Of a DNA stretch of 64,000 nucleotides, positions 1 through 64,000 are shown in pieces (positions within the stretch are counted from its first letter, which is position 1; each line of letters begins with the position of its first letter). The notes below the pieces were generated by a model. That model did no database searches, was not told where the DNA came from, and worked only from the letters and a program-made list of their open reading frames with translations. Both the position numbers and the translations under genes were made by a program. Origin of the DNA: Spironucleus salmonicida (Eukaryota); assembly GCF_000497125.1 (NCBI RefSeq), contig NC_090603.1, positions 186,001-250,000 on the forward strand, in the 5' to 3' direction.

Positions 1-806
1 AAATGCTCGAATTTCTGCACAAGCTCGCGAGCGATCTGCGCTAACTCGGTCTCGACGTTTTTGAGCCTATCCGCGACGTGACCCAGGACGCCTTCGGACC
101 GCCCTGCTCGATGCATCTCACAGACTCCTCGTTGAGGCGGCTCTGGAGGTTCGTCCACGAACTATTATAGTATTATAGTATTATAGTATTATAGTATTAT
201 AGTATTATAACTATTGCAACTATTATAACTTCTAAGCCTACTGCAGTATCACCGAATTCGCACCTTTTCGAAGGTCTGAATTTTGCTTTCCGGGCTCGAA
301 ACCCCCTCCGCGAAGTCGCAAGAATGCGCTGTTTGGGGGCATGATACTGCTTAATCTGGGAGTGCATGGCTCTTAATGTGTTGTTTTGCGCTGACTGAGT
401 TTTTGGTCGAATTTCAGAGGGTTCCGGGTGTATGTTTGGGAGCGGGAAAAGGGCGAAAAGGAAGGACTTTAAATCACTTCTTTCATAGAATGGACGTAAT
501 GCACTTTTCCGGTGTAGCGGCGATCGTTTAGCACTGCTTTTCGAAAATGTGGAGCTTTCGGTCAATAAGAAGTCGGTAAAGTGAGCAATCTGGTAGGTGT
601 CGTTTGGGGATTATAGCGGAGATTGCGATATCGGATTTTGTGTCCGGGCGATTTCGATGAACGGGGCTGGTTGAGGCATGTAGAGTTTTTCAGCTTCTTC
701 GGTTTGGCGAATTCGTCGTTTTTCAGCGAGTTTAGGTAATTGATGTGTGAAATGTGCGCATAGTCGTAGTTACTCGCGAAATGCAGCGTTTACTGGTGTT
801 TTTCAT
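1..806 (-). pseudogene. Hypothetical ORF, probably frameshifted near its start, running to the window edge
   Basis: Table-6 frame appears open from 802 down through the 197..565 ORF (KTPVNAAFREQLRL...MPQPAPFIEIART...). The ATG at 806 is out of frame by one extra A in ATGAAAAAC. Confidence 0.25.
163..209. repeat. TATTATAG microsatellite (5 perfect copies + 1 partial)
   Basis: Direct reading of tandem 8-mers from 163. Confidence 0.9.
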
Positions 807-993
807 ACTGGAAATGAAGCTGCATGTCGCTTTTTCGATGGTATCATTTTACGACTTTTTTGACGATTTGGTTCAGAACGTTCGCGGAGTACTCTAAGTT
901 TTTGAGTATTAAGTTCGCATGAACCGCACTCCTCTCACCTGATGCAGTATGTCCGGCAGGTAAAGATGCCGCAGGCACGAGTAGGTGAAAAAC

Positions 994-2095
994 TCAGCGT
1001 CGGTGTTCGTGTAGAGGGGGCAGGTTACCGCCCAGCATTAGGTTGATGCAGGGACCGCGAGCAGTGCCAGTCGCAGTATACGAACCCCATGTGGTCGCCG
1101 CAGGAACCGCCGAGCCCGAAGTTTCTTGTGGAGTGTGAAATTTTGTCACTAGGCCTACATCTGCGGATTTTAATACCTGGCGGCAGTTATGGAGGCGCAT
1201 TTGGCTGAAAGTGTTAATGCGGAACTGGTACTTCGCATCATTCGCCCTGCCTAAGAACCACCAGAAGCCGCTGCTGATCTTCCGGTAGTCCGGGAGCAGT
1301 TAGAACACGTAGGTGGCCGTACCGTGAATTTGAATAACTAGTAGAGATTAGATGAATCGAAATTAACGTCGAACGCTAGGGTGGACTTCGCTCCCTTGCA
1401 GGGCTAGAACGGCTTCTGGGTCAGCGACACCAGGTAGTGGATTACTGTGTCCTTTGGGAGTTTCTGCTGCTTGCCGACTTACAGCGCGTATTCTGATACG
1501 TTGAACGTGAAGTTTGAACATTGCGGCTCCGGGGTGAAGAGGTTCAAAGTGTTTGGTGCCGTGCTATTCAGGATCGTACTCTTCAATTTTGGCTGCTGCT
1601 TGAATTTTTCATTTTCTGGTACATCCTGCACCTCCTCAGCGTGGTTGAGCGCGGAATCGAAGGTGAGGAAGTCCCAAGGGGCTGGACGGATACCGGGAGC
1701 CGCACCTGTATAACTATCGTGTTTGACGGTAGGATACGCCACTGAGGGACAGCAGATGCTTCATGATCTCTAACTGCAATTCTGGCGTGCTCATTTTTAG
1801 GATTAATAGAAATTTACCCCTAATATTATCTAATAGTTGTGCCTCTGAAATGAGCGAAACGGTGTACGTCAAGCTCACGGTCAGAGCCGGGGTCAGCACG
1901 CGGTACACCTGCTGAGGCTGCAGCTGCACTGGTATCTTGCAGGCGATGGGCCTTACTGGACCAGGAGCGCTGCTGTAGGTGACCTACCTCCACCACAGGC
2001 CGCTGGGAAGCGGGCCGGCCAAGATGCTGTTTGGGTACACCTGGAAGGCCGTGGCGCTGGGTCGCTGTGCGGGAGCACATTGTGGGGAACAGAAA
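994..2095 (-). pseudogene. Degenerate GC-rich coding remnant with frame changes
   Basis: Protein-like segments lie in different frames (QVYRVLTPALTVSLTY..., AYPTVKHDSY..., HGTATYVFQLLPDYRKISSGFWWFLGR...), ending at TGA 994. Confidence 0.3.
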
Positions 2096-2323
2096 TCACT
2101 CGTGGAGGACAACCCAGTAGTAGGTAAGGCCCTCGCATAGGAACACCTTCACAGCGCTCTCGAAGCCGCAGCAGCCAAGGACCGCGCTGGGATAGATCCC
2201 GGAGTACTCGCCCAGCAGGTAGTCGAAGAGCCGCCGACCAGGCTGGGTGGGCTGCCGCGAGCGCAGGTGCTTATCGTACAACGTGAGAATGACCGCATTG
2301 GGAGCGGAACGATTCGAAGCGGC

Positions 2324-3793
2324 TCACTCCACCAGCGCCCCGCACAGGACGACCAGCGGCTCTATCTTCTGCCGGTACACGAACGCCGCCAGCCTCGTTG
2401 GCAGCGCCACCGGCTGGGAATCGCCCTCCTGGTACACCATGCTGCCCCGCTGGACGTACCGCTGCCCCACCCGGACGGCCAGGTTAATGTCCACACCAGG
2501 CCTCCGGATGAAGGCCGGGAGCGCGAACTGCTACAGGCTGGCGGCATCCTGCTGCCCGGAACCCACCCCAATGCACCGCACGCTCAGATGCGTGACCGTT
2601 CTGACCCTCACGAGCCTGGCTAGCGCAGACAGTTGGTCCGGCGGGATGCAGATGTTGCGGAGCCGGAGCCGCTCCACGGACGGGGTACTGACCAGGACCA
2701 GCCGATCCAGACGCACCCTATCGAGCTCCAGCACCACGACCGAGGGCTGCAGGTAGAGCACCGAGACCGCGGTGTAGGAACTGTCCGTCCCGCGCACGAT
2801 AAACCGCTAGAGCCCGTGTGCTAGCTGCATCACCCTAGCCAAGGAGGTGCTTTCGTTGGTTACGCCCTCCAGGACTATCTCTCGCAGGTCCGGCAGTGAA
2901 TCGGCATCGCACTGGAAGTTATTAACAATACACTTTGTGAGGGTGACGCTCCGCATCCGGGGGTGCAGGTAAATATCACTCTGGACCATTGTGAGCGCTA
3001 ACGTCTCCAGTACCTTCATCCTAGACATGTCTGATATGTGCATAAGTCGGGTCCTGTGTCCCCGCAGCGTCAGATGCCGGAGCTCACCGGCCATGTGCAA
3101 GAACTCACAGATGGAGGGGCAAGCTTGAGGGAGGATGGCGTTTACTAGATACAGCGTGTGGAGGTGGGGGAAGCTATCACGCTCAAACCTTAGACCGGAT
3201 AGTTTGGACCGCACCACGTGGATAGACTCTGTAAGGTGTGGGATGCATAGTACGCCCTTGGCGTACTCTATACGGAGCTCAACACAGAAGATCTGGCCAA
3301 AGTTCGGTGTGAGTATGATTAGCGCGTCTGGTTTTCCATGCAGGGTGATACTCCGGATGCTGCATGCCTACGGGAGCAAGTCTAGCAGGGACTACCATGC
3401 AATGGACACCTGCACGCGATCATAGTATGACATGACCACCTCGGTCAGGTTCGGGAGGTCGCGGCCCTGGGGGTTGCGGCACATAATGGGCGAGTCGACG
3501 ATGGTGAGCCTGGCGAGGGCGGGGCCGACATCCATCTTGCCGCTCACGCGCTCAAGCCGCAGATCACGCACGTTCTCCACGTACCTGAGCGGCTCCGTCC
3601 CGTCCATATCGGCGAGGGCCAGGCTGGTCAGAGCATCCAGGCGCACTGCGGCGTCCCACCTGCCGTCGAGCGAGAGGTGTGCTACGGGGGGATCGGGAAG
3701 CTCGGCTGCGGCCGGTAGCGTGGTAGTCATGAGGCCCTGGGACTCTGGGGCAGCATCCCCGCTGCGGTCTGCCGCGCGCGCACCATCTGTCAT
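2324..3793 (-). CDS. Leucine-rich-repeat-like hypothetical protein, 489 aa
   Basis: Track ORFs 3392..3874, 2807..3217 and 2531..2797 share one frame and join through TAG=Gln. It has LxxLxL motifs (PHLHTLYL, LRHLTL, LETLAL, LPDLREIVL) and ends GAGTGA. Confidence 0.7.
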
Positions 3794-3860
3794 TTTTGGT
3801 GCGAAAGGAAAGGGAGCGTAGGCAGCCCCCCTAGCTGCGGCCCGCGCTACCCTGACGCCG

Positions 3861-4171
3861 ATGCGGGCGCTCAATCTGGAGGTGGAGTAGCAGAGCGACG
3901 ACCAGAGTGACTATAACCTGGTCAGCTCGTGATGGAGAGGAACCTGGAGGGGCCGGGGAACGCCGTGCAGCCGGTGAACCGCGTCATGAGCAGCTTCCAG
4001 AAGATGCTGACGATCGTGTGCGGGATCCTCGTGGGGCTCGTGTTCAACGTCCTGGTGCTCCCCTTCGTGCTGCACAGCAGCATGTCCGGGGAGCTGCGCG
4101 TCGGCGTCTTCTGTGGCGTCCTCAGCAGCCTGGTGTTCGCCCTGTTCGTGGGGCTGGCCGGCATTCCGTGA
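3861..4171 (+). CDS. Small two-TM membrane protein, apparent 1-nt frameshift near 3922 (or starts at ATG 3932)
   Basis: Two hydrophobic helices (IVCGILVGLVFNVLVLPFVL; GVFCGVLSSLVFALFVGL). The ATG 3861 frame (MRALNLEVEQQSDDQSDYNLV) joins QLVMERN if one C is restored in GTCAG. Confidence 0.5.
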
Positions 4172-4230
4172 GCTTCTTTCGTGTCACTCGGGGTCGTCTC
4201 CCGCGGCACCTCGTGATAAACAGGAAAACG

Positions 4231-5403
4231 TCACTCGGCGTAGCTCTTGAAGTAGTTCTGGATCAGCACGAACGGGGTGCCCTTGTCGCCGCTGCCCGTG
4301 GTGAGGTCCGCCAGGCTCCCGAGCAGGTCCGTCAGCGCCCTGGGCGTGGTGCCCTGCGCGGCGATGCTACCCACCAGGTCCGCGCTCTTGCGCCTGATGA
4401 GGGCGCGCATGGCCTGCTCCGCCTCCGGGCCGCTCAGCCCGTCCAGCTCGTTGTCGGCGGCGTACTTGAGCTTGATCTCGTTGGGGAGCCCGCTGAGACC
4501 CGCCGTGAAGCCGGGGCTCACCACGGGGTCCGCCAGCTCCCAGATGCCGCCGACGGGGTCCTTGAAGGCGCCGTCGCCGAAGACCATGACCTCGAGCGTC
4601 CTGCCGGTGCGGGCCAGGAGGTCAGCCTGGATCTGCTCGACCAGGGCCTGCGAGTCGCGTGGGAAGAGCTTCACCTGGTCGTCCCGGGCGAGGTTGCTGC
4701 CGAGGAGCCCGAACTGGGGCTGGAAGCCGGAGCCGTCCACGCTGGCCGTGAGCAGGTCGTCCAGGCAGAGCACGGTCCGCGCGCCTTGACTGAGCAGACG
4801 CTGCTTGGTGCGCCCGCGGGAGTGGATGTCCGCGGCGATGACGACGTCGGTGTAGGCGAGGATGTGCGCGGGGTCGTTGCTCAGCACGATCTCGCAGTTG
4901 GGGCCGGCGACGGACTTGTAGTATTCGATGTAGTCTACGCCGGTGAACTGGTGGATGGTGCTCGGGAAGTGGGCGCGGAAGGCGGCCTCTGTGAAGTGGT
5001 CCGAGTGGGGGTTAATGCCCTTGGCGAGCAGAGCCTCAATGGGGAACAGCAGGTTGCCTACCTCGTCGCCCGGGTAGGACAGCTGGATGACCACTTTGTC
5101 CACGCCCTGCGCGATGCCCTTGAGGAGCATCGAGAAGCGGTTCCGGGACAGGATGGGGAACACCAACCCTACCGTACCACCGCCTGTCTTGGTGCGGACG
5201 TCGGCAGCGATGGCCGCCGTGGAGGCGTAGTTGCCCTGGGCGCGGGCGACGACTGACTCGGTGATACAGACCACGTCGCGGTCCTGGAGGGTCACAGAGT
5301 TTTCTTGGGCCGCCTTGAGAACGGTATCGACCACGATGGCGCGGAGGTCGTCTCCCTGCTTGATGATCGGAGCGCGGATGCCACGAGACACAACGCCTAG
5401 CAT
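4231..5403 (-). CDS. cofE: F420-0:gamma-glutamyl ligase-like (CofE/DUF129) protein, bacterial type, 390 aa
   Basis: Motifs GIRAPIIKQGDDL, DVVCITESVVARAQG, GDGAFKDPVGGIWELADP, SLADLTTGSGDKGTP. Ends GAGTGA, with CCCACTTCC upstream. Confidence 0.85.
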   Translation of the reverse strand: MLGVVSRGIRAPIIKQGDDLRAIVVDTVLKAAQENSVTLQDRDVVCITESVVARAQGNYASTAAIAADVRTKTGGGTVGLVFPILSRNRFSMLLKGIAQGVDKVVIQLSYPGDEVGNLLFPIEALLAKGINPHSDHFTEAAFRAHFPSTIHQFTGVDYIEYYKSVAGPNCEIVLSNDPAHILAYTDVVIAADIHSRGRTKQRLLSQGARTVLCLDDLLTASVDGSGFQPQFGLLGSNLARDDQVKLFPRDSQALVEQIQADLLARTGRTLEVMVFGDGAFKDPVGGIWELADPVVSPGFTAGLSGLPNEIKLKYAADNELDGLSGPEAEQAMRALIRRKSADLVGSIAAQGTTPRALTDLLGSLADLTTGSGDKGTPFVLIQNYFKSYAE

Positions 5404-6665
5404 TTTAGGAAGTGGGACTTTACTTAGATATAATTATTTTAGTATATATACATGATAAAATTTGTGGTTCTGAAAATTGGTTCCCAAGGTATATGCACTT
5501 ATTAACTCTCAAGTATCATTATAAATATTGAAAACTCAGGCTAAAACTAAAATTTCATCTAGTACTCAGAATAAAGTGAAAATTTGCATACTAAACACAC
5601 ATATTTATATCCTTCTTATTTTTTTGTGGTTCACATTTTGTGGGTCGTTATTTATTTTTATCTATCTACAAGTAAAACTATTATAGTAGTAAGTAGCTCA
5701 TACTAACAGTAACTTTTGTTTGCTTTAGTTTTAAAGGCAGCGAGGCATGTTATGATCACATCGCGGTCATAAAAAATGGCTTGCCAGTTTTGAAACTGAA
5801 GACTGCCCTAAGTGGCTTTTGGTATTGACTACTTACTACTGGAGGGGGCCTACTGCTTGGTACTGCTAATCGCCGGAAGCCGAATATTCTTATCGGTGGC
5901 CTACTCATCTAAGGTAAATCCGTTGCAGGCATTCAATTAGAATCCCTAGAGTCGCGCAAATCCCACCTACCCTTCGCACCACTGGCATGCCTTTACCATT
6001 TATTTGGGCATCAGCCTTCTGAGAGGTAGCGCTGGATCAAAAATATACGCGTGCTCCGCCATGGGCTTCATAACCCCTTGCTACTATGCGCCTGGGTGTT
6101 CCCGGCGCACGCCTACTGCTCCATCTTGCCACCCCTAATGCCACCAGCCCCAGCTACTAGTCCCATCGAAGCTTCTAGGCGCAGCGTGCCTCGGGCTTCA
6201 ACTGCGTGTTTAGCCGCTTTGCTACTTTGGGTGGCTGTTTGCTGCACACAGTAAGGAGGAGTGCTGCCATATGGCCCAAACCATGGCGGCAGGATTCCGG
6301 TCCAGATGCCTGATGCACTCGCTCCGTATTCCGATATTACCAGACCTGGGTGCGCTGCCTACCACACTCAGGGATAGCGCTAGAAGCTAGAGCCTATTTC
6401 GAAGTATCGCAGCGATTGCCGGCTCCCGCTCGTTAAATAAGCTTGCTGAATGTGACATTATCAGCCCAGCCAATTTTGAATTTTGCATACCTTGCGCTCC
6501 AGACCTGTCCCTGCACATTCACACCTACCACCCACCAACAATTTTTCATTCTCACTCTGCCGCCACTTCCCCACCCAGCTCATCCTGTACCTTAAACCTC
6601 CTAACTCATCACACACCAATAAACTTTACCAGATATACCAAATACTATGACTTCGATACTTTGCT

Positions 6666-8546
6666 TCAAAGGTTGTCGTCGTCTACTTAAAGCTAGAGAT
6701 TCTCCTTTTTCACCTCCAAATCGCCATAGACCGAACGCTGTGCCTTCCGCTTCCTCGCGACCGCAAATGCTATAGCGCCACCAATGAGCCCTACAAGCAG
6801 AACCAACCCAGCAACGATTCCGGCGATTGACCCACCGCTCATCCTCTAAACCGGCTGCGCGCAGAGACCGTCGACCATTTCGGACCCGTTTTGGCATGCG
6901 TAGCAAATATCTTAATCTTAGCAGCTTTTGCAGTTCTGGCTGCAGCTTTAGCACGTCCCTTTGCTACTGAAATATCCTCCAGCGCACTAAAGGCATGTGT
7001 TGGAATCTGTGCAAGTGGTGCAGCCTTCCCGGCAGTTCTCACACGTGTTATTCAAGTATTTCTTCTCGCAGAATTTGCCACTTGGACAGGCTTTGTCGCT
7101 GGTGCACTCGTGGGACTCCTGCTTTTGGCAAATATCGCCGTCCAGCGAATATCCCAGGTTGCATCTCGTGCACTTTGTTGCGGTACTGCAGAACTTGCAC
7201 CCCTCGGAGCAGTTGGTGCAAATATTGCCGGTAGGCAAAATCTCGCAAAATGTATCATAATGACACTATTTTGAGTCTGTGCAAATTTGCTTAACGCACG
7301 TTTACTCATGCAACCTGTAGCCATCTATGCAGGCGGTGCAGGACTTGATATCGGAGCAGGCGGAGCAGCCCTCAGCGCAGGTCTCGCACGTGCTTATCCA
7401 GGGGTAATACAAGCAGAATTTGCCACTTGGGCAGGACTTGGACTTGGAGCACTCGCGAGGCCCCTGTTTTTGGCAAATATCTTGATCCAGCGTATATCCC
7501 AGGCCGCACCTCGTGCACTTTGTCGCACTTTCGCAGGACCTGCACCCGTCGGAGCAGCTGGTACATACGCCGTTTTTGAGGAAATAGTTATCGTAGCATT
7601 TGGTGCACTGCTTAGGTGAAATGCAGATATTGCAATATACTGCGCAGTACACGCACTTGCCGTCTTCTACCCCATAGATATTTTCACATCTTATGCAGTT
7701 TCCGGAAATGTCAGCGTCAACGCAGTTTTTGGGCAAGGTGACGCACTTGTTGCCCGCGGGATCCCTGGCGCAGAATTTATTGTCAGTGCATTTGTTAACA
7801 TTGTTACATTCGTTTAATATGCACTTTCCGCTCTGAGTGTCGTATCGCTCCTTGCAGAGGCGGCACATACTGTCGGATTTGCAGTCCATGCAGTTATCAC
7901 CGCACGAAACGCACATGCCGTTCTTCAAGAAACTTCCGTCTTGACAAGTGATACAGGAGCCTTCGGCTGTGCATTTGCCGCAGTTTTCAGGGCACGACGT
8001 GCAATTGCCGTCCTTTAACGCAAATGAATATCTGCATGACGTACAAACTCCCTTATTGCAGGTCTTACAACCGATGGAGCATGTTTTACAGACCATTCCG
8101 CCCAGTTCGAAGCCATCGAAGCAAGCAGAACAATTATTTGAGTTCGTACATTTAACGCAGCCGGTGCTGCATTTATGGCAGTTAGGGCCACCTTCAGTAA
8201 AAAATCCTGGGCGGCAAATATTGCAATCACCATACGTGTTGCAGTCAATACAGTTATCTGAGCACTTATAACAGTAACGTTGATCCAACTTATATCCTGA
8301 AAGGCAACTAGTGCATTCATAATCGTTATCACATCTTCTGCATCCGGCTTGGCAAAGCTTACATGTCCAATCTTAAAGGAAATAGCCCTAATTGCAGGTA
8401 ATGCATTGCGATAGCAAATTTGATAGGCAACTGGCACAGTTATAAGTCTTGCAACGAAGACACATTTTATCTTGACCACTTGATGCGTAAAATGGGCATA
8501 CAGTACCGCTGGGGCATGTTTTATCAGGGCAGATATAGGATGACAT
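6666..8546 (-). CDS. Cysteine-rich membrane protein (CRMP/VSP-like), 626 aa
   Basis: ORFs 8388.., 7302.. and 6987.. join in frame. Many CxxC furin-like repeats, C-terminal TM GGSIAGIVAGLVLLVGLIGGAIAFAV, then RKRK and a ~25 aa tail. Confidence 0.9.
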
Positions 8547-9762
8547 TTTATGAAGAAACGGAAAAACCACAATCTCAGTATTTACAGTAAACTTCAAATT
8601 AAAATTTGTTCATTTCTTAATTTCTTGTACAGTTTAATATAAGGAAAGGAATAATATTTGAGGACGTATCGCTTTTTAAGCTTAGTAATATTAACGATAA
8701 ATACGTAGAAGTTAGAAGAAACTAGGCGTATATTGTTAGGTTCAGAAAATGTAGTAAAATTTCAATTTATAATTTTAAACATAAATACGTAATATACAAG
8801 TAAATATAAATTATTTTATTCGGGGTTTGTATAGAATTTTGAGATATTGTATAATACATTCCAAGCATAATATGCAGTCCGCACTAAAAATCTTATTTAA
8901 CATACAATGTATTACTATTTAATTCATTTAGCACCAATCATAAAATAAAATATAGTAAACAAATAATGTATAAGGTAGCGAATTAACTTGAATATTTGAA
9001 ATGCATAAAATATACGATAATTTACAAGAGTTTTTGTAACCATTCATCATGAGGTTGCAGCTCATTATTTTAGTAAATTGCGTATTTACATAAAACTCCA
9101 GCTTATTTGAGAATCATTTCCTAAAGATCATCAAATACACGCAATTTTTTATTTACCTTCTCATTATTAACGCGTATTTTTACTACACCAATTCAATTAT
9201 GTCATATATTTGGTAAATTATCAGTCGAATTTATTATATAGAATGTGAGCGCAATATAATAAATCTCTGCCCTTATAAATAGAGGCGGGATTTACTGTAT
9301 CGCCAGATACCAGTCCATTAGCCTTCCTATTTTTGAAACCATTGACTAGTCCGACCTTTATTCGTTACGGCCGCTTTACCTAATAACTGGGCTTGGCGGG
9401 ATATTGGGCGGGGTTTTTGTGGCCGGTATTCAGATATTGGTTGATATCAGGGGGTTCAAGCAGCCTAAGCAGTGAGGATGTGTAATTGTGATTTTTGCAG
9501 TTCTGTGCACGTGCGCATAGCACTGAGCCGTTCGCATATTATTTACGAAAAATTATCCATAGATTATATATAATATTTTTTAGAGTTAGAAAGTAGTTTG
9601 CTACATATTAGGTGCACGCAACTCTCTGCCTCTAAGTAGAGTGTTTTTTCTGCTAACCTTCTGCTAACCTATTCTTTCAACGAGACCCCCAGCATCTAGA
9701 TTCGGAGCTCAGGCTAACCCTACGCGGCCCTACTCGCTGGGCTCGGTATACGCCCCCCAAGA

Positions 9763-10467
9763 ATGCCAGCCTGCCGCAACATCTCCGCCCAGCCTGCCCT
9801 CGAAGTAGCCAGGGAGATCGCCGCCGTGATCCGCGCCAAGCCCGACGCCGTGCTCGGCCTCGCGACTGGCTCCACGCCCATCCCGGTGTACCAGGAGCTC
9901 GCGCGCATGCACCGCGAGGAGGGCCTCGACTTCTCCAGCGTACGCTCCATCAATCTGGACGAGTACTACGGCCTCTCAGGCGACCACCCCCAGTCCTACC
10001 GCCACTTCATGCACGAGCACCTGTTCCGCCACGTGAACATCCGGCGCTGCAACACGCACTTCCTCGACGGCTCGGTACCACAGGACTGCATCGACCGCGA
10101 GTGCGACCGCTACGAGGCGCTCGTGTCCAGCTGCCCTCCGGACATATGGCTCCTCGGGATCGGCCTCAACGGTCACATCGCCTTCAACGAACCGGGATCC
10201 GCCTGCGAGTCCCGCACCAGGTTCGTGAGCCTCACTCCCTCCACCATCGAGGCCAACCGCCGCTTCTTCGGCGTCGATGAGCAGGTCCCCACTTCCTCCC
10301 TCACGGTGGGCATCTCCACCATCCTCAAGGCCCGCAAGCTCGTCCTCCTCGCAACCGGCGACGCCAAGAAATGCGCGGTCGACGCCGCCTTCGCCAGCGT
10401 GTCGTCCGACTGCCCGGCCTCCTTCCTTCAGGGCACCGACTGCGGGTTCTGGGTGGACTTCGAGTGA
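9763..10467 (+). CDS. nagB: Glucosamine-6-phosphate deaminase/isomerase, 234 aa
   Basis: LGLATGSTP, NLDEYYGL, GIGLNGHIAFNEPG motifs. Ends GAGTGA. Confidence 0.95.
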   Translation: MPACRNISAQPALEVAREIAAVIRAKPDAVLGLATGSTPIPVYQELARMHREEGLDFSSVRSINLDEYYGLSGDHPQSYRHFMHEHLFRHVNIRRCNTHFLDGSVPQDCIDRECDRYEALVSSCPPDIWLLGIGLNGHIAFNEPGSACESRTRFVSLTPSTIEANRRFFGVDEQVPTSSLTVGISTILKARKLVLLATGDAKKCAVDAAFASVSSDCPASFLQGTDCGFWVDFE

Positions 10468-11020
10468 TTCTTTCGCTTGTTTACAAGGCCAATTTTCTCA
10501 TAGTATCATATTACGGTTACTTGTACAATATATATTTATATATTCTCACGCTGTGCCATATTATTAGGGATAATAATATTATTTCTCAGAATAGTGGTAC
10601 AGTACACATAGGGTACAAAGCGATAAATACTTCAACCAAGCTCTAAAATGCTTGGGAATGCCTGATATTAGCTATACATGATTGGTATAATACTAAATGT
10701 CGCAGCATTCCAGTGCTAAATTCTAAAGACTATCGTATAACGTGTTTCAATAACGAGACTTCCCTACATCCATAAATTAGGACTGTATAGCGATGATGAA
10801 ATATTGGTACTAACGCTGCAACTACACACCTCCCTGGCCACCTTTAGGAGGATCTAAAGTAAGCAATCATCCTGTCCACTCTCGCGCAGAGGCCCATCGC
10901 ACTCTATAGTAGGAGATCTTTTAAAATATTGCATATGCCTATTTGGATCGCTGGCCACGGCAATTATTATCGAAGGCGGATCTGGATACAGGTAAATATA
11001 CCGTGCGCTAAAAATGTACA

Positions 11021-11093
11021 GGGCTGGTAGCTCAGTTGGGAGAGCGCATCCCTAGCATGGATGAGGCCCGGGGTTCAATCCCCCGTTAGTCCA
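11021..11093 (+). tRNA. tRNA-Ala (AGC)
   Basis: Cloverleaf: acceptor GGGCTGG/TTAGTCC with G3:U70, D arm GCTC/GAGC, anticodon CATCC-CTAGCAT-GGATG, T arm CGGGG-TTCAATC-CCCCG, discriminator A. Confidence 0.97.
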
Positions 11094-12099
11094 AATTTTC
11101 CAAATTGCAGAAGTACATACGGAAAGCAACTATGATTTTTTGATTTGTCATAGTAATATATTTCTATGTATATCAAGGAATACCCAGGCCTGAACTCACT
11201 CTATTCCTAGCTCCCGCTTAAGTAGGTCACTAATCTCGACCCCATTCCTCTTAAATTTACCATCTACTAAATCAAAATGAGATGGTCCAGAAACTGGAGA
11301 CGATAGCCATAACTACTAGGTAGGGTTTTGTTTGTTAAGGACATACTGACCATTGTTCGCCGGAAATTAAAGAACTCCATATGACAGCTATGTATCTACA
11401 TTAAGCGCTTTCTCGACAAGACTCTAGATATTGTTTAACACGGATGTTACCTGAAGTGAGTACGTCATTTTTATAATAGTATACAAATACTATTTTATAT
11501 ATAATATTAAAATAAATTTGTAATAATACAGTGCTACAAACATACTTTTACTTGGATACAAACTATTGTAATATTGACCAGTATGCTACACAAAGGGGTA
11601 GAGCTGATATTCTGCTGAAAAATATATTAATAATCAGCTGAAACTTAAAAACTAGTAGTATTATTATGAGTTATTATAAGTTATAGTATATAATACATAT
11701 TACGAACCTATTTAGACCAACGTAATTATTTTATCTACTATGCGGCAATTCCTCAGCTTTCTAGCTGCTATATAACCATCTCCCTCTTTATCTCCCACAC
11801 CTAACCCTAACCGTAAACCCTTCCCTCAGCCACTAATTTTCACTCCACTTAAAAACATAATTTACACTAATCTATGTACTATTTATCAGTAATTTACATT
11901 TTCCCTTCCATTTCACCAAAAACAAGACTGGCAAACCTTCTCTGAAACCATCCAAAATTACATTATTATACCATTTTATCATAATATAATAATCACCCTG
12001 TTTTACTTTTCCCCTTTCAAATTTAACCACTCCAATTCATCCCCTTCCACAAATTTCCTTTCCTTTCCTTTCCTTTTTCACTCCACTCCGCTCCACTTT

Positions 12100-12965
12100 C
12101 TCCAAATTCGTTCCTGCAGGCCACACAGAGTGAAGAATACACCGGCGTATACCCACTGCAATTCAGGATTTCCGTTAGGGAAAGGACGTCGGGAAGGCTA
12201 AAATTTTGTAGAATTTGATTAGCATATTTGTCAATTCAGAGCTTCGCGGAATGGAGCAATTTTAGTTTTTATTTGGCGGGTTTTGTTGGATCATATGGTG
12301 AAGAAATTTTGCTTCGTTATATCACATGAGTAGAATTTTTTTTGCTAATTTGACACTGAAAATTTGCAATAGAAATTGAATAAACTACTTTTCCTTGGGT
12401 TTATAAGACTATTTTAGCGGAATATAGAGCTTTATTCTGAGGTAGAAACCGAGTAATCATTCCGCGCAAATTTTTCGGATCGTTATATCATATGAAATAA
12501 TATTTATAAACTATTATATCGTAAATAATAGATTTAATCCAGAATAATTCTACAGTGAAACGCTATTTTCCTATTTTTGCAAATTCTGGCATCTGTTTCA
12601 TCGCAAAAGTTACACTTTGGGAGGGAAAGGACGTCCGTTTCGCACTCGCTTTTCAGCTCAAATTTGGTCAAAAAATACATAATTCTGGCTTGTTGGATCA
12701 CACGTAAAGCAGTTTTTGTCATCAATTTTTCTGTTATTTTGACATATATAGCACATAATATACACTATATAATCAATATTCACTTATATCAGGAGTTTTC
12801 GTCTCTGTAACAGCAATTACACCTTTTTAGTGCACTGGCCATCTGATCTAACTGCTTCGGTGCGGTCAACTTCGAACTGTTCTAAAATAATTGTGAAGTA
12901 GAGAATGCTGGAGGTAGGGTGCTAGTCTGTGCATCTTTCATAGTAGAATTTATTTTCGTGGCATA
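12100..12965 (-). pseudogene. Degenerate cysteine-rich protein remnant
   Basis: CxxC fragments in mixed frames with TGAs (CYICQNNRKIDDKNCFTCDP; CETDVLSLPKCNFC; DVLSLTEILNC...LCVAC). Internal repeats AGGGAAAGGACGTC (~12177, ~12622) and TCGTTATATCA (~12313, ~12480). Confidence 0.35.
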
Positions 12966-13382
12966 AAATTTTTGGTGGAGAGAGAAAAAAGGAGAGGCAA
13001 GTAAGAAGGGGGTAAATGAGTGGTTTAAATGGCGATATTAAACGGTGTAAACTATTACTTGTAGAATATTAGTTGAGAAAGTGATTGTGTGGAAGGGAAT
13101 TTTGTAATAATGTATATTAAAAGATATAATAATATTAATAATAGAAACCTTAATCTAAAATTCCAATTTTAGATAAATTTGGTGGTTGAAGTTGAAGACT
13201 GTTGAAAATATAGTTAGAAATTAGCAGAATAAGTGCAAAATATAATTTGTGATTTTTATAATTTGGAAATGTGAGTTAGCATAGAATAGTGGAGTAATAG
13301 TTTTCAGTAGCAGTTTTATTGTAGTATTTATAGGATTAGGCATAATACTACAACAATTATAGCCAATCCTGGCCGATTATAT

Positions 13383-16300
13383 CAGCCAGGTGCTCTGGAC
13401 CAGGTCTGGGTGGCCGCAGCCAAGTGCTCTCGAGCTGACCGAGGGTGGCCGCAGCCAGGTGCTCTCGAGCTGACCGAGGGTGGCCGCAGCCAAGTGCTCT
13501 CGAGCTGACCGAGGGTGGCCGCAGCCAGGTGCTCTCGAGCTGACCGAGGGTGGCCGCAGCCAAGTGCTCTCGAGCTGACCGAGGGTGGCCGCAGCCAGGT
13601 GCTCTCGAGCTGACCGAGGGTGGCCGCAGCCAGGTGCTCTGGACCAGGTCTGGGTGGCCTCAACCAGGTGCTCTCGAGCTGACCGAGGGTGGCCGCAGCC
13701 AGGTGCTCTCGAGCTGACCGAGGGTGGCCGCAGCCAGGTGCTCTGGACCAGGTCTGGGTGGCCTCAACCAGGTGCTCTCGAGCTGACCGAGGGTGGCCTC
13801 AACCAGGTGCTCTCGAGCTGACCGAGGGTGGCCGCAGCCAGGTGCTCTCGAGCTGACCGAGGGTGGCCGCAGCCAAGTGCTCTGGACCAGGTCTGGGTGG
13901 CCTCAACCAGGTGCTCTCGAGCTGACCGAGGGTGGCCGCAGCCAGGTGCTCTGGACCAGGTCTGGGTGGCCTCAACCAGGTGCTCTCGAGCTGACCGAGG
14001 GTGGCCGCAGCCAAGTGCTCTGGACCAGGTCTGGGTGGCCTCAACCAAGTGCTCTCGAGCTGACCGAGGGTGGCCTCAACCAGGTGCTCTCGAGCTGACC
14101 GAGGGTGGCCGCAGCCAGGTGCTCTGGACCAGGTCTGGGTGGCCTCAACCAGGTGCTCTCGAGCTGACCGAGGGTGGCCGCAGCCAGGTGCTCTGGACCA
14201 GGTCTGGGTGGCCTCAACCAGGTGCTCTCGAGCTGACCGAGGGTGGCCGCAGCCAAGTGCTCTCGAGCTGACCGAGGGTGGCCGCAGCCAGGTGCTCTGG
14301 ACCAGGTCTGGGTGGCCTCAACCAGGTGCTCTCGAGCTGACCGAGGGTGGCCGCAGCCAGGTGCTCTGGACCAGGTCTGGGTGGCCTCAACCAGGTGCTC
14401 TCGAGCTGACCGAGGGTGGCCGCAGCCAAGTGCTCTGGACCAGGTCTGGGTGGCCTCAACCAAGTGCTCTCGAGCTGACCGAGGGTGGCCTCAACCAGGT
14501 GCTCTCGAGCTGACCGAGGGTGGCCGCAGCCAAGTGCTCTCGAGCTGACCGAGGGTGGCCGCAGCCAGGTGCTCTGGACCAGGTCTGGGTGGCCTCAACC
14601 AGGTGCTCTCGAGCTGACCGAGGGTGGCCGCAGCCAGGTGCTCTCGAGCTGACCGAGGGTGGCCGCAGCCAGGTGCTCTGGACCAGGTCTGGGTGGCCTC
14701 AACCAGGTGCTCTCGAGCTGACCGAGGGTGGCCGCAGCCAGGTGCTCTGGACCAGGTCTGGGTGGCCTCAACCAGGTGCTCTCGAGCTGACCGAGGGTGG
14801 CCTCAACCAGGTGCTCTCGAGCTGACCGAGGGTGGCCGCAGCCAAGTGCTCTGGACCAGGTCTGGGTGGCCTCAACCAGGTGCTCTCGAGCTGACCGAGG
14901 GTGGCCGCAGCCAGGTGCTCTGGACCAGGTCTGGGTGGCCTCAACCAGGTGCTCTCGAGCTGACCGAGGGTGGCCGCAGCCAGGTGCTCTGGACCAGGTC
15001 TGGGTGGCCTCAACCAGGTGCTCTCGAGCTGACCGAGGGTGGCCGCAGCCAAGTGCTCTGGACCAGGTCTGGGTGGCCTCAACCAAGTGCTCTCGAGCTG
15101 ACCGAGGGTGGCCGCAGCCAGGTGCTCTGGACCAGGTCTGGGTGGCCTCAACCAAGTGCTCTCGAGCTGACCGAGGGTGGCCGCAGCCAGGTGCTCTGGA
15201 CCAGGTCTGGGTGGCCTCAACCAAGTGCTCTCGAGCTGACCGAGGGTGGCCGCAGCCAGGTGCTCTGGACCAGGTCTGGGTGGCCTCAACCAGGTGCTCT
15301 CGAGCTGACCGAGGGTGGCCGCAGCCAAGTGCTCTGGACCAGGTCTGGGTGGCCTCAACCAGGTGCTCTCGAGCTGACCGAGGGTGGCCGCAGCCAAGTG
15401 CTCTGGACCAGGTCTGGGTGGCCTCAACCAGGTGCTCTCGAGCTGACCGAGGGTGGCCGCAGCCAGGTGCTCTGGACCAGGTCTGGGTGGCCTCAACCAG
15501 GTGCTCTCGAGCTGACCGAGGGTGGCCGCAGCCAGGTGCTCTGGACCAGGTCTGGGTGGCCTCAACCAAGTGCTCTCGAGCTGACCGAGGGTGGCCGCAG
15601 CCAAGTGCTCTGGACCAGGTCTGGGTGGCCTCAACCAGGTGCTCTCGAGCTGACCGAGGGTGGCCTCAACCAGGTGCTCTCGAGCTGACCGAGGGTGGCC
15701 GCAGCCAAGTGCTCTGGACCAGGTCTGGGTGGCCTCAACCAAGTGCTCTCGAGCTGACCGAGGGTGGCCGCAGCCAGGTGCTCTGGACCAGGTCTGGGTG
15801 GCCTCAACCAGGTGCTCTGGACCAGGTCTGGGTGGCCTCAACCAGGTGCTCTGGACCAGGTCTGGGTGGCCTCAACCAGGTGCTCTGGACCAGGTCTGGG
15901 TGGCCTCAACCAGGTGCTCTCGAGCTGACCGAGGGTGGCCGCAGCCAGGTGCTCTGGACCAGGTCTGGGTGGCCTCAACCAGGTGCTCTGGACCAGGTCT
16001 GGGTGGCCTCAACCAGGTGCTCTCGAGCTGACCGAGGGTGGCCGCAGCCAGGTGCTCTGGACCAGGTCTGGGTGGCCTCAACCAAGTGCTCTCGAGCTGA
16101 CCGAGGGTGGCCGCAGCCAGGTGCTCTCGAGCTGACCGAGGGTGGCCGCAGCCAAGTGCTCTGGACCAGGTCTGGGTGGCCTCAACCAGGTGCTCTCGAG
16201 CTGACCGAGGGTGGCCGCAGCCAAGTGCTCTCGAGCTGACCGAGGGTGGCCGCAGCCAGGTGCTCTGGACCAGGTCTGGGTGGCCTCAACCAGGTGCTCT

Positions 16301-19300
16301 GGACCAGGTCTGGGTGGCCTCAACCAGGTGCTCTCGAGCTGACCGAGGGTGGCCGCAGCCAGGTGCTCTGGACCAGGTCTGGGTGGCCTCAACCAAGTGC
16401 TCTCGAGCTGACCGAGGGTGGCCGCAGCCAGGTGCTCTCGAGCTGACCGAGGGTGGCCGCAGCCAAGTGCTCTGGACCAGGTCTGGGTGGCCTCAACCAG
16501 GTGCTCTCGAGCTGACCGAGGGTGGCCGCAGCCAAGTGCTCTCGAGCTGACCGAGGGTGGCCTCAACCAGGTGCTCTCGAGCTGACCGAGGGTGGCCGCA
16601 GCCAAGTGCTCTCGAGCTGACCGAGGGTGGCCGCAGCCAGGTGCTCTGGACCAGGTCTGGGTGGCCTCAACCAAGTGCTCTCGAGCTGACCGAGGGTGGC
16701 CTCAACCAGGTGCTCTCGAGCTGACCGAGGGTGGCCGCAGCCAAGTGCTCTGGACCAGGTCTGGGTGGCCTCAACCAGGTGCTCTGGACCAGGTCTGGGT
16801 GGCCTCAACCAGGTGCTCTGGACCAGGTCTGGGTGGCCTCAACCAAGTGCTCTCGAGCTGACCGAGGGTGGCCTCAACCAGGTGCTCTCGAGCTGACCGA
16901 GGGTGGCCGCAGCCAAGTGCTCTGGACCAGGTCTGGGTGGCCTCAACCAGGTGCTCTGGACCAGGTCTGGGTGGCCTCAACCAGGTGCTCTCGAGCTGAC
17001 CGAGGGTGGCCGCAGCCAAGTGCTCTCGAGCTGACCGAGGGTGGCCGCAGCCAGGTGCTCTGGACCAGGTCTGGGTGGCCTCAACCAGGTGCTCTCGAGC
17101 TGACCGAGGGTGGCCGCAGCCAAGTGCTCTCGAGCTGACCGAGGGTGGCCGCAGCCAGGTGCTCTGGACCAGGTCTGGGTGGCCTCAACCAGGTGCTCTC
17201 GAGCTGACCGAGGGTGGCCGCAGCCAAGTGCTCTCGAGCTGACCGAGGGTGGCCGCAGCCAGGTGCTCTCGAGCTGACCGAGGGTGGCCGCAGCCAGGTG
17301 CTCTCGAGCTGACCGAGGGTGGCCGCAGCCAGGTGCTCTGGACCAGGTCTGGGTGGCCTCAACCAGGTGCTCTCGAGCTGACCGAGGGTGGCCGCAGCCA
17401 AGTGCTCTGGACCAGGTCTGGGTGGCCTCAACCAGGTGCTCTCGAGCTGACCGAGGGTGGCCGCAGCCAGGTGCTCTCGAGCTGACCGAGGGTGGCCGCA
17501 GCCAGGTGCTCTCGAGCTGACCGAGGGTGGCCGCAGCCAGGTGCTCTGGACCAGGTCTGGGTGGCCTCAACCAGGTGCTCTCGAGCTGACCGAGGGTGGC
17601 CGCAGCCAAGTGCTCTCGAGCTGACCGAGGGTGGCCGCAGCCAGGTGCTCTGGACCAGGTCTGGGTGGCCTCAACCAGGTGCTCTGGACCAGGTCTGGGT
17701 GGCCTCAACCAAGTGCTCTCGAGCTGACCGAGGGTGGCCGCAGCCAGGTGCTCTGGACCAGGTCTGGGTGGCCTCAACCAGGTGCTCTCGAGCTGACCGA
17801 GGGTGGCCGCAGCCAAGTGCTCTCGAGCTGACCGAGGGTGGCCGCAGCCAGGTGCTCTGGACCAGGTCTGGGTGGCCTCAACCAGGTGCTCTCGAGCTGA
17901 CCGAGGGTGGCCGCAGCCAGGTGCTCTCGAGCTGACCGAGGGTGGCCGCAGCCAAGTGCTCTGGACCAGGTCTGGGTGGCCTCAACCAGGTGCTCTCGAG
18001 CTGACCGAGGGTGGCCGCAGCCAGGTGCTCTCGAGCTGACCGAGGGTGGCCGCAGCCAGGTGCTCTCGAGCTGACCGAGGGTGGCCGCAGCCAGGTGCTC
18101 TGGACCAGGTCTGGGTGGCCTCAACCAGGTGCTCTCGAGCTGACCGAGGGTGGCCGCAGCCAAGTGCTCTGGACCAGGTCTGGGTGGCCGCAGCCAGGTG
18201 CTCTCGAGCTGACCGAGGGTGGCCGCAGCCAGGTGCTCTCGAGCTGACCGAGGGTGGCCGCAGCCAGGTGCTCTGGACCAGGTCTGGGTGGCCTCAACCA
18301 GGTGCTCTCGAGCTGACCGAGGGTGGCCGCAGCCAAGTGCTCTGGACCAGGTCTGGGTGGCCGCAGCCAGGTGCTCTCGAGCTGACCGAGGGTGGCCGCA
18401 GCCAAGTGCTCTGGACCAGGTCTGGGTGGCCTCAACCAGGTGCTCTCGAGCTGACCGAGGGTGGCCGCAGCCAAGTGCTCTGGACCAGGTCTGGGTGGCC
18501 TCAACCAGGTGCTCTCGAGCTGACCGAGGGTGGCCGCAGCCAGGTGCTCTGGACCAGGTCTGGGTGGCCTCAACCAGGTGCTCTCGAGCTGACCGAGGGT
18601 GGCCGCAGCCAAGTGCTCTGGACCAGGTCTGGGTGGCCTCAACCAGGTGCTCTCGAGCTGACCGAGGGTGGCCGCAGCCAGGTGCTCTGGACCAGGTCTG
18701 GGTGGCCTCAACCAGGTGCTCTCGAGCTGACCGAGGGTGGCCGCAGCCAGGTGCTCTGGACCAGGTCTGGGTGGCCTCAACCAGGTGCTCTCGAGCTGAC
18801 CGAGGGTGGCCGCAGCCAAGTGCTCTCGAGCTGACCGAGGGTGGCCGCAGCCAGGTGCTCTGGACCAGGTCTGGGTGGCCGCAGCCAGGTGCTCTCGAGC
18901 TGACCGAGGGTGGCCGCAGCCAGGTGCTCTGGACCAGGTCTGGGTGGCCTCAACCAGGTGCTCTCGAGCTGACCGAGGGTGGCCGCAGCCAGGTGCTCTG
19001 GACCAGGTCTGGGTGGCCTCAACCAGGTGCTCTCGAGCTGACCGAGGGTGGCCGCAGCCAAGTGCTCTGGACCAGGTCTGGGTGGCCGCAGCCAGGTGCT
19101 CTCGAGCTGACCGAGGGTGGCCGCAGCCAGGTGCTCTCGAGCTGACCGAGGGTGGCCGCAGCCAAGTGCTCTGGACCAGGTCTGGGTGGCCTCAACCAGG
19201 TGCTCTCGAGCTGACCGAGGGTGGCCGCAGCCAAGTGCTCTGGACCAGGTCTGGGTGGCCTCAACCAGGTGCTCTCGAGCTGACCGAGGGTGGCCGCAGC

Positions 19301-22300
19301 CAGGTGCTCTGGACCAGGTCTGGGTGGCCTCAACCAGGTGCTCTCGAGCTGACCGAGGGTGGCCGCAGCCAAGTGCTCTGGACCAGGTCTGGGTGGCCTC
19401 AACCAGGTGCTCTCGAGCTGACCGAGGGTGGCCGCAGCCAGGTGCTCTGGACCAGGTCTGGGTGGCCTCAACCAGGTGCTCTCGAGCTGACCGAGGGTGG
19501 CCGCAGCCAGGTGCTCTGGACCAGGTCTGGGTGGCCTCAACCAGGTGCTCTCGAGCTGACCGAGGGTGGCCGCAGCCAAGTGCTCTCGAGCTGACCGAGG
19601 GTGGCCGCAGCCAGGTGCTCTGGACCAGGTCTGGGTGGCCTCAACCAGGTGCTCTCGAGCTGACCGAGGGTGGCCGCAGCCAGGTGCTCTCGAGCTGACC
19701 GAGGGTGGCCGCAGCCAGGTGCTCTGGACCAGGTCTGGGTGGCCTCAACCAGGTGCTCTCGAGCTGACCGAGGGTGGCCGCAGCCAGGTGCTCTGGACCA
19801 GGTCTGGGTGGCCTCAACCAGGTGCTCTCGAGCTGACCGAGGGTGGCCGCAGCCAGGTGCTCTGGACCAGGTCTGGGTGGCCTCAACCAGGTGCTCTCGA
19901 GCTGACCGAGGGTGGCCGCAGCCAAGTGCTCTGGACCAGGTCTGGGTGGCCGCAGCCAGGTGCTCTCGAGCTGACCGAGGGTGGCCGCAGCCAAGTGCTC
20001 TGGACCAGGTCTGGGTGGCCTCAACCAGGTGCTCTCGAGCTGACCGAGGGTGGCCGCAGCCAAGTGCTCTGGACCAGGTCTGGGTGGCCTCAACCAGGTG
20101 CTCTCGAGCTGACCGAGGGTGGCCGCAGCCAGGTGCTCTGGACCAGGTCTGGGTGGCCTCAACCAGGTGCTCTCGAGCTGACCGAGGGTGGCCGCAGCCA
20201 AGTGCTCTGGACCAGGTCTGGGTGGCCTCAACCAGGTGCTCTCGAGCTGACCGAGGGTGGCCGCAGCCAGGTGCTCTGGACCAGGTCTGGGTGGCCTCAA
20301 CCAGGTGCTCTCGAGCTGACCGAGGGTGGCCGCAGCCAAGTGCTCTCGAGCTGACCGAGGGTGGCCGCAGCCAGGTGCTCTGGACCAGGTCTGGGTGGCC
20401 GCAGCCAGGTGCTCTCGAGCTGACCGAGGGTGGCCGCAGCCAGGTGCTCTGGACCAGGTCTGGGTGGCCTCAACCAGGTGCTCTCGAGCTGACCGAGGGT
20501 GGCCGCAGCCAGGTGCTCTGGACCAGGTCTGGGTGGCCTCAACCAGGTGCTCTCGAGCTGACCGAGGGTGGCCGCAGCCAAGTGCTCTGGACCAGGTCTG
20601 GGTGGCCGCAGCCAGGTGCTCTCGAGCTGACCGAGGGTGGCCGCAGCCAGGTGCTCTCGAGCTGACCGAGGGTGGCCGCAGCCAAGTGCTCTGGACCAGG
20701 TCTGGGTGGCCTCAACCAGGTGCTCTCGAGCTGACCGAGGGTGGCCGCAGCCAAGTGCTCTGGACCAGGTCTGGGTGGCCTCAACCAGGTGCTCTCGAGC
20801 TGACCGAGGGTGGCCGCAGCCAGGTGCTCTGGACCAGGTCTGGGTGGCCTCAACCAGGTGCTCTCGAGCTGACCGAGGGTGGCCGCAGCCAAGTGCTCTG
20901 GACCAGGTCTGGGTGGCCTCAACCAGGTGCTCTCGAGCTGACCGAGGGTGGCCGCAGCCAGGTGCTCTGGACCAGGTCTGGGTGGCCTCAACCAGGTGCT
21001 CTCGAGCTGACCGAGGGTGGCCGCAGCCAGGTGCTCTGGACCAGGTCTGGGTGGCCTCAACCAGGTGCTCTCGAGCTGACCGAGGGTGGCCGCAGCCAAG
21101 TGCTCTCGAGCTGACCGAGGGTGGCCGCAGCCAGGTGCTCTGGACCAGGTCTGGGTGGCCGCAGCCAGGTGCTCTCGAGCTGACCGAGGGTGGCCGCAGC
21201 CAGGTGCTCTGGACCAGGTCTGGGTGGCCTCAACCAGGTGCTCTCGAGCTGACCGAGGGTGGCCGCAGCCAGGTGCTCTGGACCAGGTCTGGGTGGCCTC
21301 AACCAGGTGCTCTCGAGCTGACCGAGGGTGGCCGCAGCCAAGTGCTCTGGACCAGGTCTGGGTGGCCGCAGCCAGGTGCTCTCGAGCTGACCGAGGGTGG
21401 CCGCAGCCAGGTGCTCTCGAGCTGACCGAGGGTGGCCGCAGCCAAGTGCTCTGGACCAGGTCTGGGTGGCCTCAACCAGGTGCTCTCGAGCTGACCGAGG
21501 GTGGCCGCAGCCAAGTGCTCTGGACCAGGTCTGGGTGGCCTCAACCAGGTGCTCTCGAGCTGACCGAGGGTGGCCGCAGCCAGGTGCTCTGGACCAGGTC
21601 TGGGTGGCCTCAACCAGGTGCTCTCGAGCTGACCGAGGGTGGCCGCAGCCAAGTGCTCTGGACCAGGTCTGGGTGGCCTCAACCAGGTGCTCTCGAGCTG
21701 ACCGAGGGTGGCCGCAGCCAGGTGCTCTGGACCAGGTCTGGGTGGCCTCAACCAGGTGCTCTCGAGCTGACCGAGGGTGGCCGCAGCCAGGTGCTCTGGA
21801 CCAGGTCTGGGTGGCCTCAACCAGGTGCTCTCGAGCTGACCGAGGGTGGCCGCAGCCAAGTGCTCTCGAGCTGACCGAGGGTGGCCGCAGCCAGGTGCTC
21901 TGGACCAGGTCTGGGTGGCCTCAACCAGGTGCTCTCGAGCTGACCGAGGGTGGCCGCAGCCAGGTGCTCTCGAGCTGACCGAGGGTGGCCGCAGCCAGGT
22001 GCTCTGGACCAGGTCTGGGTGGCCTCAACCAGGTGCTCTCGAGCTGACCGAGGGTGGCCGCAGCCAGGTGCTCTGGACCAGGTCTGGGTGGCCTCAACCA
22101 GGTGCTCTCGAGCTGACCGAGGGTGGCCGCAGCCAGGTGCTCTGGACCAGGTCTGGGTGGCCTCAACCAGGTGCTCTCGAGCTGACCGAGGGTGGCCGCA
22201 GCCAAGTGCTCTGGACCAGGTCTGGGTGGCCGCAGCCAGGTGCTCTCGAGCTGACCGAGGGTGGCCGCAGCCAAGTGCTCTGGACCAGGTCTGGGTGGCC

Positions 22301-22944
22301 TCAACCAGGTGCTCTCGAGCTGACCGAGGGTGGCCGCAGCCAAGTGCTCTGGACCAGGTCTGGGTGGCCTCAACCAGGTGCTCTCGAGCTGACCGAGGGT
22401 GGCCGCAGCCAGGTGCTCTGGACCAGGTCTGGGTGGCCTCAACCAGGTGCTCTCGAGCTGACCGAGGGTGGCCGCAGCCAAGTGCTCTCGAGCTGACCGA
22501 GGGTGGCCGCAGCCAGGTGCTCTGGACCAGGTCTGGGTGGCCGCAGCCAGGTGCTCTCGAGCTGACCGAGGGTGGCCGCAGCCAGGTGCTCTGGACCAGG
22601 TCTGGGTGGCCTCAACCAGGTGCTCTCGAGCTGACCGAGGGTGGCCGCAGCCAGGTGCTCTGGACCAGGTCTGGGTGGCCTCAACCAGGTGCTCTCGAGC
22701 TGACCGAGGGTGGCCGCAGCCAGGTGCTCTGGACCAGGTCTGGGTGGCCTCAACCAGGTGCTCTCGAGCTGACCGAGGGTGGCCGCAGCCAGGTGCTCTG
22801 GACCAGGTCTGGGTGGCCTCAACCAGGTGCTCTCGAGCTGACCGAGGGTGGCCGCAGCCAGGTGCTCTCGAGCTGACCGAGGGTGGCCGCAGCCAGGTGC
22901 TCTGGACCAGGTCTGGGTGGCCTCAACCAGGTGCTCTGGACCAG
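13383..22944. repeat. Modular tandem satellite, ~277 units of 35 bp (GTGCTCTCGAGCTGACCGAGGGTGGCCGCAGCCAG) and 34 bp (GTGCTCTGGACCAGGTCTGGGTGGCCTCAACCAG)
   Basis: Direct reading. Mostly A-B 69-bp dimers with AA/BB interruptions, and abrupt GC-rich boundaries against AT-rich flanks. Confidence 0.99.
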
Positions 22945-23271
22945 TTAGTGAATATTCTATGCTAGATTGTTGTTTATGTAATCAAAGGTTCTTATTAGTT
23001 TTTCATTGAACTAAGAATGGATAATATTATTATAAAATGGCAATTGTATTTATTATAGTTTAATTTGTTCAAATTTTAAAATCTAGGACTAATAAATAAT
23101 AGTATGGCTAATATTATTATTACGATATATTCTCAATATTAATTTTTTCGAATATTGTTTTATGATAGATACATTATTCTAATTTTATCTTTTTTTAAGA
23201 ATTTTACAGTTTATTTTTGCAAATAAATAGTTAATCAATATAGTTAATAAATTTCATTTATTTTAAGAAAA

Positions 23272-23472
23272 ATGAAAAAACTTTAATATAATAAGCGAAT
23301 AGAGGGTTTCAAAAAGCTATGTCAATAAAATATTGCTACTCTTTAATTGTAAGATAAATAAGGATAGATTATAGCTGAGGTTCAAAAAATAGATAGGCAT
23401 TAAAATAAAGATTAACTCACTATCGTTGAACCGCTATAAACAAATATTTGGTTCTAAAATGCAAACTAATGA
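23272..23472 (+). CDS. Small hypothetical protein, 66 aa (MKKLQYNKRIEGFKKL...)
   Basis: Table-6 ORF, convergent with and ending 10 bp from the next gene. Confidence 0.35.
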
Positions 23473-23482
23473 TAAATCTGTT

Positions 23483-23851
23483 TCACTCCCAATCAACAAT
23501 AATTCTATTCTTAGTATCAATGAATTCATTGATACTACGTCTAGCGACTTAGTATTTTGTACGCCAAGTTCTTCCAACGGGCGGTGAGCATCTTCTTTAA
23601 TTTTCCGCTTATAGAACTATTTTGTCTGTTTCAAAAATACATGCTTATGGGATAAACTACTTTCTATCATAAAATTCATCTTTAATTGCAGAAAGAGGAT
23701 TTGATTTTTTTTTAAAGATTGGATTATATAGACCTCTTCTAAAATTTAGCACATTCTCATGTTTAATATAAATAACAGGTTCTAATGCCTAGTATACCTA
23801 TGTTGAATTTTTTAATGGGTTTCTACTTTCTGTTTAAAGTTAGAAATTCAT
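23483..23851 (-). CDS. Hypothetical protein, 122 aa
   Basis: Table-6 ORF MNFQLQTESRNP...RIIVDWE ending GAGTGA. Confidence 0.6.
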
Positions 23852-24404
23852 ATTATATCCTAGAATTTTAAGTATAAAATATTTATATTTATAATATTTT
23901 TTACAAATTTATAATTAGTCTATAAAATTGATATATTTATAGGTTTAGAAAAATAAGGTATAAATAACGAAATATACTTTTTAAGATAAAGATAATATGC
24001 TTTATATCAATCTTCCATGCTTATAATTGTTTGGATAGATTCAGAATTATACTTAATTAAAATTATTTACTTCTCGTCAATAGGATGCTTTTATAAAGTA
24101 ACTAGTATATGCGGAGGATTAATTCAGTTTAAACTAAGATAGGGGCCATAAATTTGGTGTAATAGCATATTGTGAGTATTATATGAGAAATATTTCAACA
24201 TCTATCTAATTAGGAAGGATCAGATAAAATGAATTAGTTTCTTCTACCAAATTTCGTATGATAGTTCCTTACTGTATTTTATAATAAATATATTAGAATA
24301 ATTTATCTAAAATATTATTGCAAGTTAAAATTTATTTCTCATAAACTATAAACAAAATTTATTATAGGTATAATATATAATTAATATATAATTAAATTTT
24401 ATTA

Positions 24405-26078
24405 ATGAAGTAAAATATGTATGGCTCTAGGCCAACATCTACTAGTTAAAAAACTACTCTTAATTCAGCAAAATCTCAATCAGAATCCTAAATTGCTAAA
24501 GAGAATGCAGAACGAAGGAAAAGATAATAAAATTTATAAAAAAGACTTGAAGATGAAGAATAGCAAAGAATATAAGATGCTTTACTAAAGAAAAAATAAC
24601 AATAATAACAAATTACATAGATAGCAAGATAAGCAGTAAAATCTACTCCAATTTCCTAAAAAAAGTAACATATACGATCTGAGTCGCCAGATCCTAAGTA
24701 GGAAGCACAATAAGATTTTTAAAAATTTCTCAGCAAGGTTAAGGAAGCAGCTGGTGCAACGAATTTAGATTTTTTAGAAAAAAATCTATCATAAAGTAAA
24801 TCTCGAATTGCCTCAGCAAAAGCTGAGCCAACACCTCTTGATTAATCAAGATAGAGAATCAATGATTTACCAAAATAAAAAATAGACCCATTAAATGATA
24901 TGTATAATGATGATAAAACTCTTATAGATACGTCAGATGATTAAGAGTATGAAAATGAATATGATAGGAAAATTTTTGTTTAAAAAGAACAATTACAGAT
25001 TGAAATGCTTAGTAACAGTTCAGATGATGAAGAAGAAGTATCTAGACGGTAGTTAAGTATTAGATAAAAATAGAATGAACTTCGTGAGTTAACAGAAAGT
25101 AAGAAATTAGACAGAAGTGTAATAGAGTAAGTCAAATAATTTAAAGAATCATAATAGAGAGCTTTAAAGGTATAAGAGACTCTTAAAACTAAAAATAAGC
25201 AAGACATATAGAAGCCACCACCAGCTCGTAAACATCCTGGTTAGTAAGAATAATCAAGATTATCATTAGAAATAAAAAACTATACATCTTAGGAAAAACA
25301 ACTTGAAAATGAGTTAAACCAATTAGATTAGAAATTATACAAACTTGATTAGCTTTCTGTTATCAATTTAGAAAATATATAATAATATAATTCTAACACA
25401 GAAGCATCCGTTTTTGATAATTTTAATTCAAGAATTGATGATTAAACTTAAATTGAGTTATTAGCTCTTAATTAAGCATAATTGGATTCTGATGGAAATA
25501 TTACCAATAAAGATGAAGTAGCAGCTATTTAACGTAAGTTGCGAGCTGAACTCAGTAGAAAAATTATTTCATAATCAACAGCTGGTAAAGCAAAAAAATA
25601 ACTATAGGTTGTTAATATAATTAGTTAAACACCTATTATTTCCAATTAACTTATCGAAGATAATACTCCCAAAAAGCTTGAGCGTAAAATATAACCTGTA
25701 GATTAGAATGCTATTAATGCTATGTTCATGAACGAATAACCATCAAATAGTAAAGAAGATCTATTTAGGGCTATAGTTTAATAACAAGAATTTCCAGTTA
25801 GAAAAATATAAAATTATGAACCAATTTAGTAAAATATTTATGATACTGCTCCCGCTGTTGAACTTTCTATGGCTGCATAGGAAGCATTATCTAGATATGA
25901 TGGATCTCTAAATGAAAATTTTTAGGAAAAGGAAATCAACGATGAAAGTGATATGGATGACTTATATGGAAATATGTAAGAAGTAAATTTTAAAAGAGGT
26001 AGTGTTGAATATAAAGGCGAAATTTATGAAGCTGATGATGATGATGAAGATTATGATTTTGGCGGTATTTCAGAATGA
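24405..26078 (+). CDS. Coiled-coil hypothetical protein with acidic tail, 557 aa
   Basis: Long table-6 ORF MKQNMYGSRPTSTSQK...DDEDYDFGGISE, Q/E/K-rich. Confidence 0.8.
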
Positions 26079-26081
26079 GTT

Positions 26082-26321
26082 TCACAAATATTTCACTTGC
26101 TAAATTAAAGACATTATATCATCGTCTAATTATTCTAACTAAACGAAATCACCAGGAGGTAAGCTATTAAGTTGAATTTCTAAATTAATATTATTTATCA
26201 TTCCAGTAAAATCTTTACTATTTAAGCAATCTTTTGGATAATTAAATTACATAGAAAAAACCGGCTCCTTCTCAGGTAAGATCAGAGGAGGAAGAGTATC
26301 TGGATAAGGTAAATTAGACAT
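26082..26321 (-). CDS. Small hypothetical protein, 79 aa
   Basis: ORF MSNLPYPDTLPPLILPEKEP...IQQVKYL, AT-rich upstream, stop 3 bp from the convergent gene. Confidence 0.55.
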
Positions 26322-26393
26322 ATTAATGAAATGAAAGATTAATTATATTAATTGGTATAATGGTATATAAATTTAAATATGAAACATCGAAAA

Positions 26394-28568
26394 TCAGATC
26401 ACTAAATCATCTAGTAAGTCCCCGAAAACATTTATACCCTAAAATATTTCTAATATCTCATGTTTCTCGAAAATTTAGAACAAGCTGCTTTAATGATAAT
26501 AGTTGATGTCCTTATTATCAACATTCCTAGAAGATCTTATTTTACTAGAGTTTAATTAATATTAATGATAAAACTAACTAACATCATAACTACTACTATT
26601 TTATGGTTATATTCTAATTAATTATGGCTTTTGTTTCGGTGTAAAAACATACCTTGAATCGTTCTTGCGTTGAGATATAAATGAAATAAATGTTCTGAGA
26701 AGTATATCCAGAATGCTCTTAATTTCGTGAGGTTAGTTATCTAAGTTCAGCTATGATTTTAGAGTATCAAGCTATTTTTCTAATAAATTTTACTCTAGTA
26801 AGAATAAATGATGATACTGGTATCCTAAGCCTAATATTGTTACGAATAACTTTGCATTAACAATAGGTTTCACATTTAGGAGTTGTTATTATATAATTTA
26901 AGATGTAGGACGCTCAAGCTTTTCCTAAGTTTTTTATACATCATCAAGAATTTATTAGTGTTAAGCTGAAATTGATGGTTTTTAGCTCGATGGTGGAGAG
27001 CTTATAGGCTAACTAATCACTGGCGGATGGAAAGGTGTTGTAATAGGAGGAGAATTAGGTGGAATGTTATGCTAAATAATTTACTATGGTGGAGGTTACT
27101 ACTATGGCTTCGATTATGGTATTCCTTTATGCTTTTCTACAATCGATTTTAGTTACTCAAAAATTTTAACACTTTGCTACTGCTGTAAAATACTTTACAT
27201 TTATTGAAAATCATAAATTTTAACCGTAGATTTAAGTTATCCTTTTACTTTTAAAAGTAGCATAAGATTTTCCTAGTAGTTAAATTACTAGTGAAATTTT
27301 TTCATTTCTTAATCATTAACGCATTTCTAGTGCATATCCTAAGACCTTTCATATAATTTTAATATTTTTTCACGGAAAAGCTGATTGTCTGAAGTAATTA
27401 ATTGTGTTTTTGCTTTTTTCTCAATAATATTAGCATTCCATACTTGCAAAACTCTCGTTAATATTCCTTATAATTAACTTTCTTATATAGAACTTCGTTC
27501 TTTTTCTTTGAATCTAATTGTATTCATTTCTTAAGCCTTAAATGACATCCGGTAACCTACAGATCCATGTATTGGTAGTTAAGAAGGCAGTTGTCCATGA
27601 AGCAATTTTGATACGGCATCAGGTGATAGCTATTTAAGCACTGACATGACTTACTTAACTTTATCATCAGTTTAATTAACAGTTGGTTAATGAGTTTAAA
27701 CAGGTTACGGTTATTATTATTAAGGTATATGAGGTTTAAATGGTACTTATTATACTTCCTTTTTGATAACAGGTACTTACATAACAGGAACAATAACAGG
27801 TGGCTTAATTTATGGCTTTTATACTTTTTATAAAATTTCTATGACTTTCTCCTTTAATTCACCCTCAAAAGGAATTCCTCTAATTTTCTTAATCTATTAA
27901 TCAATTGGAAGCTGTAAAATTTTCTCAGCAGCAACTTTACAAAGTTTTTATATACTGTCTTTATCATTGGATACAGCGGCAACACCAGTTTGATTGACCA
28001 TTTCGGATATAAATGTATGATTCTTTGAACAAAGCAAAATAAGTGTTTATATTGGTTTGAACAATTAATCTTCAATAACATGTTAGGAATTATTTTATTA
28101 TGGCGGAGGCTGTGGTGTTTAAGTAGGCTGTGGTGACTAAATCATATGTGGTGGTTTTTACTGTTAAAATGTGAGATTTTAAGGAGGTGGAAGCATGGGC
28201 GGTAACATAGGTGGCAACTTAAGAGGCTGTGGTTATAAAGTTTATTTTTACAAATTTAGAACCTCTTAAACTGGCATAATTTCAGTAGTTATAAATGTGC
28301 GGCAAAGATTACTTTATGGCAATAGAATGCGAAAGTCTGTAGTATTAGACATACCTTCAACAAATAAAGGCTATGCCATTTTATAAGCGCAAATTTCGCG
28401 AGTATACAATGAAAGCTCAGCGTGAATTTCAGAGGATACCTACTCTTAAGATTCTGCACTAAGGTGTTCTTACAATATTTTAGCTACTTTCACCGCCATT
28501 TAAAATGATTCGAATACAATTTAAATTGGTTCACCTTGAATAGATAGAGAAATTGAGTGTGGAGGCAT
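26394..28568 (-). CDS. Pro/Gln-rich hypothetical protein, ~724 aa
   Basis: Start MPPHSISLSIQGEP with CCACTCC upstream. End FGDLLDDLVI-TGA in the same frame, spot-checked internally. Confidence 0.75.
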
Positions 28569-28843
28569 TCGGGTTGGAGTGGTAAAGTGAAAAGTAGGTT
28601 TTATACTTAATATTAGTATACTTTCCTAACTTAAAAAATAAATCTTACTTCACAAAAGTGATATTAAATAATGTACACCATAGTATTTTATAGATTAATT
28701 ATTATTAGTAGTATACGTATTAATTATTATATAATTCTACTAATTCCATATTTTAAATTTTGATTTAAGTTCACTCCCAATTTTCCTCAAATTATATATT
28801 TTTCTATTTAACATTATTATACATAATCTACTATATCCCATCA

Positions 28844-28850
28844 CCACTCC
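28844..28850 (+). promoter_or_regulatory. C-rich CCACTCC promoter-like element (also at ~28576-, ~32919-, 33232+, 43341-, 53877+)
   Basis: Recurs 7-16 nt upstream of ATG on the coding strand of at least six genes. Resembles the C-rich upstream motif described for Spironucleus salmonicida. Confidence 0.75.
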
Positions 28851-28859
28851 TTTAATTCG

Positions 28860-29582
28860 ATGTTCGACTCCACCATTAAAAAGCAAACAACCGTCAAAAA
28901 AGTAGTCAAAAAAATCGCCAAAAAGCAGTCTGCACCAAATATCTACGATAAAACGCAGATCGGAAAGCTCATTATCCTGACACCGAAAGAAGACTCCACC
29001 GCCATCCTGCAGTCGCTCTAGGAGCGCGCAATTGCGCGCCGGACCGCCGCACCTACGCCCGCGGCTTCAGACTTTTCGAGCCTCCCGAAGCACCTGAACG
29101 CCCCCGCGGAGGAGGTGGCGCTTCTGTGGCCCCTGAAAGCAGCCATCCAGTCGCAGGGAACCGACCAGCAGGCGGAGACATCGTATAAGGCGCTCCTGGC
29201 CGCACTCCGCGCTGCCCTCAACACTGGTCACGTCCATCAGGCTGAAATCACGCCGGAAACGCAGAAAATCGGCTCGCTACGCACCAAAATCACCAATTTC
29301 CAGGCAATTTGCGACAGCCTCAACCGCGCCAAAGAGGTCGTCAGCAAGTTCATCTCGCATCAGTTCGAGTGCGACTGCGCCGTCAACGACACCGACGGCG
29401 CTCTGCTCATCAAGAAACGTCTCCCAAACGACCAGATAGTCGGTATAATCAGGCGCTTCAAGAGCGAGTTCGTGCAGTGCGTGAGTTGCGGGAGCCTGAA
29501 CACGATTATCAGCAAGAACGAGGGCCTGAGAGATCAGCTTTTGAGCTGTGAGGAGTGCCAGGCGCAGAGGCACATCAAGTGA
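28860..29582 (+). CDS. EIF2S2: Translation initiation factor eIF2 beta subunit, 240 aa
   Basis: Lys-rich N-terminus and C-terminal C2-C2 finger EFVQCVSCGSLNT...LSCEECQAQR. Ends AAGTGA. Confidence 0.85.
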
Positions 29583-29873
29583 GCGAGAAAATGTTTATTT
29601 TGAGCGTTTTTGAAGCGAAAATATTAGCTCGAGTATGCTATAATAGTACTTCTGTGATTGCAGAATTTATGAGATGGAGATAAGATAAATTTCACGGTAA
29701 AATGTTTTGGGTGATCTGGCAGAGCGAGATACATATTATTAAGTGATTGAAAGGTAATAATTTTTATAAATAATGTCGAACATGTAAGTATCAGTGAGGG
29801 TCGACGTTCTCAATTACAGGATTTTTTCATAATAATAAAATTAATAATAATATATAAAATTAATGTATTAAAA

Positions 29874-30200
29874 ATGGGTTGTGGACTGTAAGTTTCTGCT
29901 CAAAATTAGAAGTTACCCCTTGAGGAATCTGAGATTGCACAGTTAAGTTCACGTAAATCTGACAAATTAGTCGCTTTGGTTGATACTGACTCGCAACATC
30001 CTGATTTTGGATGTTCCTCTATGTGGGACTAAGGGGACGAATTATCTCAGTCAAATATATCTATTTAAAACACGAAATACAGTTAGTTTACAAATTATAC
30101 AGCATTCTTGCATTGGTAAGAAGGGGTATTATTTTAGAAAGATGAGGAATTCATAAAACCAGACTAATTTTAAAACGAAAATGTTGAAGGGATATTTTGA
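29874..30200 (+). CDS. Small protein with MGC N-terminus (putative dual acylation), 108 aa
   Basis: ORF MGCGLQVSAQNQKLPLEESE...EGIF. Confidence 0.6.
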
Positions 30201-30464
30201 ATTATTTGGTCATCAAATTATTAGTAACGAATTAGTATTCGCTATGTTAGTATCTATTTTACTTGTTTATTGTCAGAATACATATAGAATGAATCACTTG
30301 CATTAAATGTAATTTAATGGTTAAACTATCACTATTACACTCTTTTGTTACTTATTATTAGTATATCCAACCATTCATTAGGTAACAAATAAATTAAAAA
30401 AGTTACTAAGAAAATCTTCTAAATACTAAACTATTAAATAATTTATTATCATAAACTAGGTTAA

Positions 30465-30815
30465 TCATAGAAAATTATCATACTCGCCGTAATCACTGTC
30501 ATCAAACTATGGGTAATTCCAGTAGAACAATTAATCAGTGACTATCAAATTTTATTTCGGTAGTAATGTTTTTTTGTCTTAAAAATTATATATGAGAACA
30601 GTGGGTAATGTTGATGGAGTGATATGTTAAAATGTAGGTAATTAATTAAAAGGCTTGAGACTTTTAATAATTTTATAGTATTTATTTTTAAGGGAGTAGT
30701 AATCGATATTAGGGAAATATATCTCAGCAATTAGCTACCATTCGCAGCCTAATTCCGCACATGCGTCAAGAAGAGTTGTTTCTAGCTCAATGGTCCATAT
30801 AATTTTTTTTGGCAT
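30465..30815 (-). CDS. Myb-like DNA-binding domain protein, 116 aa
   Basis: WTIELETTLLDACAELGCEWQLIAEIYFPNIDYYSLKNKYY fits a Myb/SANT repeat. Confidence 0.85.
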
Positions 30816-31760
30816 TAACCATAAAAATTTAACTATACAATATATTATAATATACTTATTCCAGTAGAAACTATCTATGCTGCTTTATAAGTTATGTATT
30901 ATTGAATCATATAATAGTATATTAATAATTTTATCTATAAATCAATTTATTTAAATTCTAAATATATGATGGATAAATTATTTTTCTGCATATCAATATT
31001 AAATTTGTATTTGTGTATTCATTTTACTTAAATATTATATTATTAACACTAATATTTATGCTACTTTTTAATTAAGAAATCAATAATTATATATTATGAG
31101 ACCTATGTGGAATTATCTATTATAATACTATAAATGATTTAATATAGGTATTTCATAATTGAAAGTTCTACTATATATAATGTAACTTTAAAAAGTATTT
31201 AAAACCCATAGATATTTAAAAATATTACTAATGGAGAATATTAATACATATTCAACTAGGTATGACTTTTTTAAATAGTTAAAAGTACTAGCTAGAGTTT
31301 TAATTCACTAAATATTAAATATTAAAGTTAGAACATATCTATTATAAATTTAAACTATTAGAAGTATTCATCATATTTTAAATAACATGCATTCATTTTT
31401 AGTACTTACTGTTTTGTTTTTAGTATAAATAGAATACCTTAATCAAAATAAATCATATTTTATGAATACATGTACAGTCTATACCTTAGTTATAATGTAA
31501 GAATACTGAATTCATGATATTTAAGGGAATTTATTAGATGGAAACATATTTAGTCAACTGCCGTTTAATAAAATACATATAAAATTTTTATCATGATGAA
31601 ATATATTATATTAATAAATCTTAAATAAATATATAACTGATAGTCACTCCACAGTATTTAAAACTAAAGCAATAACTATATAAGTAAAATTTAATAGTAA
31701 TTAGAGCTATCATAATTTATTATCATATAATATTAATTATATTGTTTTATTCCGCAAAAA

Positions 31761-32006
31761 ATGGCACCGCCTAAAGCAACTGAATATGACTAAGTGTAAC
31801 AAGATGTTAATTGGCGTTCCCGTATTTAGTCTGAAGAAAAATCTCAGTTTAGTGCTTAAAGAGAAAGACTTTATAACTTAGTTGAAACTGAAGAAGGTAA
31901 GTGGAGACCATAAAAAAAATTATTTTCAAGCAGAGATTGTGTACCTCTTCCTGAGTATCCTATGCCACCAAAAGAGAAGAAATAGAATCCCGATTTTTAT
32001 GGATGA
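31761..32006 (+). CDS. Small hypothetical protein, 81 aa, weakly similar to ciliary inner-protein motifs
   Basis: ORF MAPPKATEYDQVQQDVNWRSRIQSEEK...DFYG. Confidence 0.6.
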
Positions 32007-32079
32007 TGAGTAAGCCAATGAGGTCATATCTAGCAACTTATATATATTTCTTTTGTATATTTTTGACTTTCCTTAAATA

Positions 32080-32307
32080 ATGAAAACCAACCTCAATTAG
32101 TATAACTAAGTTTTAGAAGCTGAAGTATCATCTTATTAGAGAAAGTAAGAGATACTACGTATATCTAGTTAGATATACGATAAAATACATAGTAAATTCT
32201 GGTTTTAAGCTCCGTATCTAACCAAAAAGGCAGCAGAAAATGGGGCAAAATTGTATAGCTAAGTCTACGGAATTGTATCATAGGAGATAGTAAAATCTTT
32301 GAAATGA
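32080..32307 (+). CDS. Small hypothetical protein, 75 aa
   Basis: ORF MKTNLNQYNQVLEAEVSSYQRKQE...IVKSLK. Confidence 0.5.
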
Positions 32308-32332
32308 AAAATTTTCTCACTTAATATTCGCA

Positions 32333-32911
32333 TCAGAAAATATCATCCATGTTCTAGTCGTGCTCTATAATTTCAGGCTATTTTTATATCTAAACACTAA
32401 CATTTTCACCTTTCATCTCAGCTTATAAGGCGGCTAAATCTTGATCAACTTCGTACTAATCAACTCCGTCTTAAGCAAACATAGCAAACTACTAGTCGAT
32501 TTATTATACTGCCATACTAAGCTACTACTACTCCATTTAGACTTCTTAGAAATCTTACATTAGATCTGTAGGGTCTCCAATTTGTTTAATAGCTTCTTTT
32601 TAAACTTCGATAACCTGTTTCGTTGTTTAGGCAATTTGAACTTAGCCTTAAACCTTTTGAATGGCCATCATTTAGTTCTAGAGACCTTTTACTTACTGTT
32701 CATAAGTTTTCTACATTTATAGAGACTATTATGCACCTGCGGGATTGTTCGATGCCAGTTATTACTTAGCTCGATTTCTTGCTTCCGAAGCTAAATTAGT
32801 ATAGTTGTTAATTTGAGCATTAAGTTTTTCTATCATAGCCTATTATGTTAATTTTGGTGGCTAGTTTGAAGGTGGTGGAGGAGGTGCTTGCTATTTCTTC
32901 TTGAAAAACAT
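32333..32911 (-). CDS. Snf7-family ESCRT-III protein, 192 aa
   Basis: MFFKKKQQAPPP N-terminus, helical hairpin with RAKQQLASNNPAGAQQSLQMQKTYEQQ, acidic DQYEVDQDLAALQAE. Confidence 0.75.
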
Positions 32912-33253
32912 TGAATGTGGAGTGGGATGCTAAAGAGAGGATTTATTCATGAGGAAAGAAATGATCAAATTAAATTATTATATCTTATATATTCTTTATA
33001 TGAACTTTAAACAGAGGATTTATAAAGATTTTATCTATACATATCTAGTATCCCAGCTCGTTCCACTGTCAGTTTCGACTCTAAATTTCGCAATTCCCAT
33101 TTATACCTACAATAATGCTAACATTTACCTAAAATTAGCCTTTATAACTGCACCATAAAATTTTCATCACACCAACTCCTACATTTTTTCCACACAAAAT
33201 ATTATTATTATATCATAATAACGATATTTTTCCACTCCAAATTTTATCAAAAA

Positions 33254-34444
33254 ATGGAGTCACCGCTATCGCGCTCCGTGTCGAACTCGCTCTCCCAGTC
33301 GGGCCGTAAGCGCGTGATCAAGCGTGTGGTTGTGCGGAAGGTGCGTCAGACGCCCTAGAAGGGCCAGCTCTCGCCTGCCTTCAACGGCGAGTTGTTCGGC
33401 AACGGCTCTGTCCTGCAGGACGGAGCCCTCCAGGCGTCTCCCGTGGCGTCCCCAATTGCTGTAATCAATCCGCTGGCGATCTCCTCCCGCGAGGTCTCGC
33501 CGCTGAACTCGCGCGCGCTCTCGAACTCGCGAAAGCCAACCGCAGTCACGACCTCCCGGTCGCGTCCTATTTCACGCTCACGCGCGCGTGGGGCGCAGCA
33601 GAAGAGCGTGAATTAGCCTGACCGCTTCGGAACGGCCATTTTTGCGGTGAAAGCGCCGCAAACGCCGATAAAGCACGAAAAGCTGCCCCTGGACCCGCTG
33701 CAGACCGAGAGGAACCTGACGCGGCAGCTATAGTAGCAGATAGACTTTCTGTGCGATCGGGAGCTGTTTGACAAGCTGAACACCCAAATCGCGCAGCTTT
33801 AGAGCAGCTTGAAGGAGAAAAATAACGATATTTCGGGCCTCAGAAAGCAGCTGAGTCTGCGCGAAAAATCAATTAAAAGCGCAAGCTGCGAGGACCAGTT
33901 CGGAAAGTCGCTTTTCGAGAAGTTGCATGACGAAATTAAGTACAAAAACAAGGAAAATTAACACCTTAAAGAGCATATAAAATCGCTATAAAATTAAAAT
34001 GACAAACTTGAAAAACGGGAGCGGGAGCTGAACACAAAACTACCGCTCCTTTTCTACAAATTGACTGGAGAGAACTGCGAAATCGACGAAATGGTGAATG
34101 CTCTAGATAACATATAATAATAGGAAATATCTAAAAGGATGCAGTGCGCGAACCTTTTAAGCGAAAACGACGAAAAAGGAAGCGAAATACGTATGCTAAT
34201 CGCAGAAAAAACGAGTCTGAAAAAGATTATTTCACAAAAGGAGCGAAAATTCGAATTTGATTTGCGAAATTTACAAGTAAAAAACGAAAGCTTAGAAGAG
34301 AAATTGAGCCAGTTCAGCGCTGATTACGAGGAGCTCATTAAGGAGTATAAGAACGTCGTGTTGAGGGTTTAGAACAATGGGAGTATTTGTGCTGAGGAGA
34401 GCTTCGATTATGGGTAGTTTGCAGAAGATGGAGATGATATGTGA
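33254..34444 (+). CDS. Ser/Arg-rich, coiled-coil hypothetical protein, 396 aa
   Basis: Joins track ORFs 33392 and 34139 in frame, CCACTCC upstream. Confidence 0.8.
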
Positions 34445-34796
34445 GAGAGTTTTTATGGAATGGAAAATTGCATTCATAAATATTCATTTTAAGTATATAA
34501 TAATATATATAATTTACGACTACATTTCCGTTTCCTACAAAATTATTAATAACTGATTATTATATGTAATATAATATTTAATCTAGGTAAAACTAAAAAA
34601 CGGAGTGAAATTCAGATTTGTACTGAGAAACACAATTATCCTCTATATTACTCAATTAAATAGTATAATAATCGCTTAAGAAACTCTACTTACCTACGAA
34701 TTTTCCTCAAATTCCATCAAAATATTTTCCCAACTGATATAACAAATTCGCAATATTCAATTTCCACATATAATAATATAATATAATAATAATACC

Positions 34797-37700
34797 TCAC
34801 TCACCCCCCTCCCGCATCGCCTTCACGCAGCGCATCAACGCAGCCGGCAGCACCTCGCTCCGGCGCTCATCGCCCGCGTCCATGACGTTTCTGACGTGAC
34901 ACAAAAACGCGAGCGTCACATTATCAGTTTTTGAGGAGTGGAAATTCAAATTCAAAGTGACTTTTTTGCAGTTCAAAAGCAGCTCATTCGTCAAGTCTGA
35001 GCGCTAAATAACCAGCGACGCGAGGATCAAAATCTGAGATTTTTCGACCTCAGAAACTGTAAAATACTTCATAATTGCATCGAAAACGAAGTTGTGCGGA
35101 ACGACGATTTTGCGCACGTAAAAATCAGTATTGTTCTGCGCTCTAAAAATGGATATAAGCACGTCAATTCCGTTTATATCAAGTTCGTCGATTCCCAATT
35201 TGAGTAATTCCTGCGCGAATCTGCTAATCGTTTCCGGCGCCTGAAATTTTATAAAATTTTCGTAAATTGTCCAGGAAGTTTTTTGATATTGTTATTATTA
35301 TATAATTTAATATAAAAATTCCAAAAAAATTTTTTCGTTTTTAAATTCTCGGAAAATTGTTTTGAAGTACTTGAAAGTCAGAAATTTTTCGAAAATTTGG
35401 AAGTTGAGGTTTTCGGCACAAAATTCAGCGAATTTTGCGGTGAATTTGCCGCGTTGCGTGCTTCGCGTGGAAATGCAATTCTCAGAAATTACGAAATTTC
35501 GGTCTTTTTCGAATAAAAAGACGAAGATGTCGCAATAAATGGCCTGCTAGGAGCTACTTTTCGCTTAAAAATACAGCTCCTGAAAAACGAGTTTATATAT
35601 TAATATTATATCAATTGTTAGCTATTTTGGAATTTAATGAACACAAAATTCTATATTTTAGTGTATATTATTGATAATATCCAAAATTTCGCCGTAGAAA
35701 TTAAAAAACTACATTTTTAATTTTATTATCACATTTAATATATTTTAATATATTATTAATAATTCCGAATTTAGTTTTTATTATTTAACATATATATTAA
35801 TATATATTAATAATGTTTTTGCATTTTCTGAAGTTAACAAAACAGATCCCGAAAACCTCAAAATGTCCTCCAAATTGACCGTTTCCGGCGCAAATTTGTT
35901 GAAATTGAATATTTTCATCAAATTGAAGTAATTTCCATTGTTTTCGCCCATGTCTCTGAGCGCCAATTTTTGCAAAACATGACCATAAATATTGCAAAGA
36001 TTTTGACTTTTCATTCCTTCTCCGTATTTTACGAGAATTTCGATGTACAAATTCGTCGTTTTTTGCGTCAAATTTTTGTCTTTTTGCATGTTTAAAATGC
36101 CGTTTGCGAAAGATAAAATTCCAGCTTTCGCTTTGAATTCGATTTTCCACTCCTTTTTGATAAAATCGTTGAAAATTGTGAGCATTCGATGAAAATTCGC
36201 TGTAGACGTTAAAGGCGCAGTATAATTACATTGGAAATAGTTGAAAATTTCGATATTTTTGGTCCATTTAATGAAATTCCGGAATGAAAAATTAAGCATA
36301 TTATGATATATTATTTCAGTATTACTTTACGGTAGAATTTTTTGCATTATGATATCTTGAATTTCGTGTTTGCCAAAAATGAAATTTGGAAAACGCTGAA
36401 AACTGAGCCTTTGGGATAGCAGTAGAGCCAGTTGGATGTTTTCGTTCGTCTCTTCAAACTGGTAAAAGGACTAAATTTTTGAGTCAATTTCGTTGCTGAT
36501 CCAGGACATTTACTTTGATGTGAGGCCTTTGTTAATGTTGATTTCTAGGCCCGAAAAGGCCAAAACTTCGTCTTTCAAGCAGTTCAAAACGGTGCTTCTA
36601 ACGTGCGAGTTTTCGCTAAAAATTGGAATGAAAAATTGAATTTAATTCTATATTTGATAGCAAAGGGTTAGCGAAACTGGAAGTTTCAAATTAAAACTTT
36701 CTCTCATGAATTTAAAAATCAAAATAATAAGAATATGAGGGGCAGAGAGTAGAAAATGAATTTAAATTGACGAAAGTGTTGCTTGTGATGCTAATATTGT
36801 GAAAAATTTGTCTCTTAATTAAGCAATTTGAGATTATTCTAACATACTAAAGTGCGTGAATACTACATTAAAAGAATTGAAAAAGTGACTATTAATGAAA
36901 TCTTAGTCCGTATCCAAATCTAATAATTCTTCTAATTCCATATTCAAAAGAACGATTATTGCTTCTTCAAGAGTTTCTTATTATTGACCATCTTAAATAA
37001 TATATTCATTTAGTTCAAATACTTCATCTAAATCAGTAAGTTATGGAATTCCTGGAAAATCTTCAAAAATAAGATCATTTAACAGCGAGAACTAAAGCTT
37101 ATTAATTACTATCTCTCGTTATGATTCATTAAATAGAGAAAAAATAAGATGAAAGTAATTAAGATGCTCGCATTTCATACCTTCTACTTCTAAATCATTC
37201 TACGATTTGTGGAAATTATCTAGTGTATTAACATCCCTAAATTATGTGTACAATATCGGAAGTAAGCCAAAATAATTTCTGAAAGATCTCTCTAATTTAT
37301 ATGGTTAGTTTTCTAGACTACTATCTATTATTTTAGAATTTCGTCTATTTGGTGGGGCATATTGCCAAAACTACGGAAATGGATAGTTTAATTGAAGCTG
37401 AACATTAGCATATGTTAATAAGTATATTATTGGATCAAAATTTAATAAATTAATTAATTTTTAGTCTAATTTTTAGACCTATATTTTGTTTACTAATCCT
37501 TCCTTTTATATCTCTATATGTTAAAGATTAATATTATTTTTTTATAAAAATATTTAAAATAAATCTGGAAATGACTTGATAGATTATTTAAGTAAATTAT
37601 TAGTAAATAAGAAATCATATAGAACTATTATATCTTAAGAATTAGAAAGCAATTCCAGAGATGGATAGTAGCTTGATACTTCTAATATTTATTTAAATGG

Positions 37701-38171
37701 ATCTACAATAATATCTGGGTAAATATATGTTAATATATCTTCGGCTAAATATTTGAAAATAGATTTCTGAGAAAAATAGAAATTTTTGAAATGGGAATGA
37801 AATATTAAATTCTTTTAGTCAAAAACACAGAATAAAGATAGGGTTTCCAATGTAAAATCTTTGGTTTGAATAAATTTTAAAAGAGCAGCTGATGTAGGTG
37901 AATTTTGAGAAAATAAAAATAATGAGGTCTCCAGTCTGGATTTCTACATAGGATTAACAATTATTTTCATTAATTAGTTTTACAGTTGATTTGGAATAGG
38001 GTTCATATAAAATAGTGGCAATAAAGAATTTTTAAGTTCTATATCTTAATCAAAAAATGATAAATGCATTAATAATTCTTATGGCTCTATGATAGAAGAC
38101 TCTAACATAAAAAATAACTTTAAATAAAATTAGTCTTTCGAGGTTTCATATAAAGGTAGCAGCTAGTTCAT
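34797..38171 (-). CDS. Large hypothetical, probably helical-repeat protein, ~1124 aa
   Basis: Track ORFs 34797, 35004 and 35781 share a frame with ATG 38171 (MNQLLPLYETSKD). Ends GAGTGA. Not every codon was checked. Confidence 0.7.
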
Positions 38172-38311
38172 TATAGGAAATTTGGAATGAAATAATTACG
38201 TATATATTAAAATAATATTATAATAATACAATCAGATTTTATCCATTATCATATGAAATATCTTAATCATTAAACAATATATAATTGAATGGTTATTTAC
38301 TTACTTCCTTT

Positions 38312-40234
38312 ATGTAGTGCCCGATTTGTAATGCAAAGCTATCGAATAATTTACTAGAAAATGATATATTATCATAACATTGGAGATAGGGATAATGTAA
38401 TTATTCTTAATTTACATTAGAAACGTTAGATTTATATTAATTTTTCGTAACTGACGTTCTTCTTCTTATCAATACAATTATTAAACTACCAAAAGTAAAG
38501 CACATATTTATATCCTTACCATAGTCGAAAAAGACATCAAATTTAACATATATACGATCTTCCTCCTCATATTAAGATTTTTTAAACTCGTCATTTTTTG
38601 ATAATGTTTTGTAAAAATTTGGATTTACTAGTACAAGTTCGTAGGATATACCATTCTTGAAGCTTACATCAATTTAATGTTTGCTTTAAATACCATTTGA
38701 AGAAATTAATAGACAAAATTTAGCTATTTAACTAAATGGGAAAACATAGCTTATTGATATAAATGAGGTTTTATAAGACTCAAAAATCTATTTAGATAAA
38801 GAAATATAGATGAAAAGATTGATGTAAACTCCAATTTCACCGTCACGGTCTCCATAACTTATCGAAACTGTGGAATCCAAATCTGCAGGAACTAGTTTGA
38901 CATCTTTTCTGAAAGGCATTTTAATTTCTAAACCAAATACACCTGAACTAAATGAATTTTTTCATAATTTACCGTAAGCTGTTAAACGACGTAATTAGGT
39001 AATTTTTCTAAATCATAATTTGCAAATGTTAGTTTCTTGTTTATTACCATCGATTGAAACATTAGATGGTTAAAAGCTACCATTAAGAAAAGAAGCAGCT
39101 AAATTTTGTATGAAAAGATATTCTTTTCCACATAAAAATATGTTTCCTATATAAGTTTCGAAAAAATAGGTTAATTTAGTTTCAAATTTTCTTTAAAATA
39201 TTGGTTTTTAAAACATTTAGTATCAATAAAAATTAATTTTAGGTAATACATTGGACTATTGCTTATTAAGGTCTGCTATTATTTCTAAGTAATCTGTACA
39301 ATATCCTTTTAAGTTAAATAATTTTAATTTCTAATATGATATTCTCAAAACTTAAAAAGCTATGATTATGGATTCAATATAAAACCCAAGAATACTTAGC
39401 TTAACAAATTAATCTAGTATTAATAATACTGGTAATTTTTAGCTTAATTATGACAATCTTGAACAAGAATATGGATAATATGTTTCTATTGATGTTTATA
39501 ATGATATTGTTTATATCGGAACATAAAAAGGATATATAATAGAGTTAAACTGTTTAGTTTCATATGTGGAATAGTCTAATATTATTGTGCAAAAATTTGC
39601 AGATTATGAGATCAATAATCTTTAAATTATTGACTAAAAGCGTTGGTATTCAACCTAAAATAAAATTTTATGTGAAAAAGAACTGGTAACTGAAATTAAA
39701 CCATAAATATAAAATATTTCCAATAGTTTACTAATTACAGAAAAAGGTATCTATAAAAACGAACAGTTAGTATATCCTAACGCAATATCAGCTACATCTA
39801 CATAGTTATTTGATATTACATCCAATTATGATGGATATATTTAATTTTATACTGGCTCTAACCTTATACATGAGTAAAAAGTATCAGATAATCCAATTAT
39901 AAAATTATTTATAAATAAATAAATTCTCGTGGCTGTTGATGTGTTTGGATGTATATTTTCTATAAATATTATAACAAAGTAGATAATTGGTTAATATATG
40001 GTTAAAATAAAATGTTTCTGTGATATTCAAATATCATTTTTTGGTAGAAGAATCATAGCGTGTTAGGAATCTAAAATATGTATTTTTGAAGTTGATTTTA
40101 GATTATTTAGGGAGATATTTATAGAAAAGAAGATAATAAAAATTAAAGATATTGATGAAGGGAGTTTCTGTATGATTCTTTAAGGTGCAGATTAAGCAAG
40201 AGAGGTTGTAGTAGTAGACTTAATGAGAGAGTGA
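38312..40234 (+). CDS. Protein with N-terminal C2HC (BIR-like) zinc motif and C-terminal WD40-like propeller, ~640 aa
   Basis: Frame traced from MQCPICNAKL... to ~39540 and shared with the end VDLMRE-TGA (GAGTGA). Beta-strand repeats such as VSIDVYNDIVYIGTQKGYII. Confidence 0.7.
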
Positions 40235-40281
40235 AAAGGTGACTATATTTTATTATTGATAAGCAAAGTTTCAGACAGATA

Positions 40282-40458
40282 TCATAATAATTCATCGATA
40301 TCTAAATCTCCAGGTCTTTTAGGGTTCACAACAGACGAAATAACGTCACTTTAAGATACAGAAACTGGAACAGATAGTATCCCATATTCATAGCCTTGTG
40401 ATTTCAGCTTCTCATCTAATAGTTAGCTTGATATTTGGTCGTCTAGATTATGTCGCAT
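40282..40458 (-). CDS. Small hypothetical protein, 58 aa
   Basis: ORF MRHNLDDQISSQLLDEK...DLDIDELL. Confidence 0.4.
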
Positions 40459-41369
40459 ATTCTGAAAAAATACTATTGATTAAACAATATATAAAATAAA
40501 TTATACTATAACAAACTATAAATACAAATTATACTATATCACAATATAATATTTCTGTTTAAATTTACTAAATGTATGGCTAATTAAAAATAATTCACTT
40601 ACATAAGCATTATTATCAAACTTATAATTTAGTAAAGCCAATATATGTTTCATGAATGGAAAAATAACACGATATTTAAATGTAGCAGATAATTTGAAAT
40701 TTAGGAATAAAACACCCTTAACATTAATAGTTGTATTAGGAATCTGCAGAATTTTCATGAAATTTTGTAATTATAACTTTAATTATAAAAAAGAAGTTTT
40801 AAACAAATATCTTACCGCTGTTACACTTTTTACTGATTACGATACTATATCATATAACGTTAATTATTTACTTGTATAGAAGACAAAAACTTGATAATTT
40901 TAACCTAAAATAGACTTTAAATACGTGTACGCTAACTAGTATTTTAAATACAATCTACTACTCAACCATATAAAATAGATAATATAAACATTATTATGAT
41001 TCAAATATATTTCTTTTATTTTTACTAACCTTATAATTGTGGTAAAGTTAGTTTGTAGTTGTATTTATATTAAAGAAAAGCAAGATTCTACATATATATA
41101 TTAGTTATAAACTGTTAAACGTATAGAATAATAAAATGTATATTTTTTGCTAATATGTTAATTGAAGTTAATATAGAAATAATTTCTTGCTGTTTTTCTG
41201 ATTATTAGTTATACTATTCATAATATTTGCATTTTAAATAAAAATAGAAGAAACTTATTTTAGTTTTTATTAATATATCAAAAGTTATTAATCTTAGTGT
41301 TTATAGCAGAATTTTAAAGTACCCAATAGACTACATTAAAACATTATATAGTTATTATAAGATTTAAAA

Positions 41370-41594
41370 ATGCGACAAATTAATACAAAAAAGAAAATGA
41401 AAAGTAAGATGTCAAATGATAGTCTATTAAAACCTATCACTCTCAGTTCACTTGCATCTGATAGTTTTGCTATACCTAGTAAAATAGATGGAGAATGTAC
41501 AAGTATGTTTTTTTGTTATATGGATTAACTAGATCTATGTGGGCTAAGCGAAGAAAGTTCAAAAGATTAAAATTTGTAATTGGTTTAAGAGTGA
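41370..41594 (+). CDS. Microprotein, 74 aa (basic N-terminus, acidic C-terminus)
   Basis: MRQINTKKKMKSK...ECTSMFFCYMDQLDL...LVQE. Ends GAGTGA. Confidence 0.55.
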
Positions 41595-41604
41595 AAATAC
41601 AACA

Positions 41605-43332
41605 TCATTCACGTTGTTCTAATTTAAATTTTCCTTTCTTCTTATTAGAAATATCATTAACTTCGATCCTCCCAAAATCGCTAAGACTGCCCACTCGCTC
41701 GCTTTAGTCTGTAAAGAAACTGAATTCATTCATCCTATCGACTGCACCTATAGTTCCAATACCACCTACTAATTATAAACTCCCTACTCGGCTTACATCA
41801 CAAAGCTAACTGCCTATGGAATCAACAGGGTGAAAATCTAGCATTAGATCGATTTCATCACAACTTTTTACTCTACCATCGGGAACAACAATGACCTCAG
41901 CATTTTATTTAATTCTTTAGTCAATTCTAGCTTTAACATTTTTACTCATAACGTTCCCATTTTCACCTTAACCTCCAAAAGCCATCTATATAATTGTAGT
42001 GTTACTATCCAATCCTGCTAATATACCATTCATTCCATTTTCTTTTATCCCACAATCCGTTAAAAATAATCTTTAAATAGATTTGTTTTGAGATAATAAT
42101 CCACCTAGAGCAATACCACCAGCATCATAAACTTCATTTCCAGAAACATCTAAATGGCGAATTCTAGTTTTTTATGATGTTAAAATCTACGAAAATTAAC
42201 GAAAACCAGATGAAGTGAATGCATTATGTGATAAATTAAGTGACGTCAACTATCCAGTGCAACTAAGCTATCCCAGTGCAATAAGCCCGGAATCTGATAT
42301 AAAGTTTTTAGATAAAGAAATGCCTGAAAGAGAAATATATTAGGACTATTGTATAATTATTATTATATTGGTTATGCCTAAGTTAGAGATCTTAGTATCA
42401 TCTAGATTTAACGTAGTTAAATTTCTACAATTAACTATGACCTGAGCTATAAACACACAACTCTCATCAGTTAAATCATTTTAAGCTAAATTAAGTGCAT
42501 GAAGTGAGAAGTTACCCTCTAGATTTGCGGCTAACAATTCAATTGATTAGTGATTTAGCTTAGCATTTTAAAGTTCTAAAACGCGTAAGTATTGATTTGT
42601 TCTTAAACTCTTAGTAAAATGATATATTGTATTACTAAGTGTATTCTTCCTCATCTATAAGTCTTATATTTATGAATTTTCTAATAATATATTGAGCTTC
42701 TCGGCAGCTTATACAGATATTCCTGTATTTCTTAACCCAAGTGAAACAAGACTATTTTAATTTGCCAAAATTTCTAAAGCTTCTTCTAAAGTATCATTAA
42801 TTTAATTTCCTCCTATATGAAGGGTTTTTAGTTATTATGCTTAATTTATAATATCAAGTATTCTTTGTCCTATAAGATTATCTGAAATTTTTAGAGAAAT
42901 TAAATTTTAAGTAAATGTTGCAATTTATACAGCATCCGAATCATTCAACTAGCAAGAAAATAATTCACATGACTGTAATTGTGATAAAGTACTTAATACA
43001 TTTGAAAACAATGGAAAATTATCAATATTTGAATTTGAAATATGAATTTCTTTCAAGTTTATTGCATATTTTAAAGTTTAATAAATAGCTTTCCATTGTA
43101 GCGGAACTAAAGTATTAGCTGATGTTAATCTAAATTAAACTAATTCAGTGATATTAGATCTAAGTTCTTATATAAATGATTCATTTTTCTCATTTAATTA
43201 TTCAACTAGATTTAATGATTTAATTGATGATGTTTAACGCTATTTTTTAGAGATTTTAGTAAGTTATTGTGTTTAAAGTTGTTTACATTATGTATTGAAT
43301 ATGAAAGTAAAAGAATTTTCATGTGGTTTCAT
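41605..43332 (-). CDS. RNI-like leucine-rich repeat protein, 575 aa
   Basis: Repeats such as LHALNLAQNDLTDESC, LTTLNLDDTKISNLG, LTSLNLSHNAFTSSG. CCACTCC upstream. Confidence 0.85.
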
Positions 43333-43527
43333 TATTATATGGAGTGGATTTAGGGCCATATTAACTAATTATCATATATAGAATGAATATAAATTGTTAT
43401 AAAACAGTAAAATAAAGTATATTTCTCGTTGTAGTAATTTTCTATTCACTAAGTAGAATCATGTGACGGTAAAATTACTATTTAATATTTAATAAAAATA
43501 TAAAACTATTAAAATTAAACCATTAGA

Positions 43528-45318
43528 TCATTGCATTGCAACACTATCTCTATTAAGTTAACTAACACGAACAGTGCTTTACCTACTATCTCCACCTTAT
43601 AATGTTTCTCCTCCAACGCTCTCTCGGAGACTCATAAATTGTTTAGAACTTCTAAGTGCAACGTTTTTGTTGAAAAGATTAGTAACAGACTATCTTTCCT
43701 TCGTTTTCTTATCTTCTTCTTCCTGATCAGCCGTTTTAGTAAGTTCAACCATAACGCTCTATCTGATTTCATCATTGGCAGCAGCCTGAGCGGCTACAGT
43801 ATCTTAAGTAGGGTCTTTACGATTCTTATTAAGTTTATGGAGCTTAGAATATTTGATGAAATAGAAAACAATAAATCCATAACCAATAATAGCATTTATT
43901 ACTTCAGCTAAAGCAATAATCAAATACAATGGTGAATTATCTGCTATTTCATACAAAGTGTAATAAAGGTAACCACAACCGAAAACAAGCATTGGAAGTT
44001 ATAATAAAGCTGACATAAGAGATTTAGATTCTAATTGCATGAAAGCTATAGAAAGATAATAAGGAATAGGCAATAGCATACACCATGCACCCGCCATTGC
44101 AGCAGAAACAGACTGTTTAATATTGTAATAAAAGAACGGAGTCTTTTCTTCAGGAGGAATAGGTAGAATTCCTTCGGCCAAAAACTGAGAAACATAAATT
44201 GCAATCAAACAAATTGGTATTGTGATTGCATACTAATAAATAACAGTCCAGACAAAAGTTTCATATATTCTAGTAACCTTTTTAACACCCATATTATAGC
44301 CGGCAAGTTGAGCAAACACATCTCTGAAAGCAAAATGAAGAGACTGTAAAAGCGCTTTTACACGAGTAAAAACAAGCAAACGAACATTCTAAATAAGCTT
44401 ATAATCTTCCTATTTGACCAAGTATTGAACAAACAAAACAGCCTCCAACATCAAAATTGAATCGGTAGCAACGTTCAAGAGTGGAGTGAAGCAATTTGCA
44501 ATAATTTAAAGCAAAATCTTAGGCCTTATAGGACTCAATCTCTTGAATTAAAATTTCAAAACCCCCCTATATTCTACATCTAAAAAGTTATATTTCATAA
44601 TAAGAATGAACATCCAAATCGTTATTATACCATTACTTACAATATAAGCAATGGCAGCGTTAGTTAAACTGATGCCTATATAGGTTGAATTAACATAGCA
44701 ATTAACTAGGAAACCTATAAATAACAACTATTCTGTAATATCGCGAATTAAAACTACGAAATACCTGCTTTCTGATTTCAAAAATGGTGTCAAACTGCGC
44801 GAAAAAATATTTGTAATAGAGGCCACACCAGCACGGATAAGCAAGTATTGACCAACAATTTCGCTAGTAAAGAACGTCTAAAGAGCAGCAAAATAGAGCA
44901 CGATTGCAATCATTCCCCATACGAAAGCGGCCACGAAGTAATGAGCGAAGTATATATTAGCTGCCACAATTTAATTTTTAGAAATGTTCCTTGAAGCAAA
45001 AATATTGGCCGAGGAGGCGAGAGCAAAGCTTATATGCATGGAAATCAGCTCATATATGGGTTGTAGGAGGATCATTGGTTGCACGGCCTCGATCCCAAGA
45101 AAGCGTGTAACTACAGCAATTTCGATCGTTTTAGATATCTGAGGAAGCAAGTGTGAGACCAGGTGCACGGGGTACGATCGTGGGATTAGTTGCTTGATTG
45201 GGTCTGTTCCCATTCTGAGTGTTATCTCATCAACCTGAGCATGTTTGGATGCCGATGAGGAACCTGAGGAGGAACCAAATGACATCTCTGAACCGCGATC
45301 TGCGTTGTCACCATCCAT
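43528..45318 (-). CDS. MATE-family multidrug/solute efflux transporter, 596 aa
   Basis: Track ORFs 44971, 43999 and 43804 share a frame. LRMGTDPIKQLI start, many TM helices, AQLAGYNMG motif. Confidence 0.85.
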
Positions 45319-45570
45319 TAGATTATACGGAGCGGTTTTATATTAAGATTATTATTATATTATTATATTAATATACAAAAATTAGTTTTTTTTAAATAAG
45401 AAAGATCAAAATAATATTATATAAATACAAAGATCAAAAAATAAAAATAGTTAAAGTATAAAATTGTATTTTACTTTTAATGAAGTAATGTGATTTTTTA
45501 GCTTTGTTTGTTGACAAATAGTATACGTTTAGGATTTAAACTCCTAAAATTACAACCACCGTAATTCATC

Positions 45571-46617
45571 TCACTATTCCACCCTCTGGCCCATTGTTTT
45601 ACCTAAACCTCTAGTCATTGCTCTCATTACTTCGTTTTCTACTTCAAATTTAGTCACTATTTCATGTTATTCCTCAATAATAATACTCTTTGACTGCAGC
45701 TCTTTTTTTAACTTTTCGCACTCAACAGATTTTAAAAATAGTCTCTCCCTAATCTCTTATAGACATTTTTCCATTGCTTATATCTGTTAATTCACACATA
45801 TTTATCCCGTCTCTGGCAAATTAACAACACCGAAACACCCATTAATATTATTAATCTAAAATGATAATTTATCAATAACTTTCTATTGTTATTCGTTTTC
45901 AATACTTATCTCGTACACTAGCTTCTAATACCCTGTTAGAACCTACAAAAAATCACGTGGGGCTGAGAAATCGTATTCATCAACATTAATTGTCCTGATA
46001 AATTTTTCTTGGATTTATACTTATTATAGAAGCTCATTCCCAGCTACTTTATGTGCTGCTATCTCTGCCTTATGGTTCAGTATCTCTACGTCTTTTTCTT
46101 CTAACATAAGAGAGAATTCGATTTCTTATTTGTTTATTATATCTTAGTAGTAACAAATTTTTTATGCATAACCTTTTTTCTCTTTGTCTTGCAATAGTTA
46201 TATGTGCTCCAGAGCTTAATTAGAGTGTAGACGACCTGTCATTTTGGCATTTTCTATCTCATTTTAGAGCCTAAAATTTGTAGCCTTTTCACCATCCAGA
46301 GCGTCGATTAGGTCCTTTTTAAGTACTTCGAGACGCTGTACGCGCGCTTACAGAAGGTCGCTTTGTGTACTCACAGAAACGATCTTTTACCTAAATGTTG
46401 CATTTTCAGCTGTAAGTTTTTCAGTCTTTAAAGTACTTTCCTCCAACTGCTACTTTAGCACATTCTGTGTACGTGCTGATGACAGCTGTAGCTCGTGTAA
46501 CGCCTAATTTAGGAGTGTTATTTGATTATTCTATGAATTTAATGCTAGATCTGGTACTTTTATAGGCGGATCGTCCTTCTAGATCGAGTGAAATAAGAAA
46601 GAAGAAATATCTGTCAT
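45571..46617 (-). CDS. Coiled-coil hypothetical protein, 348 aa
   Basis: MTDISSFLFHSIQKDDPP...RVEQ-TGA (TAGTGA). Confidence 0.75.
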
Positions 46618-47024
46618 TTTTGGCGGAAGGTATTATAATGTTGTATTACTATATATATTAATATATAGTAAGAAAGTTCTATTTTCAATTTTGTTATTCT
46701 AAAATTCCGATGTTACTTGAAATAAAAAGACTTTATAAATCCACAATCACTTAAGATATGTAGTAAAGCAAAATTAGAATACTTTTAAGTTTTCAAGGAT
46801 GCTTCCAAATAGTGCTTCTATTATACTTTTATATGAAATATAATAAGAGCAATTCAAAAGTGGTAGTTCAATCATACAATAACATTCATCAAGATATTGT
46901 AATTCAAATTGTTTAAATATGAAAAAGTATCACTATCATTAATCACTATCTAACAGAACATGTTATAAACTATAAATTTTTTTGTGCTTTACAAATGTGT
47001 AACACATATTATTCACTATTCTCA

Positions 47025-47531
47025 TCATATTAAATCAGAGTCTGATCCCATATGTAAATTAAGCGAGAATGCAAGTCTATCTATATTTTCACATTTCTAG
47101 CTAGCCTTGACTGGTGGCCACTGTTTATTAAATTCATAGCTTCCCTATCGTTGACTTTTTCGCTGCTCATATCGGGTAAAAACACCTAGAACGGCTTCAT
47201 TCAGTGCGTAAATGTCAGATGCAAGTCTCTAAGATCTTGGTATCCGTATCGGCGAAAGTGCAGATTTTTGTAATCTCGCTACAGTATCCAGTTCTTCTCC
47301 AACTGTTCCTCGTTAGATTCGTGCTCGGGTTAGACTCCTTAATTATTCTAGCTGCAACTCTCTTGTGGTGTTCGTTTTTTATGATTTCTTGGTGTAGGAG
47401 TTCGATATTTTCTTCGCATTGGCTGTCGTTATAAGAAGTGGGTATGTACTTAAATCCTTGCTGTATGCTGGTGTGAAGCTGAGCAGACTACGCTGTTGCA
47501 GGTTTTTGTTAGTTTTAAGTGCGAAATCCAT
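47025..47531 (-). CDS. Hypothetical protein, 168 aa
   Basis: Table-6 ORF MDFALKTNKNLQQRS...GSDSDLI. Confidence 0.6.
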
Positions 47532-47866
47532 TTTCCAGTTTTAAATATTATTTATTAGAAAGTAAAAATATGATTAATAAATTTAAAATACATAGAATAA
47601 TGATTGTATATAAATAATAATTGCAGAAACAAAAAAATACAATAGCAGTATATTAAATTATTAATCATGGATATACGATTAAGCCTTAGCGGATATAAAC
47701 CACAACTTTTATTAGATATATAATTATATATTGTTAAACCTTCTTTTGTCTTTGTTTTGATTTAAAAACATGCAGTGAATCGTTATAAAAATAAAATGGA
47801 ACAAGCGATATCAGATAACTGCTGTTGCGCCCAAAATTCTATTAATCTAAAAAAGACATGCTTCAC

Positions 47867-49507
47867 TCAAAAGATGTATAAAATATCATCAAGACTGAGC
47901 CCGTCGCGCTCAATAGCTGTAACTGCCCCGTCCTGCTTTTTGGGTTAGATAAAGTGCTTTTTGGCGCTCTTGCCGTAAATTTCTGCGAGGAGTCCCTCCA
48001 CATTCTTGGCATTCAGATTCTTGAAGCTGATAAGCTCCGTGATCTTGTACTTGTTGATGAGGTAAACATTCTTTCCCTCCTTTCTGAGCTTTTCATAAAG
48101 CTCGTAGACTTCCTTGATAGTCTCTTTGGATGCGAAGAAAGTCGGAATAAAAAGTGCTGCATCGAACAGTTTCTCGTCATTGAGCACCTAGGAGTTACAC
48201 TTATCAATTGCAGCTGTTGGAACGTCTCTTTCGAGTACCTATGTAGCGCAGTGCAAAGAACCGTACATGGACGTAATTGACCTGAACGGAACGTACTCCA
48301 CTACAATACGTATATTGTTTTTCTGGCAGTAAGTTTTGAACACTGGGTGGCGCTCGATAAAGAGCTTGGATTCTTCGTGGACAGTTAAAATATGGAATGC
48401 CCCATCTGTGAATCCCAAATGGAGCATATTGCAACCGTATGCGAGCTAGTACTTATGAGGGATGGCTATGATGCTGTATCCGGATTATTCTAAATATTGC
48501 TTCAGTTCTATGTTCGTCCTCTTTTCATTGAGTGCGTAGAAGCTCTTATGCTCATCTGAATATCCGCCCAAGTGAACCCACTCGTCCACATATCTGAGCT
48601 TATCCGGATTGATCAAAATTTCTTCATCGATCAAAATGAGTTTGTCGTGCAATGGGCTGCAAGTACAATCAAGGTGCATTCTATCCTAATCCTGGTCGAA
48701 TGTATCTTTTACAATGATGAACTTGTCAGTTCCGAGGAGGTCGTGCTCCATAAGATGGATTCCAGCGGTATAAGAGCTTCTGAGTCCAACACCAAGTGCG
48801 CCGATCCCGTTGTTTAAGGCTATGAAATCACCACCTTCAATAGTGGCTTTAGGAGTTAACTTGTTTGCACCACCGCAGATGGGGATGTGTCTCTCGTAAG
48901 TGAACTCTCCAATTCTACCAATTGGTCTAATTCCAATCTTTTTTAATACGAATTCCATCAATGCGTTCTCACCTAGACGCTATTCAGCTGAAAAATTTCC
49001 TATTACCACACCCTTTGCAGTAGTAATCTATTAATCCCGCGTAAACACGATGTTACCAAGAGCGCGCATTTCAGTCTTTGTAGTGATAACGTTAGTGTTG
49101 TTCGTAGTGGCTTCAAGATACACTACAGGAGCTGTTAAAATTACCTTTACAAGCGACTCCGGAGAGAGTGATTTGATAACTTTCATCTTGTAGTCATCAC
49201 TTGCATACTCTTCTGGGCCGATATATGTGAGCTACTATGCTGCGTATTCCTCCAACTCTAGACGCTGAGCAGGATCAGTAGTGTTGGAGCGCAATATTTC
49301 ACAAACTTCCAATACGTTAATACCATGTGATTAAAGAACTTTTTGGAAATTACGATGTTGGGCTAGGGCTGACTCAGGGTTTATTGGGCACTCATAGAGC
49401 GAGCCAGCAGGATGAAGGCAATTTACAAAAACAGCGAGCTCAGGTTCGTATACTAATATAGTCCTAGCGGTGGCATGTTCTGAATGTTACTAGGGTTTTA
49501 TCTACAT
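47867..49507 (-). CDS. arcA: Arginine deiminase, 546 aa
   Basis: NIVFTRDQ, IEGGDF, RMHLDC, MYGSLHCATQ catalytic motifs. Track fragments join through TAA/TAG. Confidence 0.95.
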
Positions 49508-49680
49508 TTGATTTGTTGAAGGAAAGTAAAATAATTATAAGTATTCTCACATTTCTACTAGATACTTTTAAATTTGTGAGAATTTTAACAGGTTTTATAA
49601 TATGTTATAAAATAATTATAATGCTAACTAACATTATAATATTATACTACATAATAATTATAATACATAAAACCTCTAGA

Positions 49681-51051
49681 ATGAAAATCATAGTTAAAAT
49701 CCTAAAAACGAAAGAAACGCTTTCAGTTGAGGTTCCTTAAGAAGCCAATATCCAGGAAATTATCAGTTAACTTAATTCTGTCCATAATATTAATGGAGAG
49801 ATTAGGTTAGTGCATAATGCAAAAATGTTAAAACCTGATTAGTCTATTGCATCTGCACAACTAATTGATGACGTAGTTTTATATGCAACTATAAAAGAGG
49901 TTAAAAAGGTGGTAATAGAAGAGACAAACATGCCAGAACTTTAAGTTTAATAGACTCAATCGTAACCATAGTAACCGTAGCAGCAAGTACAAGGTAAAAT
50001 CCCATTTTAAATGCCTCATTTGAATTAAGACCCAAAAGAAATGATGTAAAATCCGTTTGTTTAATAAATGATGTAAGCTCCTGGATTTATGGAATCCATG
50101 ATGAATAATCCTATGATGCAGTAGCTTAAGGAAAAGAATCCATAAATAGCTGAATTGTTAGAAGATCCAGAACTGCAAAAATAAATGGCTGATACAATGT
50201 CTGATCCAGTTAAACTCGATGAAATGTTGAGATAGTAAGACGCGATGATGAACACTGTTTAAAACACACCAGGGGCAATGTAGATGTATTAAAAATTATA
50301 ATATGATATGGAAGAAATCTAAAATGACTTTATGCAAAAATAAGGATCAACAGCTGGCAATGGATTTTTACCAGATGATGATAACAAAAATTAACAGGCT
50401 GGAACTGGTGCTTACCACACAAAAAATATAAAAGTAGATGAATTTTCATTAAATTTACCAAGATCTTATACAGATACTCTTTAAGGCTTTTATGGTGACT
50501 AAGCTGGAACAAAACCTTAAAACTAACAAAATTAATAGTATCAAGCTCCTTAAAATAATATGTTTGGTGGAATTCCTGATTTTGCCAACATGCCTAATAT
50601 GCCTAATAAACAGTAAATGGATACTTTAATGAATGATCCTCAAATGCAATAAATGATTGACGGCATGATAGACAATCCAGAGATGTTTAACATGTATATG
50701 TAAAATCCTATGATTAGATAGTAACTAGAATAGTCAAATCCTATGATGGCCCAGATGCTTGATAACCCAGAATAAATGCGTAATATGATGATTTAGGCTA
50801 GAAATATGATGAGAAATGGTGATATGTAATAAGCTCCATAAATACCTAAAAATAATGGTTTTGCCCCCAGAGCTGCTGTAGCTTAATCATAAGAAGAAAA
50901 GTTATAGGATCTCAAGTAAAGATTTGGTGCTTAATGTACAATGATTAAAGATATGGGCCTTGACTTTTAGGAAAACGAAATCTTGCTTGCCCTGGATTTC
51001 TGTAATGGAAATGTGGAAACTGCAATTAATTATCTGCTTGATAATTAGTGA
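49681..51051 (+). CDS. DSK2: Ubiquilin/Dsk2-like UBL-STI1-UBA protein, 456 aa
   Basis: N-terminal UBL (MKIIVKILK...RLVHNAKMLK), M/NP-rich STI1 repeats, C-terminal UBA (KDMGL...ALDFCNGNVETAINYL). Confidence 0.9.
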
Positions 51052-51582
51052 TGAAAAGGAGATCAATATAGTTTTTTATAGTATAGAGTATAATTAAAGT
51101 CTGTGCGGCCTTTAATAACACCTCTAGTTATTTAATTCAACCACAGTTCTACAATGACCACCCAACGCTAATTTCATTTTATTACCTACTCCTAAATGCT
51201 AATATAATTTTCTTTCTTACATGAGGTATTAAACGATATCTAATATGTAAAATTTTTATTTTTATAACTTAGTGTATTTATTATTTTTACGTCTAGGATG
51301 TCAATCTACTCAAATATCGGCCCATTTATGGACTTGGATCCGCAAATATCCCTATCTAATTATGGTAGCCATATCAGAAGTCAAATAACTATTATTTAGT
51401 ATTAAAAAGCTATCCGTAAATTCTATAATGGAAAGTTCATAAATAATCCATTAAAATAACACATTTAAAGTCGATTTATTTTTAAGCGACTTAGTAAACG
51501 CAGTAATATTTTAAAACCCATACTCTTTCCTAGACGAACTCTCGAAATTTGAAATCAGTAGCTTAAAATTAGTTGAATTTTC

Positions 51583-51762
51583 TCACTCTAACGAAAGTTA
51601 TATTTTGCAGCTTCCCAACTCGAAATCACCATCTTCTTCTCCTACACTCTGAAGATACGAAAAGATAGTCTGGGATTCTGAAGCAATTGGAACCTCCTCA
51701 ATAACAGCCAACCTGTTCTTTTTTGCACCCGTTCGGTGCCTAAAGGACTGAATTTTTTTCAT
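51583..51762 (-). CDS. Microprotein, 59 aa
   Basis: MKKIQSFRHRTGAKKNRLAVIEEVPIASESQTIFSY...LSLE. Ends GAGTGA. An alternative ATG at 51834 is in frame. Confidence 0.6.
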
Positions 51763-52020
51763 TAGCAACACTGTAGACACTCGCAGATAAAATTAATAGA
51801 GCCAAAGTTTTTCAAATATTTAATAATTATACATTTATCTATGTTAATTTTTACTCCCTTTAAACTTAATTGGAACGAACTTTATTATTAATATATAATA
51901 GTATATATATTCTAAAATGCTGGAAGAAAACTGGAAAAACACCAAATTAATTTGATTCTTACAGGAATGGCGTACTCACTCGGTTGAATTAACTCTATTC
52001 TTCTTTTTACACCAATATGA

Positions 52021-52215
52021 TCACATCTCAATGTCATCTAGGAGGATAAGTACTTCCGAGCACAGAACGAGGTCGCTAGACTCAGAATTGTCGAGATAAA
52101 TCTATGTAAAAATAAACCTGGAGTCCGAGGCGATCGGTGCCTCCTCCATCTTAATGTACTTGATCTTTGGTGTGCTCGTACGTGACTTGTTCTTTAGCGA
52201 GTTAATCCGCCTCAT
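52021..52215 (-). CDS. Microprotein, 64 aa, paralogue of 51583..51762
   Basis: MRRINSLKNKSRTSTPKIKYIKMEEAPIASDSRFIFTQ...DDIEM. Confidence 0.65.
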
Positions 52216-52317
52216 TTGTAATTTAAAATGAAAGTGATGTTTACAATTAATTAATAATATACGTTAATATTCATAATAAAAAACCGAAATTCTTTACTTT
52301 CCGCCCACTGAATTTGA

Positions 52318-53817
52318 TCACAAAAGTTTGTCTGCACCATTCCAGTCCACTCCTACAACAGGTAGCAGCGTCTAGAGTAGATTCTCAACGAAGCTATCCA
52401 TTTCGTTCCTCTCGTACCCTTCTCTGTCATATTTTACACTCAACTGATACAACACTTTCTGGTCGTCCAATTAATCGAAATATACAAATTCCAATTTACC
52501 ACTTTCCAAATTTCTGGTTTTCCACTTCTAACAAAAAAGAACTGTATAATGCGCTTCGTTAAAGCACACCCAAATGGGGAATTTGACGCCACTTTTGAGG
52601 TTCTTTCCGACTTTCAAGTAATCGAAAAACTCAAAAATTGTGACGATTCCAACGTCAGAAACTTGGTGCGCCCCCTTCAAAATCATCCCTCCAACGTCCA
52701 AGTCGCCGTCGTGGAGTGATGCTGTTGCTCGGCCGATCAGCATCAAATTTACCAATTCTTGAGAGCAATTGTTAAAATTCGAGAATAAACTAGATGAGTT
52801 GAAGCCTGTCTGGTCAAAATCCTGAGCCAGGATGTTGTCTATCCCGCGTGACAAAATAAAGGTAACAACCATGCAAGGGATGAACGAAGTGATTTGGGCC
52901 GAAAACGCGAAATTTAAGAAAGATTTTGACGATAAAAATAATTTTAAATTGTCGTTTTATATAGTGCATACTTAAAAATTCTACATATCTTAGACCACAA
53001 AATCAAGTTGTATTTATGGTTCATCAAAAGAAAGTGGAAGAACAAAATTAGTGGATTTCGGGTTTATTATATATAATATATCAAAAAGTGCAGACAAAGC
53101 GGCGCTTTGAAAATTATTTTCTGTTTTGATTTTGTAAGGTTCGCCAAAAAACTGATATTTTAGCATTCTAGCCTGAACGACCGCCAAAAAACCACAGGGG
53201 CCACCGTTCGACTAGTGCAGACCCCACGTTTGTGGGTTTTCGAGAGTCTGAGGCTTCTCGCTCAGCTTGAAAAGCGATTAGTACCAGTTATCAGAAATAT
53301 TTTTCACGCGCTTTTCAGCGAATAGAGTTTTGAAAAAATTGTTCAAGTTTGATGTTTATGAGATATAAGAGCTTAGTATAGTGAAACTTGAGTGTTTTTG
53401 TGACGCTGATGTGGGGAGTGCTTTTTTAAGCGTTTACTGCTTGGATGGCTAAGACCATATTGAGGCAGAATTTGTGGTTGCAAACAGGGTTTCTGGGTCG
53501 ATGGAGATTGCTTTTTTGGTAGTTTTCTTTGCGGATGACGGGCGTGATTTTAAGGGCCTTTGGGAGCTTAGTGATTGAATATAGCCGTTAATTAGGAGTT
53601 CTAATGTTGATTTAATATATGGTTGCCCTGCATCTTTTTTATCTTTCTCTTCTAGAGCTTGCTTACGCAAATTAAGTGCATCGATCATTTCTGAGCGTTT
53701 TGAAATTGCAGTCGATGGTAGTTCAACCTATAGTTATTTTTATGTTTCTCTGAAGTTGTTTACAAGCAAGTATTCTTTGAATAGCGCTATAATTAAATCG
53801 TCATTGGAAAACGACAT
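52318..53817 (-). CDS. MINDY4: MINDY-3/4 family deubiquitinase (MINDY-4-like), 499 aa
   Basis: Q..GGPCGFLAVVQA, CSQELVNLMLIGRA, FPIWVCFNEAHYTVLF, terminal VDWNGADKLL, LisH-like N-terminus. Confidence 0.9.
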
Positions 53818-53892
53818 TGTAAAATTTTAAAAAATAAATACGATGGTATTATATAGTTTATATAAATACTTTAAGTCCACTCCAAATTCATA

Positions 53893-55596
53893 ATGTCTGA
53901 AGTACCGCACGAGCTCATTGAACAGACTTTCCAGCTCTACACTGACCTGTCCCCCGAATACGTTGTTGCAAAAGAGAAGCTGCAACGTCCCCCTGTGAAA
54001 GCTATTTTAGATGCCTTTAAAATTGCATCTGATTTTACTCGAGGCGCATTTCCTCCCGCGAACCTGATCAGAACAGAGTTCCCAGCTGAACAGAAACAGG
54101 AACGGTAAGATTACATCGCATAGATGATCGATATTGTTAAAAGTGAATCTGGGCGTGATATTCAAGCCTCCGCAAAAGCAATAACTGGTGGAAAGGAGGT
54201 AGAATTCACTCTCCACATGCTCATTGCACTGTTCGAAACAGCTAAGAATATGCCTCCCCCAAGCTAGAAATAGGATACAGAGATTGTAGAAGAAAGGAAT
54301 GTCGTTTAGGAGGTGCCCCAGCAAGCATATTAAGAGCCTGAACCAGTTTTTGAGACACAAAAAGCTTAATTCTCTGATGATTAATTTAGTTCTGAACCAT
54401 AAAATGAGGACCCAACTGAAGAGCTTATATAATACACTTTCGATTTACTTGAAAATGTAATCAACCTCCCTTAAATATCAAATAAAGCACTCTTACGACC
54501 CCCTGTTAAAATTTTATAAGAGATTTTTACTGCTTTTCATGACTGTACAAACTCAAAATTCCCAACAGCTGAGGTTACAGTACGTGAAGAATTTTCAAAG
54601 GAGCAGAAGGAGGAACGTTAATCTTATATTGAATCTATCATTAAATAGGTTATTCAATACTCTGGTGAAAATTTGAGTGTTTAAGCCAAGGCTATTACTG
54701 GAGGAAAATAGGTTGCTTACACATTATACTTATTAATTACTATGTGCAGAATAGCAAGAAAGATTAATAACGGGACATTTTAAGAACCAGTTAGTTAATC
54801 TTAATAAAATGTATAGGATATCTTCTCTCAGCCTTCTCCTTAAATTCCAGACCCTATTTAAGAATAAGAATAACCGTAGGGTTTTGCATAAGAACCAGTA
54901 GCATAATAGTAAATATATGAGATAAAACATGACGATTAGTCTGAAAAGTAACGTTAGATAGATGAAGAAGAAGATTAAAGAAGATATGCTGAAGCTAGAA
55001 GAAAGTAACAAGAAATTGAAGAGGAGTAGAGCAGAAGACTTACAAATGTATTCTCTGAAGCATAGACATAAAAAGCTACTTTTAATCGTCCACCACCTTC
55101 CCAATAAACTAAGAGACAATAAAACATTGAAAGTAATGTTGTTATTACTAAAAAATATATTGAAGATTCTGATTCTGAAAAAGAAGAAGAGCTACCTGAG
55201 TAATAATAACACGCGACTGGATTTGGCGCTTTTACAGATGCTGCTTAAACTGCATAAAATGAGTTTTAAAATGCCTTAGGTACTGATTAAGCACCAACTA
55301 AATAAATTAACTCATCAAATCAAAAACTTGTCAATGCTATTTCTGATTCTATTAGAAGAATTATTCCATTTTCAAAAGCAACTAGTTTTTTGGAAGAGCA
55401 CTTAGTTAGAATGAGATAAGACTTAGTAGCTGCTAGTGATGATGTAGATTTTTAGATGAAAAATTTAAATAAAGCTGTTAATTTAGAAGGAAAAGGAAAG
55501 AGTGTTTTAGATGCTAAGGTTAGGAGTTTATCCGATCAGGGTGAGTAAATAAGAGCTAGCTTTAACGAATTATACAGTTAAGGATTTTTGATGTGA
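53893..55596 (+). CDS. IFT54: IFT54/TRAF3IP1-like protein with two CH-type domains and C-terminal coiled coil, 567 aa
   Basis: L.RPP and AKAITGGK.V..TL..L motifs occur twice. C-terminal IIPFSKATSFLEEHLVRMRQDL. Confidence 0.75.
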
Positions 55597-55709
55597 AAGG
55601 TTTTGGTATTTAATAATTTTTTCTCTAATAATATCAAACACTCTCTTAGTTATTCTAGTTATTAAATTAGGAACGCATCACAATATTGCTTAAAAATTAT
55701 AACCATCTC

Positions 55710-55940
55710 TCACTCATTAGTCATACACATCTATTTAAATTATTAGGTATAATTTGTCTTTGATGATAGTATGCTTATTTGACTCCTCTGGCTTGATTTT
55801 GTATTAAAAATAAATCCATCATTATGTTATATACTCAAGGCAGGTAAATTATAATCTTACGAATATTACTTTTCTCGCATGAATAGTGATGGAAGATGCT
55901 GTTTAATTGTCATTTTATTTTTAGATCTTAATTTTTTCAT
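55710..55940 (-). CDS. Microprotein, 76 aa
   Basis: MKKLRSKNKMTIKQHLP...LPALSIQHNDGFIF...MTNE. Ends GAGTGA. Confidence 0.5.
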
Positions 55941-56296
55941 TTTTATAGATGAAAAAATATTTGCTATAATTTATTATTTAAGTACATTCAAACTTTAATA
56001 CTGTAATGTAAATTTAAAGATTAATATTATATATTAACCGTATTATTAAATAATTAGACTTTTCAAATTAAAAACAAAAATTTATTATTAAATAAATAAT
56101 ATATTAATTTAGAAGATATTTTTAATTCAACTAGTAAGGCTCATTAAGCCCGAATAACAGCTTTACAACATGATCTTCAATTTAAAGTAAACTATAATAC
56201 ACTATTAGTAGAAACAACAAAATAAAAGGGAAAATAACAAATATTAAGATAATATTATATACAATATACAATAAAATTTGAAAATTTCCCTTCTAA

Positions 56297-57655
56297 ATGA
56301 AATCTCCCCCATCCTCTTTATTATCTTTATTTACAGCTCCTTAGATAATATCATCTACAGTTATTTCTGGCTATCACAATCAAACAAAGCTATATGCAAT
56401 AACAGCTGATAGGGACTTACTTACTGATAACTATATAAAAATATTTTCAGAACTAATTTCATAGGATATTTTTATTATAAATAAGCTATTTAAGCTAAAA
56501 TCTAATTATATTGTAACATTTCCAACATAATTTTCACCTCTTAAAGAGTATGTAACCGAAACTATTCTTTCTAATTAACAAACTAATATTATCATTATTT
56601 AGCTATTAAATTTAGTCAATATGACACATTGTAAAAAGTTTATTCACGGTAATATTAACACAAATAATTTATATTATATCCAGAATAAGCTTTACTTAGG
56701 TTTATGTGGTCCCTGGAGCGATAATTATTTTGAAATACAAATTAATGATATCAGCCAGAAAAATGATTTAATTTCCTGTGGGAAAGTTATATTAGAGCTT
56801 ATTGCCAATAAATAAACTTTAGGTGTAGGCGAATTTCAAGTAGCTGCAGATATGCTTATTTAAGGTGAAAGATGCGGAAAAGTTCTTGATTTCCTAGAAC
56901 GAAAAGGCAATAATACCACAAAATAGTACAACAACGATTTTATCAAGCATACAAGAAAAAAAGACTTTAATGATAAGATAAGCGAGCTCAAAAATTTGGA
57001 AAAATAAATTTCTTTAGAAGTGGAATTTCCAGATATCATTAATATACAATAAGACGAATATTGTCTAAAAATTTTATAACTAAAAAATTAAGCCAAAGAA
57101 GTGGAAATTGATTATAAAACAATAATTGATGGTGTTAATAACAAATATAATACTATATTAACACAATATGATAAACTTGATCGTCTTTTTAAAGAAACTG
57201 ATGAATTAACATATAATAATACTAATAGTAAGAAAAAAATTATTATTCAACAGAATAAGTCTAATAATTCGTAAATCGACCGAAAACCTACGAAAAAGGA
57301 GTTTGCTATTGAAATTTTTAAAATTTCCGCTAATTTCAACACACAAATGGAAATTGATTTTGCATTTTCGCTTTAATTTGACAATTTTATTTTTTCTGGT
57401 GAATCTGGCAAGCAATTTGTCCCCAAAACTGACAAGAAACTTATTAATTTCAAGGCATAAATTGACGTTTTTGGCGAAAAAAGTGAAGGAGCGGACGAAA
57501 AATTTGGTATCATTATTATGTGTTGTAAATACTAAAAAGTTAAAGAATTTTACAGCTTCAGTGTGAAAATTGGAAGCGGGGAGGGCCGTTTTTGGATACT
57601 ATCTTCTTGTGGAAAAGTTAGTTTATATATTTAAATAGATGGGTGGGATAATTGA
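56297..57655 (+). CDS. Degenerate kinase-like (pseudokinase) plus coiled-coil protein, 452 aa
   Basis: FIHGNINTNNLY catalytic-loop remnant, NDLISCGKVILEL subdomain IX-like segment. AGTGA overlaps the stop. Confidence 0.65.
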
Positions 57656-57909
57656 GTGAATTTTTATATATTATTATTATTATTATTATTTATTCATAAT
57701 TATAAATCTAGAACACGGGTATATTCAATAAATAGTATAATAACTTATTTTTATAACTCGAAAAAGATATAGAGATACTAAATAAATATATTATGATGTT
57801 TCTGTGGTTTTTAATATAACTGATAATAATTAGCCTTTATAATCGTAGAGTAAAATTTAGATTTAATTTATCAATATTTTATCGTTAAAAAATACAATAG
57901 TTTGAGACA

Positions 57910-58104
57910 ATGAAATTGGTTAACAAAGCTAAAAGCACGAATAAGCTACCTAAGGTATCTGCACGTATTTCTGTATAAGCTTAAGAGAGTGTTATTCCAG
58001 ATTTAGAGGTGAGCGTCTTATCTCGATAAAGTACTGTCGAAGAGCTTGATGACCTATTATAAATGGTGTCTGACTGGTCGGACTTGGACAATTGGACGAA
58101 ATGA
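57910..58104 (+). CDS. Microprotein, 64 aa, straddling the left outer IR boundary
   Basis: MKLVNKAKSTNKLPK...ESVIPDLE...LDDLLQMVSDWSDLDNWTK. Confidence 0.65.
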
Positions 58105-58105
58105 G

Positions 58106-58600
58106 TCACTTCCTGCGGGCCCTGAGCAGCAGCGCCTCGCGTGCCCTGCGGAGGTCGGTCGCCCGCTGGCGCTGGACGGCGTAGCGCTCGCCCATGGCCC
58201 GGAGCTGGGCCTGCTGGCGCTCCATCTTCGCCTCGATGCCGGCGACGACCTGGTGCAGCCCCAGGAGCTCGGCCACCGCGACGGCGATCTGCTCGCGGAA
58301 CATGCGGCTGTCCTCGGTGACCTCGCTGCAGGTGCTCTCGCTCACCTCCACCATCAGGAGGGACCGCGACACCTGCCGCACGAAGGAGGGCTCGGGCGAG
58401 CGGGCGGAGAGCAGCAGGTCCTCCCTCGCGCCGAGCGCCTTGGGCCGCAGGGACAGCGCGGGGTACAGCGCGTCCGCGAAGGCCTTCGCCGCCTTCTGGG
58501 CCCGCGGCGTGCACAGCGGCGCCAGCACCGGCGGGGTGGTGGGCCGGTCTTCTGCAGCAGTGCCTTCATTCTGGTTGGACGAAGTAGTTTGCCCTACCAT
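58106..58600 (-). CDS. Coiled-coil hypothetical protein, 164 aa (copy 1)
   Basis: GC3-rich ORF ending AAGTGA. Confidence 0.65.
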   Translation of the reverse strand: MVGQTTSSNQNEGTAAEDRPTTPPVLAPLCTPRAQKAAKAFADALYPALSLRPKALGAREDLLLSARSPEPSFVRQVSRSLLMVEVSESTCSEVTEDSRMFREQIAVAVAELLGLHQVVAGIEAKMERQQAQLRAMGERYAVQRQRATDLRRAREALLLRARRK

Positions 58601-58719
58601 ATGGCTAACTGCCAGAAATGTCGGCGGAGTGAAAACGTAAACTTAACAGCACTCAGATCGCACCCATGGTTTCAGTGGTCTCGTCTCCGCGCCAGCTCGC
58701 GTCAGAAGGCGGCGTCCTG

Positions 58720-59043
58720 TCAGCACACGGTGTAGCCGAAGCGGTCCTCGAAGTCGAAGGCCTGCACCACCGCGCCGAGGAGGGTCACACCGGCCAGCGC
58801 GGGGGCCTGCAGGGAGAGGCAGAGGCGCGCCGAGGGCGGGATGTCCAGCAGCGCGCGGTTGCCCACCAGCGGCACCGCTATGTCCCCGGCGGCGGTGTGC
58901 ACGAGGCAGGACCCCACGGCGCAGGGCGCGGCCAGCACTACCTCCCGCACCCTCACGATCGCGTCGAAGGCGAAGTGCAGGGGCTGCCCGCTGGCGTCCA
59001 GAGGGAACTGCGGGCGGGCGAGCAGGAGCGGGCCCAGGTCCAT
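58720..59043 (-). CDS. Hypothetical beta-rich protein, 107 aa (copy 1)
   Basis: MDLGPLLLARPQFPLDASGQPLHFAF...FGYTVC, GC3 bias. Confidence 0.55.
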   Translation of the reverse strand: MDLGPLLLARPQFPLDASGQPLHFAFDAIVRVREVVLAAPCAVGSCLVHTAAGDIAVPLVGNRALLDIPPSARLCLSLQAPALAGVTLLGAVVQAFDFEDRFGYTVC

Positions 59044-59059
59044 TCGAAGTCCGCTCCGA

Positions 59060-59437
59060 ATGCTCACTCCACGGCGGTCCGTCATCTTCGACGCGAACCC
59101 CGCCCTCACGCGGCTCGCGCGCTCCCAGCTGCTGGGGACGCAGATCGTAGACCTCGGCCAGGCGGTGGCGGCCCTGCAGGCGGAGCAGGACGCCCTGCGC
59201 ACCGAGCAGTGCCAGCTGCGCTACGACATCGCGGAGCTCACCGCCCGGCCCCCCGCGGTGCGCCATGCCCCCCTCCTGCACTTCGAGGCCTTCTACCCTA
59301 CCGAGGCGCGCGGCAACGCCCCCCTCCTGCGCACCGAGCTGGCCCGCCTCCGCGCCGAGATCGGCCAGCTGGGCGCGCTCCTCACCACAGCACCCGGCCC
59401 GCCTGCGCAACCTCCGCCGCCTGCCACAGTGCCCTGA
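59060..59437 (+). CDS. Small coiled-coil protein, 125 aa (copy 1)
   Basis: MLTPRRSVIFDANP..., CCGCTCC just upstream. Confidence 0.55.
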   Translation: MLTPRRSVIFDANPALTRLARSQLLGTQIVDLGQAVAALQAEQDALRTEQCQLRYDIAELTARPPAVRHAPLLHFEAFYPTEARGNAPLLRTELARLRAEIGQLGALLTTAPGPPAQPPPPATVP

Positions 59438-59885
59438 GCTGCAGGTCCAGGTACGCCGCGCTCCAGTGCTGCTCCGCGCCCTGCTGGCGAAGGGCGTCCG
59501 CCTGCTGCGCCGCGTTCCGGCTCGAGATGTCGCTGAAGTTCGCCAGCGAGTCAGTCATTAGGGGGATAGATCGATCCAACTCAGGAAGCTCGCGCACTCG
59601 GAAAATCTACTCAATTGGATCGACCTTTCCGTCCTCAGTGAGCGCTTTCAGCACACCCTTATAGTCGGCCAAAGAGCAGTAATTTTTGCCTTTGACCAGC
59701 CCTGTATATTTTTTAACCATCTCGATGGTGAGCATGTAGTGGTTCTTCATGCCACTGCGCATTTGCTTTAGGTTGGAGTGCCGGTTGTGGTTACAGTCAA
59801 ACCAGTAGAAGATCGCCAGCAGCTCAATATGTCTAATTTTCCACCTATAGACACTACCAGCTATATAGCAGTAGAATTTTTTCAT
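59382..59885 (-). CDS. N-terminally different, shortened copy of the 61582..62511 gene, 167 aa
   Basis: MKKFYCYIAGSVYRWKIRHIEL is fused in frame to LAIFYWFDCNH...GRVLW. Confidence 0.5.
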
Positions 59886-60032
59886 TTTTTAATCGATTCA
59901 CCTCGCTTTTAGTGAAATCTACATTTTAATCTTAAATCAATTCGCGTTTAATGACAATAATTTATTCACTATTTACGTCATATTCCCAATTATATACAAA
60001 AGTATTACATACCACCCTTCCACATAGAAAAA

Positions 60033-61409
60033 ATGCAAATCCCGGAAACGACCCAAAAGTTCTCAGCGCTGAGCACAATCTCTGGAAACTAGGTTTCCAC
60101 TAAAAATATCAATCTAAAGTCCAAAACCCCACTTCCGCACGTGATGCCCTCAGATTTTGAGATTGTAGCGCTTTTAGGGGCTGGCGATGCCGGCCGCGTG
60201 TACCTCGCGAAGAACCTGAAAGCATTCATTCCGCAGGCAAAGAACCAGAAAATCTTCGCCCTCAAAGTCCTCTCAAAGCGCGATTTGGTGGAGCGGAACA
60301 AAACGAAGCGTTTCGTATAAGAATACGAAGTATTGTCGCAGTTGGATCACCCTTTCCTGGCGCGCATGTACGCCGCATTTTCGGACCAGCGCAACTACTA
60401 CCTGCTAATGGAATTTTGCGAGGGCGGCGAGCTGGCGCAAATCCTCAAAAAACAGGCATTTTTGCAGGAAAATGTCGCAAAATAATACGTTTCTGAGCTC
60501 CTGACGGCGCTCGAATATCTGCATTTCCACGGCATAATTTACAGGGATTTGAAGACCGAAAACGTCCTAATCCGCAACGATCACGTGAAACTCACGGATT
60601 TTGACCTCGCGAAACAAGTGATATAAGCGCAGCAAATCGCTTCATTTGAGCCCAAAATGTACAAGAAAAAACTGCTTTTTCCCACTCCAATTCACCAGTC
60701 CTCGACGTCGTTCGTCGGCACTGCGGAGTACCTCTCGCCGGACGTCATTTCGGGCCAGCACTCGCAGGCAGCGGATTTCTGGTCCCTCGGGATTTTGATT
60801 TACGAGCTTTTGTACGGAAAAACGCCTTTTTACACTCCAAATTCTGGATTTCAGGCGATTTCGCGTCGAATTCAGGCCGGAATTTACGCGTTTCCGGCGT
60901 TCCCGAAAGTGAGCGAAAACGCGAAGGATTTGATCAAAAAATTGCTCACTTTGAAGCCCGAAAATCGGCTCGGATTTCAGTTCGGAATCGCAGAAATTAA
61001 GGCCCATTTGTGGTTCAAGGGCGTCAATTTCGCGAGAATTTACGAAAGTGAAAATCAAATTCAAATTGATTTTCCACTCCAATAATTTAGGGAGCTTCCG
61101 CGGGCGCTGGAAGTGATGAGCCGCGATTTCGCGGGAACGGGCTTTTCGCTGCCGGCGGGGGCGCATGAGCTGTGCGAGAAGATGATATAAGCGTACGAGA
61201 AAAACGGCCTTATCGCGCGGCCGAAAGCGTGCAATTTTGACGAGGAAATGGGCGTGGAAAACGTTAATTTGAACGCCAACGGAATCGGGACCATCAGCGG
61301 TGCGAAAACGGAGGCGAAACGCGTCGGTCTGAGGGATTTGTTCGCGCGGCGCGAGGGCCAGCGGGCGAGTTTGAGCGCCGCGAGGGGCGAGGGCGACGTT
61401 GAGGAGTGA
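60033..61409 (+). CDS. AGC Ser/Thr kinase with DFD motif (Fpk1/Kin82/AGC-VIII-like), 458 aa
   Basis: [43 protein letters not shown]. Ends GAGTGA. Confidence 0.92.
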
Positions 61410-61581
61410 ACGGTTTGGGCACGCGTTGCAAATTATCGCATAACGGGCGCTGGGGGAAAATCGCTAGTCAGCAGATCAAAATATAGGGGTGGGGTGAAGC
61501 CGTTTGGGACTCGCGAAAAGGAAGTGAAAATTTTCGGTAAATACTATTATTATATAATATAATATGTTTTTGATTTCAAAA

Positions 61582-62511
61582 ATGGGTTGTGCAGGCGCAG
61601 ACGAAATAGACGACGAGCTGAAGCATGCCGCGCCAGATTTTGAGCTGCAAACCAATCCTGCCTATACCGCATACTGCTAGGCAGATTTCAGGTGCCAGTT
61701 CAAGCCGTTTGAAATGGCGGATTTGTTTTTCGAGGACTTCGAAATCGCGTAATGCGACCCGCCAGAGGCGAGTAAAAAGGCGAGTAAAAAGAAAGGCGAC
61801 GACTCAGATTCAGAGCCTGAGGAAAGGGAGTTCAAGCAGATGCACTATCGAAGCGTCAGGATGCGCTTCAGTATTTTTTCTGAAAAAATGCGATAGATTT
61901 ACGATTTCCTAACGCCGCAGGACGTGTGCGCAAGTCATAATTATATCAACTTTAGACACGGTTTTCAGCTGAGGCGCATGGCGGAATTCGCAGATGTTCA
62001 TATTTCCGTTGAGGAGTTCATAAACTATGGATATGTGTTTTATAGGTTTAACGAAATTCTCAAGAATCCAGCGCTGGCCATCTTCTACTGGTTTGACTGT
62101 AACCACAACCGGCACTCCAACCTAAAGCAAATGCGCAGTGGCATGAAGAACCACTACATGCTCACCATCGAGATGGTTAAAAAATATACAGGGCTGGTCA
62201 AAGGCAAAAATTACTGCTCTTTGGCCGACTATAAGGGTGTGCTGAAAGCGCTCACTGAGGACGGAAAGGTCGATCCAATTGAGTAGATTTTCCGAGTGCG
62301 CGAGCTTCCTGAGTTGGATCGATCTATCCCCCTAATGACTGACTCGCTGGCGAACTTCAGCGACATCTCGAGCCGGAACGCGGCGCAGCAGGCGGACGCC
62401 CTTCGCCAGCAGGGCGCGGAGCAGCACTGGAGCGCGGCGTACCTGGACCTGCAGCTCAGGGCACTGTGGCAGGCGGCGGAGGTTGCGCAGGCGGGCCGGG
62501 TGCTGTGGTGA
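61582..62511 (+). CDS. Hypothetical protein with MGC N-terminus, 309 aa
   Basis: Joins track ORFs 61924 and 62296 through TAG. The 3' half lies in the right IR arm. Confidence 0.75.
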
Positions 62512-62833
62512 GGAGCGCGCCCAGCTGGCCGATCTCGGCGCGGAGGCGGGCCAGCTCGGTGCGCAGGAGGGGGGCGTTGCCGCGCGCCTCGGTAGGGTAG
62601 AAGGCCTCGAAGTGCAGGAGGGGGGCATGGCGCACCGCGGGGGGCCGGGCGGTGAGCTCCGCGATGTCGTAGCGCAGCTGGCACTGCTCGGTGCGCAGGG
62701 CGTCCTGCTCCGCCTGCAGGGCCGCCACCGCCTGGCCGAGGTCTACGATCTGCGTCCCCAGCAGCTGGGAGCGCGCGAGCCGCGTGAGGGCGGGGTTCGC
62801 GTCGAAGATGACGGACCGCCGTGGAGTGAGCAT
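62456..62833 (-). CDS. Small coiled-coil protein, 125 aa (copy 2)
   Basis: Mirror of 59060..59437. Confidence 0.55.
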   Translation of the reverse strand: MLTPRRSVIFDANPALTRLARSQLLGTQIVDLGQAVAALQAEQDALRTEQCQLRYDIAELTARPPAVRHAPLLHFEAFYPTEARGNAPLLRTELARLRAEIGQLGALLTTAPGPPAQPPPPATVP

Positions 62834-62849
62834 TCGGAGCGGACTTCGA

Positions 62850-63173
62850 ATGGACCTGGGCCCGCTCCTGCTCGCCCGCCCGCAGTTCCCTCTGGACGCC
62901 AGCGGGCAGCCCCTGCACTTCGCCTTCGACGCGATCGTGAGGGTGCGGGAGGTAGTGCTGGCCGCGCCCTGCGCCGTGGGGTCCTGCCTCGTGCACACCG
63001 CCGCCGGGGACATAGCGGTGCCGCTGGTGGGCAACCGCGCGCTGCTGGACATCCCGCCCTCGGCGCGCCTCTGCCTCTCCCTGCAGGCCCCCGCGCTGGC
63101 CGGTGTGACCCTCCTCGGCGCGGTGGTGCAGGCCTTCAACTTCGAGGACCGCTTCGGCTACACCGTGTGCTGA
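62850..63173 (+). CDS. Hypothetical protein, 107 aa (copy 2)
   Basis: Mirror of 58720..59043, with FNFED instead of FDFED. Confidence 0.55.
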   Translation: MDLGPLLLARPQFPLDASGQPLHFAFDAIVRVREVVLAAPCAVGSCLVHTAAGDIAVPLVGNRALLDIPPSARLCLSLQAPALAGVTLLGAVVQAFNFEDRFGYTVC

Positions 63174-63292
63174 CAGGACGCCGCCTTCTGACGCGAGCTG
63201 GCGCGGAGACGAGACCACTGAAACCATGGGTGCGATCTGAGTGCTGTTAAGTTTACGTTTTCACTCCGCCGACATTTCTGGCAGTTAGCCAT

Positions 63293-63787
63293 ATGGTAGG
63301 GCAAACTACTTCGTCCAACCAGAATGAAGGCACTGCTGCAGAAGACCGGCCCGCCACCCCGCCGGTGCTGGCGCCGCTGTGCACGCCGCGGGCCCAGAAG
63401 GCGGCGAAGGCCTTCGCGGACGCGCTGTACCCCGCGCTGTCCCTGCGGCCCAAGGCGCTCGGCGCGAGGGAGGACCTGCTGCTCTCCGCCCGCTCGCCCG
63501 AGCCCTCCTTCGTGCGGCAGGTGTCGCGGTCCCTCCTGATGGTGGAGGTGAGCGAGAGCACCTGCAGCGAGGTCACCGAGGACAGCCGCATGTTCCGCGA
63601 GCAGATCGCCGTCGCGGTGGCCGAGCTCCTGGGGCTGCACCAGGTCGTCGCCGGCATCGAGGCGAAGATGGAGCGCCAGCAGGCCCAGCTCCGGGCCATG
63701 GGCGAGCGCTACGCCGTCCAGCGCCAGCGGGCGACCGACCTCCGCAGGGCACGCGAGGCGCTGCTGCTCAGGGCCCGCAGGAAGTGA
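63293..63787 (+). CDS. Coiled-coil hypothetical protein, 164 aa (copy 2)
   Basis: Mirror of 58106..58600, with PATPP instead of PTTPP. Confidence 0.65.
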   Translation: MVGQTTSSNQNEGTAAEDRPATPPVLAPLCTPRAQKAAKAFADALYPALSLRPKALGAREDLLLSARSPEPSFVRQVSRSLLMVEVSESTCSEVTEDSRMFREQIAVAVAELLGLHQVVAGIEAKMERQQAQLRAMGERYAVQRQRATDLRRAREALLLRARRK

Positions 63788-63788
63788 C

Positions 63789-63980
63789 TCATTTCGTCCA
63801 ATTGTCCAAGTCCGACCAGTCCGACACCTGCGACAATATGTCAGTTAATTGATCTGCTGACCCTTCGTAGCAAAGGCTTCGTGAGTCTTAGGGAATGATC
63901 TGCTCAATTACAAGCTAAGTTTATACCAGTCGGTGCTGGGGCAAATTTTTGTTCTTTGTTTATCGCTTAATTAATTTCAT
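63789..63980 (-). CDS. Microprotein, 63 aa, straddling the right outer IR boundary
   Basis: MKLIKRQTKNKNLPQ...EQIIPQDS...LTDILSQVSDWSDLDNWTK. Confidence 0.65.
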
Positions 63981-64000
63981 TTTTATTTACTTAACATTAA

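Follow-up and report, generated by a model that had tools for sequence, protein, structure and literature searches.

A GC-rich 34/35-bp minisatellite of Spironucleus salmonicida as a candidate member of a chromosome-specific, possibly centromeric, set of arrays

The analysis was performed on a window of 64,000 nucleotides (G000:C8:186001-250000), belonging to a genome surveyed as 14.5 Mb in 42 contigs. A GC-rich minisatellite, 199 kb away from the telomere repeats with which contig C8 begins, and its surroundings comprise the following features (window coordinates):

11021..11093, plus strand: tRNA-Ala(AGC) gene, at a distance of 2.3 kb on the left side of the array, with no other tRNA gene in the 64-kb window
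11900..13072, no strand assigned: stretch matched by contigs from three runs that are probably RNA, with small minus-strand ORFs at 12789-12941 and 12291-12722
13088..13382, no strand: AT-rich left flank, GC 0.25, unique in the genome
13383..22944, no strand: GC-rich minisatellite of 276 full 34/35-bp units plus partial end units, a single locus at G000:C8:199.4-208.9 kb
22945..24416, no strand: AT-rich right flank, GC 0.22, with an AGTGA word at 22947 judged to be at chance level
24417..26078, plus strand: nearest credible right-hand gene, 553 aa, pointing away from the array

Long ORFs emerge in the region only if TAA and TAG are translated as Gln; an arginine deiminase and a cysteine-rich protein of VSP-like type are among them, which marks the organism as a diplomonad of the Hexamitinae type. 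The frame of the 553-aa gene gave no match in Pfam. The stretch 11900..13072 is probably transcribed from the minus strand. Contigs of the three probable RNA runs, all from one study, do not cover the initial 107 bases of the array, an observation that was not counted as evidence. A gene-poor interval of about 11 kb extends from the RNA-covered stretch to the next gene; the mean intergenic distance reported for S. salmonicida is 421 bp (PMC3916229, available text).

Each unit is described by three variable slots between constant linkers, namely slot 1 (A or B), slot 2 (GCAG or TCAA) and slot 3 (G or A). The sequence-only reading of the window had proposed that this grammar is fixed across about 277 units, and a regular expression of the grammar bore this out: 276 of 276 units tile positions 13390-22930 contiguously, with no gaps and no off-grammar bases, and partial units at both ends set the array limits at 13383-22944. 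The strong GC enrichment noted at the same time was also found, with a GC content of 0.68 in the array compared with 0.32 in the 1 kb to its left and 0.23 in the 1 kb to its right. The idea of shuffled modules stood only in part: all four slot 1/slot 2 combinations occur (A-GCAG 149, B-TCAA 107, B-GCAG 12 and A-TCAA 8), but they are not freely combined, as the two slots are strongly linked (r2 0.73). Slot 2 predicts slot 1 of the next unit (r2 0.35), slot 3 is nearly independent (r2 0.02-0.08), and seven of the eight possible three-slot unit types are present. Digestion with XhoI in silico was dominated by the predicted fragments of 69 bp (102), 35 bp (48) and 103 bp (4), with one fragment each of 137 and 171 bp in addition to those foreseen.

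The arrangement of the units differs between the two halves of the array:

13390..18232, no strand: left half, units 1-140, more mixed, with all 8 A-TCAA and all 12 B-TCAA-A units
18233..22930, no strand: right half, units 141-276, with a higher-order organisation in which blocks of 22 units (760 bp) and of 66 units (2280 bp) recur

Ten of the 11 B-GCAG-G units are located in the right half, and the LZ complexity of the left and right halves was 34 and 20, respectively. The longest repeated run comprises 53 units, as against a maximum of 15 in 100 Markov simulations, and the 760-bp and 2280-bp block duplications account for the right half, which agrees with the homogenisation by recombination suggested earlier. 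With 34/35-bp units (within 9-100 bp), few interspersed unit types and local duplication, the array belongs to the minisatellites with variant repeats. Its history may have led from two diverged monomers to a 69-bp dimer and then, by out-of-register recombination and block duplication, to the present array; comparable turnover is reported for human minisatellites (PMC2599865, in part). The same few-variant pattern is present in other arrays of the genome as well as in two coding repeats, so the variable-slot grammar is generic rather than special to this locus. The GC richness is generic in this genome as well, because an inverted repeat of the window (58065-59824/62070-63828), whose copies are 99.7% identical, is also 67% GC.

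Several readings of the array were rejected. A coding array is contradicted by 33-61 TGA stops in each of the six frames, the longest open run being 482 codons, and no ATG-initiated ORF of at least 120 aa overlaps or enters the array. The structural-RNA locus considered in the sequence-only reading was dropped, as the Rfam matches in 9500-25000 were only to tRNA, none lying on the array, and folding with DNA parameters showed no excess of hairpins over 60 shuffled tandem controls (z 0.29). Across all 11 arrays described below the folding z ranged from -1.2 to +1.2, and the palindrome density of the C8 array was at the control level. A subtelomeric satellite does not fit the distance of the array from the telomere repeats, and the array is a single locus that is not common to contig ends. 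A viral or foreign origin was rejected on finding no matches in viral and metagenome contigs.

The genome-wide search with the B-unit motif, allowing at most 3 mismatches, gave 223 matches, 119 in the window and 104 on contig C22; another search for the array gave 513 forward matches and one isolated reverse match. Contig C22 (9.8 kb) contains 213 units in the same order as the window, followed by 1523 bp of the right flank at 100% identity, and is therefore a redundant assembly of the C8 locus, possibly built from the same reads. The order of its first 21 or so units differs from that of the window, and in this error-rich contig start an allele is indistinguishable from an error. Genome-wide, no further locus with this array sequence was found, the sole second match being this redundant contig. 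The left junction (11900-13411) is spanned by a contig of the DNA run X1 with 0 differences, and the summed contig depth on the array in this run is about 370 times that of the flank, a value that is not a copy number. Rare variants could have been hidden by polishing.

Since C22 proved to be derived from the C8 array, the other small contigs were examined, the scan covering the first 10 kb, or the whole, of 33 of 33 small contigs and further parts of 16. The AT-rich microsatellites of 5-8 bp (10 contigs), the tandems of about 340 bp and of 1504 bp, the telomere repeats and a 440-bp array beside the telomere on C10 were left out before counting. Eleven small contigs carry arrays several kb long, the units of which measure 18-54 bp, and their counterparts were placed on large contigs by pattern searches:

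C13 array, 44-bp unit: C9:428 kb
C17 array, 25-bp unit: C7:827 kb
C18 array, 21/22-bp unit, 31% GC: C1:1.001 Mb
C22 array, 34/35-bp unit: C8
C24 array, 33-bp unit (triplet): C1:908-916 kb, ATG at the edge and a unique in-frame tail
C25 array, 29-bp unit: C3:844 kb
C26 array, 18/20-bp unit: C4:833-855 kb
C30 array, 33-bp unit (triplet): C6:1.34 Mb, inside a long ORF with unique ends
C31 array, 22-bp unit: C6:991 kb
C35 array, 37-bp unit: C2:539 kb
C36 array, 54-bp unit (triplet): C4:107 kb, inside a long ORF with unique ends

The pattern counts reconcile within 0-2 matches for seven of the seven other GC-rich arrays checked and exactly for C8 (119 + 104 = 223), and each array sequence is thus confined to one region. 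For the C18 array, all the matches listed (100 of 257) lie on C1, with 128 on C18 itself and 29 unplaced. The copies on the large contigs C1, C3, C7 and C9 are 1.1-1.4 kb in all compared with 4.8-8.4 kb on the small contigs; as these versions differ 3- to 6-fold in length in spite of 100% identical flanks, the array lengths in the assembly are not all reliable, and the shorter copies may be due to collapse.

The nine contigs longer than 600 kb were taken as chromosomes, because C8 starts with telomere-type repeats and nine chromosomes are reported for S. salmonicida (PMC3916229, available text). The eight non-triplet arrays are all on different large contigs, eight of the nine (length-weighted p=0.006), and the same is true of seven of seven GC-rich non-triplet arrays (p=0.03). 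The spread gave p=0.06 for the 10 GC-rich arrays including triplets and p=0.11, which is not significant, for all 11 arrays including the three triplet ones; the triplet criterion is objective, yet it was set after part of the mapping had been seen. No member for C5 was present among the small contigs, C5 itself being outside the scan. The C1 member is ambiguous, as it may be either the 31%-GC array of 21/22-bp units, which is unlike the others, or the coding-looking GC-rich array of 33-bp units. The sequence-only reading had treated a single genomic locus as the mark of an ordinary VNTR; this rule fails, because arrays of different sequence occur one per large contig. The centromere candidacy proposed there lost its expected support, sister arrays of the same sequence, and gained another by a route that was not foreseen, namely these different arrays.

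The positions of the arrays were also compared, and five of eight lie at 0.47-0.60 of their contig, with the C8 array at 0.19; this is a post hoc observation and was not counted. The AT-rich 5-8-bp microsatellites were considered as rival centromere candidates and rejected; one family is common to C20 and C37-C42, and telomere repeats are present on C20. The AT-rich microsatellite contigs C11, C16 and C19 are outside the placed set.

The comparison of the seven GC-rich non-triplet units showed a mean longest shared word of 6.33, compared with 5.61 in dinucleotide shuffles (reached by 5 of 1000) and 5.53 in GC-matched genomic pieces (reached by 21 of 1000). The two clearly coding units showed no excess of word sharing (141/400 and 234/400 shuffles reach them), and for the C8 array alone the sharing with the others was not significant (75/400 and 26/400). 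The word CCAG is present in eight of the eight GC-rich arrays examined, no box beyond it being common to all arrays, and the longest word shared by a pair, 12 nt, is that of C2 and C6.

Transfer RNA genes were the only flanking element common to the loci. They are located 0.9 kb from the array on C4, 2.3 kb on C8, 3.8 kb on C9, 4.9 kb on C6, 10.7 kb on C2 and 11.9 kb on C3, and none was seen near the C7 array or on C18, the latter having short flanks. A tRNA gene thus occurs within 5 kb of four of the eight arrays (p 0.0003-0.013) and within 12 kb of six (p <0.009), where the p values assume 5-14 clusters per Mb, the distance windows were chosen post hoc and the tRNA list of the genome is incomplete, since 63 of 976 candidates were scored, giving 62 matches. 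Moreover, the nearest credible genes point away from the array on both sides at C2, C3, C4, C7 and C9, and probably at C8, whereas this orientation was not seen at C6 or C18; these orientations rest on crude gene calls.

The edges of the arrays were searched for start and stop signals, AGTGA having been reported to act as both stop and poly(A) signal (PMC3916229, available text). In its 1.3-kb version, the C3 array forms an ORF from an ATG 20 nt before the array to an in-frame AGTGA 36 nt beyond its end; the 5.4-kb version is again in frame and complete from ATG to AGTGA. The 33-bp array of C1 and the 29-bp array of C3 are still read as ORFs. An AGTGA lies 2 nt after the C8 array. At the background rates of 0.015 per base for ATG and 0.0009 for AGTGA, such edge signals are mostly at chance level, C3 excepted.

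A histone H3 variant is encoded at C3:1310198. Its loop 1 is several residues longer than that of canonical H3, and its PDB matches are Giardia H3 in first place and S. pombe Cnp1 in second and third, on the basis of which it is a candidate CenH3-like histone. Further CenH3 hallmarks, residues that we take to be diagnostic, were also applied to this variant. A cenH3 of Giardia was reportedly described by Dawson in 2007. Papers citing that work mention the Giardia cenH3 in their accessible text, and diplomonads are reported to be without CenpC (PMC8516963, in part).

The C8 array is non-coding, single-locus and internal, it occupies an unusually long interval that is poor in genes and adjoins a tRNA gene, and it has counterparts of different sequence on seven other large contigs. 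Judging from these features, we give an even chance to the reading that it is a chromosome-specific member of a set of non-coding, once-per-chromosome minisatellites whose most likely role would be centromeric. This centromeric reading is favoured by the distribution of the eight non-triplet arrays over different large contigs, by the shared words, the proximity of tRNA genes and the outward orientation of genes, as well as by the CenH3-like histone. Against it are the loss of significance when the triplet arrays are included, the ambiguous C1 member, the complete ORF formed by the C3 array, the generic nature of both GC richness and grammar in this genome, and the fact that the best PDB match of the histone variant is Giardia H3 and not a CENP-A.

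If the array is centromeric, the nine large contigs would correspond to chromosomes, and the divergent CenH3-like histone would load on each array and thereby seed a reduced kinetochore. Out-of-register repair between sister or homologous copies would keep the array uniform, with few variant units, and would spread block duplications; combined with the GC-biased homogenisation of the genome, it would also make the array GC-rich. Exchange that is mostly within a chromosome and weak between chromosomes would leave units that are chromosome-specific and still have short words in common.

Comparable organisation is described in other systems, here cited from the available parts of the papers. Each chromosome of Trypanosoma brucei likewise bears a single tandem array located between clusters of genes, assembled as 2-8 kb, under-assembled or collapsed and of different length between versions; unlike the present arrays, these consist of AT-rich units of about 147 bp in arrays of 20-120 kb and function without CenH3 (PMC3292466). 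The arrays described here, candidate centromeres known from sequence, have units of 18-44 bp and mostly 59-72% GC. In Trypanosoma cruzi the centromeres are also above background in GC and located near strand-switch regions at a compositional boundary, but they are composed of retroelements (L1Tc, VIPER), not minisatellites, and were mapped by kinetochore ChIP (PMC13508446). Timema douglasi has different centromeric repeat families per chromosome, although its motifs are mostly 63-384 bp and often common to groups of chromosomes (PMC11691646). The alphaCenH3 repeats of Meloidogyne resemble the present arrays in having divergent monomers with common short words, there including a 19-bp box (PMC8097292), whereas here only CCAG is common to all arrays and the longest pairwise word is 12 nt.

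The strongest alternative, which we regard as somewhat unlikely, is that the array is an ordinary hypervariable minisatellite with no function at the chromosome level, one that slippage and gene conversion expanded where the intergenic sequence tolerated it and that biased homogenisation made GC-rich, with the one-per-contig distribution being due to coincidence and the choice of class. The human minisatellites MS32, MS205, CEB1 and MSY1 are similar in their GC-rich units of 9-100 bp, few interspersed variants and turnover by gene conversion (PMC2599865, in part), a process that the linked variants, polarity and block duplications of the C8 array would fit. The coding repeats that share the grammar, the inverted repeat that is as GC-rich as the array and the p value for all 11 arrays together also favour this explanation. 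It accounts poorly for the placement of eight of eight arrays, and of seven of seven GC-rich ones, on different contigs, for an array number close to that of the large contigs, and for the common words and tRNA proximity. Human minisatellites also differ in being neither one per chromosome nor centromeric (PMC2599865, in part), and they are hypervariable between alleles, whereas the C8 array is known from one assembly and the redundant C22.

As an improbable alternative, each chromosome may carry one such array for a purpose other than centromere function, for instance as its main origin of replication, as an anchor for cohesin or condensin or as a site of pairing. Such an element would account just as well for the distribution over the contigs, for the head-to-head arrangement of neighbouring genes and for the nearby tRNA genes, and Leishmania is reported to have a single high-efficiency origin per chromosome (PMC12890776, available text). 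This explanation would be compatible with the centromeric reading. Once-per-chromosome multi-kb satellites are more often centromeric, which counts against it.

Slightly less probable still is an origin of the array by decay within a gene family for giant repeat proteins or long non-coding RNAs, in which the 33-bp array of C1 and the 29-bp array of C3 would be members with frames still open. The ATG and in-frame AGTGA framing the C3 array in both versions, the AGTGA next to the C8 array, and the edge ATG and unique in-frame tail of the C1 33-bp array, which has words of 9-11 nt in common with C3 and C7, would all be expected of such a family. The TGA stops of the C8 array and the lack of long ATG-initiated ORFs entering it argue against this, as do stops in all six frames at C2 and on the edge-ATG strand at C6, and most of the edge signals do not exceed chance. 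That a short array was inflated or consensus-smoothed during assembly is very improbable, since, in spite of the four arrays that are 3- to 6-fold shorter on large contigs, C22 repeats 213 units identically and run X1 confirms the left junction, its summed depth on the array (not a copy number) far exceeding that of the flank.

Extended beyond this locus, the centromeric reading suggests, with somewhat less confidence than for the C8 array itself, that diplomonad centromeres may be multi-kb, mostly GC-rich minisatellites with units of 18-44 bp, different on each chromosome and sharing a common vocabulary, possibly derived from repeat-protein genes and read by a divergent CenH3. The available text of a 2026 atlas of 325 genomes describes satellites as following independent trajectories per chromosome and lists Metamonada as unrepresented (bioRxiv 10.64898/2026.09.17.752431). 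No report of centromeric DNA for Spironucleus, Giardia or metamonads was found in the literature searched, subscription journals being mostly outside it, and the string 'centromer' has 0 occurrences in the accessible main text, supplements aside, of PMC9509377, PMC3916229, PMC7000408, PMC11787283 and PMC7641422.

If the centromeric reading is true, these arrays would be without precedent in Metamonada as centromeric DNA, as far as the literature searched shows. The eight named loci, together with a ninth predicted on C5 and the candidate histone, make the question of diplomonad centromeres directly testable. Even if the centromeric reading fails, each array can be used directly as a FISH probe specific to one chromosome, by which chromosomes can be counted in both nuclei, and is likely to be useful as a marker for strain typing.

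In the assembly (G000), the 29-bp minisatellite of the large contig C3, whose unit is not a multiple of three, reads as one open reading frame. This array is listed here together with three further features.

G000:C3:844207-845560, with a second version on the small contig C25: 29-bp non-triplet minisatellite with one open reading frame, from ATG to AGTGA
G000:C24 and C1:908-916 kb: 33-bp array, candidate repeat-protein gene
G000:C3:1310198-1310563: divergent histone H3 variant whose loop 1 is longer
window 4231-5403, minus strand: gene matching Pfam F420_ligase (E 1e-53)

TGA is absent from both strands of the 29-bp minisatellite. The reading frame starts at the boundary between AT-rich and GC-rich sequence, ends with an in-frame stop and encodes 451 aa in the large-contig copy, and in the 5.4-kb version on C25 the frame is open again.

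The 33-bp array probably encodes a protein of about 2800 aa, built of an 11-residue repeat and ending in a unique tail. The C1 assembly holds this array only as two short inverted pieces, and words of 9-11 nt are common to it and the C3 and C7 arrays. The CpG observed/expected ratio was 0.26-0.55 in the C1, C2, C6 and C8 arrays and in two coding arrays (54 bp at C4:107 kb and 33 bp at C6:1.34 Mb), compared with 1.05 in GC-rich control pieces.

Among the small contigs, C12 is a near-perfect palindrome, and the two halves of C11 overlap with about 6 kb of similar sequence; both may be assembly by-products. Contigs C20 and C37-C42 carry multi-kb AT-rich microsatellites of 8 bp and 5 bp inside one common segment family, and telomere repeats are present on C20. 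In the array of ~340-bp modules (C14, C23), the GC-rich core contains, by eye, a 10-nt word of the C6 22-bp unit.

On C4 (819-857 kb), the 12.2-kb array of 18/20-bp units lies amid tRNA-Lys/tRNA-Leu pairs that recur both in direct and in inverted orientation; close by are two satellite copies of this array. Within the window, the 1-kb segment 10470-11470, which includes the tRNA-Ala gene, recurs four more times at C8:108-123 kb with 93-95% identity. An inverted repeat of 1.76 kb (58065-59824 and 62070-63828, 99.7% identical) has 67% GC within AT-rich surroundings and a protein kinase gene between its arms.

The F420_ligase-matching gene sits in a GC-rich block. This family is better known from prokaryotes, and the gene was possibly acquired by lateral transfer. 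A further divergent H3 lies at C7:282447, and the C3 variant is a candidate CenH3.
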